Assembly (NCBI GenBank): GCA_965153355.1 | Contig: OZ231126.1 | Coordinates: 34,038,001 to 34,102,000 of the forward strand | Source: Flaccisagitta enflata | Taxonomy: Eukaryota | DNA: 64,000 bases | Direction: 5' to 3' | Shown here: in pieces, positions 1 to 64,000 of the stretch | Layout of the letters: each line of letters starts with the position of its first letter | Numbering within the stretch: the stretch's first letter is position 1 | Program-made: the position numbers and the translations under genes | The notes under the pieces: model-generated | Told to the model about the DNA's origin: nothing | The model's database searches: none | What the model saw: the letters and a program-made list of their open reading frames with translations, nothing else

Positions 1-50
1 TGCTCCTGCCCAACCGTCCGCGACTGGATTGCCGTGTATCCGGCCTTGTT
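1..50 (+). mobile_element. 3' end of HINE family A, nested in a family C element
   Basis: cgcgact subTIR plus gccgtgtatccggc hairpin and cttgt terminus. Confidence 0.8.
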
Positions 51-433
51 TAAGGTAATTTAAGGTACTCTAGGGTATTCAAGTACTAGGGTACAAGGTG
101 CTAAGTCAGGGTACTTTAAGGTACTCTAGGGTTTTTCAGGATACTTTAGGGTACTTCAGGGTACTTTAGGGTACTTTGGGTATTTTAGGTATTTTTGGTA
201 TTTTTGGTACTTTTACTTTCGGTATTTTTGGTATTTTTTGGTATTTTTGGGTATTTTTGGGTATTTTTGGGTATTTTTGGGTATTTTTGGGTATTTTTGG
301 GTGTTTTGGGTGTTTTAGGTGTTTTGGGTATTGTATCGTATCGAGATTGTATCGACATTGTATCAATACATATCGCGCGGCCTTTTGTTTGTCGTTTCCT
401 GACGCACGCGACTGTTGCACTCTTGGGCTTGTT
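51..433 (+). mobile_element. HINE family C 3' part with 10-bp gggtattttt/agggtacttt minisatellite
   Basis: Tandem 10-mers at 51-330; terminus gcacgcgactgttgcactcttgggcttgt. Confidence 0.75.
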
Positions 434-2150
434 TTTTTCCATAATCATTTCGGCGTGTAAGGAAAACTGATATTGTCAATAAGATTGTCGGAATGAACGA
501 GATATTAACAGAACTTCACCATAATGTCAATACCAATACTTTCTGCTTTTGCGTCTCGTCCCGGCAACGATGCGAGCTGATTGCTTCTCCGTGCAGAGTG
601 ACAGCTGAATTTATGGACGGATAAGAAAAAGGGTTTACTAGGACGCCCACATTATTGTGGCCAATAATTACCAAAACGGCGTTTTCTGTAAAGACATATC
701 TGATGTCTTACGTATGTACGGATGGACAAATTGGCGCGGCGGTGGAATCGTTTTATGTACAGACGGACTTGCAAACCGTCTCATACATGTGCGAGGACGC
801 ATCTAAAAATGGATGAAATGGCTTCTTCTATTCAATCATATTAGAGTCAGAAAAAGAAACAGAAATAGTCGCTAAATTGTCATATGGTCAGGAGTTACCC
901 GATGCCTCTAAGTTAATGTATGTGAGAATGAGATAGTGATGGGGCAGCAGACTAAAAAGGACCAATGGCAATAAGCTAGGTTTTGGCTTGGGTAATTTGG
1001 AGAATCTTCTGGTCTTAGGAGTCGAGTTGAAAGCATTTTGGCTACAATTTGGGCCTTAAAACTAGGATTCAAGCGTTGAAGTTTTTGTTTTAGAGCTTCA
1101 GACTGAGATTTGGGCCTATAGGATGTGATTCAGGCCATGCAGTTAGGATTTAGTCCTTGAATTGGAATACGGATCTTGAGGCTAGGGTTTGGGTCTTGAA
1201 ACCGGAATTCAAGTCGGAGAGAGTGAAATAAGCAAAAAAGAAGAAGAAATTTTTCCATATGTTAAAGCTCAGGTCATCGATCTCTTTGGTGCCGCTGCTC
1301 ATGAAGGAATCTTCATGTACAGAACCCTGGCAGCGAAAAAGAAAATAATGATGAGACTGATTACAAAGCAATGTGCCGCACCGATGGCACAATATCTCTT
1401 GGACCCGAAACTAATGACGACTATTCCCACTTATCGCATTATTTCTCTTTTCTCTCGTCTCCCTCGCCAGTTGTAAAATCTCATTCACTCTCTTTCTCAG
1501 CCCATGACGCGAAATCGAGAAGAAGAAGAAGATGAAGATGAAGATGAAGATGAAGATGAAGATGAAGATGAAGATTAAGAAGATGAAGAAGAAGAGACAG
1601 AGAAAAGAAAGAAAGAGTAGTTGGCCATTTCTTTTTCGTTGCTTGAAGTGCCTCGAGATTCTTTTCTTCTTCTTCATTATCTTTTTCCTCCCTTTCTCCT
1701 CTTTTGGCAGAACGAGAAAAGCGGCTTCAGAGGTTTTTGACGGTTCTACAAAAGTTACGAAAGAAGCAAATGCAAGGAAATGTAACAAGGCTATCTGAAT
1801 ATTGATAAAGACGGCGAAATGTCAATGATGACAGCGAAGCATGAAGACTGTCACAAAGACAAAAAATCTAGTAAAAAGAGATTGGGGGAATTTCCATGTC
1901 CACTCGAAGTAAGACTATGTCGGTAGATGCAGGCAGCGGCATCCAAAAAGGAAAATTCAAGAATTCTGAGCTGGTTGCACTTCCAGTGCAGTAGTCGGCA
2001 GAGGCGCTGATTGTGTAGCAGCGCGCAGCGCCGCTGCTCGGAAGAGTTGGTGGTCGATCGGAAGGTTCCAAGAGCCAGGAAGGAAAAAAAATTGGCAAAA
2101 AGAAGGGAAAATAAAGAAAGAGAAGGAAAAAGAGAGGAAATGAGAGAAAA

Positions 2151-2311
2151 ACAAGGCCGGATACACGGCCATCAGTTGCGGATGGGTGGGCAGGGGCGGA
2201 AATGCGCGTTTTCCCACTTTTCGACTCGATGGTTACGGACGGACAGACGGACGGACGGACAGACCGACGGACAGACAAAGCCTCTTATAGAGTTGCGTGT
2301 CCGCAATTAAA
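2151..2311 (-). mobile_element. HINE family A (agttgcg subfamily), full length
   Basis: acaaggccggatacacggcc hairpin, agttgcgga subTIR, (GGAC)n microsatellite and terminal hairpin; nearly identical to 51914-52098. Confidence 0.9.
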
Positions 2312-3044
2312 AAAAGAGAGAGAGAGAGAGAGGGAGGCTGTACTTGATTTGATTTGAAAAATTCAAGAAAAGGAGGAAAATGTTTAGAATTGAGATAGAA
2401 AATGTTTAGTACATCTGCATCACAGGTTTTCACACCGATGAAACCGAAGGTAAGGGCCTTCAAAAATTTTGCAAACTTCTGTTATTATTCTAGAGAGAGA
2501 GAGAGCTAATCAAGTTTTTGGCACTTTAATTACTCCCACTTATTCATGTGTGTCCACTGGTCTGTCGCATTGGTCCATCTGTCTGTCCACCAATTAAACT
2601 CAAAAGATAATATGACAGACAGACATACCATATTTCCCCTCACCTCCCCTAATTTTCGCCCCCCTCTCTTTTTTTAAATGCAAAATCCTTCACTAGCAGA
2701 GAATTCTTTAGATCTTTAAGCATTTTCATATAAAATATGATATTTTTTTCAATTCGTAAGCATTTTGAAAAAAAAAGTGGAAAAAAGAAACTAAAAAGAT
2801 TAGAGTTTATTTGTGTATCTTGAATTTTTATCTCTTCACTCTAATTTTTTCATTTCTTTTGAAAAAAAAAGGGATAAATAGTGCTTGAGGTGGCGCCTCT
2901 TAGGAAAAATATAGTACGTAGATAGTCAGCCGGGCCAGAAGATTTTGGGAGTTAGTTCCTGCTGCTCGGAAGAAAAACAAAATCAGTGGGTCTGGTAGTC
3001 GGCTGAAACATTTAGGAGAATGAATTTGCCAGTAAACAACTACT

Positions 3045-3785
3045 CTGTTTTCAAAAGCAAGTGATACCAGCAAGACCTTTATTGAGCCATAACAACTCAT
3101 TTTGAGAAATCCTGGTTGGTTGCATCTGAAAACATATTTTTTCATGCAAAATTTGGGTCCAGTAGTTTAGTCTCCACATACTTTTAGGTGAAAATGTGGA
3201 AAACCTCATGAGGGGATTCTCAAGCATTTGGTAGATTTACCCCATGACGTTAAATCAATGTCATTTCTATATAAATCAAGCAAAAATGGCCAGATTGGTT
3301 TTAAAAGATAAATGTTAGTCTTAGTTTGTGTATCTAGATAAAAAATGACCAAATGAGTTTGATTTTTTTGGGAAATCCGAGTTTTTCTTCAATTTTCTAG
3401 GTTTGAACAGGGTTTTTGTCACATCATTTGTCATTTTTGGCACAATTCTTTTTATGAAATGGTGAGAAACCAAAATAGTGCAAAACAAGCGTCAAGTACC
3501 AGCCAAGTACAATAAATCTGAAGAGGTAAGCTGAGTTCTTACAGATATACAAGAGTTAATTGATGGAAACATCCTTGAAAATGCCATTTTTGAGCAAAAT
3601 TTCTTTATATTTTCTCAAATTTCAAAATGATGTGGAAACCTAACCGCTTTACTCAGTACTTTCAAACTTTGCATGAATAAATGGTAGGTTGTGTGCTTTA
3701 GGACAGAACCAATCCGGATTTTTCAAAATGGATACTTTAAGCACGATAAAGGTTTTGTTGGTATCACTCGCTTTTGAAAGCAGCG
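3045..3785. mobile_element. Degenerate palindromic MITE
   Basis: ttttcaaaagcaagtgataccagcaagaccttta at about 3048 is inverted as taaaggttttgttggtatcactcgcttttgaaa at about 3747; symmetry continues inward. Confidence 0.65.
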
Positions 3786-4489
3786 TACCATCATATCAGA
3801 TCCTGTGCTTTGTGGACTGACGTGAGAAAGAGGGATGAGGGGGAGGTGTTCTGAGCCGGGATAAGGCGAGCGGGAGGATATCGATTATGAAGTGGCCATA
3901 TAGTGAGAATCGGAGGAGCAGGTGCCGCTTGTAATGTGCGAATAAAGGAGTTCGGAATGGAAACTCTCCATTGGAGAGAGAGAGAGATACAGACAGACAG
4001 ACAGACAGACAGACAGAGAGACAGAGACAGAGAGTGTAAGACAGGGAGAAGCAGATCGAGGAAAACAGAGACAAATATTTACCCCGGTACCGAGGTCTTT
4101 GATAAATGGCAATAATCTAACAAATCAATATATCCATCAAGTAAGATGAGGGCAAAGCGTACACAGTCATTCATCACTTAACTTAAGAGAATTGGGAAAG
4201 TCTCGTTGTTGTGTTCAAGGAAGTTTTTGGTGAATAGTGTTCTTCATTCAGACTCATGCTCACTTATGACGTCAAATCTGCCAGGGAAAAATGAAGTGCT
4301 TCACCCCACTTTTGCATCAATAATGGACTGATTATCCTTCCACAAATGTTATCATTGCTCAAGTTATCACTGGATAAACCTGATATGTATGACTGTTTCA
4401 TATCCTACGCTTTAAGTTGCCTTTTGATAAGCAATTCTTATGGAAAATGGCAAGAAACTAAAGATTTTTTTGGAAATCATGTTGACATT

Positions 4490-4663
4490 TTTTTCATTTT
4501 TCTGATGTCGAAATTATAAGCAAGCCACACCTAGAAAAAATTTGCATTTTCAAAAACATAGTTCTCTCTAAAAACGATTTGGGAGGTGAACTATGTTCGT
4601 TGATTTTTCAGTCTTTGATTTTCTATGCAAACTTATAATTTCGACCAACCCCTTGTCAGTGAC
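4490..4663. repeat. Interspersed repeat shared with about 9310-9483
   Basis: Shared gtcgaaatt...aaaacatagttctctct...tttcgaccarccccttgtcagtgac. Confidence 0.7.
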
Positions 4664-5374
4664 AAACAAGGTCATTATACCTATGTCGCGTGCGTCGGCA
4701 CTTTCAGAAAAGTCAGGCAGACAGACAGATGAATAGACTAAAACATTAAAAAGAACCTTTGAATTAGCAACAAAAAGTTTTAAAAACAACTTAATGAGAA
4801 ACAAATAGACAGACAGACAGACAGACAGACAGATGGATGGACAGACAGACAAAAAAGTGGCTTATAGAGGTGTACGAATGACATAAAAACATTCAAAAAC
4901 ATTTAAAATGTATTTAAATTGGCTGTAACACCCATAAAACAACTTTGTGACGGACAGACAAACAGATGGACAGACCAACTGACCAACCAAAAAGTGGCTT
5001 ATAGAGGCTTATAAATGCCTTCGAAACATTCAAAAACATCTAGAAAATCTTTATTTTGTGTAAAAAGCCTTTTAAACAGTTTTGTTACGGACCGACCAAC
5101 GGATCGACCGACGGACCGACGGACGGACCGACCGAAAAGCACGCGACTAAAAAGAAATTTGTAGAAATTTTCAGTAAATCTTCTTCAGTGATATAAGCTA
5201 AATCTGAGTCTCTTTCTAAATGGATGCAAATATCATGCTTATCTAAATCACTTTTTTCACTTGTTTTTCTATTTTCATTCATGCTTTCTATTTTGATACC
5301 CTAAATGTTGGCTTCGTGGGCACGCTGTCTTATGCAGTTATGATCATTCCCTTCTTTTTATCTTCTCACCTATT

Positions 5375-5421
5375 CATATCATATCATATCATATCATATC
5401 ATATCATATCATATCATATCA
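5375..5421. repeat. (ATATC)n microsatellite
   Basis: Read directly from the sequence. Confidence 0.95.
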
Positions 5422-6194
5422 TTTTAATCCATATCACAATTCATACATCAATATTCAGCAGCCATTGCTTAATGAAGTCAAAGTCCTACGTGTAGCCGAA
5501 GACCGAAGGCAGTGACATGAAGCAAGATCTATCACGCTCAACCGTCCATTCCTTCATATTCTTTTTTTTTTCCATTTGTCTAATTTTTTCACTTTATGTC
5601 ACAGTACAAATGAAGATGAAATTTGATTTTCTGTCCTTATAGATTATTTCAGACAGTTATTCTCATTGAATTTTGTTTTTTACACTTCTGACTACTATAA
5701 GCATAGTTTAAAAAGATTAACCAACAGAAATTATTAAGTGTTTATTGTCGAATGAAAAAATTTATTCAACAAAACATAAGTATTTCTTACAAAAAAGAGA
5801 ACAAAATTTCAAACAGCTGTTGGGTGAAATTATATCACTACTTTTAAATGTAAAATTTTGCATTTTCAAAAACATGGCCCCTTTCCAAAAAGTGTCTAGA
5901 AAAATGCCATGTTTTTGAAAATGCAAATTTTAAAATTCCTATGCAAAGATACAATTTCACCAAAGGCATGTGAGTTTGTGAAAAGAAAGTTTAAAAAACC
6001 TATGTTTCTCTAACATCCATCCCTATATTTCATAGTTCATATGGACTTTTAAATGAATTTCAATGCAAATATATCTTAATTATGAATTAATGACCATTTT
6101 TAATTAATGAAAAAATTGCAAATTGACAATATTAACAATTTTGAAAAAAATGAGTTGACCCATGATATTTCATCTTTGTATGCACCGTGACTTA

Positions 6195-6793
6195 CTGTCT
6201 AGGAAAAAAGTATATCTACACCTTCAATCAAGGATATCTCCGCTTCTACAAATGCTAGATAGATTTAAAAAAAAAAAACAAATTAAACTTCATCAAAAAA
6301 TCTTTAAAATGAGTGCAATCTGGTTGGTGTATCTAAAACGGTTTAGAAATTACAAGCGAAAATGTATGAGACATTTATTTTCAAAATCAAGAAAATATAA
6401 AAGACAGAAGATGCAAAAATTATAAACAGCTTTAAATCAACATATCTCCACTTCTAGAGCAGCTAGTACAATTTTTAAAAAAACAAAATCATCTACATCA
6501 AAAAATCTAGAAGATGAACTCATCCTGGTTTCTTTGGTTTTGTACGTTTGGAAATAGCAGATATAAATATAAACTTCTTCCCAAATTGTTAATTTGCCTA
6601 TGAGTGATAACACCATATCCTTTATAATAAGTTAGAATGGCTTTAGATATTGCTTACAAAAACTTTCATGAGAATTTTTAATTAAAAAACAAATTATTTT
6701 ATATGTTAACACTTTTTGTATAATGATTAAATGAATATTAGGTCATTAAATCATATTGTATCCCAGGTGTAGATATACTTTTTTCCTAGGTAG
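6195..6793. mobile_element. TA-flanked MITE (Tc1/mariner-type)
   Basis: TIR ct(gt/ac)ctaggaaaaaagtatatctacacct at both ends with TA on each side. Confidence 0.8.
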
Positions 6794-6804
6794 TACACTG
6801 TTAA

Positions 6805-6960
6805 ACAAGGCCGGATACACGGCAATCCAGTCGCGGACGGTTGGGCAGGAACAGTAATGCAAAAACCACTCAGAATTCAAAAATGTGACGGACCAACCGA
6901 CGGACCTACCGACCTACCAACCGACACGGCAAGGTGTAGAGTCGCGTGTCCGTGACTAAA
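6805..6960 (-). mobile_element. HINE family A
   Basis: Both termini, subTIR and (GACC)n present. Confidence 0.9.
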
Positions 6961-7026
6961 AACTGGTGCTTCATATTTCCCATGTTTTAAGTGATGTAGA
7001 AAACTCATGGTTCATGCATGCGAACC

Positions 7027-7255
7027 ACTGTGCATTCATGGTCCTTCCTTCTATCTACACTTCCGATGTCGCTCCACTGGATTTACGTTCAGTGCTTCAT
7101 AAGGACATTACTTCACCATACATCCATGATCTCCGCCTCCTACACTTCCGGTATCACTCCACTTGATTTACTTTCAGTGCGTCCTATGAACATTGCATCA
7201 CTGTGCAATGTGCATTCATGGTCTCCCCATCTAGACTACCGATATTACTCCATTG
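7027..7255. repeat. Degenerate ~85-bp tandem repeat (about 2.5 units)
   Basis: Recurrent tacacttccg...ctccact.gatttac.ttcagtgc and gcattcatggtc. Confidence 0.65.
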
Positions 7256-7667
7256 AAGGGGTCGGAAGCGTTGGCCGGTGAGAGAGTGAGTATGAAAGTG
7301 TAAAAGTCTCTGGAAATGGCTTTGAATGACAAATGGACGTCGGACCAGCGTCGGTAGCGGCATCGAGATTGGTGCCGGCAGCGGCATCGAGAGTAGTGTC
7401 GGAAGCAGTATCTACAGTGGTGCCAGCAGTGGCATCGATAGTGGTGTCGAGAGTAGTGTCGGAAGCAGTATCTACAGTGGTGTCGGCAGCAGCATCAATA
7501 GTGGTGTCGGCAGCGGCATCGGCAGTGGCATCAATAGTACTGTCGGTAGCGGCATTGAGAGTGGTGTCAGCAGCAGCATCGATAGTGGTGTTAGAAACAG
7601 CATCAAGAGTGGTGTCGGCAGCGCCATCGATAGTGGTGTCGGAAGCGGCGTCGGCAGCGGCGTCCTC
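7245..7667 (-). other. 140-codon open frame without ATG, made of 8-aa repeats (DTTIDAAA); possible exon or pseudo-exon
   Basis: 24-bp tandem units at about 7345-7665; unit variation falls mostly at third codon positions in this frame (gac/gat, acc/act, gcc/gct, atc/att); preceded by in-frame TGA. Confidence 0.4.
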
Positions 7668-7895
7668 TCAAAGTAGGCAGCGGTGTTGGTGCGGCCTCGT
7701 CAATTTCCCCCGCCGACTCAATTAATTTTTCAAGGCGGCGATCATGAATCCGTCATTTTTCTACCGTTTATCGACCTTTTTGCTGCCGCCTTCGCCATTG
7801 CCGCCGCCGCGGCCATCACAACTCCACTTGGTCGAGCGGTACTCGCGCCGATCGCCTGCGCAAACTATGAAAAGAACCAACCAATGCCGAAAAAA

Positions 7896-8091
7896 ACAAG
7901 GCCGGATACACGGCTACCGAAGTCGCGTGCGGGTGGGCAGGGGCCATATTTGAGGTCACCAGACCATTTGGGCAGGAGCAGTGAGGTCAAAGAAATAAAA
8001 TCATAAAAAAAAGTAAAGTGTGACGGACCAACCAACAGACCGACAGACCGACCGACAAAGCGGGTTGTAGAGTCGCGTGCACGCGACTAAA
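7896..8091 (-). mobile_element. HINE family A (agtcgcg subfamily)
   Basis: Both termini; terminal hairpin agtcgcgtgcacgcgact. Confidence 0.9.
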
Positions 8092-8131
8092 AACAGCGAA
8101 TTAATTTTCCCTCTTCTATATCCCCCCTTTT

Positions 8132-8233
<102 letters not shown>

Positions 8234-8875
8234 ATGTGTCTCTCTCTTTCTGTGAGTATGAAACTCCCTTACTCAGCAGGTGACCTATAACCTGTTTTTA
8301 AAAAAGGGACGGTCTTAATCGCATTGCCTTTCCCCTACGGCTGTGCACTCTTTTACTCTCACATTTGTCTTTCACTTATCCCAATTTTGCCCGAGAGTGC
8401 TTCCTGTCTTTCAGACTCTGCATGTGTAAGTCGATTTGTCTTACCATATGTAATGTCTGGGAATAGCTTTTCTTTCCGCGGAAATAACACGAATAAAAGG
8501 CTTAAGCTACAAGGTTATCTTCTGGTAAGCTGACAAAAACGTTGTGGAGCTCTATCCGTCCATTCTTTCGGTGAACATCCGTCATTTTCACGGGACAAGG
8601 TCATCTGTTGAAGCTCCATCTTTTGATTGATCTCGGTAAAGGCGAAGGTTGCCGAGTACGTTTTCAGTCTCAGGTTGCTTTGGTACGATACAAGGCATCT
8701 TCGTGGCCTTTCAGCTCCAAAACTACGTTGGACCCGACTCACGGGTCAGATTGGAAAACCAAGTTTACCAACGTGAAAGAATGTAGAGACGCGTGGAGTA
8801 CTGGCAAAACGATGAGACTGAAATACCCTTTTATACTCACAGCCGCACTCGAATTGTGAACACTAATTGATACTT

Positions 8876-8889
8876 GCGCCATCTGGTGA
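8876..8889 (-). promoter_or_regulatory. CTCF-like core motif
   Basis: Minus strand TCACCAGATGGCGC vs consensus CCASYAGRKGGCRS (one mismatch), in apparently non-repeat DNA. Confidence 0.3.
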
Positions 8890-8933
8890 CCAAAGACTAC
8901 CGAGCGGCTAACACATGCCATAGATTTTAAATG

Positions 8934-8934
8934 G

Positions 8935-9010
<76 letters not shown>
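8934..9010. repeat. (TTG)n microsatellite
   Basis: Read directly; others at 12725-12868, 39348-39437 and 47706-47830. Confidence 0.95.
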
Positions 9011-9012
<2 letters not shown>

Positions 9013-11253
9013 CCCATACTTTCGTACAGTAAATGGTGGGATAGTAAGGCGACCACTTCCACATGCAGCGATAGAATGACTTACGACAGAAAATTTATGA
9101 AGAAAAATGAAGTGTTTCACCATACTTTTTGCATTATTATCAGGACAGTAATGAAGCTGGAATGCTTTTAGTGGACAAATTGTGTCTAAGGACACTTGGT
9201 GCATTTATTTTTATCATTTTTTGACTTGAAATGTAATTTGAACCATGCGTTTCACATGAAAAAAAAAAGCATGAAAATGATGTTTTTTAGTGAATTTCTG
9301 CATACATTCTTTTTCATTTTCTGAGGTCGAAATTCTAAGAAAGCCAAACATAGGGAAATTTTGCATTTTAAAAAACATAGTTCTCTCTGTAATCAATTTT
9401 GGAAGAGAACTATGTTCTTTGTCTTTTCATTTTTTCATTTCCTATGCAAATTTAGAATTTCGACCAGCCCCTTGTCAGTGACCAAAAATAAAATAAGTAT
9501 AAATTTTCAAAACAATTTTTTGGTAACATTGGCTAAACTTGGTCCTCTTGCTAAGTAAATGCAAATTTTTCTTTTAATTATGATGTCTCAATCACTTTTA
9601 TTCATTTATTTTTACATTTTGATTTATACATTTTTTTAAATTTGACCTTCTTTGAAACACAATTGTTGCCTTCGGAGGGAAGCCGTCTTACATAGAATGA
9701 CTTAGAATGACTAGAATAACCTAAAGTGTAATAAAAAAGTAAAGTGTGACGGAGGGATGGATGGACTGACAGACGGATGGACCGACGGACCGACGGACCT
9801 ACAAAACGGGGTGTAGAGTCGCGTAGCACGCGACTAAAAGTGGTGATAATGCATGATGGTGATTACTCAATATCAACTTTTTATTTGGAAAAAAGTCGAA
9901 GGAACGAAGTTTCCTTCGGTCTTTTTGAGTCCTGCAGAGTTTTTTGGATTTCCCTTTTTCTCATGAAGCGCTTGAGAAAGTTGGTGCATTTTGGGGGCAG
10001 AGTGAGACTACGCATGAAATTAATAGCTATGAAAGAGCTAATTCTCCTCTTTCAGATGACGCCAAGCAGAAATCCGTGCGATCAATAGTTTTGGAGCTAT
10101 GATTTTTTGAATCTTTTTTTATTTTTCCGCGTTTTTCGCGGTTTCCCAAAAAACGAGGATTCGAGTCTATGACACAGAGCAAGATCGCGTGGAAATTGGC
10201 ATTCATTATGGCTATAAAATGAATATTTGATATGACAAATTTTTTCATGATTTTTGTAAAATATATCATTTTTTAATAGCTAAATAAATAGAATTGATGC
10301 AAAATCTATCTTCATGAACTAGATATTAATATTTCTATATTTGAAGTGTACTATTCTATTTTTATATATTTTCATGAATTTTTTGTATTAATTCAATAAA
10401 AAAATATTTGAAAATATTCAAGATCTGTCAAAAAGAAATAACTTTTATATGAATGAATATTTTTTTAAACATTTTTCAATATACAATTAGAATATATCTT
10501 TAAAACATGCTTAAATAGCTATTTTCAGCATATCTTTCAACATGTCATAACTCTGCTTCTTGTTATGATTACTCAAATTTTCATGTTACTTGGCTACTTG
10601 CATTCCTTCGATAATTAACACTTTTGCCAATTTGTGCATTCATTCATTTACTCATTCATATAAACATTCATTCATTCTTTCATTCATTCATTCGTCAAGT
10701 GTATTTTTCTCCTCTTTCATAGACATGAATCTCCCCGCGGTTCTTGAGTTGTTTTCTTTTTATTAAAGATTTGTTCATCCCATCATTCATTCATTCATTC
10801 ATTCATTCAGTCAGTCAGTCAGTCAGTCAGTCAGTCAGTCAGTCATTCATTCATTCATTCATTCATACTTTCACTGTTCCAATTGTTCATTTGTACATTC
10901 ATTCGTTCATTCATTTACTTGTTACCTCATTAAATGTTTGTTCATTTATGTATGCATTCAATGACAACAACCAGATATCTATTCTCTAATTATAGTAGTT
11001 ATAGTTATTTTAGTTTGTTTTTTCCTTTTTGGTTGCGGAAATACTCTATAGGCTTTGTCGGTCCATTTGTCGGTCTGTTGGTTATGCTGTAGTTGAAAAG
11101 TGGAGAGAATTACCGTCTTTGATAATTTTTGAGCAGCGGCCCCAAAATGGCCAATGCGCTATGCTTTCATACATGGTGAAAGTTCTTTTTTTTCTTCTCC
11201 GGCTTCTCCTATGTCCCTCCTTCCCGGACCTGAAGACCCAAATCTTATCCTTA

Positions 11254-12191
11254 CAGGTTCGGATGGATTATAAAATGCTATATGTCCCTTCCTAACCCAC
11301 CCCACCCTACAGCTCAAACATCTTATAGTAGAGACATGAAATTTGGTATTGAAAATCAGTGGGGGAATACTTTTTGGGCCCTAAGAGGGTTTTTTCAATT
11401 TCCGCCCCTGAGCAGAAATATGGGGGTGGGGTGGGGTAGCCCCTGAGGATGGGAAAATCTCAAAATGTTTTTTTTTTTTAGATTTTAGATTTTTTCAATC
11501 GGATATGTTGTATTAGGCTCTGATAAATATAAAAAAACTAAAAATTACTTTATGAGTATTTTTTGATTGTAATGTCATTGCACGTACAGATGGATTAACT
11601 TGGAAAACATTTATTAGTTATGAGGGAATCATGTACGAGTGGACAGATAAGTCACCAAATTTTCAACATTATTTGACGTGCCATAATTCATGGTGGAAAA
11701 AAGCTTTTCCACCAAACAGATTTTCCACCATGAATTATGGCACGTCAAATAGTGTCGAAAATTTGATGACTTATCTGTCCACTTGTACATGATTCCCTCA
11801 TAACTAATAAATGTTTTCCATGAGTATTTTTTGTTTTTGAAATACTTCGTTCTAACGTTTAAATGTGCATAACTCTTCAAATTTTGAGAATTATTAAAAA
11901 AAAAACTGTGTATTTACCATGGCATGAACTAGATTTAACCAATACAATTCAAAAATTGGAAAAAATTAAAAAAACATTTTCTGAGATTTTTTAACCCTTT
12001 GGGGTTACCCCACCCCAACCCCCTTATCTCTGCTCAGGGGCGGAAATTGAAAAAACCCTTTGATGGTCCAAAAAGTATCCCCCCACTGACTTCCCATACC
12101 AAAATTCATGTCTCTACTATAAGTGGTTTGGGCTGTGGGGTGGAGTGGGTTAGAAGGTGACATATAGCATTTTATAATCCATCCGAACCTG
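11254..12191. mobile_element. TA-flanked Tc1/mariner-type MITE with long TIRs, inserted in a family B HINE remnant
   Basis: TA|caggttcggatggattataaaatgctatatgtc ... gacatatagcattttataatccatccgaacctg|TA. Confidence 0.9.
11601..11820. mobile_element. Nested 220-bp hairpin element
   Basis: About 100-bp near-perfect arms tggaaaacatttattagttatgagggaatc... / ...gattccctcataactaataaatgttttcca. Confidence 0.85.
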
Positions 12192-12568
12192 TAAGGCCAA
12201 TATCCTAGCTTCATGGCCAAAATCCCAGTCTCAAGGGGCGTCATAGCACCACTTCGAAACTTTTTTTTTCAAAGTGTCATGAACTTCAAAATAGCAGTAC
12301 ATCGATATCGAAATGATGCTAATATGCAAATTCAAACACTTGTTTCATTTTAGTATCGAAGTGGTGCATATCGAAGTGACACAACCTGACTTTAATATAC
12401 ACGAGGTAACATGCATTCACTTAATTCGCAACTTATAAGATTTTTTTTTCCCCCAACCTTCATACACCCGGGGTAAGGCGAGTATTTTTTTCTCCATTCT
12501 CAATTTCGTCCTAAACTCAGATTAAACCTGTTGAGTCATTTTGCTATCCGAGTTGTCATCTTCTTGGT

Positions 12569-12648
<80 letters not shown>

Positions 12649-12725
12649 TCGTCATCGAGTCGTGCTTCTTTTTAACATGATTGATCGATCGATCGCTGAA
12701 GCCGTCGTTGTCGTGGACGTCTTCG

Positions 12726-12775
<50 letters not shown>

Positions 12776-12793
12776 ATTGTTATTGTTATTGTT

Positions 12794-12857
<64 letters not shown>

Positions 12858-13282
12858 TTGTTGTTGATCAAGTAAGTAGATGCAGCGCTCATCTGAGATG
12901 ACCCTTGATGAACCTCGGGCCTAGGGTGATTACAGTACTTTGTTTTGCCTGACCGGTGGCAATATCTGAAACAAGACAAATCTTTTAATTTTGTTCCTTT
13001 CTTTTACTCCGCCACAATCACTTACTGACTTATTCATTTATTCATCCATTTGTCTCAATATATTCTCTCTTCTTTTCTTTCTTTTTTTCTTCTTTCTTTC
13101 TCTTTCATTCTTCATTCCCTCTTTTTTTTTTTAACCCTTTTTTTCTACCCATCGCTCAGTTTTTTTAGATCCGCATCTCTTATAGAGGCTTTTTCCATCC
13201 GTCAGTCTGTCCGTCCATCCATCTGTCAGTCTATCGGTCCGTCCATGGAGTTTTTCTTTTTGCGAAAAATCCAGCAGGATCC

Positions 13283-13361
<79 letters not shown>

Positions 13362-13689
13362 GCGCGTGCGATCACAAGCTCAGTCACAGGAAGAAAAAGC
13401 AAAGGATGCATCTACAGGTTGAATTTTGTTCTTGTTATTTATCTTTTTGTTTTTCTTTCTTTCTTTCTTTCTTTCTTTCTATCTATATTTCTTTATTTCT
13501 TAGTTGCGGACCCGCAACTCTATTAGAGGCTTTGTCTGTTCGTCCATCCGTCCGTCTGTTCATCAGTCATACCATTAGTCTGTGGACGCACGTCAAAAAA
13601 TGATCTGATGCTTGCATGTGTGTGAGGAGGGGGGTGTGAATAGAGGTAGGACGCCTCTGCCCACCCATTACTTGTTTCAATGCTTTCAT

Positions 13690-13993
13690 TCTTTCTCTTT
13701 TTCTTTTTGTCTGATATCTTTCTTTCTCTTTTTCTTTTTGTCTGATATCTTTCTTTCTCTTTTTCTTTTTGTCTGATATCTTTCTTTCTCTTTTTCTTTT
13801 TGTCTGATATCTTTCTTTCTCTTTTTCTTTTTGTCTGATATCTTTCTTTCTCTTTTTCTTTTTGTCTGATATCTTTCTTTCTATTTTTCTTTTTGTCTGA
13901 TATCTTTCTTTCTATTTTTCTTTTTGTCTGATATCTTTCTTTCTCTTTTTCTTTTTGTCTGATATCTTTCTTTCTCTTTTTCTTTTTGTCTGA

Positions 13994-14000
<7 letters not shown>
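13690..14000. repeat. ~31-bp minisatellite (tttttctttttgtctgatatctttctttctc), about 10 units
   Basis: Read directly; source of the K/R-rich ORFs 13523-14125 and 13881-14240. Confidence 0.95.
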
Positions 14001-14067
<67 letters not shown>

Positions 14068-15789
14068 TTTTTTTCATTTCTTTTTCTATTTTTTCCTCCA
14101 TCTTTTTCTCTCTTCTTCCTTTCATTTCTTTTAGTTTTTACAAGCATGTAAGCACAAAAACAAGCATGCAAGCATGTATTCCAACAAGCAAAAATGATAC
14201 TATCTAGAACATATGTATATCGGCGAGCGTTTTGGGTCATATCTCTGCTAGAAATAAAAAAATCATATAAAAATCAGTGAGATTCTGAAACTACATCGAA
14301 TTTCTGATCTAGTGCCACCAACCGCGTTCTTGTAGCTTGATTCGTTTAGAAATGACGGGCAAAACAAGAATGCTACTTCAAATGAAAATGGCTAAAAAAT
14401 TATATTTTTTTTTCTTGTCGCTTTTGGTACTTGATCAAGTGTTATTTTTTTGTTAGTTTAAGGTTGTTGTCTAACGTTAAGGCTGCTACAGTGATGCCAT
14501 AGGATCGCCTTGTCATTTCCATGGTCACTCCAAACTCATTTATAGATCAGATGGTTGGTAAGTAAGCAGCTATGGAGAAGGTTTCACGCATCATTTGATA
14601 TGGATAAAAAAAATTCTGCTCTGAAGGTGTAAAGGAAGACTACGTCATCCTTTCTCAAAATATCTTTTCAAGAGCATATGAAGATAATTAAGGCCGTTAT
14701 TGTTGTTCACAAGATACATACAAAGAGTCTCAAAGATCAGCTTATGTTTTTTCTAGTCATTTGATGAATTAACAGCCTGATAATGATCTTGCCGATATAC
14801 TTTTGTTCTAGATAGTAGATTTGCATTTATGCTGACAACATACAGCTTGATTATGAAAATTGAGGCTCAATGTCCATCAGATATCCCACCACCACACAAA
14901 CCATTTCACCATCAGCTCGCTTTTTCGAAGGAGCAAAAAATCACTTCAACTCATGCTCACTGAAAATAACAAATTTGCATAGAAAACGCAAAAATGAAAA
15001 AAACAAAAACATACGACGCTTAAAAATTAGTATATCTCGCGTCGCATGTTTTTAAAAATGCAAAAAGTTTGACCGTTTTACAGATTTGTTATTTTCAAGA
15101 TGAAAAATCTTTTTTTCGAAAACTCCTTTTTAGCATGGATTTTGGAATCAAAGGAGGAAAAGCGATACTTAAAATTTGCCTAGGATCATGAAAATTGACA
15201 CGCAAGTAGTTGAGCATGTTCCCTAACACCTGTTAAAATTTCATAGCTTAACTCTGACGGGAAGTATCGTAAACAAAAATAATAAGTTGTACACTACGAT
15301 TTTATGATTTTCTTTTGTAACTTGACCTCCTTCAGGTGTTTTTTTCGTAAGGTGACAAAATTGCATATATTAAGGTGGAAAAAATTATCTCTGGCAACTA
15401 TTAACATAATTAACACATTTCGGGGAAAAAATGGATCAAATGGCCAAAATCGTATCGCTGACAGTGACAGAAAAATGGTCTTTTAAAAAAATTCTCACGC
15501 ACAATTTAAAATTACCTGGCGTTCCTCATTGTATCGACTGTTCCCTTCGCTATAAAACGGCTAACTGCGGACCTATTTTTTGAGGGGGTGTGCTATATGC
15601 TTCTTTGAAGCATGTGAAAGCATTTTTTTGGTTCATAGTAAATATCTTGATGCGAAAAATTGATCAAAAAGTGACTGAATGAACTTTTTTCCCTTTACTT
15701 GCTCCAAGTCCTATTTAAACTTTGAAATGTCCCAGGTGATAATTGTGCATCCTGGCAGCACAGTCTCTTTCTCATTTCAACTCCGGACA

Positions 15790-16210
15790 CTATGAGAGGC
15801 TTTGTCTGTCCGTCCATCCATCAGTTTGTTGGTCCGTCTGTCCGTCCAAGTGGTAAAAATGTGGTCTAGATGCTTGTATGTGGGGGTTGAGGTGTGAATG
15901 GGGGTTGGATGCCCCTGTCCACCTGTCCCCACGAAAACCCCGTGTTACATGTTTTTCTCTGAATCTCTCTCTGTCTCTTTCTCCCCCTCTGTCTGTCTGT
16001 CTGTCTGTCAGTCCATCCATCAGTCTGTTGGTCCGTCTGTCCATCCGAGTGGAAAAAAATGTGGTCTAGATGCTTGTGTGTGGGGGTTGGGGTGTGAATG
16101 GGGGTTTGATGCCCCTGTCCACCTGTCCCCAATGAAAACCCCGTGTTACATGGTTTTCTCTGTTTCTCTCTCTGTCTCTTTCTCACCTTCTGTCTGTCTA
16201 TCTGTCTGTC
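15790..16210 (+). repeat. Tandem duplication (~180-bp unit) of a HINE-derived segment
   Basis: aatgtggtctagatgcttg...gcccctgtccacctgtcccca...aaaaccccgtgttacat occurs twice. Confidence 0.85.
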
Positions 16211-16216
16211 TGTCCC

Positions 16217-16335
<119 letters not shown>

Positions 16336-16483
16336 TTACGACTTTTTTCCTACGGCGATTAGCCGCCTCTATTGGTAAACTGACGAATGAGCAAAAGCTC
16401 GATCAAAAGAGCGATGTTTGGGTGGGTGAATAAGATGAAACTCCTTGACCTTGATCTAAACCTCGAGGTTGCTTTTGACATTT

Positions 16484-16603
16484 TTAGGTGCGACAAAGCA
16501 CCTCTTTAACTGGCTGTGTCCGTCGGTCGGTCGGTCGGTCTGTCGGGTAACGCATTCGTTTGATGAACCACACGTCGCACCTTATTGGCCTACTTGGCCT
16601 TGT
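16484..16603 (+). mobile_element. Short HINE (aggtgcg subfamily)
   Basis: tttaggtgcgac...gtcgcacct subTIR pair, (GTCG)n and ggccttgt end. Confidence 0.75.
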
Positions 16604-17674
16604 TATTTGTAGCACGCCTTTTGGTCTCTTCATTTTTTGGCTCTGTATAGAAATGAGAAGAATTTCACAAGGCTGCCGCAATTGTTATATCACACGTAAG
16701 AGCATGAATATCAACTTGCAATTGTATAGCTGTGAAAAACCATGCGTCTCAGTGAACGGCGACGAGCGCGTGATTGTACTCTCGGGTCCTTGCAATGATT
16801 GGAAAAAAGTCGAATTACGTAATTCGACTTTTTGAAACGTAGGGGAGAAATAAAGTTTTCCATTTTGGGTTTGGGACAATTTTCGGAAGTTGTGCCGTTT
16901 TTGGGCTGGGAGTATATATTTTTTGATATTCATAGCTAAGAAAGATCCTATTTTTCTCTTTCAAATGGCGCTAACCAGAAGTCTCTACAATCATTAGTTT
17001 TGGCGCTATGAATTTTTCAATCTTTTATTATTTTTCCGAATTTTCGCGAAAATCGATAATTTTCTTGATCCTATTTCAGAGCCATATGTAACATGATAGA
17101 TGAGTCAAGATGTTACACAAATTGACCCTAACTTTTATGACGCTTTTTGCATTTACTCTACTTTTAGAGAGTAAGAGATAGTTAGAGAGAGAGTAAGAGA
17201 GAGAGAGAATAGAAAACACACACACACACACACACACATACATTCATACACAAACACAACACACATACACATTCATAGAGGAGAGAGACACACACACACA
17301 CACACACACACAAGAGAGAGAGAGAAGAGAGAGATACAGAGAAACAGATTGAATGACAAAAACAAGCAAGCAGTCAACCAGACATCATGAGATGCACATG
17401 GAAGAACATGCACTGAAAAAAAAGTTTCCCATTTATGACTTTTTTCCAGTCGGCGAGAGCCGCCTTTATTGGTATGAGACCTCTGGTAAAATCACCATTT
17501 TGCCACATGCTTACACTTACAAGAGAAGAAGAAAAAGACATTTCCTGACAAGTAAGAACTGACCCATCATCCCATTTTTGAGCGCTGGAATCTAATCAGA
17601 TGTGATTTCCCCCACAAACTCGCACTCTGGCGGACAAAGGTTCTCTCATTTTCTCTCCTTCAGTCTCTCTCTCT

Positions 17675-17822
<148 letters not shown>

Positions 17823-18125
17823 CAGTCTCTTGTTCAGGCCGTCCATTTGACCTCGGACTCAATTAACTTACCTGAAAACTCGGAATTGCCTTGAATGTTT
17901 GACTCTTATTCCATTAGTCTTCTGCCTTTCTTCATCCTTAACTTTTTTTCATTGAACGTTTTCCTATCGAACTTTTTTTCTCCGCCTGTTCACATGTCGA
18001 TCTTTTTTGTTGCGGACATATACAGCGCCGTATGGGAGCCTCTATGTTTGGAGCCGCCACCTCCACTTTGTGTCACAACAATTTTTGTGTCGCGACCAAT
18101 TTTGCAAAACAAGAAACCGGTGACA

Positions 18126-18185
<60 letters not shown>

Positions 18186-18483
18186 GGATGAGTGTCCCGA
18201 CAAAGTTCCGCCATGGCACCCCCGGCGGCCCCTTGCCATACGGCCCTGGACATATATATGAGGCTTGGTCCGTCGGTACGTTGGTCCGTCAGTCTGTAAT
18301 GCACAAGTCAAAAATTGTAGAATTGCACAATTCTGTGTGTCAGTATGTGTCGAGCGGGTGTTGAGGGGGAGTTGGGTCGTCGATGGGGATGGTACGCCCC
18401 TGCCCACCCGCCCCGCCCGCATCAATACTGAGTTACCGATATGATAAAGAATGGGCCGAGTGACTTCCCTATCACGGAGATTT

Positions 18484-18517
<34 letters not shown>

Positions 18518-19132
18518 ACGCACACGCACACGCACACGCACACGCACACGCACACTTTGTACCGTCTTTCTATTTCTGCGAGGTCACGTCTTTGAGGTTT
18601 CCCTTCTGATGGATCTGATTTGGCGCGGTCATGTTTTGACTCTGAAGGTGTCTTGGGAGCCCGTCTCTGCATGTAGTAATCGAATGTAAGGTCAAAAAGC
18701 CGTCTCCTCTTCGTGAGTGAGGGGGGAAATCTTTGATATCCTTTGCTTTAAAAGTCTTGTACGCTTAATGGAGGTTCCCATCTTTCAAACGTGACTTAAC
18801 ATCTCTCCGAGTCTTGGGCGCTCACTTTTTTATTCTCGTAGGCAGGAGCTAGAAGATTCAAAAGCGTACATAGTCTGTCGGTCGATCTGTAAGTGTAACT
18901 CCATATTTGAGTTACATACCGAGAGTCATTTTTTTTTCTCATGTCACTTTCTTTAGTACTGTCTGACTTCCTCGCGCGCAGAGATTGCCACTAACGTTTT
19001 TCGCTGCATCATTTACTAATCTTTTGTACACACCCGAATAAAGGCAGCCGTAACTTCAACCTTGCTTTTTTTCATATCACGGATTGTGCAGACATGGGGT
19101 TTGGGGAGCCGATGCGGCAACGGAAATGCGCG

Positions 19133-19617
19133 TTTTTGGGCAGCGGCCCCGAAGGGGACGAAGTCCTGTAGAACACAGGGGACTTTCGTTCGTTCGTTTG
19201 TTTGTTTGTCCGTTCGTCCCCCCCAGGCCCTCTCAGGCCTGAAATCTGCCCTCTCAGGCCTAAAATCTGCCCTCTCAGGCCTGAAATCTGCCCTCTCAGG
19301 CCTTGAATCTGCCCTCTCAGGCCTGAAATCTGTCCTCCCAGGCCTTAGATCTGCCCTCGCAGATTCAAGGCCTGAGAAGGTAGATTTCAGGCCTGAGAGG
19401 GCAGATTTTAGGCCTGAAAGGCCAGATTTCAGGCCTGAGAGGGCCTGGGGGGCGGACGGACGAACGAACGAATGAACGAATGAACGAAAGTCTCCTGTGT
19501 TCTACAGGACTTCGTCCCTTTCAGGGCCGCTGCCCTGCCTCTCATTCCAAGTTTCAACCATGCAAAGCAGGGCAACGGGTATCGCTGACCACGTATTGCC
19601 CTTGGGCGACCTGTTTA
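19133..19617 (+). mobile_element. HINE family B: long subterminal IRs around head-to-head 21-bp minisatellite arrays
   Basis: gggcagcggccccgaaggggacgaagtcctgtagaacacagg is inverted at about 19495-19535; unpaired 3' tail ends in hairpin tgcccttgggcg then cctgttt. Confidence 0.8.
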
Positions 19618-20029
19618 ATGTTTCGACTCAATCATTTTGACCGACGAACAAACGGACGGACCGACCAACGGACAAAGCCTTTGATGAAGTCGTGATTAAA
19701 AAAAAAAAAAAAAAAGAACAACAAATAAATCAAGATAAATTGAATGTCAATGGGAAAAAAACCGAACAGGCATTCTCGAATTGGACATGAAATAGAGATT
19801 GACCTTAGATCCGGAATCTGAGTCTTTGAGAATTTTTCGATTTTAATTCTAAATGAGGCCGGTCTAGAGGGACTAACGGCATGAGCTTCAGCTCTAATTA
19901 ATCAGCTTGAATTTGGTCCTGATAGATACCTTGGCGTATGCACATAACTCTGTTCATCTCATTGACCAAAATTTTGAACTTCTTAGGAGCCCCTAAGGGC
20001 CCCCAAAAAAGCCCTTAATGAGGATTTTT

Positions 20030-20410
20030 TTTCGAAAAAAAAAGTGGGGTGCAATCAACAGGAAATTTTTTGATTCGCCTAGATCCAAAATTTGTATTTT
20101 TACTTTTTTTCAAAGAACTTAAAAAAATATTGTGTCGCGCGTCGGGGACTTAATAAAAAAATCGCAAAATATTTTTTTGAAAAATGTTTTTCAAAAGTGG
20201 GGTGCAATCATAAGGAAAATGTTGTATTCGCCTAAATCTTGTATCTTTATTTCTTCTTTAAATACTTTAAAAAATTTGTATCGCGCGTTGGGGACTGAGA
20301 AAAAAAATCACATTTTTTTTTTGAAAAATGGTTTCCAAAAGTGGGGTGCCATCAATGGGAAATTGTTTGATTCGCCTAGATCCAAAATCCTGTAACCTTA
20401 CTTTTTTTTC
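20030..20410. repeat. ~150-bp tandem repeat x3 inside a larger unclassified repeat
   Basis: aaaagtggggtgc.atca...attcgccta occurs at about 20040, 20193 and 20337. Confidence 0.8.
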
Positions 20411-20764
20411 AAAAAACTTGGACTCTGTTGAAATTCAGTGTCGGCCATATTTTAAAAGAAAGTTTGAAAATTCTCCTTAATTTTTTTCAGCTTGATATGG
20501 TTCAAACAAACGCTCATAACACCTAAGTATTTGAGCCAGAACCTTGAAATTTGAAACGTGCGATATTGAAAGCGCTGAGCAGGTCTACTGACTGACCTAG
20601 GAAAATTTTCGAGTCAAAGTCTAGATGAGAAGACTCATCCTTGAGTGAAGGCAATGCTTCATTGTACAACTCCTCTTACCGGTTTTATTAAATTCCTTTT
20701 TACGTGATTTCTATTCCAAGTTCCTTTCCTCATCGGCCGGAGTATAAAGCCCGTTTGCCTAGTG

Positions 20765-20805
<41 letters not shown>

Positions 20806-21030
20806 GTCGTCCCTACAATCATTCCTCATTGTGTAGGTCCATCCATCTGTCCGTGGTTGTGGGCTGCAGATGTAGCCGGAATCCAATGTAGTGGATCCAA
20901 TTTAATTTTCCCATTCACGAAAGAATTATGTACCTGTTGGACTAGACAATGCGGCCTTAGTAGTCAGTATTACATCATCAATTTGTAATATGGAAGGCGA
21001 GGTATTAAATATACTGCGCAAGTGGACCCT

Positions 21031-21636
21031 CATACCATCTTGGCCAAAATAAAAGTCCCACCTATATGGCTAATTTGTGATGAAAAAAACTATTAAAATC
21101 AGTGACCATTGAAAAGAGCTTGAAAAAATCTTCAAAATGGCGCCTTGCAGAGCTCAGTTGATCAATTTATTTAGATTTTAGAGCTAAAAGAGTGAAAACG
21201 TTCACCTCAGCAAAAAGCAGAAAATATGCAAAAAAGAGGGGAAAAAATTGACCTCTCTATTTTCACTTTTTCTTGGCTTATCATGAGATAATCATATAAA
21301 AATTGGTGACCATTGCAAAGAGCTTCAAAAAATCTGCCTAGTGCCGCCAAGCATATTTTCTTAGTTCAAACCGTTTAGATTTTCTATCAAAATGAATATA
21401 CCTTGATCTGAAAGCACTAAAGACAAAAATTGTTAAAAAAATCAAAGGACTTGTTGTACAAAATTGTTCAAAAATCCTTCATCTATGTCTACCAAAATGA
21501 TTACAAATGATATTTAGTACCAAAAAGGCCTAAACTAATTATTTTTACAAAAAAGATTTAATTCTGTACAGAGAATAACAGCAATAAATAACTATACTGT
21601 TTTACTTGGACTCTTTTTTTTGGCCAAGATGGTATG
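21031..21636. mobile_element. TIR MITE
   Basis: cataccatcttggccaaaa ... ttttggccaagatggtatg. Confidence 0.75.
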
Positions 21637-22095
21637 TACGGCTTTGCATTTACTCCATTCAGTTATCGCGATAACTTCAAGGTTTCTGAACGCGCGTCGA
21701 GTTTTTAGTTGCGGACACGCAACTCTAAAAGAGGCTTTGTCCGTCCGTTGGTCCGTTGGTCCGTTGGTCCGTCGGTCCGTCGGTCCGTCACACTCGAATT
21801 GTCATGCTCGAGTTAAAACGCGGAAAACGCGTATTTTGGATGCTGCAGCCGGTATTGTTTGTGTGTGAGTGTGTTGGAGGGTGGTTATAGGTGAATGGGT
21901 GGTGAGGAGATGATTTGGGGGTGATGGGTACTTATTTATCGTGATGGCAGGATCCGGAGCACTGTGTGGTTGGGGGTGTGGTTGGGATGAGGCTGGGGGT
22001 TGGACGTCCGCAACGATATTGTGAACCCGCGTCACTTGTTTTCTCCACTTCCGTATTTTTCCCCTCCTATCTCCCTTGTTTGCCAACCTCCTCTT

Positions 22096-22209
<114 letters not shown>

Positions 22210-23046
22210 AGAGGCAATCACAGAGGAGAGACTTTGCTCTCTCGTGTTCTCATTCTCGCTTCAGCGCGTGTCGGTGGAAACCCGCGACGTTAAATCCTGG
22301 CGACCGCTAATTTCATTTTCCGACTCCGCTTCCGCCGCCCCCCTCAGCCTCCACCAATATTTATTTCCTCGCCACCCTTTTCCTTCTGCCACCACTACTG
22401 CCCCTGGCCCCCTGCTTCCTACCGCCTCAACGGCTCCACTGCCAAGTGCCAACTCACTGTTTCCGCCCCCCCCTTTCTAAAACAAATGCCATTATCAAGT
22501 CTTACCCCACTTCCACCTCCATACCCAACTGCCAGCGCCATCGCCAGTTCCGCCACTTTCCTTCTGCCACTACCGCCATCTCCAACCTCTCTTTACAACC
22601 AACACCACCTACGAGCCGATACAACAGGTCCTTTGCCGTGAGTCCGTGACCGTTGCCATAACCACGACACCGCCATTTGTTTCACTACTGCTGCCACTGC
22701 CACGTCACCGCTGCTTTTTGGGTTTTTTTCTTTTTCTTAAATTTACAGACAGAGACATAGAGTTGCACTTATTACTCTGTAATTTACGGTGATTTAATTG
22801 TGATGACGGGGTAATCATAGGGTGACAGGTAATTGTTATTTATGGTGGTGGGATCTGTGCCAGTAAGTTCCCGTGGGTGTCTGTTCATTTGCCCTCATTC
22901 ACACACCAGCATGCAGCGCCTGACCTCGCTCGCACGGGTGCGCCTGTCCTCGCTCGTTTGTACGCACGTGTGGGTCTCTTCCCTCTTTTGAATTATTTCT
23001 AGTCAGGAAAAAAAGAAATCTGCTCTTCGAACGCACAACCGCTATG

Positions 23047-23218
<172 letters not shown>

Positions 23219-23479
23219 TTAAAATACACACATAAGGATGGAAATAAGAATATTCAAGGATAACAGAGGGGAAAACAGACCGACGAACATACGATGGAAA
23301 GAGAATTCGAGCATGGAAACGGCAAAGAAAAAATCATGTGGAAGAAGCTCTTTTTTTTTCTAATCCGAAACCAGATTCATATCAGAGCCCCGGAAAAAAA
23401 TTACGGCTTTCATTTCTAATTCACTCTCCTTTTTATTTCGTTCCAGATTTCCAGTCTTCCTAACTCCAATCTCTTTTTT

Positions 23480-23630
23480 TTTAGTCGCGGACACGCGACT
23501 CTATAAGCCACTTTTCGGTCCGTCGGTCCGTCCGTCCGTCCGTCCGTCCGTCCGTAACAAAGTCCTTTTTTGTGGTTTTCCGCTCCTGCCCACCCGTCCG
23601 CGACTAATGCTGTCGTGTATACGGCCTTGT
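23480..23630 (+). mobile_element. HINE family A
   Basis: Both termini and (GTCC)n present. Confidence 0.9.
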
Positions 23631-24144
23631 TCTATTTCACCCTTGATTCTCCTCCTTCATTCCTTTCATTTTTTCCCTTTTCAGTTTATAAACATTCGTG
23701 ACCAAGTCAGCAAGGGTTCACGTCCATCGGTCTATAAATGTGTTCGTCTGTCGATTGGTAACGATTTGTCCATTTCATGACATTTATCCTGAGCCACTTT
23801 TGCTAATCCGTCCTTTTACATCATCACCCTTGTGCAATTGCAAGCGACGTTGAAAGCCGTGGGACTGGTCTTGTCCTTTGTACTTTGTATGTTGACTTAC
23901 TAAGTGAGAGGATGTGTGCGTCAGTTCGCTGTTCCGTCCGCAATGACATTTTCGGAAGATGTGATATTGTCAGAAAATGTGACTTATGAGCATTACACCA
24001 CCTGCATCTGTCCACCCACACAACTCCCCCTGACCATCCACATTCAAACCACTGAATAATGCTAACTAGTAGTTGCGTAGACTATTTACATTCTCTCCAG
24101 CGTACATGCGCAAAGTCCCGTGTTAGTTAGTCTGTCTTCCCAGT

Positions 24145-24515
24145 CCTAAGCACGCGACTCTACAACCCGCTTTATCCGTCCGTCAGTCCATCAGTCTGTC
24201 GGTTGGTCCGTTAAACTTTATTTTTTTTATTTCTTTAAGTTGTTTTCAGTCATTTTAGCTCTTAAGAAGTCATTTTTAGTCATTCTAAGCCATTCTGAGT
24301 CATTTTAAGTCATATTAAGTCATATTGAGTCACTTAAGTCTATCAGATTATTTAGTCATTTAAGTCATTTTACATCATCTTATGCATTTTTAAGTCATTT
24401 TAAGTCATTTAATGTCATCCTGAATCATTTGATGTCATCCTGAGTCATTTAACGTCAATTGAAGCCATCTTAAGTTATTTATGTCCCGCACGGGACTTAT
24501 AGGTGTTGGCCTTGT
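24145..24515 (+). mobile_element. HINE with 10-bp taagtcattt minisatellite
   Basis: gcacgcgactctacaacccgc start, tandem 10-mers at 24235-24480, ggccttgt end. Confidence 0.7.
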
Positions 24516-24813
24516 TTTAATTCAGTTTATTCTTCTCTCAAATTTTCGCGTGTGTCTCTCTTTGCTTCCATTTGCATATTTGTTTTGAATTGCGGCTGTT
24601 AATCTTCCATCCATTTGAAAATGAGAAATCCATGAAGGGGAATTCGAAATGACAAAATTCGCATTAGGCCAGACTTTTTTTCTTGCCAAAGTTTGAGATA
24701 ACGCTGCGCCTGCGCATCCACCAGTAACTTAGCAAATTGCAGTGCTTTCAGAGCGAATATCAGCAAACTCTACCCATGTGCTTTTAAGTTTTGCATTGAG
24801 TGAGAACCATCTA

Positions 24814-25359
24814 ACACCCCTTCCATAATTAGGCGAACTGGGATAAAAGGGCGCTGTTTAAGGGTTGATGAATACGAGTATGATCAATCAAACAATGTAA
24901 AACATCAACATCAGTCAATTTCATCAGCATAATGCAAAAGATGACTCAAAAATGTAAACGGATATCTCCTTATGAGCTCAATTACGCAAATTAGCGAAAG
25001 GTACCGTAAGGGCCTGCTCTGGCCATGATCTCAATTTGTCACCTTCTTTTCATGGGCTTTCGTCAGTTTATGCAGCTTTCCCTGCCCCTCCCTGCGCTAC
25101 TGACTCTCCGGCATCATTTTACCTCTTTACCCGATATATGGCGGTTTTTTTGGCATCCCATCTCAAAATGCTGGAAAGTATACATCTTCCCCTTTGAAAC
25201 ATTTTTCCCGTAGAAATCGGCCATAATCTGATGCTGCACTGCTGGTGAAAGACCCTCCATCTCCCGCAACATGCAGGAAAGTCCCCTATATCGCTTTACT
25301 GCATTTTTACCATCTATTTGGATCATTTTTTCCAGTTCGCTTAATTATGGAAGGGGTGT
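24814..25359. mobile_element. TA-flanked MITE
   Basis: TIR acaccccttccataatta(g/a)gcgaactgg at both ends. Confidence 0.85.
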
Positions 25360-26486
25360 TATTTGGTAAAAAGATCAACTTTATGAATGAGGCACATTTA
25401 CTTTTTACCCGTTAAGACAACTGAACTCATGCCATTCAGTAGTCAGTACACACACCAGCCCAAATTCCAGCCTTCTCAAAATTTTTTTTGTTATAACCGC
25501 CCTCCCATACCGCTTGATAGATTTGGAACCAATCGCCAATCCTGCCATTGTCGGTGCACTTTTTCTTATGATAGGTCGTGTCGCTTGTGTTCGCCACTAA
25601 AATCTTGCAACAGTTTGATCCTTTAACAAAAGTTGAAAAACGCGCGCATGGTATGCCTCGCAACAGGGAAGCATGTCAGCAGGTTGCACTAATGCTGAGT
25701 CGCCGACCCAAGAATGAGGAAATATTTTTGAATATTCCTGTGGTTCGGGAAATTCCTTCTCTCGCGGTTTTGGTTCCATTTCATACGTCTCAAATTCCGT
25801 CGGGCGAATATCTTTTATTTTTTCGTTTTTGGTGCCTCCATGTGAGAGAGGAGTTCCCAAAACATAAGATAAAATGTAAAAACAAATCTGAAAATATTTT
25901 TGAAGAATGGTAATGGGGTCAAGAGGGCACCACGGCATAGGGTGGTTCGACGGGTGTGGGGTTGGTGAGCGTATGAAGCGTATGGAAACGCGTATGAGTT
26001 AGCTTGAGAAAAATCCTCCCTCCCACGATTTTAAACATCTTCAGTCATCCAAATTCAATTTTTAACGATTGAACCTAAAAAGTTATGAGGGGCTCCCTAA
26101 GGACCATTTCCCCGAGTGCTCTTTATATCGTATCGTACGTCTTAACCATCCATTAGTACTAAGATCTTCTCATCGCTTGCCAATTGCCATCGAGAATGTT
26201 ATTTCATTTTTTTTATTGTTTTTTTTTTTTTTGCCATTGCCGAATCAAGATCGAGGATTGTTCAAAAAAAGTTAATCTTCAATGTATGGTACCGAGGGAC
26301 CGATGAAACGACGGAGCAATTGGACCCGAGGGTCGTTCATATATATTCGGCGGCGAAAATATCAATCGCTGCTTGATTCATACAGATGCTCGGTTGGTTG
26401 GTCGATCGACTGGTCTGTTGGCGATGTTCATCATAAATTGACATTATGTTCATCATAAATTAACATTATGTTTTGTCATTTATTTT

Positions 26487-26788
26487 TAAGTCGCTGGCTA
26501 AGCGACTCTTTATGAGGCTGTGTACCTTGGTCGGAAGGAAGATCCGTGACGCGAAACTAAGGATGGCGCGAAATCGGCTGAAATGCTGAATTTTAGCATC
26601 ACGGCCCCTGCCTACACGCATTACTGCCCCTGCACACACGAATTACTGCCCCTGCCCACCTGTCAGTGACCGTGTATACGGCCCTGTTTCCTTACGCTCT
26701 CTTGTTGAGCTTTTCGGTTCCAACTCTGCCGCTGTCTCTCTACCTCTATCTCACTCCCATTACATTTTCTGTCTTCCTTTTCTTACGT

Positions 26789-26872
<84 letters not shown>

Positions 26873-27302
26873 TCGTTCTTTCATTGATTCTTCTTTTTTT
26901 CTTCCTTTCTTATTCTCCGTTTTTAGTTGCGGACACACAACTCTATAAGAGGCGTTGTCCGTCTGTTGATCCGTTGGTCCCTCCGTGGTGATCGAGTCGA
27001 AAAGGGGAAAAACGAGCGTTTTAGATCCAGTTTGTGTAGGTTTGTGTGTTGGATTGGGTGTTGGGGTGTGGATGGGGGTTGGATGCCCCTGCCCACCCGT
27101 CCGCAACGATATTGTGAGCCCGCGTCACTTGTTTCTCTGCAATTCGTGTGTTCTAGTCGCAGACACACGACTATATGGGCCACTTGGTCCGTCCGCGCGT
27201 TTTTCTCCTCGCCGCTCCTGCCAGAGTACTTGACTAGCCCCCTACGTATCTGCCCCTGCCCGCCCGTCCGCGACTGAAGAATGCCGATTATCCGGCCTTG
27301 TT
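26487..27302 (+). mobile_element. Cluster of three HINE copies (about 26487-26690, 26920-27131, 27153-27302) around a (CTTT)n tract
   Basis: Each has an agt(c/t)gc...gc(g/a)actct start and a cttgtt/cctgtt end. Confidence 0.75.
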
Positions 27303-27515
27303 TTCTCTATCGCTATAAATCTTTCTGATGAAGGCAATTTACTCGAGACACAAAGAAAATGATGCTTTTTTATTCTCTTTTTTTAATCTTCTTTTTTTTC
27401 TCTTTCCTTCTTTTAATTTCATCTACCCTTAATTTACCGCGATCCTAAGACACTGTTTGTTATTCAGGCGTTTCAGATAGAAAAAGAAATTCTTCTCGCT
27501 CAACGAATGGAGATG

Positions 27516-27644
<129 letters not shown>

Positions 27645-28288
27645 GAGACCGACAGACAGAGAGACCGACAGACAGAGAGACCGACAGACAGAGAGACAGA
27701 CAGACAGAGAGACAGAGACAAACACATGCAGTTGGAACAACGAAAACATTACCTTAGACCGTAGACACATTGTATGAAACACTGAGACAGAAACCCGCAA
27801 AAAGGTTGAGACCGAGAATGAGACTGCTTAAATGATAGACGCGCAAGGACAGAAAAGTCGGACAGACAAGACGAACGGACCAGTAAATTTCACATCGTGT
27901 TAGGTAGGCGAACAGACAGATAAAAGGCAGAGAGGCAAAACCAAACATCAGGGGAAGGCGGGAAGCGGAAAGAAAGATCAGGACGCGGAGAAAAACAGTG
28001 GCATGGAAAGACGGAGATGAATAGAGACTCTTAAGTTAAAACGTTGGCCGTGGATGAAAGTTGCAGCGGCGGAAAAAGGGGAGACATTTTGAGAAACAAA
28101 TGGTGAGGAAGTTGAAAACATTGCCTGCCTTTTTTGGAAACGGAAACAAGGTCAAGGGATGGAAGACAGAGGGGAGACAGGAAGAAGTAGGAAGGCGAAA
28201 AAGAGGAAGAGGAAAAAGAAAAAGAAAAAGAAAAAGAAAAAGAAAAAGAAAAAGAAAAAGAAAAGGAAAAAGACGGAGATGAAGATGA

Positions 28289-28456
28289 ACAAGGCCGGAT
28301 ACACGGCCAACACCAGTTGCGGACGGGTGGGCAGGGGCGGAAATGAGCATTTTCACTCTTTCCAATTAGATCACCACGGACCAATGGACCGACGGACTGA
28401 CGGACGGACAGACGGACGGACAAAGCCTCTTATAGAGTTGCGTGTCCGCAACTAAA
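28289..28456 (-). mobile_element. HINE family A
   Basis: Both termini present. Confidence 0.9.
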
Positions 28457-28603
28457 AAGAATGGGAAAAGGAGAAGGTGAAGGAGCAAAGAGGAAGAACT
28501 AGAAGAATAATGGCATGAAGAAGAATAACAAGAAAACGAAATAAAGGAAAAAGAGAGAAAACAAGGTCGGATACACGGTACCCTGGTAGGGGACGATTAG
28601 TAG

Positions 28604-30221
28604 CCCACTATAAAAACACGCTTTTTCATGGTGAGGCTCTCTATCCAAGGAATCTGGCTCAAAATCATGTATATAGATAGTCCATCACAAAAATTTGACC
28701 CTGGGGCTTCTCTAAAGTGTGCCCGCCACACCCCTCCTAATGCATAAGTGGTGGTGTTGTTTTTTTCAGATTGTCATATTTTACTCATCTTTGTACGCCT
28801 ATATCTCCTAAACGAATAAAGCTAGTGACCTCAATTTGGGCTCATTTTAAAGAGCTTTACTTACTCTTTAGAATGAGCCCAAGTTGAGATCATTAGCTTT
28901 ATCGGTTTAGGAGCAGTTATCTACCAAAGTTGATGTCTTTTTGGAGAAAATATTGATTTTTGTCACAACTTTGTAAGCTATTATCTCCTAAACGAATAAA
29001 GCTACTGACCTTAACTTGGGCTCATTATGGAGAGCTTTACTTACTCTTTAAAATAAGCCCAAGTTTAGGTCTGTAACTTTCTTTGTTAAGAAGCAGTTGT
29101 CTTACAAAGCTGATGTCTTCAAAATAGTAATTCTTCTCATTAAACTAAAATTCTATAACTTGTTTTTTTTCCTACCCCATTATAGTCATGTAATGCACTG
29201 GCTCATTGGTAATTGCCGTCTACTGTGAGGGTAGTCTATTTGATAGATAATGGGGGTTTGAGACCCATAGAGGGCCCCTAAAGAGCCCACATAGCTTCAA
29301 AAATGGTAAAAATGCCCCCAATACTGAAAAATTCTTTTTTTTTCAGCTTTGAGGTATCCCAGTGGTACACTGACTTATCAATTATTTCCATCTAGTGTGG
29401 CAGGAGATGAAGAGATGATTAATAGAGGGTTAGGACCCCTAGGGGCCCTTTGAAGAGCCCTTTAGGGCTCAAAAATGGCAAAAATGGCTCAAAGATTGAA
29501 AAATACTTACTTTTCTGCTGTGAAGCACCCCAGAAATAGTTCAACTCGTCAGTAATTCCCGTATAGCGTGTACATCCCTAGAGACTGGAATCTGGGCCTT
29601 GGAGCTGGGATTTGGGCCTTGAAAGTGGGATTTGGGCCTCAAGAGTGGGATTTGGACCTCAATATGTGTGAAAGCATAGGTCATCGACCCCTTTGAGGCC
29701 GCTGCCCAAAAAGAACATAAGATGATATTCTACTATTTTGGGGCCCTTTGGGGTCCTTAAGGAGGCCCCCAGGGGTCTTGATTTTCTGTAATAAACCTGT
29801 GCATATCCCACTACACAAGATAGGAATGACTGATGAGTCAAGACTACTACTAGGGTGCTTCAATGCAGAAAAGTAAGTATTTTTTCCGTCTTGGAACAAT
29901 TTTGGCTATTTTCGAGCCCTAAAGGGCCTTTCAAAGGCCCCCCAAGGGGTTCTAACCCTCTGTTAACCATTTGTTCATCTCCTGCCACACTAGATAGAAA
30001 TTACCAATGAGTCAGTGTACCACTAGGATACCTCAAGGCATAGATGAAGCATTTTTTTCAGTATTGAGGTCATCTTTACCATTATTGAGGCCATGTGGGC
30101 TCCTTGACAGTGGGTGGCATGCCTCATGGGTAAATGCTTTAGAGCAGTAAAAGCTTTACCACTGTAAAGTATTTACAGCGGTAAAATTTTTACTGCGGTA
30201 AAATCTCTACCGGACTCGAGA
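28604..30221 (+). mobile_element. Unclassified TIR-less element, long copy
   Basis: Matches the reverse complement of 41139-41935 at both ends; internal ~170-bp tandem repeat; terminal palindromic tttaccgcggtaaa-like array. Confidence 0.85.
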
Positions 30222-30726
30222 ACGCATTTAACAGAGCTTTTGCATTGTAAATCCGATACTTACCTTACATTGACGTCTTTATCGATTTCATTTCGATTTT
30301 CCTTAGTTTATAGGAAAAATCGAAAAATGAACAGCACCGAACAATAGCCCCAAAACCGATAACCAACAAACTGGCCTCAACCTGAAGACCAACCACCTAA
30401 CTCAGCACGACCCCACACCGCCACACGACTAACCACAACCAACCCGCAACCACAACCGGCCAAATGACCACATACACCGGGTAATCTGTGGCATCAACTA
30501 ATGAAATTTAGTTCCGATGTTGCTTGGGGTTTGCTTGTGGTTGATGTTATCATTTGTGTTTTAATGTAGTATTTAAACAATTCAACCCCAAGCATCACCA
30601 AACAAACCCAAACAGACCCCGGGGTTTAACCTCACTTCCATAGAATCAATTGAAACCAAAAGACCAAGAATAAACAAATAACGCGTTTGGATGCTTCGCA
30701 TAGGAAAAATTGGGAGTATCCCTTCG

Positions 30727-30818
<92 letters not shown>

Positions 30819-31858
30819 AAACACAAACACAAACACAAACGCAAACACACACACAAACACACACACAAACACACACACAAACACACACAGAATAGGATGC
30901 AAGAAACGATTGACAGAGTACCAAACATAATCTTTTACTGGAATAACTAATACAGAACGATTGTCACATTATAGATGGTAATATCACAATACATAAGACA
31001 CGCAAGTTTTCATCATCATCTCAAGCGGGGGGGGGGGGAAGAAGAGCGGAAATTCACATTTTCACACTTGATATACAATAACTTAATGATAACTCGATGA
31101 TTAGCTTGATGATTACTCAATAATCAACAGAATCCAAAACGATGTCGAACTTTTCCTTAGGCTTTCGGCAGTTGTTGAAAGTTGTAGGGATGGAATCATC
31201 ACTGAAAGCATAAGAGGAATAAGTAAATGAAATTGAGACAATGAGGATAGCAAATGATTCAAATGCACCAATTGGGTGCTTCACAAAGGTCGGGACTTTT
31301 TTTCACCCTTTTTATTATATCTGGAGTGACTAATATTAATACCATAAGCATTTTTGTTTTATTAACAAGGCCAGATACACGGCTACCCCAGTCGCGTATG
31401 GGTGGGCAGGGGCCGTGATTGAGGTCACCAGATCATTTGGGTAGGAGCAGTGGAGCCAAAAACCCAAAAAAGTAAAGTGTGATGGACGGACCAATAGATG
31501 GACGGACCGATAAAGCGGGGTGTAGTCGTGTAGCACGCAACTAAAAACTTGCTCCAAAAACAAAATTTTTTGCAAGACATAAATTGCATATGACACACGG
31601 CGGTCTGCTACTCCGCATAAGCTAGGGGTGAGTGTCCAAAGACCTGAGTGGTGGAGAAGTGTTCCATGTCGCTTAGGGAACACAAATCACCCCTCCGTAA
31701 GTTTTTACTAAAGCAAATTTTTTGTCAAAATCACTTCCTCAATGGGAATGAAAATGACAGTTATTTGCTCAAAACGATCGAAATTTTTTAATCTTAAGAA
31801 AATCGTTTATCCTCTTCTAGTAACGCCATAATGCTGGGATTGGGCTCATTCGACGGCA

Positions 31859-32210
31859 TTTTTAGTCGCGTGCACGGACTCTACACCTTGGTCTGTCGGT
31901 CGGTCGATCCGTCGGTCGGTCCGTCCGTCCTGTAACGTTTCTAAATTTTCAACGTTTTTAAACATTTTTTAACATTTTTTAACATTTTTTAACATTTTTT
32001 AACATTTTTTAACATTCTTTAACATTTTTGAACATCTTTTAACATCTTTTAACATTTTTCAACATTTTCTAACATTTTTAATAATTTTTAACATTTTTAA
32101 ACATTTTTTAACATTTTTAACATTTCTTAACATTTCTTAACATTACAACATTTCGTAACATTTTGTTTGTCATTTCCAGACGCACGCGACTGTTGCCCTC
32201 TTGGGCTTGT
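31859..32210 (+). mobile_element. HINE family C, full length, with 10-bp aacatttttt minisatellite
   Basis: Both termini; inserted in a T-run of a repeat whose uninterrupted copy lies inverted at about 37270-37445. Confidence 0.9.
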
Positions 32211-32697
32211 TTAAGTAGTTTCTCTGTGTCATTCCAATCGGTCAAACGATCAAACGATCAAAATTGAATTTTCATTTCAAAAATGGCAAAACAATTGTAT
32301 TCTTTTTTCATGGAGATTTCGATATATCTTCAACCGTTCCATGCAATGAAAAATTTAGTGATAGGTGGATGGACAGACAGACTGCAACTGACCGACAGGG
32401 CAGTCTACCAAAACGTGGCTCAAAAAGGCTGCTGTATGCATGCGACTAAAAACACAGTGGCATTGACGCAGACGTGTCGATTACTAAGCTGAGTATCTTT
32501 ACCAAAGATATGTGCTCACGGCGGAACGATTAACGGACAAAGACAATTTTGAGTGTGCAGACCCCGGACTGGTCAAGAAAGGTCCCATGGCATGTGAGGA
32601 ACATCAAACACCCGTTGGCAAATTAGTCTGAAGGCAAAAAATTGATTGCATGACACTTTCTTAATAGTGGGGAAATCTCAGTTTCCGATGTAATTTT

Positions 32698-32910
32698 TTT
32701 AGTCGCGTGCTACGCGACTCTACAACCCGCTTTGTCGGTCCGTCCGTCGGTCCGTCCGTCCGCCCGTCCGGTGGTCGGTCCGTCATTACACTTTACTTTT
32801 TGGGGTTTTTGCGGTTTTGGCCTCACTGCTCCTGCCCAAATGATGGAGTGACCTCATTATGGCTCCCGCCCACCCGCACGCGACTGGGGTAGCTGTGTAT
32901 CCGGCCTTGT
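32698..32910 (+). mobile_element. HINE family A nested in the CAC-TIR transposon
   Basis: Both termini present. Confidence 0.9.
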
Positions 32911-33211
32911 TTTTTGATTCACCTACATAATTCTGCTAGTTAGAGCTGATAAATTGCTCGAGAAAATCATGTGACCATGCAAATTGAAGTAGCAAACATA
33001 TATTCTATTGAAATCCCATCTTTGAGACCGCTGCAAAGTCTCGTCGACTGCTTCTGCTGTCTCTATGAAGGATATGCTTTGAATTTTCATTGGCGATATT
33101 TATGTCACTATCTTGACTGTACCTTTTTGTCATTAAATCTGTCGGTATGTCTGTCTATATCTGTCCGTTTGTCTATCTCTATCTATCTGTATGTGTCTAT
33201 CTCCATCTATC

Positions 33212-33268
<57 letters not shown>

Positions 33269-33593
33269 TATTGTCTGTGTTCGTTCCGTGTGTGTGTGCC
33301 GTGCGCATGTGTGTGTGCGCAAGCGTGCGTGAGCGTTTGCGTCAGTGAATGTGTGCGCGTTTGCATGTGTGTGTGTGTGTGTGTGTGCATGTGCATGTGT
33401 GTGTGTGGTGCGCATGTGCGTGTGTGTGCGCGCACGTGCGTGTGCGTGCATTTATTTGCGTGCTTTCTTTTACGTCCATGCTGGTAAACATGAGTGCGTG
33501 TGTACATGTATTTTCATTTTCATTTCTTTTTGTGTGTTTAAAGTGATAGATACGAAAATGAAATTTGTCATCTTATGATTGGGATCCTCTATA

Positions 33594-33752
33594 GGACACG
33601 GAACAGCTTTGCTAAATGAGTCTGCGGGGGAAGCATTACACGCGGACTTTGATGCGCACTACAAAGGATACATTGTCAAAGATCTGAATGCCACCTTGTA
33701 TGCGACAAAGTTGCTTAAAAGCGTTACAGTCTACAATGCTCGTCATATCTGA
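33594..33752 (+). pseudogene. C-terminal fragment of a DDE transposase-like protein (GHGTALLNESAGEALHADFDAHYKGYIVKDLNATLYATKLLKSVTVYNARHI*)
   Basis: Hand translation. The ExxxExxH-D-F...LL..V..YN..H motif resembles, from memory, the third-acidic-residue region of CMC/Chapaev/Transib-type transposases. Lies between long CAC-terminated TIRs; possible acceptor ctctatag| at 33594. Confidence 0.6.
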
Positions 33753-34136
33753 GAGAGTGATTTCATGTTAATCGTTCTTTGCAAATGTGGTATTCGTATT
33801 TTTGAATTGTTGAAAAGTATTTGAATTTGAATCTCGCATTAGAATTTGTATTTTGGTAAAGAATGAGTTTTTGTATGATGTATGGAGATAAAAGTACAGT
33901 GTAACAGATGGCCAGCTGGCTAAATACACGTATATAGACGAACCAACCGACAAGCAGTTCCAGTTACGTCGCGCAACGAGCAAAATGAAATTGACAGGCG
34001 GGCCCAAATGCCTTCAGAGCAATTACATTAACTCTTTTAACGGGCCAACGCCCCCCCCCAGACACACGCACAAGCACAAACACAAGCACACACACACAAA
34101 CACAAGCACACACACACAAACACAAGTACACACACA

Positions 34137-34277
<141 letters not shown>

Positions 34278-34931
34278 AGAGAGAGAGAGAGAGAAAGAGA
34301 GACAGACAGACAGACAGACACAGACAGATGGACAGAGACTGAGAGACAGAAAGACAGACTGACAATTCTGAAAGACAGACATTGACAAATTGACAGACAG
34401 ATACTAATGGCCTGATAAATATTTAAGTTTTCAATTGTCGGAAAATAGCGATATTGATCTCCTTGGCGTTTACTCTATGGATACTGTCGACGAGACATTC
34501 CAGCATACCCAAAACTCAGAATATAAAAAAAATTTTCATCTGTTACTGCAATTTACGCAGTACTTTGATTTTTGCAAGCTACAAAGTAAGAAATTTCTAC
34601 GTAGATAGAAAGAAAAACAATATCTGAGAAACTAAATTTTGGGACTTTTTCAGTCATACAAAAGTGTTGTGTAATCAATTTTTTGCCTTCGGAATAATTT
34701 GCCAACGGGTGTTTGGTGTTCACCACATACTGTGGGACCTTTCTTGACCAGTCAGAGGTCTGCACACTCAAAATTGTCTATGTCCGTCAATGGTGCCGCC
34801 GTGTACAATGAAATGTAGCTTGCGAGAGCGAGAGTGAGACAGACAGACACAGACAGACAGAACAATAGATTGAAACAGACTAATACAGCAGAGCAGACTG
34901 GCACAGCTCAGACGGAAAAACAGACTGACGG

Positions 34932-35069
<138 letters not shown>

Positions 35070-35633
35070 GGGAGAGAGAGGGAGAGAGAGGGAGAGAGAG
35101 ATGTGGATGGGGGTTGGATGCCCCTGCCCACTCATCCGCAACGATATTGTGACCCTGCGTCACTTGTTCTATTTGCTCTTGAGAACTACAAAAGGTTCCA
35201 AGCAACGAGACAAAGATGCTTGCACCGCTTACTCCACTCAGTCGCTTTGCCACTCTCTCCGTTTATGGGCCTGCTCACTTACTTTGCTCAATCCCTTGTA
35301 GGATGGTTGCTATTCATGAACATGTGTTCACGCTGTAATCGTGTTTCACAGAAAATAACGCGATCGTTGTCCTCAGTAGAAACACGCTCTAACTGAATTA
35401 GGTGTACTTAGCACTAATTAGGTGGGCTTTTGAAAAAATTGATATATTTGTTTGCAGTCTTTTTTCGTTACCTGAGTTACCAGATTTGGGGGAAAGCATT
35501 TGTATATTGCTGGGATATTGCTCTACTATTACATTGATATTTACATTTAGTAATACATAAAAAAAAAGTATTTTTAGATGCGTCCTCGCATCTCTATGTA
35601 AGATTGAGCCAAATCCGGCAAGATCGAGCAAGA

Positions 35634-35684
<51 letters not shown>

Positions 35685-35880
35685 TCACGCGCGCCTGAAA
35701 TAAAGCTTAGACGCAGGAAAAAACGGATCTATGGGTCGAATTTCGGCCATGTTAGTCGCGTGCACGCGGTTCTACAACCTGCTTTGTCCGTCGGTCGGTC
35801 TCACTTTTTTGGCGGTAGCTTTTTCGGCGTAACAGGTGGTTTTTGTATTGCTGCTCCTGCCCAAAAGCTTGGGTTAACCT

Positions 35881-36404
35881 TTTTTGGGCAGTGGCCCCGA
35901 AGGGGTAGATGACCTATGCTTTCACACACATGGGGGATTTTCTACTCCTTCTCGTCCGTCCTTCCCCCCTCTGACTCAGATGCTAGCTTCTGCTGCCCAA
36001 ATCCCAACCTCGAGGCCCAAATCCCAGCTTCGAGGCCTCAATCCCAGCCTCGAGGCCCAAATCCCAACCTTGTGGCCCAAATCCCAACCTTGAGGCCCAA
36101 ATTCCAGCCTTGAGGCCCAAATCTCAGCCTCGAGGCTCAAATCCCATCCTTGAAGCCCCAAGACTGGGATTTGGGCCTCAGGGCTGGGATTTGGGCCTCG
36201 AGATTGGGATTTGGGCCTTCAGGCTAGGATCTGAGTCAGAGGGGGGATGGACGGACGAGAAGGAGGAGAAAATCCCCCAAATGTGTGAAAGCATAGGTCA
36301 TCAACCCCTTTGGGGCCGCTGCCCTGCTCCCCCATCAACTTCAACCACAACCTACTTAGGCAGGGCATGGGAACCGCTGACCATCTAACGCTTTTGCGAC
36401 TATT
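35881..36404 (+). mobile_element. HINE family B nested inside a family A copy (35752-36453)
   Basis: Subterminal IRs with 21-bp gaggcccaaatcccagcct arrays in both orientations; the host element resumes at about 36405. Confidence 0.85.
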
Positions 36405-36461
36405 ATCACTGCCCCTGCCCACTTGCGCGCAACTTCGGTAGCCGTGTATCCGGAATTGGTA

Positions 36462-36888
36462 CACTTTTTTTTTATAAGAGACCAGTTTATAAGAGACATG
36501 AGCCTGAGATTTGCCAAAATTTTAAGAACAAAATAAGAGAATGCACAGGCTGAGATTCAGCTTCGGTCATTTTTGAAAACAATTTTATTCAAGTTTCTTA
36601 TCTAAAAAATGAGTTTAATTCAAATTTTTCTGAAATATAGGTTGTTTATCTTAAAAAATAACTTCTTTTCTTAGTTTGCCTACAAAATCAGGCATTATAT
36701 AAAAAGAAATATAACAATTATCAAGTTTAAGATACAACTGCTCTAAATAAGGTATTTTTATACAATCTATACATTTATGAACGTCAAACAAATTAAAAAA
36801 TCTTTAAGAGAATTTCAGGCTGAAAACAGACAAAAATTTAAGAACACCCAGAGTTCAAAAAAGCTGTCTCTTATATAAAAAAAAAGTG
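36462..36888. mobile_element. TA-flanked MITE
   Basis: TA|cactttttttttataagagac ... gtctcttatataaaaaaaaagtg|TA. Confidence 0.8.
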
Positions 36889-37451
36889 TATTGAACATAT
36901 AGATGAATAAATGAACAAAAAGAGATATGAATGAATTAATGGATGAATGAGTGCCTAGAAAGTCACGAAAATGAAAGTTGTAAGGCACGCGCACGAGAGG
37001 AAAATAACAGAAATGAAGAAATCATCCATCTTACGCAATTTTACATAACCGTGATGGACAGGCAGACCAACAGACAGACATGAATTTTTATGGATGTGGG
37101 GTTAATACATACTACAGAGTGATCATGACCGTAGCAGTCAGAAATCAAGTTCATTTGCATTCGTAGTATGTTCCTAATTGAGCCACTAAAAAACAAATAA
37201 ATTCAATTTCCTTTTGTCACAAAGAAACTCAATTTTCTCCGCAACCCCTTGACCGATCGAGTTGAAATTTTACACAGAGACACTACTTAAAAAATGCCGT
37301 CGAATGAGCTCAATCCCAGCATTATGGCTTAATTAAAAGAAGAGATATGATTTTGTAACAATTTAAAAAATGCGACGATTTGAACCAAGAGCTAGTATTT
37401 TCTTTCTCCTTGTCAGAATGATTTTAAAAGAAAATTTGCTTTAGTCGGGAA

Positions 37452-37605
37452 ACAAGGCCGGATACACCAGTTGCGGACGGGTGGGCAGGAGCGGAAATGT
37501 GCGTTTTCAAACTTTTCGACTCGTGCTCACCGACCGACCGACCGACCGACCGACCGACGGACGGACGGACAAAGCCTCTTATAGAGTTGCGTGTCCGCAA
37601 CTAAA
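37452..37605 (-). mobile_element. HINE family A
   Basis: Both termini, with a small deletion in the terminal hairpin. Confidence 0.9.
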
Positions 37606-37879
37606 AAGTCAGTCAGTCTTTGACTATTTGACATATTCGAGAGAAACAGGGTTTTCATTTTCTATATGAAAGATGAATCTCCTAGGCTGACAAATCTCTA
37701 TGAAATTGATAGGGTAAGTAAATTTGATAATTCTCTTTCATTTGCCAAGCAGAATGCTCTACAACAAATATTTTTCATGTTATGATTTTTTAAAGATTTA
37801 TTTATGAAAATTGTGAATTGAATTTTTTAAATTTTTTTATTTTAAGTAGATCAAAAAGGTGTACTTACGTATGTTTGTT

Positions 37880-38265
37880 TGAGCATGCAAATACAAAAAC
37901 ATGTTTATGAGCATAGCTACTCATCTGTGAGGGTGTTTTTGAGGATTCTAGCTCATTTAGCTCAGTTTCTTTTTTTTTTTTTAAATGTGATAAAAGAACA
38001 GATATTTTGATACATGTTTAAAAAAGCAGATACAAAAAAGTATATCAGTGAGCATAACTGCTCATCTGTGAGGGTGTTTTTAAGCATTTTAGCTCACTTA
38101 GCTCATTTAGCTCAGTCTTTTTTTTTGTGATTTTAATGGAGATAAATAAGTGTTTTGATGGGAGCATGTGAATACATGAAAGCATGTCAGTGAGCATAGC
38201 TGATTGTCTGGTTAAGTGATTTTGAGCATTTTAGCTCATCTAGCTCATTTGCCTCAGTCCTATTT
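37880..38265. repeat. ~140-bp tandem repeat x3
   Basis: tgagcatagct...gtgttttt...tagctcattt recurs at about 37909, 38049 and 38191. Confidence 0.8.
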
Positions 38266-38717
38266 TTCTCTGATTTTCAGTGTAAAAAGTATATACAATT
38301 GCTCTTGATTTGATCTAATAGAAAAAAAGATTTGCAGTGACTAAAGACAAAAGCTTGGTGAAAAGTGACCAATGCTTACGACTTTTTTCCTCACGGCGAA
38401 AGCCGCCATGACTGGTAAAAACTCACCGAAGGTTGATTTGTGTTCCCTGGGTGACATGAAACACTAATCCAACACTCACATCTATGGACACTCACCCCTA
38501 CCTTATACGGAGTAACAGACCGCCGTGCGACAAGCTTCTTTCGAGCACGCGATTTTCTTGCCAGTACAGTTGACATACAGTAGATGTCGTCTAGACTTGG
38601 AAATACGCTGGAATTAATTACAGGAAGATAAATAAACTTAAGATATTTGGAATATAAACTAATAAAAGGATGCTTTATTGCCCATGAGTGTTGGTTGCCA
38701 TGGAAACACATTTCTAT

Positions 38718-38999
38718 GTATTCACGCTAAAGTATCAATATTTTGAGAAATTTTTTGAGGGAACATTGTTTAAAATAAAATTTGCTACAACTTTCCCACG
38801 ATATGTTCTGTAAGAATATCGTTCGTACGGCAGTTGCTAGGGAGCATCACAGGGCTGTCACATATAGTTACGCTCCCTAGCAATGGCTAAACGAGCAATA
38901 TTCTTACAGAATATATTGTGGGAAAGTTGTAGCAAATTTTATTTTAAACAATGTTCCCTCAAAAAATTTCTCAAAATATTGATACTTTATCGTGAATAC
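38718..38999. mobile_element. 282-bp hairpin (foldback MITE)
   Basis: About 130-bp arms gtattcacg.taaagtatcaatattttgagaaa... / ...tttctcaaaatattgatacttta.cgtgaatac. Confidence 0.9.
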
Positions 39000-39021
39000 G
39001 CCTTCCTCCATCGCTACTTAC

Positions 39022-39346
39022 ACGACGGGAGTCGCTTTCCGCCCCGCCGTCATCTTCGGTGTGCCCGTCGGAATTGGCGGCGTCGTCGTTAGCGGCGGCG
39101 TCGTCGTCAGCGGCGGCGCCATCGTCGCCGTCGTTGGCCGTGGCAGTGTCGCCGTGGCGTCTTCGGAATCGCCGGCGTCACTTTCTCGCTCATCACTGGC
39201 GTCCCCAACGGCATCCACTTCCTCGACGTCGTCGACATTAAAGACTATCCCACTGTTGGAGCCGTCGTCGTCGCCGTCGTTGTCGCAGCTGCTGCCACCA
39301 CCATCATCATCCGATTCTTCGTCGTCCTCTTGCGACGACGACGACG

Positions 39347-39436
<90 letters not shown>

Positions 39437-40304
39437 GCCTGATGATGATTGGCGAGGGTGGTCTGTCGTCTTTTAAGATATCGTTAAGTTCCTCTTTCAG
39501 CTTCCTGATCTTTCTTTTTTCATTATCGCGCCAGTTTTCCGCGTCCACACGTCGTTCTTCCACGCGTCGACGATGATCTTCCAACTGCCTTTCCGCAGCC
39601 GTGATTTTCTCGATCAAGTCTTTCTCAGTTTCATCTTCCTCCTGTTTTCTTTCTTTCTCTCCTTCCTCCCACTCCTTGAGGCCGCAGACTGACTCTGCGA
39701 TCTCACTCTTCTTTCCTTCCACCTTCTCCTTTTCTTTCCTTTCTTCCTCCCTTTTTCTTTCCTCCTCTTCCTTTCTTCTCCGTTGCTCTTCTTTTCTTTT
39801 CCGCTCCTATTCCTTTCTTTTTTGTTCCTCTACTTCCTTTCTTATTCGTTCCTCTTCTTCCTTTCTTTTCTTTTCTTCCTTCCTTTTTTCTTCCGCCTTT
39901 TTCTTCTCCTCTTCCTTTTGTTTCTACTCCTTTTTCTTCTCCTCTTTTGCTTTTTTCTGTCGAGAGATCGCCTGTTTGACCTGTAGCTTGTACTTGTCGA
40001 TGATGGCTTGCAGCTGGCTGCAGACCAGGAGCTTTTCTTCCTCCTTTTCCCGACGTTCCTCTTCCTTTTCCCGCATTCGTCTTTCAACTGCAGGATTCGA
40101 AGCCGGTTTTTCGATTTCCTCAGCCACTTCTGCGTCATGAAGAATAACAAGCCCGATCGGGCAACTAGATGCGTCATCTGCGTGATATTAGCAGAGGCGT
40201 AACGGACGGACGGACCGACCGACGGACGGACAGACCCTCTTATAGAGATGTGATGACGCATCTAAAAACGAGACTTTGCGTGAATACACTTTGACATCCT
40301 TCAT
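39022..40304 (-). pseudogene. Disrupted exon encoding an E/K-rich coiled coil, polyQ, acidic segment and Thr/Pro-rich tail
   Basis: ORFs 39924-40127 and 39018-39722 share one frame, with in-frame TAG at 39926-39924 and 39809-39807. Removing the HINE at 40147-40266 gives MKDVKVYSRKVSF-ILHDAEVAEE from ATG 40304. GTAAGT donor at 39021. Confidence 0.65.
40147..40266 (-). mobile_element. 120-bp HINE (agatgcg subfamily) inserted in a coding exon
   Basis: acaagcccgatcgggc hairpin, agatgcgtcatc/gatgacgcatct subTIRs and (GGAC)n. Confidence 0.85.
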
Positions 40305-41138
40305 GATAAACTAATGTCCGAATTTATGGATGCAATAATTCCCGTATGACAGAGTTGAATCCGTAAATTCATCCAGTTGGGCGAAGAAGAGCGAAGGTTA
40401 ATTTCTAACTTACGTCGTTGTTTAATCCGCAACGCGCAGTTTCGTTTCGAAGTCAACGAATCGACGATACATTAATGGTTCTATAAGTAATAAACAGGCA
40501 TGGATATTATGAATTAATTTGCTATTTCTCCTTCCTTGCTGCGTTGGTAGATATGTTCATGGATCTCTCTCGCTTGCGCGAGCAATTCAATTCAACCACC
40601 CGCTATGTTGCTCGGTCTGTTGGTTGGTATGGGAGTCGGTTGGTCGGACTGCACCACCGCGCGCGTGCGCGTGCGTGTGAGCGTGTGTATGTGCGTGCGT
40701 GCGTGTATGCATGCGTGCGTGCCTGTGTGCGTGCGTGCTTGCGTGTGTGTGTGAGCACATGCGTGTACGTGGAACGACATCCCCATCCTCGACGATATTG
40801 TGACTCTGTTATTAGTATTTTCTCCCTCTTCATACCAAGTGAAGTTCTTCCTTGTGAAGATTCTTTGTAGCTTTTCCTCCTGTTCCTTCTTATTCGCGTT
40901 CGTATTTGTATTTGCCAAATATTGCCAACTTGTTATGAGGAAACATTCATGAGTCACGTTTTGGCTGTACGATGTAGTATCATAGTTCGATTTTGGTCCA
41001 ATTAGCAAACGAATACCAAACTGAGACAGCTTAACTTAAAATCCATGAGAGAAAGAAAAAAAATTCTTCTGACTTGAGTAAAGAAGGACATCTGCGCTAT
41101 TGGCATTTTGTAAGTGGAAATTGTTCATGAAAAGAATG

Positions 41139-41935
41139 TCTCGAGCCCGGTAGAGATTTTACCCACCCTAAAACTTTTACCGCTGTAAAAATTTTACCGC
41201 AGTAAATACTTTACAGTGGTAAAGCTTTTACTGCAGTAAAGCATTTACCCATGAGGCATGTCGCCCACTGTTGAAGGGCCCTCTGTGGGTCCCAAACCCG
41301 CATAATCCATCGGTTCTTCTACCCCCACAGTAAATGGCAGTAACCAATGAGCCAGTGTATCACCTGACTATAATGGCATAAAAAATGTATAAAATCTAAG
41401 TTTAATGACAAAATTATTTTTTTCTTCATGAAGACATCAGCTTTGTAAGACAACTGCTTCTTAACAAATGAAGATAAAGACCTTAACTTGGGCTCATTTT
41501 AAAAAGTAATAAAAGCTCTTTAAAATTAGCCCAAGTTGAGGTCAGTAGCTTTATTTGTTTGGGAGATACAAGCTTGCAAAGTTGTGACAAAAATCAATAT
41601 TTTCTCCAAAAAGGCATCAACTTTGGAAGACAACTGCTTCTAAATGGACACAGCTGATGATCTCCACTTGGGCTCATTTTAAAGAGTAAGTAAAGATCTT
41701 TAAAATGAGCCCAAATTGAGGTCACTAGCTTAATTCGTTTAGGAGATATAAGTTTACAAAGATGAGTAATATATAAGAATATCAAAAAAACAACACCATT
41801 AGGAGGGGTGTGGCGGGCACACTTTAGAGAAGCCCCAAGGTCAAATTTTTGTGATGGACTATCTATATACATGATTTTGAGCCAGATTCCTTGGATAGAG
41901 AGCCTCACCATGAAAAAGCGTGTTTTTATAGTGGG
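41139..41935 (-). mobile_element. Unclassified TIR-less element, short copy
   Basis: Reverse complement of 28604-30221, lacking its internal palindrome. Confidence 0.85.
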
Positions 41936-43856
41936 GGCAGGGGGCAGGGGCAGTATTGCAAAAACCGCTCGCAATTCCAAAATATTTTGGACCTAAGGAC
42001 CAACGGACGGACCGACCGAGCGACCGACACGGTAAGTTAAGAAAGGATGGGGAGGAAAGGGAGAATAGTTGAAGGTCGATGACGCCTGTCACGCCCACTC
42101 ATCGCATATACAGAAAGTAAAGTAGAAATGGAAAGGTTGTGCGTGTCATCCCGCCACTTTTTGTTTCAACTTTTTTTTTTAAGCATTTGTGTACGTGTAA
42201 GTGCAAGTGCGTGTGTGCTGTCACGTGTGCAGCATGAGTGATTGGTTTTACATGATAAAGTTCATTTGTTAGTAGCTGCCACCACCACCACCACTAGATA
42301 ATGATCTATTTGTTTTACTTCATAGAGTTAAATTTGAACGCGTTCTGAAAAAAACTCGCCCCGGGAAGTGTCTAGACTCACGACAAGCGTAAATCACCAC
42401 CGATCTAGGCTGTCTTTGGTTTGTTTGATAGAGATTTGTTTTCTCTCGCGACTTTTGCTATCTAGAATGGTCGTTTGTTTGTTTGAAATATATGAGAGGT
42501 ACAAATATAAAAACGATTCATGACTGACAAACACAACTTTACGTTCAGAGTTAGAGTCCAGGGACTGAAAGGTCAACTTCAGAGCAGTTCATCAAAATCG
42601 TTTTTAAGCAAAAGCATTTCGTCTATGTTAAGGTCAAAACAATTTTTGTCACTGTTAATCTTCAAATTGAGAGGTTATTTCACTTTTCTTACTCGATCTA
42701 CTTCATCAGGAGGAGGATTACTCAATGTAGCGCGGTTTTTTGCAGAGAGTTTTCTGCGTCACTCAGTGCGTAGCACTCAGTTGTGGTGCGTTGCGCATGT
42801 GTATAAAGATAAGAAAATAAAGATTTGTTTTTCAATATATTTCGCAGTTCTCCTGCCGTTGCATGTAGCCAGACATGAATTGAGGTGCCCTCTACTATCA
42901 CACGATCTCCAAAAAATGTTTTTGTCACGATTTTCCACATTTTTAAAAGTAAGGTGACGCGCAGTGATACATGGTAACTGAGACTTGGACTCTGAAAAAA
43001 ATGTGTGGGGGCAAGTTCTAGAAAATAAGCGTACAATTCATCAACCATTTTTTTTCGTCATTTTTGTAAATGAAAAGTTATATAACTTGAAATCGACATA
43101 AGCTAAAGATTTCTGGTCCCCCTAGTTTTTTTCGCGGCTTCATGTTTCATAGGTGGGGAAAAAATCCATATTCAGAAGCGTCAGGAAGCAACTCTTACTT
43201 CTTTACCTACCACCACCAACAACAAAAACATAATCTAAGTGATGTTAGACGTATCGAGAAATCCACTCGTAACTCCCGCTATCTGATCTCACCCCCCCAC
43301 ACACACTACAAAAAAGAACTAAAAGGAAGATTTTGATGTCGTCAAATCGTGCCAAGGGGATCCTTTTCTTTGGGTCGATAGGTAGGAAACTGACAGCAGT
43401 AAGAAAAAAGAGGGATATATGAATAGAAAAGAGTCCCATGAATGAATGATATGGCCGTCATTCATTTTCATACATAATTTCTTCCCCTGCCCACATTTCT
43501 TTGACGGCGGTGAAGGCAGAGTCAGAACTGAGCTGAGAATCAGTGCGGCTCGTCTTGAGACGGATTTGCCATAAAGAAAATGATGAAAAAGAAGATTTGA
43601 CGATGGAAAGCCAAAATCGGTAATGTGACACTTCTCTCGGATTAGAGCATCGAAGAGATTTTGGCTTTCTGAATCAATCTGTCTGTCAGTCTTTGTTTGT
43701 GTGTTTGTGTGTGTGTTTGTGTGTGTGTTTGTGTGTGTGTTTGTCTGTGTGTGATAAATCGAAAATGAAAATTTCGATGTAAAAACATTCGATTAAACGA
43801 CTTAAACTCCCTAGTCCCTTCAAGATCGTTATAGGGGGTTCCTATTGGGTGCTTCA

Positions 43857-44348
43857 CATAGCAAAAGTTGCTTATTTCTTTTCATCCTCTTTACCTAATG
43901 TGGAGTGGGCAATTTTAGGACCCTTACCACTTTTCTTTTATCAAAAATTGTTCATCTTCCGTTTTTTAGAAAATTGTTTTTGAGAGCCTAATTTGTATAT
44001 TGCAGTGGGATAAAAAAATATGCTGATCTTCTCTGAATTAGCTTTTATAAACTTCTGTTCTTTAGAGAATTGTTAACCTGCTTTTTCACAAGCTCTTACG
44101 TAACTTATGCTCTGATATTTTGATTTATTTTCACAAAAATCATGGTTTCTAAAATAACAATTGTTCCTTTTGTAACAAGACTACACAGGATTTTGCTGAA
44201 TTCTGGGAAATCTGAGTTAACTTTAAGGCCAAAACAAAAATGGAAGATGAAGGAATTTTGAGAAAAGGAAAACGGTCATCTTCATGATTTTTTTCACTCC
44301 ATATTGGGTTAGCGGGACGAAAAGAAAATCAAATTTTTTGCTATGTAG
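43857..44348. mobile_element. Degenerate palindromic MITE
   Basis: acatagcaaaa...ttcttttc and catcttcc are mirrored by ggaagatg...gaaaagaaa...ttttgctatgt. Confidence 0.5.
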
Positions 44349-46259
44349 TTGGGTTACAAATCAGAAGTCATGATGCGAATGTCAGTTATGCTCATAGATT
44401 TTCATGTGAAATTGGATATAGATTTTCATGTCTATACATGTCACGTGTCCCCCATCAGATAGCTTCATTCTCTGGAACCAGCTTGTATGTGCCCGTCGGG
44501 TATGTCAATATGCAAAAGTATGTTTGATTAGATCATTGACATCAGGGAGTGTAAACGAAAATATTCTAAAACTTTTAGCGTCTTTATATTTTCAAATTTC
44601 CATCATCTTCCGTTTTTTAGCGCAAGAAAGGATTGTTAAAAATGTATATATTTCCAGCATCTGCACTGAGTTTTGGTGAAAATAAAACTCATAACTTCTA
44701 CAGAAAAGATTGGTAGTTGTCTCTTTATACAACTTTGGTGATAAATAAACAACCATTACTTTGTTGCAACTTGAATTAGCACCAAGATATTCATGTGTTG
44801 AACCGGATTTAATTCAGTAACAATGATACTGGTAGAAAATCATCATCACAGCAATATACAAATTAGCGTCTAAAAAGAGGTTTCCAAAAAAATGAAAGAT
44901 GAATGAAATTTGATAAAATAAAAATGCTAAAGGTCTTAGAATTTAGTATTTTATGCTGTCTGATATTGATGGTCTTATCAAAAAACCCTTTTCATATTGA
45001 CACTTGGAAATCAAAAATATGATGGATAAACAGACAGACGGACTTACTGACCGACACGGCAAGGTATAGAGTCGCATGTCCGCGACTAAAAATAATTTGT
45101 CTGTCCGCCTGCCTTTTTTTGAAAGTGCCAATGCACGTGACTTAGGTCTAATGACCTTGTTTTTAAAAAGCTCTAGAAATAGGAAAAATTAAAAATTTGG
45201 AAAGGTTTTTGGTGGAATTTCAAAAATCACCGCGGTGAAAGAATTTGTATTCATTTAAGGTATAAACCACTACCCAAAATAAAAAAATATAAGCAGTAGT
45301 GTCTATTGTAAGGGGGGTGCTTCAATTTTAGTCCCACCACACCACTTGTAATGGTTCCTTCTGTACTTAAAGGCCATGTATCTGGAATAATGCCAAAACT
45401 ATTCAAAGTTTATGATGCATGCATAGTTCTTATACATTTTTATCATTTCTACTGTTTCTATTTGTCGTGCACTTCCATTCTATCAATTCCGTCATCTTCA
45501 ATGGAAAAAAAAGAAGAAGGTAACAGATTGAAGACTGAAGAGGAGAAAGAAAAAAAAGAATAAAGAAGAAAATAAAGAAGAGAGAGAGAGAGGGGGGGAA
45601 AGGGAGAGAGGGAGAGAGAGAGGCAGACTACGCCGATTCAGGAACACCCAATTTTTTATCTCAATCGCGACAATGGGCTAAATTTGTTGATTTTTGTTAG
45701 AATAACACCCCCTGAAAATTTTAGTGTCCTAAACAAATGAGACCAAAAAGCATATTGGATTTGAAATTCTCTAAAATCGTGCATATGCGGTAAATTCAAT
45801 TTTCATGGTCATTTTATTTTTGTTACTCGTTGCAATCTTGGTTTGAAAATCAAATCAATTGATGAGTGAATGCATTAATTCATTTCTTGAAAACTAAACA
45901 AAAAACTAACTATTTTCATCTTTTCAAATGGGAATGGTCGTGTGAATGCGACGATTTAACCATGGTGGGTTATAATGTAGCTCGACGCAAGTCTGACCTT
46001 TCTCTTCTTTGCTTCATCATGGTTTTGCACAGGTACTGTTGTTGCTATTTGTCTCTAGTAATTATTCCAGAGTAGTCAGTGACAAGCTTGACACAGTGTC
46101 CGGCTACCGTGTTTGTGAAAAGGAAGTTTACCGCAAATCGACAAAGGCGCTGAAATTGTTTGTCAGTTCTTTAGTAAGGAAGAGTAGGTCAATGTTGTGA
46201 AGTTGAAACACCGATCGTGTTCGCGGACCCGAGGCGAGATCAACGAATGATAATTGATT

Positions 46260-46889
46260 AAGGGGGTGATGACCTTTGCTTTTACATAAGCAGAAATTTC
46301 TCTTTCTCCTCCTCCTTCTTCTTTGTACCCTCCCCCCCCCCTTGAGGCCCAAATCCTAGTCTTGAGGCCCAAATTCCAGCCTCGAAGCTCAAAACGCAGC
46401 CTCGAAGCTGAAAACCTAGCCTTGAAGCTTAAATCCCAGCCTCGAAGCTCATATCCCAGCCTCGAGGCTCAAATCCCAGCCTCGAGGCCCAATTTCTAGT
46501 CTTGAGGCCCAAATCCTAGTCTTGAGGCCCAAATCCTAGTCTTGAGGCCCAAATCCTATTCTCCAAGCCAGAATCCTGAATCCTAGTCTTGAGGCCCAAA
46601 TCCTATTCTTGAAGCCATAATCCTAGTCTCCAGGCTCAAATCCCGGCCATGAAGCCTCAAATCCCAGCCATGAAGCCTCAAAGCTCAAATTCCAGCCTTG
46701 AGGCTCAAATCCTAGCCTCCAGCCTCAAATCCTAGCCTCCAGGCCCTAATCCCAGCCTGAAGGCTCAAATGAAATCAGCATAGGTCATTGGCCTCTTCGG
46801 GGCCGCTGCCCCACTAACCACCTCACACCCACGTATACTCACATAGGGGCAACGGGAACCGCTGACCATCTAAAACTTTTGCGACTATT
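46260..46889 (+). mobile_element. HINE family B with an expanded 21-bp array, 5' truncated
   Basis: About 20 units of gaggcccaaatcctagtctt; tail gggaaccgctgaccatctaa...gcgactatt as at about 36370-36404. Confidence 0.8.
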
Positions 46890-46954
46890 ATTTCTGAATT
46901 TCATATTTCCCAAAACATTAGAAAAAATCATGAGGAAAAATTCTAAAATAAATA

Positions 46955-47288
46955 CCGTTTTTTCTCTAAAAAGCGCCCCGGGCGCTTTTAAATTGAAATA
47001 TGAATTTGCTTTTTAACCCTCCAAATAGCGCCCCCTTTGTATTGAAGATAAACTATTATTCGATCCATCTTTTTCATGAAAGGCAATCAAAATCCTGAAT
47101 TTGACTTGAAATAGAGATATTCATTGCATATATCTGTTAGAAAGTCAGTGAAAATAGCTCATTGTGTTGTGTTTTTACATCATTTTACTTTGTATTTCTA
47201 TGCAAATCTTTTCTGAAGAGTGTGACACTAAGAAAAACAATGGGGGGGCGCTTTTTGGAGGGGGGGGCGCTTTATGGAGAAAATACGG
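46955..47288. mobile_element. TA-flanked MITE with CCGT termini (pogo-like); second copy at about 50985-51316
   Basis: TA|ccgttttttctctaaaaagcgcccc ... ggggcgctttatggagaaaatacgg|TA; colinear with the 50985 copy. Confidence 0.85.
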
Positions 47289-47705
47289 TACTATCAACTT
47301 AACCGTAAACGGAACTAACTCAGACAACACGGCCATCGCATTACTAGTCGCGTGCGGTCTTGAAGACTAAAAGACTAAAAGACCTAAAGACCATTAGATA
47401 AAACAACTAAAAGCAGGAGCAGTAATGCAAAAAACGCCCAAAAACGCCGAAAAAAGCTAACAGCGACCGACCGACCAACCGACATAGCGGTTCATAGAGT
47501 TGCGTAGCACGCGACTAAAAAGAAAATATTGAGTTTACGCTAATGGTATGTTAGTTTAGAATGCCTTGATATCTTGGCTATCATTGTCAACATTAACATA
47601 AATTCCTTAGGACTGGTATCGTTTTTTCAAAAGCGTGTCATGGTCGCCATGGTATTTGTCTTGTTCAGTCATAGTCGGCATTGATAAAGATAAAGACTAG
47701 TGTTA

Positions 47706-47766
<61 letters not shown>

Positions 47767-48817
47767 ATTGTTGTTGTTGTTCTTGTTATTACTATTGTTA
47801 TTATTATTATTGTTGTGGTTGTTGTGGTTGTTTCTTCTTTTTTTATTTTGCTGCTTGTGGAAAAAGTTATAAAAAAATCCGCTTTTGTGACCTAATTGTA
47901 AAAAATTTCTGCCCCAAAAGCGCAACTGAGTCGTAATGATTTATAGATAGCCAGCCCATGTCAAATTCCATGCTGCTACACAGGTTTCTCACGGGTCTTT
48001 ATTGAGATAATGCATAAAAATGCAAAAAAAACGCCTTTTACCGCTTTTTAAAAACTCCAAGGTCCATATGCTTTTTGGTTTTGGTTATTTATCATACTGA
48101 AATTTTCAGGGGACATTATACTAATGAAATTCAACATTTCTAGCCCATTATAGCTACTGTGGAATGAAAAAAAGTGTTCTTGAATCGGCGTAAGGCAGAC
48201 TGACATCAAGAAACAGTGCAAGAGACGTACAGTGTATACACTAAGACAATTATGATTTTTTTTCTTATCTTTAGACCATGTTGTCGGAGTGTGTGGAAAC
48301 AGGCTAAAGGATTGTGCACAACATAAACTTCGTTGATCAGTTTTAGCTAGCAATTGATGGGGGATGCTGCTGTATAACAAGTGACGTGGGGTCACAATAT
48401 CATTGTGGATGGGTGGGCAGGGACATGCAGCCCTCATTCATACCCTCCCCCACCCCATGCTTACACACACCAACATTCACAGCTGTATCATCACAAATGC
48501 ACATTTTCATATTTTTAACACAAGTGTGACCAACAGACCAACAGACCGACAAAGCCTCTTATAGAAGTGCGTGTCCGCATCTAAAGATCACTGAAAAAAA
48601 ACGGAAAAAACGGTGGTGGAAAGGAAAAATCGCCGAAAATTGGTGGTGATTGAAAACCCAAGTCACTCCCAACCTTACTTGGGGGCGAAAACTGGTGGCC
48701 CATCAAAAACTCAACAATACACACCATTGACACTGTATTGCTTACACTGCTGACACTGTTCTGCTTACACTGCCTACATTTTTAAGAGTACACTTACACC
48801 ATGAGTTATATTAGATA

Positions 48818-48993
48818 CAGTTGAGCCCTGCTCCAACAAACCAGCTCGTAATGCAATTCTGCCTAAAACAGATACTAATTCTTTGTCCTTTTAATTAGTT
48901 TTTTCTTTTTTTCATATTAGCTATAAAAGAATACCGTCTATAACAGATAAAATTTGTTGGTCCCCTGATATCCTTTAGAACGGGATTTAACTG
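48818..48993. mobile_element. Short degenerate TA-flanked CAGTT MITE (Tigger-like)
   Basis: TA|cagttgagccctgctcc ... agaacgggatttaactg|TA. Confidence 0.55.
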
Positions 48994-49065
48994 TAAACAA
49001 ATATACGTATAAGAGATACAATTTGTTGGTCCCATAGCATCTGTCGCGGATATCATCTGTAATAC

Positions 49066-49329
49066 CTTCTTGCACCGACAATTGCCCCTTTATCGTCTCA
49101 AGTTGTGCTTTCAATTGGTTTTCTTCTCCTTGAAATTCTCGTGTTTTGTTGGCCAAGTGTTCCTTTATCGCATCTGTCTCCTTTTCAAACTCGTCCAATT
49201 TTTTAAGGAAATCCTCTTTGATTCTTTCAAACTGGTGAGAATTCGTGCTGCATTGGTCGATCACTTTGTCTCGGCGCTGATTGTAGGTTGTGATGAAAGG
49301 ACTCAGGTCGTCTCCCATGGCAGATACGT
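49066..49329 (-). CDS. Predicted exon B2: paralogous coiled-coil module (VSAMGDDLSPFITTYNQRRDKVIDQCS...QLETIKGQLSVQE)
   Basis: Acceptor cttgtttgcag|, donor GAAG|gtatta; 264 nt, phase 1-1; the downstream intron motif gggaccaacaaa-tgtatct is shared with B1. Confidence 0.8.
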
Positions 49330-51347
49330 CTGCAAACAAGAACGGAATCACTTTACCACGTCGTATATGAAAATAGGTTGAGCCGTTGAGGGCTCCCATG
49401 TACTGAGGGCACCAACGGGGCCATTAGGAGTTTCCATTTACATCCAAATACTACCTTGACTGGTCAAGGCCTGAATCAATAGACCAGCTAGCTATAAGAA
49501 ACTTTGTCCGTCCGTTGGTCGATTGGTTTGTCAGTTTGTCAATCTGCTACATCGGTCCGTGGTGATCAAGTTGAAAAGTAGAAAAACAATTTTTTTTTTT
49601 GTGAATGTTTGTGAGTGGGGTTGGAAGTTTGGGTGTGGAATCCACTGTGGATGGGAGTTGGACGCACCTGCCCACCCATTCGCAACAATATTGCGACCCC
49701 GCGTTACTTGTTACTTCAAACAATCTTTCAAAAAACTCTTTTACTCTGAAAAAAAGCATCAACTTCGGAGATATGTTACCCCTAAACAAGTTGAGCTTCT
49801 TGCCCTGCACAGTGGGCCGTGATTGAATATTGGTTTAAGAATAACCCCTATCATTAGAAAAATCAGAAGCCACTCTTTCAGTGTTTTCAATTCCCGCAAA
49901 ACAAGTCAGAAAATATGCATCCAACCTGGATGAACAAAAAACCGCCAACAGTTCTCATCCTCCTCCATCATTATTTTGGCGGTCTATGTTTTTTTCAGCT
50001 TCATTATGAAAACAAAAATTAATTAATAATTTAATCTGTGAAGTTGAACCGCATATGAGAGCAAATTTGATAACTTGCTTGTTTAAACCAATGAGTGGCA
50101 TCTGATTTCTCTAATGAGTAGTTACTTGTACAAGTAAGAATTTTCTTTTGCTAAGTTTACAAGAGTTGCGTCCAATTGACTACCAAGGCCGGATACACGG
50201 CTACCAAAGTCATGTGCGGGTGGGCAGGGGCAGTGAAAAAAAACTTTACCCAATCATTTGGGCAGGAGCAGTAATGTGAAAACACCTGTGAATGCCGAAA
50301 TAGCTAACAGGGACGGACGGATGGACAGAGAGATGGACCAACAAACCAACCAACATAGCAGGTTATGGAGTCGCATAGCAGATAGAGAGACAGACAGGCA
50401 GACAGACTTAAATTATCAAAATGACCTCTGAAGTTAGTCTCCACCACCCAGTGTCTCCTCCAATGTTCAAAAATATAAAAAATGCGAAAAAATGCATTTC
50501 TAACGATTTTGTGATGGAAAGACGGATGGACAGATCAACGGACAAACTGACAAATGTACAAAAAAGTTGCTTATAGAGTCGCGTAGTGCGTGACTTATAA
50601 TACAAGTCTCACTATCTAGTGACATGACAGCAATGGCCAACATAGTGGATCTTGATTTTTTTAGTTGCATGCAACTCTACAACCCGCATTGTCCGTCCAT
50701 CAGCCGGTCAGTCCGTTGGTCCGTCTAACTTTACTTGTTTACTTTTTTGACATTTATGTTTAATTATTGCTTTACTCATCCCGACCAAATAGTGGGCCTT
50801 ATCACTGCCCACCGCATGCAACTGGGGTAGCTATGTATCCGGCCTTGTTTGTGTTCAGCTCTGCGTGTTGAATTGTATTGGTATACTATCAAAAACTAAG
50901 CCAAACTATAAATAGCTTGTAGTCTTGTAGAGTATGGTGTTGTGTGCTCTGTCGCTTATGACGAATAAAAGATATTATTATAACTACTTTTTCTAAAAAG
51001 CGCCCCGGGCGCTTTTGAAATTGAAATATGACTTTGCTCTTTAACCCTCCAATTAGCGCCCCCTTTGTATTGTAGATGAACTGTTATTCAGTCTATCTTT
51101 TTCATGAAAGGCTATCAAAATGCTAAATTAGACTCAAAATAGAGATATTGATTGCATATATCTGTTTGAAAGTAAGTAAAAATGGCTTATTGTGTTGTGT
51201 TTTATCATCATTTTACTTAATATTTCTGTCCAAATCTTTTTTGAAGAGTGTGACATTAAGAAAAAAAGAGGGGGGGCGCTTTTTGGAGGGGAGGCGCTTA
51301 ATGAAAAAAATATGGTATGTGCTATGCTATGCATTGATATTACTTAC

Positions 51348-51671
51348 AACTTTTATCTCCATCATCATTGTAATGGTTATGGACGTCTTCAATGACATCG
51401 CCATCATCATCGCCGTCGTCATCTTCATGGTCGTCATCATCGCCATCATCACTATGGCTATCGCCTCTGTTGTCGCTATAGCTATCGCCGTTGCTATCTT
51501 CATCTCTATTGCCGCTGCTATCGCTGTAGTCATCATCAACTTTATCTCCATCATCAGTGTCATCGTCATCATAAGTGTCGATGGCGCCGTCCTTGCCATC
51601 GGCTTCATCACTCCTGCAGGGTCTTTGTTGTTGACAGGTTTCGAGCTCTGAGTGCAGCTCCTCCATTTTTG
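51348..51671 (-). CDS. Predicted exon C: end of coiled coil, QQQ, then Asp-rich acidic domain (KMEELHSELETCQQQ...DDDDTDDGDKVDDDYSD...)
   Basis: Acceptor catttcctag| and canonical donor |gtaagt; 324 nt, phase 1-1; joins B1 in frame (ALK-A-KMEEL). Confidence 0.75.
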
Positions 51672-51913
51672 CTAGGAAATGATTATAATCTATGCATATG
51701 TAATAGCTTGTACCTAAATGACAAAAAGCAATAAAATCAACATTCTACGAGCAGGTCATGTTGTGGGACTGTCTCAGGCTTCTATTGAAATCAATATTGG
51801 CTTTAAAATTCTACTTTTAGGTGGCCGCGCCTTACCTTCTATAAACCCTACCGCTATAGGAACTCCAAAATTTCAAAGTTCTCAAATTCCAATTCTGACT
51901 GGAATCTGCAGAA

Positions 51914-52098
51914 ACAAGGCCGGATACACGGCCATCAGTTGCGGACGGGTGGGCAGGGGCGGATATGCGCGTTTTCCCACTTTTCGACTCGATGGTTACG
52001 GACGGACGGACGGACGGACAGACCGACGGATGGACCGACAGACGGACGGACGGACGGACGGACAAAGCCTCTTATAGAGTTGCGTGTCCGCAACTAAA
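51914..52098 (-). mobile_element. HINE family A, young copy
   Basis: Nearly identical to 2151-2311 outside the microsatellite. Confidence 0.9.
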
Positions 52099-53362
52099 AA
52101 CTGTCAATTGAAAGTGTTTTCCTTTTTTTGATATTCCAATTAGAGGGTGGTCAAAAGTGTTGTCAAATATTGCTTAACATATCTTTCCTTTTAATTTCTT
52201 TATAAAATCATTGAACTTACCTTCTTTAAAAATCTTAAGCGTGGATTTTGATAATGATCCCGAAGGAATTTTGAAAAAAGAAAAGCACTTTCAACAGACA
52301 GTTTTTCATGGAGATTTCAAATCTGCAGTCAAAATTTTGATTTGAGCAATTTGAAATTTTTAGTTTCCAATTGACCCATGGGAAGTTCAAGGTAAGGCGC
52401 GGAAAGCAAGATGTAAACTTTTGAAGCTGAAAATGATAACAATAGAAGCCCAAGACAGCTCCACAACATGAACTGTTCATAGAATTTCGACTTTTTTGGT
52501 TTTAGTCATTTCAGTACAGGCTAATATGTAAATGCCTAATCGCGATTTTACTCCTTGTCACACTCAGTGGTCTCAGTTATTTCATTAACCCTTTTTGCCC
52601 GGTCTACCGCCTCCCCCCTTCCCACTAACACCTGGCTACTACTGGCTAGTATGTTATGTCACACCGTTGAGGGTCCTAAAAGCATAGAGGATATGCACCC
52701 AGCTGCATCAAATTTGAAATTAAGTTAGCTAGTTAGTGGTTCTTGCATGTAGAACCGGCGTTAGGACAATTTGGTTGCGCCCCGCCGCCCCGGAAAACAT
52801 CAAGCATGAAAAAGGCAAACCTTACACAGTGGCGTATTTTGCGCAGATTGAAATTAAATTTTGGTAAGGGGAAGATTATATATCTTGAGCAATCATCTTC
52901 CCTGGGAAAATGGATGATAAAAAAGGTGCAAAAAAGGAGTTCTCATCACCGTCAATGACAGACCATACTACACTTTTTGTTGACTTTGATATGGGAACAA
53001 TTGTATTGTATTGAAAGCAATCAATTTTTCTTATCGTTTTACAAAACATTTTAGTAAAATATACATTATGTAAATGAGTTTTGGCTTTAATATGTATTCC
53101 TGATGAATTGAAGCAATTTTTGTCAACATACTTCAAAGTTGTGACGTTAAATAGAAGCCAGATGTTATTTACTTTTTACCCTTTTACTCTTTACTATTCT
53201 CTTTTTACCCTGGTGGGTCCTATCAGTAATGAGTAACTGAGATCCGCGGATACTAGATGATTATTCTCGTTTTTTTGCATCTTATACAGGCACTGGCCGA
53301 AATTTGTCTAGAATAGATACACTTTGTTGGTCCCTTGGTTTGGCAGATTTAATGTGTATTAC

Positions 53363-53605
53363 CTTTTAGCGCTAATAACTGTTGGCGTTTTGTCACAAGT
53401 TGTGCGTTCAATTGGTTTTCTTTATCTTTGAATGATTGTGTTCGGTTGGCCAACTCTTTCTTCATCTCATCTGCCTCCTCATAAAACTGGTCCATCTTCT
53501 TGACAAAATCTTCTTTTGTTCTTTTCAAATTTTGAAAATTCGCGCTGCATTGGTCAATCACTTTGTCCAGGCTCTGATTGTAGTTTGTGATGAAAGGACT
53601 CAGGT
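53363..53605 (-). CDS. Predicted exon B1: coiled-coil module (DLSPFITNYNQSLDKVIDQCS...QLNAQLVTKRQQLLALK)
   Basis: Acceptor cttgtttgcag|, donor AAAG|gtaata; 243 nt, phase 1-1; about 57% amino-acid identity (46/81 by hand) to exon B2. Confidence 0.8.
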
Positions 53606-53789
53606 CTGCAAACAAGAGCCGAATCACGTTATCAGGTCATATACCAATAAATTACAAAAGCGGCTATCGCCGATCGAGAAAAAGTCGTAAACCTTCTCAC
53701 TCTGATTAGAGACAATTCAAACTGGCTATTCCCCTAATTACAAGCTGCTAGAGTGCCATTTGTGGAGGCAAGTTCAGTCAAATCAGTCA

Positions 53790-56051
53790 ACCAGGCTAGA
53801 TACACGGCTAACCAAGTCATGTGCAAGTGGATAGGGGCCCCATTTGAGGTCAATAGAGCATTTGGAAAGGAGCAGTGAGTTTAGAGACCACAGAAACATA
53901 AAATGGTGAGACCTAAAAACCGACCAACCAAACAACGGTCAAAGAGGTTGTAAAGCCACGCAGAATGCAACTTCTATCTAGCTGATAAATATGCGGATAC
54001 CTACTGATGTTCAAAGAAGCTAAACTTCAATATCCAATCTAAAATATGAAAGCTGATCAACAAACTATGACAAAAAGTCTTCCATTCAAGACCAAGTAGA
54101 GCTCAATGGCTCAATCCATTTCCAAATGACAGCGTTTTAAAGAACAAGGCCGGATACATGGCAGGACAGTCGCGGAAGGTTTGTCAGGGGCAGTAATGCA
54201 AAAACGGCTTGCAATTCAGAAATGTGATGGACCAATGGCTTGACCGACACGGCAAGGTGTAGAGTCGCATGTCCGCGACTACAAAAGAAATCAAAATCAG
54301 AGGTTTTCAGTTCATATTGAGAATGGTCAACCTTTATACAAAGAGATTTTTTCAAGCTGTCCATATATTTTAAGTCGCGTGCTACGCAACTCTACACCCC
54401 CCTTTGTCGGTCCGTCCGTTGGGCCGTCTGTCGGTCCGTCCATCCGTCTGTCCGTCTGTCCATCTGTCGGTCCGTCTGTCCATCCGTCACAGTTAACTTT
54501 TTTGGGGTTTTTGCGGTTTTTGGCCTCACTGCTCCTGCCCAAATAATATGGTGACCTCTATTAAGGCCCCTGCCCACCCACACGCAACTGGGGTAGCCAT
54601 GTATCCGGCCTTGTTGAGCTAGATGGTACAGTATGATCCATCTCAACTGTAACATTTCACAATGTCGTTCAAAAAGTAATAGACATTGTTCAATTCTGAA
54701 AAAAACATATGAAAAGTAATTGTTTAGTATCTAATGAAACTTTTTTCATATAAGAAATTCTATAGCAAATTATGCTAAAGAAGGTGATATTTCTCTTTTT
54801 AGTCGCGTGTTCCGCGACTCTACACCCCGTTTTGTCCATCTGTCGGTCCATTGGTCCGTCCGTCAGTCTGTTGGTCTATCTGTTGGTCCATCCATTGGTC
54901 CGTCTGTTCGTCACACTTTACTTTTTTTATGGTCTTTGGCCTAACTGCTCCTGCCCAAATGATCTAGTGACCTCTTATATGGCCCCTGCCCATCCACACA
55001 CAACTGGGGTAGCCATTTAGCCCATCTTGTTTTCATTAAACTATATTCAACTTCAATTTTTTCTTACTTATACACTACATCATTATATTTCATTTTTGAG
55101 ACCTATCTGACATCAAAAGCTAAAAACTGTTAGAAAATTAAAGCAATCTTGAAAAAAAAGTTTATTTAAAAAAACAAAAAAATGGCTTAATTTGCAAAAT
55201 ATTTTTTGTTTTTTCACATATTTAGAGGATTTGATTTTCTTTCTATGTCCTGGGCTTCCATCTTCATATAAATGCCGAACTATTACTTATCCTTCAAAAT
55301 TAGGTTATCTTTATTTTTTTTTTTATACTGTCATAAATTGTTACAATCGAGATGGATCATACTGTAAAAAATGCATTTCCTATATTAGAGCAATTTTTTG
55401 ACAAAACTTTGGTCAGTTTTTAGAAAGTTTTTATCCATGAAGTCAGGTCTGCAACTTTCATAAACCCACTGACGCACTGAATTTGTTGCTAGCATGCACA
55501 ATTATCAAAGTTCAAATAGACTTCCACTTACTCAATATTTCATTTTGGGGTAATAATGTAAAAAAACAAAAAAAAGATTTATAAAATCAAAACTGTTTAT
55601 GGTAAAGACCTCTATTTGGCGCCATTTGAAATTAAAAATTTAACCTTTTCTTAGCTATGAATTAGAAAAAAATGGCTAAAATTCCCAAAGCAAGATAATT
55701 TTTTTAATTTACACCCCATGTTTCAAAAAGTCTAATTACATAATTCAAATTGTTTCCAACAAGATAGACTAAGTTGAGGGCCCCCATGGGTCATGGATCA
55801 CATCAAAATTTCTTGTTAGTATTCATCATATAACACATGATATCTTTAGTCGCCTGCTATGCAACTCTAGACACCGCTTTGTCGGCCTGTCCGTCTGTCA
55901 TTCTGTCGGTCGTTCTGTCGGTCCTTCACACTTCACTTTTTTTGGGTTTTGTTGTCTTTGGCCTCACTGCTCCTGCCCAAGTGATCATGTGACCTCAAAT
56001 ACGGCTTCTGCCCACCCGCATGCAACTGGGGTAGCCGTGTATCCGGCCTTG
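53790..56051. mobile_element. Five intronic HINE copies (about 53790-53970, 54144-54285, 54369-54614, 54797-55030, 55845-56051)
   Basis: Termini and microsatellites recognisable in each; mixed orientations. Confidence 0.8.
54629..55364. mobile_element. TA-flanked Tc1/mariner-type MITE containing a HINE
   Basis: TA|cagtatgatccatctc.a.tgtaaca ... tgttacaatcgagatggatcatactg|TA. Confidence 0.85.
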
Positions 56052-56192
56052 TTTTCATATCATGATGATAAAATTATGATAACAGGCCTCCTCTTTAATG
56101 GTCAAAAATATTCAGTCTCGTCAAGACCGTTTTTTTGGAGGTCCTGCTCTATATTCAAATGGCTGGATCTCGATTTGGACATAGTTTACTAC

Positions 56193-56387
56193 CTCTGCTT
56201 GTGACTGATGCTGTTTTTGTTGTTGCTGATGGTGGTGATGTTGTTGTCTTTGATGGTGCCTTTGTTGTCAATGATGGTGGTGACCTCGTTGTTGTTGTTG
56301 GTGACCTAGTTTTTGATGTTGCTAACACCGATGATGCACCTGATGATATTGTGATATTTGGTGACATTGTAGAGACCAAAGAAAAAT
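56193..56387 (-). CDS. Predicted internal exon A1: Ser/Thr/Pro-rich mucin-like module (xFSLVSTMSPNITISSGASSVLATSKTRSPTTTTRSPPSLTTKAPSKTTTSPPSATTKTASVTSR)
   Basis: Acceptor catgtag| and donor AG|gtagta on the minus strand; 195 nt, phase 1-1. The paralogous copy at 57754 differs only by frame-preserving indels (-18 and +6 nt). The acceptor choice is the weakest part of the model. Confidence 0.6.
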
Positions 56388-56680
56388 CTACATGGTTTGG
56401 AGGAAATGACTATGCACTGTTCAATCAGGAAGGAAGATAGGTGCTGTAAGTATAAACAGGAAATGTTGGGATAATTTGTATGTTTTGGTCTAGGTAGTAT
56501 ATGCAGCAACAGAAGTCATGCCACAACACAATATCTTAAAGGATTAAGATGCAATGCACAATTTTGATTGTATAAAAGCATTCCTTTTAAAGAATCTAGA
56601 ATCTAAAAATTGCAAAATACATGTAGCAAATTAATCATTTTCACAAGTGATTTTTTCTTATCTAAAGCAGATGAAGTACA

Positions 56681-57296
56681 CACTGTGCTTTTAAAACAAT
56701 TCTGAGTGAAAAGTCATATAACTGTGGGTTTTTCTGCATTTTTGAGCATTATTAGGGTGTAAGAGCATGTAACTAGCAAAAACAAAATCATTCCCTGAGC
56801 GCTTTTTGAGTGATCTTCAAAATCAGAAAAAAATAGACCTATTTTCAATGCAGATTCTTCTGGGATGTGTTGACTAAATTCCTGAATACATATTGTTAAT
56901 CTATGCAAAATTCCCTTTCATTTGATAGGTCGCACTCTATATTTTTGCAAAAAATTGAAATTTTCATTTTTTGAGTCACCGTTACAAAAAAGTAACGGTG
57001 GCTCAAAATATGAAAACCTAATATCTATATAAAACCATATAGTGTGACCTATCAAATGAAAGGAAATTTTGTATAGAATAAAAATATGGAATCAAAAAAT
57101 GAGTCAATACAATTCATTAGAATTTGCATTAAAGATAGGTTTAATTTTTTTTTATTTTGAAGATTATTCAAAAAGCGCTCGGGGAATGATTTTGTTTTTG
57201 CTAGTTACATGCTCATACACCCCAATACTGCTCCAAAAGGCAGAAAAACCCACAGTTATATGACTTTCCACTGAGAATTTTTTTAAAAGCACAGTG
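56681..57296. mobile_element. Palindromic MITE with CACTGTG...CACAGTG termini and a 4-bp TACA target duplication (Chapaev-like)
   Basis: Long TIRs spanning most of the element; the empty site gaagTACAgtgggacc is visible in paralogous sequence at about 58383 and 63854. Confidence 0.85.
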
Positions 57297-57753
57297 TACA
57301 GTGGGACCCTGGCTCCATAACAATGCCTTCAAAGGTGTCACGCCTTTAAAGGGCAAGATACTCAAGTCAAAAAATTACTCAGGCATTTGTAATTTCAAAA
57401 ATTACCAAGCTTAGCAGCCCCTTCTTTGAAAGTGACTTGCCTTTTTAGGTCAATTTTATTGGGCCCTTTAACTTATCTCCCCTTTAACGAAGGTCAATTT
57501 CTAGTATTTGATAATAAGACAGAATAATAACAAGTTGAATAATGAAAATTATCATCAAACAATTATTTGCAAAGAATTAGCATAATACATTTGAATTTCT
57601 TGTTAGTATTTATCTCATGGCAAATATGATGTTTTCCATATCATGATGATAAAACTATGTCAACAGGCCCCCTCTCAGGTCATTAAGACCATTAACCCGA
57701 GGTCCTGCTGTATATTCAAATGCTTGGATCTTGATTTGAAGACATTTCAATAC

Positions 57754-58097
57754 CTCTGCTTGTGACTGATGTTACTTTTGTTGCCATAGATTGTGATAAT
57801 ACTGTTGTTGTTATCTTTGATGGTGCCTTTGTTGTCAATGATGGTGGTGACCTTGTTGTTGTTGGTGGTGACCAAGTTTTTGATGTTGCTGACACCAATG
57901 ATGCACCTGATGACATTGTAGAGACCAAAGCACAAGGTCGGATACACGGCAATCCAGTCGCGCATGGTTGGGCAGGAGCAGTAATGCAAAAACTGCCTTG
58001 AATTCAAAAATGTGACGGACGGACGGATCTACCAACCAACCAACCTACCAACCGACCAACACGGTAAGGTGTAGAGTTGCAAGTCCGCAACTAAAAT
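57754..58097 (-). pseudogene. Tandem-duplicated copy A2 of the mucin-like exon, interrupted just after its acceptor by a HINE (57932-58095)
   Basis: Aligns with 56193-56387 including both intron flanks; donor AG|gtattg; the HINE is absent from copy A1. Confidence 0.6.
57932..58095 (-). mobile_element. HINE family A inserted in exon copy A2
   Basis: Both termini; empty site at 56375-56395. Confidence 0.9.
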
Positions 58098-58944
58098 CTA
58101 CATGGTTTGGAGGAAATGACTGTGCACTGTTCAATCAGGAAGGAAGACAGGTGCTATAAGTACAAGCAGGAAATGTTGGGATAATTTGTATGTTTTGGTC
58201 TGGGTAGTATATGCAGCATCAGAAGTCATGCCTCAATACGATATTTTAAAGGCTTTAGTTGCAATGCACAATTTTGTTTGTATAAAAGCATTCCTTTAAA
58301 AGAATCTAGAATCTAAAAATTGCAAAATACATGCAGCAAATTAATCGTTTTCACAAGTGTTTTTTTCTTATCTAAAGCAGATGAAGTACAGTGGGACCCC
58401 GGCTCCATAACAATGCCTTTAAAGTGAGTCCGGTCACATTTTTGAAATTATGACTTTTTATGGTTTTTAAGGTAATTTAAGGTACTCTAGGGTATCTTAG
58501 AATACTTTAGGGTACTTTAGGGTACTTTAAGGTGCTTTCAGGTATTTTCGGGTAATTATAGGTACTTTTGATATTATTGATAAATTTTTAGTATTTTAGA
58601 GTACATATGGGTATTTTTGAAGATTTTTGATTAATTTTGGGTACTATAGGGTACTTTAGGGTGCTTTAGGGTACTTTTGGGTACTTAAGTTATTCTAGGT
58701 ACTTAAAGTACTTTAGGGTACTTTCAGGTATTTTCGGGTAGTTATAGGTACTTTTGATGTTTTTTGATAAATTTTTAGTATTTTTGGGTATTTTTGGGTA
58801 TATATGGGTATTTTTGGGTATTTTTAGGTATTTTGGACATATGTATTTTTTGAGTAATTTTGTGCATTGGTTTTAAAACGTGGCTAATGTTATTAAGCGT
58901 AATTGTTTGAGAGCATGTAAACATAAAGCTTCATTAAGATCCCT

Positions 58945-59580
58945 TGTAAGAGTATGTAAGAGTATGTAAGTGTGTAAGTAAGTATGTAATTATGTAAGTA
59001 CGTAAGTATGTAAGTATGTAGGTAAGTATGTAAGTATGTAGGTAAGTATGTAAGTAAGTAAGTATGTATATAGAGTATGTAGGTAGGTAAGTATGTAAGT
59101 ATGTGAGTATGTAGGTAAGTATGTAAGTATGTAAGTATGTAAGTAAGTCTATGTGGGTATGTCAGTATGTAAGTATGTGATAGAGTATGTAAGTATAAAG
59201 TAAGTATGTAGTATGTAGTATATGGTATGTAGTAGGTAGTATGTGTAAGAGTATGTAGGTAAGTATGTATGTGAGTAAGTATGTAAATAGTATGTATGTA
59301 AGTATGTAAGTAGATAAGTATGTAAGTATGTGTGAGTATGTAGGTAAAATAATAACAGAGTCTGTAGCAAGTAGAGTATGTAAGTAAGTATGTAGGTATG
59401 TAAGAGGTAATGTGAAAGTATGTAAATTATGTAAGTAAGCATGTAAGTATCTTAATTATGTAAGGTATGTGAGGTATGTGGTAAGTATGTAAGGAGTATG
59501 TGAAAGTATGTAAAGTATGTCCCAGTACATAAGTATGTTAGTATGTAGGTAAGTATGTAAGTATGTTGGTAAGTATGAAA
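58945..59580. repeat. Degenerate (TAAGTATG)n satellite, continuing at 62900-63800
   Basis: Read directly; split by the foldback insertion at a TA. Confidence 0.95.
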
Positions 59581-59594
59581 GTCGTAGTAGAGTA

Positions 59595-60501
59595 CAATGC
59601 GGAATCAAAGAACTGGTGATAGGAGAAGCCATATCTCTCCAAGTACAAGGATATGAGATATGAAAATTTTCTGTGGTGTGCACCTATATTTCCCACAACC
59701 CCCGTAAGGGTTTGGAGCTATTCCGGGCAGTTTTTGTTTTTGGTTGTCAAATTTTTATTTCTTAAAAAATCATATTGTAGGCCAAATTTGTTTCAAAATT
59801 TCATTTTTATGTTACATGTAGTTAATACCCAGAGCTACAAATTTCATTTTTTGAAAAAATATTTTCAGCCAATATTTAAGAGAACGACACTAATAAAAAC
59901 AAAATTTCAAAAAAATGAAAAATTGCTATATTTTCTAAAATAATTGGCTTAACATAATGTTTATATTCAGTAATTACTGAGAACCCTCCATGTGTATGCA
60001 AAATTTCAACTCCCATACTTGAATTTTAAAGGAGTTATGGGATTTTGAAATTTTGATAATTTTTGGTAAAAAACATTTTTTCTTATAAAATTTTTTTTTG
60101 TGAACCATTTTTCATGAAATTTCATAGACAAACAAAGTAATTGATATTTTTTTGCTTCCAAAAAAAATTTGGGCACTGCGACCCCCTTAAAAAAAAATTT
60201 TCTCAAGAGTATGGTGTTATTTTCTAGGTTGAATAAAAACTGTTCCTGTTATCGGATCAACTTCATTTTTGGAGGGATTATCAACCTACATCTGCAGTAA
60301 CTATGTTTAAAATTTCAAGTAAATCGGATTAGTCGTTCCGGAAATATTCAAGTTCAAAGTGGAAAGGGCGAGCTAAAATCACTGTTTCTGTGGTATTTTA
60401 ATGATAAGTCTTTATAGCTACAAGTGTCTTAAAAATGAAATAAAGTCATTCCAAAAGTGTTGCAAATAGGTGTGGAATATGTCCCTGCAGCATAACCAAC
60501 C

Positions 60502-60534
<33 letters not shown>

Positions 60535-62899
60535 GGATTCCACAGTCTCTAAAAATACTTCAAAAAAACTGCAAATACCTTTTTGGCATTTTTCTACATT
60601 TTAGGGTGTAACGCATGATAAACGATATCCCCATCCCCAGTACACATGTGTGTGTTATCATAAATGTTCAGTTTTCCCTCAAAAATTTATTCATTTCCAC
60701 CACGCTTTAAGCACAAAAATTTTGGTTTAAAATGGCAAAAAATGCGATTTTTAGAATTTTTTAAGCTGTTTTTGGGGTGTAATGCATATTAAACAATATC
60801 CCCATCTCCAAACTTTTTGTGGCATAGTAGTCCATGATAGGACAGATTCTCCCCAATTTAATCATTTCCGTCCGCTTTGGGCATAAAATTTTGGTTTAAA
60901 ATGACAAAAATGCCAATTTTGAATTTTAAGCTGTTTTTGGGGTGTAATGCATATTAAACATTATCCCATCCAATTTTTGTGGCATAGTAGTCCATGATAG
61001 GACAGATATTTTAAAAAAATTATTAAGCCTAAATCTGACGCTTTAAGCACAATAATTTTGGTTTAAAATGGAAAAAAATACGGAAATGAATAAATTTTGG
61101 GGGACATCTGTCCTATCATGGACTAATACATGCTACAAAAAAATTTGGAGGATGGGGGATGTCGTTTAACATGCATTACACCCCAAAAACAGCTTAAAAA
61201 ATTCTGAAAATCACATTTTTTGCCATTTTAAACCAAAATTTTGTGCTTAAAGCGTGATTTGAAATGAATAAATTTTGGGGAGATCTGTCCTATCATGGAC
61301 TACTATGCCACAAAGAATTTGGAGATGGGATATTGTTTAATACAGCATTACACCCTAAACAGCTTAAAAAAAATCTAAAATCGCATTTTGCCATTTTAAA
61401 CCAAAATTTTTGTGCTTGTAAGTGTGATGGAATGAATAAATTTTTGGGGGGATATCTGTTCTATCATGGACTACTATGCCACAAAAAATTTGGGGATGGG
61501 GATGTCATTTAATATGCATTACACCCCAAAAACAGCTTTAAAAATTCAAAAAATTGTATTTTTTTGGCTGGTCAAACCAAAATTTCAGTATAAAGGATGG
61601 AAATGAATAACCTATGGGGGACATCTGTCCTATCATGGACTACTATGCCACAAAAAATTTGAGGATGGGGATGTCGTTTAATATGCGATACTCCCCAAAA
61701 ATGTGGCAAAAAATGCCAAGAAAAGGCATTGTTTGCAGTTTTTTGGTGCCTATTTTTAGTCGCGTGCTACGCGACTCTACACCCCGCTTTGTCGGTCCGT
61801 CCGTCCGTCCGTCGGTCCGTCGGTCCGTCACACTTTACTGTCACACTTTACTTTTTCGGCGTTTATGGGGTTTTTGGCTATACCGCTCCTGCCCAAATGC
61901 TCCACTGACCTAAAATATGGCCCCTGCCCACCCGCACGCGACTGGGGTAGCCGTGTATCCGGCCTTGTTTTAGAGACTGTGAAATCCAAAAATTTTGGTT
62001 GGTTATGCTGCAGGGACATATTCCACACCTATTTGCAACACTTTTGGAATGACTTTATTTCATTTTTAAGACACTTGTAGACACTTAAAGACTTATCATT
62101 AAAATACCACAGAAACAGTGATTTTAGCTCGCCCTTTCCACTTTGAACTTGAATATTTCCTGAACGACTTATCCGATTTACTTGAAATTTGAAACATAGT
62201 TACTGCAGATATAGGTTGATAATCCCTCCAAAAATGAAGTTGATCGGATAACAGGAACAGTTTTTATTCAACCTAGAAAAATAGCTTAATTTTAGCACTC
62301 TTGAGAAAAAAATTTTTTTAATGGGTCATAGTGCTCCAATTTTTTTGGAAGCCAAAAATATCAATTACTTTGTTTGTTCATGAAATTTCATAAAATGGTT
62401 CACAAAAAAATTTATAAGAAAAATGTTTTTTACCAAAATTATCAAAATTTCAAACCTATAACTCCTTTTAAAATTCACATGAGTTGAAATTTTGCATACA
62501 CATGGAGGGTTCTCAGCAATACTTCCATGCCAAAAATTACTATGCTAAGCTAATCATTTTAGAAATTATAGCAATTTTTCATTTTTTTGAAATTTTGGGT
62601 TTTTAGTGCCATTTCCTTAAAAATTGGCCAAAAATATTTTTCAAAAAATGAAATTTGTAGCTCTGTCCATTGTTTACATGTAACATAAAAACAAAATTTT
62701 AAAACAATTTTTGCCCACAATAGGATTTTAAGAAGAAAAAATTTTTGAGTAACCAAAACAAAATGCCCGGAACAGCTCCAAACCTCATTGGGTGGGGGTA
62801 CCATAGGTGCACACCACAGAAAAATTTCAGATCTCATATCCTTGTAATTGAAGAGATATGGCTTCCCTCCTTATCACCAGTTCTTTGATTCCGGTACTG
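59595..62899. mobile_element. 3.3-kb foldback element, TA-flanked, with inverted internal ~180-bp tandem repeats
   Basis: Left arm ggaatcaaagaactggtgatagg... mirrors right arm ...cttatcaccagttctttgattccggtactg; symmetry continues to a centre near 61075; a HINE is inserted in the right arm only. Confidence 0.9.
61755..61968 (+). mobile_element. HINE family A in the right arm of the foldback
   Basis: Both termini; the mirror arm at about 60545-60560 shows the empty T-run target. Confidence 0.9.
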
Positions 62900-64000
62900 T
62901 AAGTATGTAAGTATGTGAGTATGTAGGTAAGTATGTAAGTATATAGTAAGTATGTATGTAGGTATGTGGGCATGTAAGCATGTGTTAAAGTATGTATGAT
63001 GTAAGTATGTAGCATGTATGGCAATCACATAAGTATGTAAGTATGTAGCACAATGTATGTGTAGGTAAGTATGAAAGTAAGTAGTATGGCATGTAAGTAG
63101 GTAGGCATGTACATGTGGAGTTATGTATGTAAGATGTATAAGTATGTAAGCAGGTATGTAGGTATGTGGGCATGTAAGCATGAAGTACATAAGTATGTAA
63201 GTATGTAAGTATGTTACATGTATATGTAAGCATGTGTTACGTAAGTATGTTAGTATGTGAGCATAGGTAAGTAAGTATGTGGGCATGTGTTATGTAAGTA
63301 AGTGTAAGTATGTAAGTAGGTAAGTGTATGTAAGTATGTGAATATGTAGGTGAGCATGTAAGTATGTAAGTACATGTAGGCATGTGGCAAGTATGGGCAA
63401 GTATGTATAAGCACATGTATATATGTATGTAACTATGTATTATGTAAGTATGTAAGTATGTATGTATGTATGAAAGTATGCAGGCAGCATGTATGTATGT
63501 ATGTGTGTATGTACGTTTGTATGTATGGCATGTATAGCATGTATATGCAAGCAGCATGTAAGTATGTATAAGTATAATAAGTATGTAAGTATGTAGTATG
63601 TATGTAAGTATGTAAGTAAATATGTAAGTATGTATGTATGTAAGTATGTAAATATGTATGTTAAGTATGTAGTATGAAGTTATGTAGTTGTGTGTAGTAT
63701 GAAGTTGCGTAGTTTTGTGTAACTAAATATGTAAGTATGTTAAGTATGTAGTATGAAGTTATGTAGTTGTGTGTAGTATGAAGTTGTGTAGTTTTGTGTA
63801 ACTTAGCACGCGACTGTTGGCCTGTTGGGCTTGTTTTCTTATCTAAAGCAGATGAAGTACAGTGGGACCCCGGCTCCATAACAATGCCTTTAAAGGAGTG
63901 ACGCCTGTAAAGGGCAAGATACTCAAGTAAAAAAAAACCTCTATTTGGCGCCATTTGAAATTAAGAATTTAACCCTTTCTTAGCTATGAATTTTAAAAAA

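Follow-up and report, generated by a model that had tools for sequence, protein, structure and literature searches.

The four minus-strand segments A1, B1, C and B2 (Table 1), lying within the 64,000-nt stretch of Flaccisagitta enflata DNA that was analysed (the window), raise the question of whether they are spliced into one transcript and, if so, what kind of protein it would encode. As originally predicted, each segment is preceded by AG and followed by GT, has a length divisible by three and is in phase 1-1; A1, B1 and B2 are open in this frame only, and C has a second open frame. Joined by their coordinates, the segments give 1026 nt without a stop, as claimed, though the count is 341 complete codons and not 342. 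The joined A1–B1 boundary recreates the motif DLSPF found in B2, a detail that was also foreseen.

The three predicted junctions (49329/51348, 51671/53363 and 53605/56193) were present in three of four RNA runs (X1, X2 and X3; two studies, P1 and P2), each within one contig per run (depth 12–17), and all carry CT..AC ends in the RNA contigs aligned to the window. Joint 53605/56193 was flagged 'between: not known', yet its record coordinates are contiguous. The raw polyA run X6, of which about 6% of the reads were sampled, yielded none of the joints and hardly any depth over the exons. A1-B1-C-B2 is a real spliced part of a gene, and looks like the 3′ portion of a larger one. The exons had also been described as skippable cassettes, which the RNA joints listed do not bear out, as none of them skips an exon.

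Table 1. Features of the locus and arrangements of exon B elsewhere in the genome (positions are those of the window unless a contig is given)
Feature	Position	Strand	Description
Exon A1	56193..56387	-	195 nt, phase 1-1, Ser/Thr/Pro-rich, mucin-like; donor joined to B1 in X1, X2 and X3
Exon B1	53363..53605	-	243 nt, phase 1-1, coiled-coil module
Exon C	51348..51671	-	324 nt in assembly, phase 1-1, Asp-rich tract
Exon B2	49066..49329	-	264 nt, phase 1-1, second coiled-coil module
Intron A1-B1	53606..56192	-	2587 nt; RNA contigs
Intron B1-C	51672..53362	-	1691 nt; RNA contigs
Intron C-B2	49330..51347	-	2018 nt; RNA contigs
A0	57754..58097	-	duplicate mucin exon, SINE-like repeat inserted about 5 nt past the acceptor
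Presumed upstream intron	58098..64000	-	repeats; no exon candidate found
Exon A-1	G000:C1:34103633-34103827, outside window	-	intact mucin exon; 96% DNA identity to A1
Nine tandem two-exon F5/8-type-C domains	G000:C1:34105707-34126624, outside window	-	90 + 378/381 nt
C5 gene			C-type lectin/mucin/EGF-B-C
C4 gene			EGF-beta module-B-C
C2 genes (twice)			signal-like peptide-beta module-B
C3 gene and C7:50.29M gene			B-short C-C-type lectin
C7:22.70M gene			B-long coil

Ser and Thr make up 52% of exon A1. No joint was seen in the RNA contigs at its acceptor, 56387; instead, an internal in-frame acceptor at 56339, 48 nt inside A1, is joined to an A-type 3′ end in one X1 contig (depth 20), as expected if the upstream exon A-1 splices to A1. 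A-1 lies 9.2 kb from A1 and 1.9 kb from the last F5/8 exon, and A1 and A-1 differ by six non-synonymous changes and one synonymous change. Between them lies the SINE-split copy A0, with its acceptor at 58097; a candidate cryptic in-frame exon is left in it (57906-57754, 153 nt, no stop), and its 3′ end has no RNA depth in X1 or X3. The mucin region consists of only two or three 64-residue Ser/Thr-rich exons, in contrast to the long PTS region of gel-forming mucins, and Pfam scans of the exons found gave no vWD, C8 or TIL domain.

The nine F5/8-type-C (discoidin) domains upstream were missed in the module list of the original prediction. All of their exons have AG/GT boundaries and are in phase 1-1, and the two of nine copies scanned match PF00754 with 38.8 and 37.5 bits (gathering cut-off 28.2). 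The copies are 90–99% identical to each other, with pN/pS = 0.29 over copies 1–7 and dN/dS = 0.33 for copy 8 against copy 9. We infer from the shared arrangement that the window exons sit downstream of this array in one gene: the resulting 23-exon model (5439 nt, 1812 codons) has no stops, intact splice sites and a common strand and phase, and contains no membrane helix (highest 19-residue hydropathy 0.89). For the first exon, scans gave only weak candidates within 184 kb, and acceptor scans, searches with the terminal exons of paralogues and profile scans of 184 kb yielded no convincing candidate for the last. The RNA contigs continue 302 and 358 nt past B2, and immediately after it they read G and then a base that is not T. 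A repeat-rich stretch at 47858 was dropped as the last exon, as it starts with C, and a charged open reading frame at 40187-39021 has internal stops and no link to the gene.

A single F5/8 copy as query had no match in longer proteins or in solved structures; the F5/8 profile did find matches, the best of the solved structures being of CBM32 type. CBM32 modules and F-type lectins belong, like the heads, to the family PF00754. The F-type lectin fucose motif is His...Arg-x-Asp-x4-(Arg/Lys) (PMC5712786), and galactose-binding CBM32 modules use a His, Arg, Asn triad and a stacking aromatic residue (PMC5291390). The heads of this gene differ from both, reading Glu-x26-Arg-His-Gly, whereas many paralogues read His-x26-Arg-x-Asp; the His, Asp and Asn kept by many paralogues are missing from all nine. 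When scored with a His–Arg spacing of 26 (24 in PMC5712786), the full F-type motif occurs in none of the nine copies and none of the 14 paralogues examined, and its final basic residue is absent from every copy examined. In all nine copies the Arg of the CBM32 triad is kept, the His is replaced by Glu (a position set by motif and not by structural alignment) and the Asn loop is absent. Given the lack of His, Asp and Asn, sugar binding by these heads appears doubtful. It is conceivable, if rather improbable, that the CBM32-like head family was acquired from a microbe and then gained introns.

The coiled-coil exons B1 and B2 encode proteins 59% identical to each other, B1 being seven codons shorter at its 5′ end. 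Both contain one Cys and an N-x-T sequon (NRT in B1, NKT in B2), in agreement with the original prediction, and B1 has an additional NQS. Exon B is predicted to be all-alpha, and the hydrophobic period is 3.55 in both copies, a value reached by none of 1000 shuffles of each, consistent with the heptad periodicity of a coiled-coil neck; the C2 copies of B lack exactly seven residues, or one heptad. The module was said to belong to no recognised family, and the searches concur: Pfam gave no match reaching a cut-off in any of the seven proteins scanned, solved structures gave 23 generic coiled-coil matches (best E-value 0.008) and none to a named neck, Atlas searches gave unnamed or low matches for B2 and none for P0009 residues 48–152, and a word-index search with B2 found 0 of 76 among longer proteins. 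Of the 14 profile matches, four (P0010-P0013) were discarded as coils or repeats of a generic kind. The dN/dS between B1 and B2, put forward earlier as a check on the gene, is 0.55, with an interval of 0.27–1.24 that includes 1 (by a method without transition correction), and alone would not decide whether the gene is real; values over six B pairs are 0.40–0.55.

Exon C begins with a short coil end and Cys-x5-Cys, followed by the Asp-rich tract. It measures 468, 456 and 468 nt in three RNA contigs and 324 nt in the assembly, and each of these lengths keeps the frame. Paralogous exons share the head and donor of C, and those of C4 and C5 retain the acidic tract as well. The Cys pair and the phase are common to the C-type exons of 324, 285, 213 and 75 nt; in the 75-nt form, from the C3 gene, the tract is nearly gone. 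Reading through the donor of C gives Cys-Lys-stop, as it does in C4, but C was ruled out as the last exon, since in C5 the donor is retained and no such stop follows it, and since C is spliced to B2 in the RNA contigs.

At least nine phase 1-1 copies of exon B were found at eight loci of the same genome, with B sharing genes with C-type lectin, EGF and beta domains of no matching family, often followed by a short coil-CxxxxC exon (Table 1); this sharing with C-type lectin and EGF genes had escaped the original prediction. Candidate phase-1 acceptors and donors flank all five other genomic copies checked, two near-identical twins being left out. There are six arrangements of B in the one genome, mostly deduced from exon order and not from reads. 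With phase-1 flanks (established by RNA for B1 and B2) and unrelated architectures, B has the properties of a shuffled class 1-1 module. The paralogous coils are 26–56% identical to B1, and a tree of B, from which six near-duplicate rows were left out, has a single well-supported split, so no order of duplication events is claimed. One recently duplicated copy of the C5 gene contains no exon B at all; B may be dispensable in that gene, or the copy may be defective. The relatives P0006, P0007, P0009 and the C2 genes have hydrophobic, signal-like starts (judged by eye). The final exon of both the C4 and the C5 paralogue encodes nine residues and no membrane helix, an ending backed for C4 by the P0014 transcript. 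The sequence that follows the C7:22.70M coil resembles a fibrinogen-like domain by eye and has no Pfam or structure match; Pfam supports neither a cadherin domain in P0007 nor a PAN domain in an exon of C5. The 441-nt module of C4 matches the F5/8 profile with a probability of 21.7%, a lead only.

We propose, with a probability of roughly 55%, that the gene encodes a secreted multivalent discoidin–mucin protein assembled into oligomers by an exon-shuffled coiled-coil cassette that is restricted to this lineage. The four window exons would form the stalk and tail of an extracellular glycoprotein of at least 1812 amino acids, in which nine discoidin-type beta-sandwich heads would be followed by a two-exon O-glycosylated mucin spacer, B1 with its terminal Cys pair, an Asp-rich flexible linker and the second coil, B2. 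B together with the head of C would form a parallel homo-oligomeric coiled coil, its chains locked by inter-chain disulphides. The oligomer would gather several arms of nine domains each into a binder of high avidity, which the mucin spacer would keep off the surface, and B2, past the polyanionic linker of variable length, would provide a second assembly point at which such bundles could be cross-linked into a network of mucus, surface coat or adhesive. The cassette, B with or without the head of C, would be a class 1-1 oligomerisation unit restricted to this lineage and spread by exon shuffling. A secreted role is plausible, since relatives with the same coil begin with hydrophobic signal-like peptides. 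The lineage-specific secreted matrix, mucus or adhesive protein originally suggested is borne out in its class 1-1 gene and unnamed module, and in its secretion plausible by analogy with these relatives.

A soluble agglutinin or pattern-recognition protein of innate immunity, of the same build and clumping microbes in mucus or body fluid, is a less likely product. B is also present in C-type lectin genes, the solved structures closest to the head profile are sugar-binding CBM32 modules of bacteria, and coiled-coil lectins function in invertebrate immunity (PMC8878817); however, the nine heads are homogenised and not diversified, as seen in their mutual identity and low pN/pS, and their canonical sugar residues are replaced. 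The composition of exon C (35% Asp, net charge –37) and the persistence of its tract in C4 and C5 would suit a calcium-binding mineral or cuticle matrix protein with the Asp-rich exon as its working part, an idea close to the Ca2+ role first assigned to it. This is quite improbable, as a tract ranging from 324 to 468 nt across assembly and RNA contigs, and close to absent in C3, behaves like a spacer.

The window exons might also constitute a gene of their own, apart from the discoidin array, or the missing last exon might anchor the protein in the membrane: no read was placed across the F5/8-to-A-1 joint, and A-1 is distant from A1. Against this improbable alternative stand the strand and phase common to all 23 exons, the proximity of A-1 to the last F5/8 exon, the A-to-A1 joint in X1 and the helix-free endings of C4 and C5. 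A transcribed but decaying, functionless duplicate could account for the repeat-broken A0, the dN/dS interval including 1 and the excess of non-synonymous changes between A1 and A-1; it is scarcely credible, given that 23 of 23 exons are free of stops with intact splice sites, that the length variants of C are in frame in all three contigs, and that only 8% of simulated neutral copies of B1 carrying 58 substitutions remain open.

The head of the proposed discoidin–mucin protein is reminiscent of sea-urchin nectin, and its neck of coiled-coil lectins. Nectin of Paracentrotus lividus is a self-associating protein with an adhesive or matrix role, made of a signal peptide and six tandem FA58C domains only (PMC10057474), and is likewise a large extracellular protein of tandem discoidin domains. 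Here there are nine heads with 90–99% identity, compared to 47–55% among the six of nectin, and a tail with mucin, two coiled coils and an acidic tract, none of which is described for nectin in the available text of PMC10057474. Lophotrochozoan lectins (FReD, C1qDC and C-type) have coiled-coil necks that possibly oligomerise (PMC8878817), and the coil likewise adjoins a recognition domain in P0009 and the C3 and C7 genes, which have a signal-coil-lectin build. In this genome, by contrast, one homologous coil exon serves several types of head, before or after them. A literature search found no description of a discoidin-mucin-coiled-coil build, and the available part of a preprint on arrow-worm adhesive cells (10.1101/2025.01.31.635879) does not mention discoidin, mucin or coiled coil.

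Class 1-1 modules of metazoans are mainly beta, the mainly-alpha fraction being negligible (PMC8001218). Like them, exon B is a symmetric phase-1 exon that is duplicated, inserted and lost as a unit in proteins of the extracellular kind, but it is predicted to be all-alpha and is apparently lineage-restricted. A shuffled extracellular discoidin/mucin protein is an ordinary type of gene for animals; less ordinary is a young, unnamed alpha-helical module that is duplicated (B1/B2), occurs in at least six arrangements and is absent as a whole exon from one recent duplicate. If B oligomerises autonomously, it would offer a tractable case of how a lineage comes to build multivalent proteins of its surface or mucus, and might serve as a natural oligomerisation tag. 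More tentatively, B with the C head may be a mobile all-alpha cassette invented by the lineage and distributed among its lectin-like genes, and, as the coils are homologous, chains from different genes could co-assemble. Though unlikely, this would mean that discoidin, C-type lectin and EGF heads are mixed combinatorially, with the double-coil protein as network cross-linker.

Coiled coils beside recognition domains are also found in the collectin neck and tetranectin, where they may oligomerise the domain, and COMP/thrombospondin, matrilin, tenascin and fibrinogen have disulphide-ringed coiled coils ending in a close Cys pair. No sequence match to these disulphide-ringed coils was found among the 23 solved-structure rows. 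The coil of B and C also ends in a Cys pair, though with the spacing C-x4/5-C, and the likeness serves as a lead only.

The AG/GT boundaries, lengths and phase of the four minus-strand exons A1, B1, C and B2 were confirmed on the sequence as originally predicted. Joining them by coordinates recreated DLSPF at the A1-B1 joint and gave a stop-free frame, with 341 complete codons rather than the 342 claimed. Four RNA runs were aligned to window positions 47850-58450; the RNA bearing on the finding comes from marine metatranscriptomes. All three predicted junctions were detected, in one contig each from runs X1, X2 and X3 (two studies), with CT..AC ends and a depth of 12-17. The contigs carry no strand or expression-level information; the intron polarity of the joints agrees with the minus strand. 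Exon C measures 468, 456 and 468 nt in the three contigs compared to 324 nt in the assembly, all in frame. In one contig of X1, an A-type donor is spliced to an acceptor inside A1, at 56339, which yields an exon of 147 nt that keeps the frame; two contigs extend 302 and 358 nt beyond B2 into sequence outside the aligned region. The cassettes had been proposed to be skippable, but no exon-skipping joint occurs among the RNA joints listed. The raw polyA run X6 (~6% of reads examined) gave no joints and essentially no exon depth; because its aligned reads were mostly 90-95% alike and continued into unlike sequence, it says little either way.

The dN/dS ratios were obtained by the Nei-Gojobori method, with bootstrap intervals, and lend modest support since the method has no transition correction. 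A ratio away from 1 was anticipated for B1 versus B2: the value is 0.55, with an interval (0.27-1.24) that includes 1. Five other B pairs gave 0.40-0.53 (interval below 1 in three), and heads 8 and 9 gave 0.33; the mucin exon pair was uninformative. The four exons belong to a real gene, and it is the RNA joints, not dN/dS, that carry this case.

Coordinates of the gene, its paralogues and neighbouring features (G000 assembly; the window is C1:34038001-34102000, and plain numbers are positions in it)
Feature	Position	Strand	Remarks
A1	56193-56387	minus	mucin-like
B1	53363-53605	minus	coiled coil
C	51348-51671	minus	coil end, Cys pair, Asp-rich tract
B2	49066-49329	minus	coiled coil
A0	57754-58097		mucin copy
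Third mucin exon	C1:34103633-34103827		intact, just past the window
Head exons	C1:34105707-34126624		nine tandem pairs, 90 nt + 378/381 nt, all AG/GT, phase 1-1
C5 gene	C5		C-type lectin, mucin, EGF exons, then B-C
C4 gene	C4		EGF exons and 441-nt module, then B-C
C2 genes (two)	C2		signal-like peptide, further region, then B (one heptad short)
C3 and C7 genes	C3; C7:50.29M		B, 75-nt exon C (length checked in C3), C-type lectin
C7 gene	C7:22.70M		B opens 330-residue coil-rich frame
441-nt module	L014:1109-1549	minus	phase 1-1 exon of C4 gene
~111-nt array	L003:1740-2520 (C5 ~79.2248-79.2256M)		B acceptor and first codons, repeated many times in tandem
~1-kb units	C5:79238-79247k (L010, L044)		at least five in tandem, upstream of C-type lectin exons
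gag/pol-like ORFs	C4 ~44785-44801k (L045, L046)		long, among EGF exons of C4 gene
Cys/Trp-containing domain	L070:1845-3548 (C7 ~22.696-22.698M)	minus	after long coil
MITE-like elements	56680-57297, 59600-62893, 11249-12196, 19138-19535, 35886-36324		palindromic or inverted-repeat
330-nt inverted repeat	50988-51317; 46961-47290		88% alike; just after exon C; 1.8 kb after B2
Charged frame	39021-40187	minus	polyQ, acidic, Thr/Pro-rich; internal stops
280-nt palindrome	38718-38999		adjoins charged frame
24-nt repeats	7248-7667	minus	Asp/Ala/Thr; candidate 140-codon open frame
EGF-like frames	C1 ~34022.4k and 34015k (L039, L072)	minus	isolated, 15-23 kb below window start

Both B1 and B2 show a hydrophobic period of 3.55, reached by none of 1000 shuffles. 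Searching the 794-Mb, nine-contig assembly with B1 gave six matches among 16 candidates, and the database protein P0009 as query added three loci, bringing the B exons to at least nine at eight loci. Phase-1 splice candidates flank all five other copies checked, and the neighbours of B differ between loci. Common to the exon-C-type exons are the end of a coil, a pair of cysteines (Cys-x4/5-Cys) and the splice donor. The terminal exon of the C4 and C5 genes comprises nine residues, the C4 ending being backed by the transcript-derived protein P0014. At C1:104.4M, the C5 gene has a recent duplicate from which 3.8 kb is missing, the entire B exon with it; the duplicate's EGF and C exons stay in frame. 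When 1.84 billion representatives were searched with the B profile, 14 matched (ten clear B modules, four generic). None of the ten clear clusters carries a name, in line with the earlier failure to recognise a family, and several of them are exons of this very genome picked up in metagenomic DNA. Part of an exon-shuffling review (PMC8001218) describes class 1-1 modules as chiefly beta and the alpha share among them as negligible; B looks like an exception, one restricted to a single lineage.

The long head exons upstream are 90-99% identical in protein, and both copies scanned (of nine) scored above the cut-off of the Pfam F5/8 type C model (38.8 and 37.5 against 28.2 bits). Across the genome, 32 of 44 candidates scored are head matches, nine of them in this discoidin-mucin gene; 14 of the remaining 23 were aligned. 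A His 26 residues ahead of an invariant Arg is kept in 13 of these 14 paralogues and an Arg-x-Asp-x4-Asn continuation in eight, while all nine heads of the gene read Glu, Arg-His-Gly and Ser at these positions. The head profile matched 20 solved-structure sequences (E up to 10), the top ones being a bacterial GH92 and several CBM32 modules; muskelin is, as far as we recognise, the sole animal discoidin-type protein among them. Against the protein database, 45 of 4337 candidates matched, the best being unnamed short-contig proteins; the six that carry an organism name are all from bacteria, in a search biased against long animal proteins. P0041, an unnamed 377-residue protein from a public run, has two domains with the family's distinctive C-terminal motifs and no Cys pair, and is a possible lead on the family's origin.

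We favour, at a probability of roughly 0.55, a secreted chain in which a mucin spacer would carry the nine heads, B and the head of C would bundle chains, disulphides would lock the bundle, and B2, past the acidic linker, would provide a second assembly point. Oligomerisation is suggested by the periodicity, the conserved cysteines, the heptad-sized deletion and a likeness to coiled-coil lectins (in part of PMC8878817). Such coiled-coil-necked lectins are the closest working likeness at the stalk, and sea-urchin nectin, with six FA58C domains (excerpt of PMC10057474), at the head. The gene falls outside nectin, F-type lectins, canonical CBM32 and gel-forming mucins, and this build was not found described in the literature searched (main texts, few subscription journals).

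An immune agglutinin is a doubtful alternative: given their residues, the nine heads lack both the His/Arg/Asn galactose site of CBM32 (excerpt of PMC5291390) and the fucose motif borne by F-type lectins (excerpt of PMC5712786). A split or membrane-anchored gene is still less likely. The 23-exon model, which joins the nine head pairs, the third mucin exon and the four window exons by coordinates, runs 5439 nt and 1812 codons with no stop and no hydrophobic helix; its first and last exons were sought by genomic scans and not found. Slightly less probable again is a mineral matrix protein, which would draw on the acidic tract, a stretch varying among exon-C-type exons from almost nothing to ~90 residues. 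A decaying duplicate is very improbable. The mucin copy A0, inside the window, is broken up by a repeat that follows closely on its acceptor, and keeps only a cryptic in-frame exon.

Around the paralogues, the ~111-nt array could give alternative 3' splice sites, and at least two of the ~1-kb units contain 69-nt phase 1-1 Thr/Ser/Pro exons. The gag/pol-like ORFs are presumably Bel/Pao-type LTR retroelements. The Cys/Trp-containing domain gave no Pfam or structure match and is fibrinogen-like by eye; the 441-nt module had no Pfam match and weak F5/8-profile similarity (probability 21.7%). Simple repeats and short interspersed elements are abundant in the window, and some MITE-like elements are nested within duplicated mucin units. 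A search for wider collinearity around the two 330-nt repeats found none. The charged frame is possibly a decayed mobile-element ORF, and the EGF-like frames probably belong to another gene.
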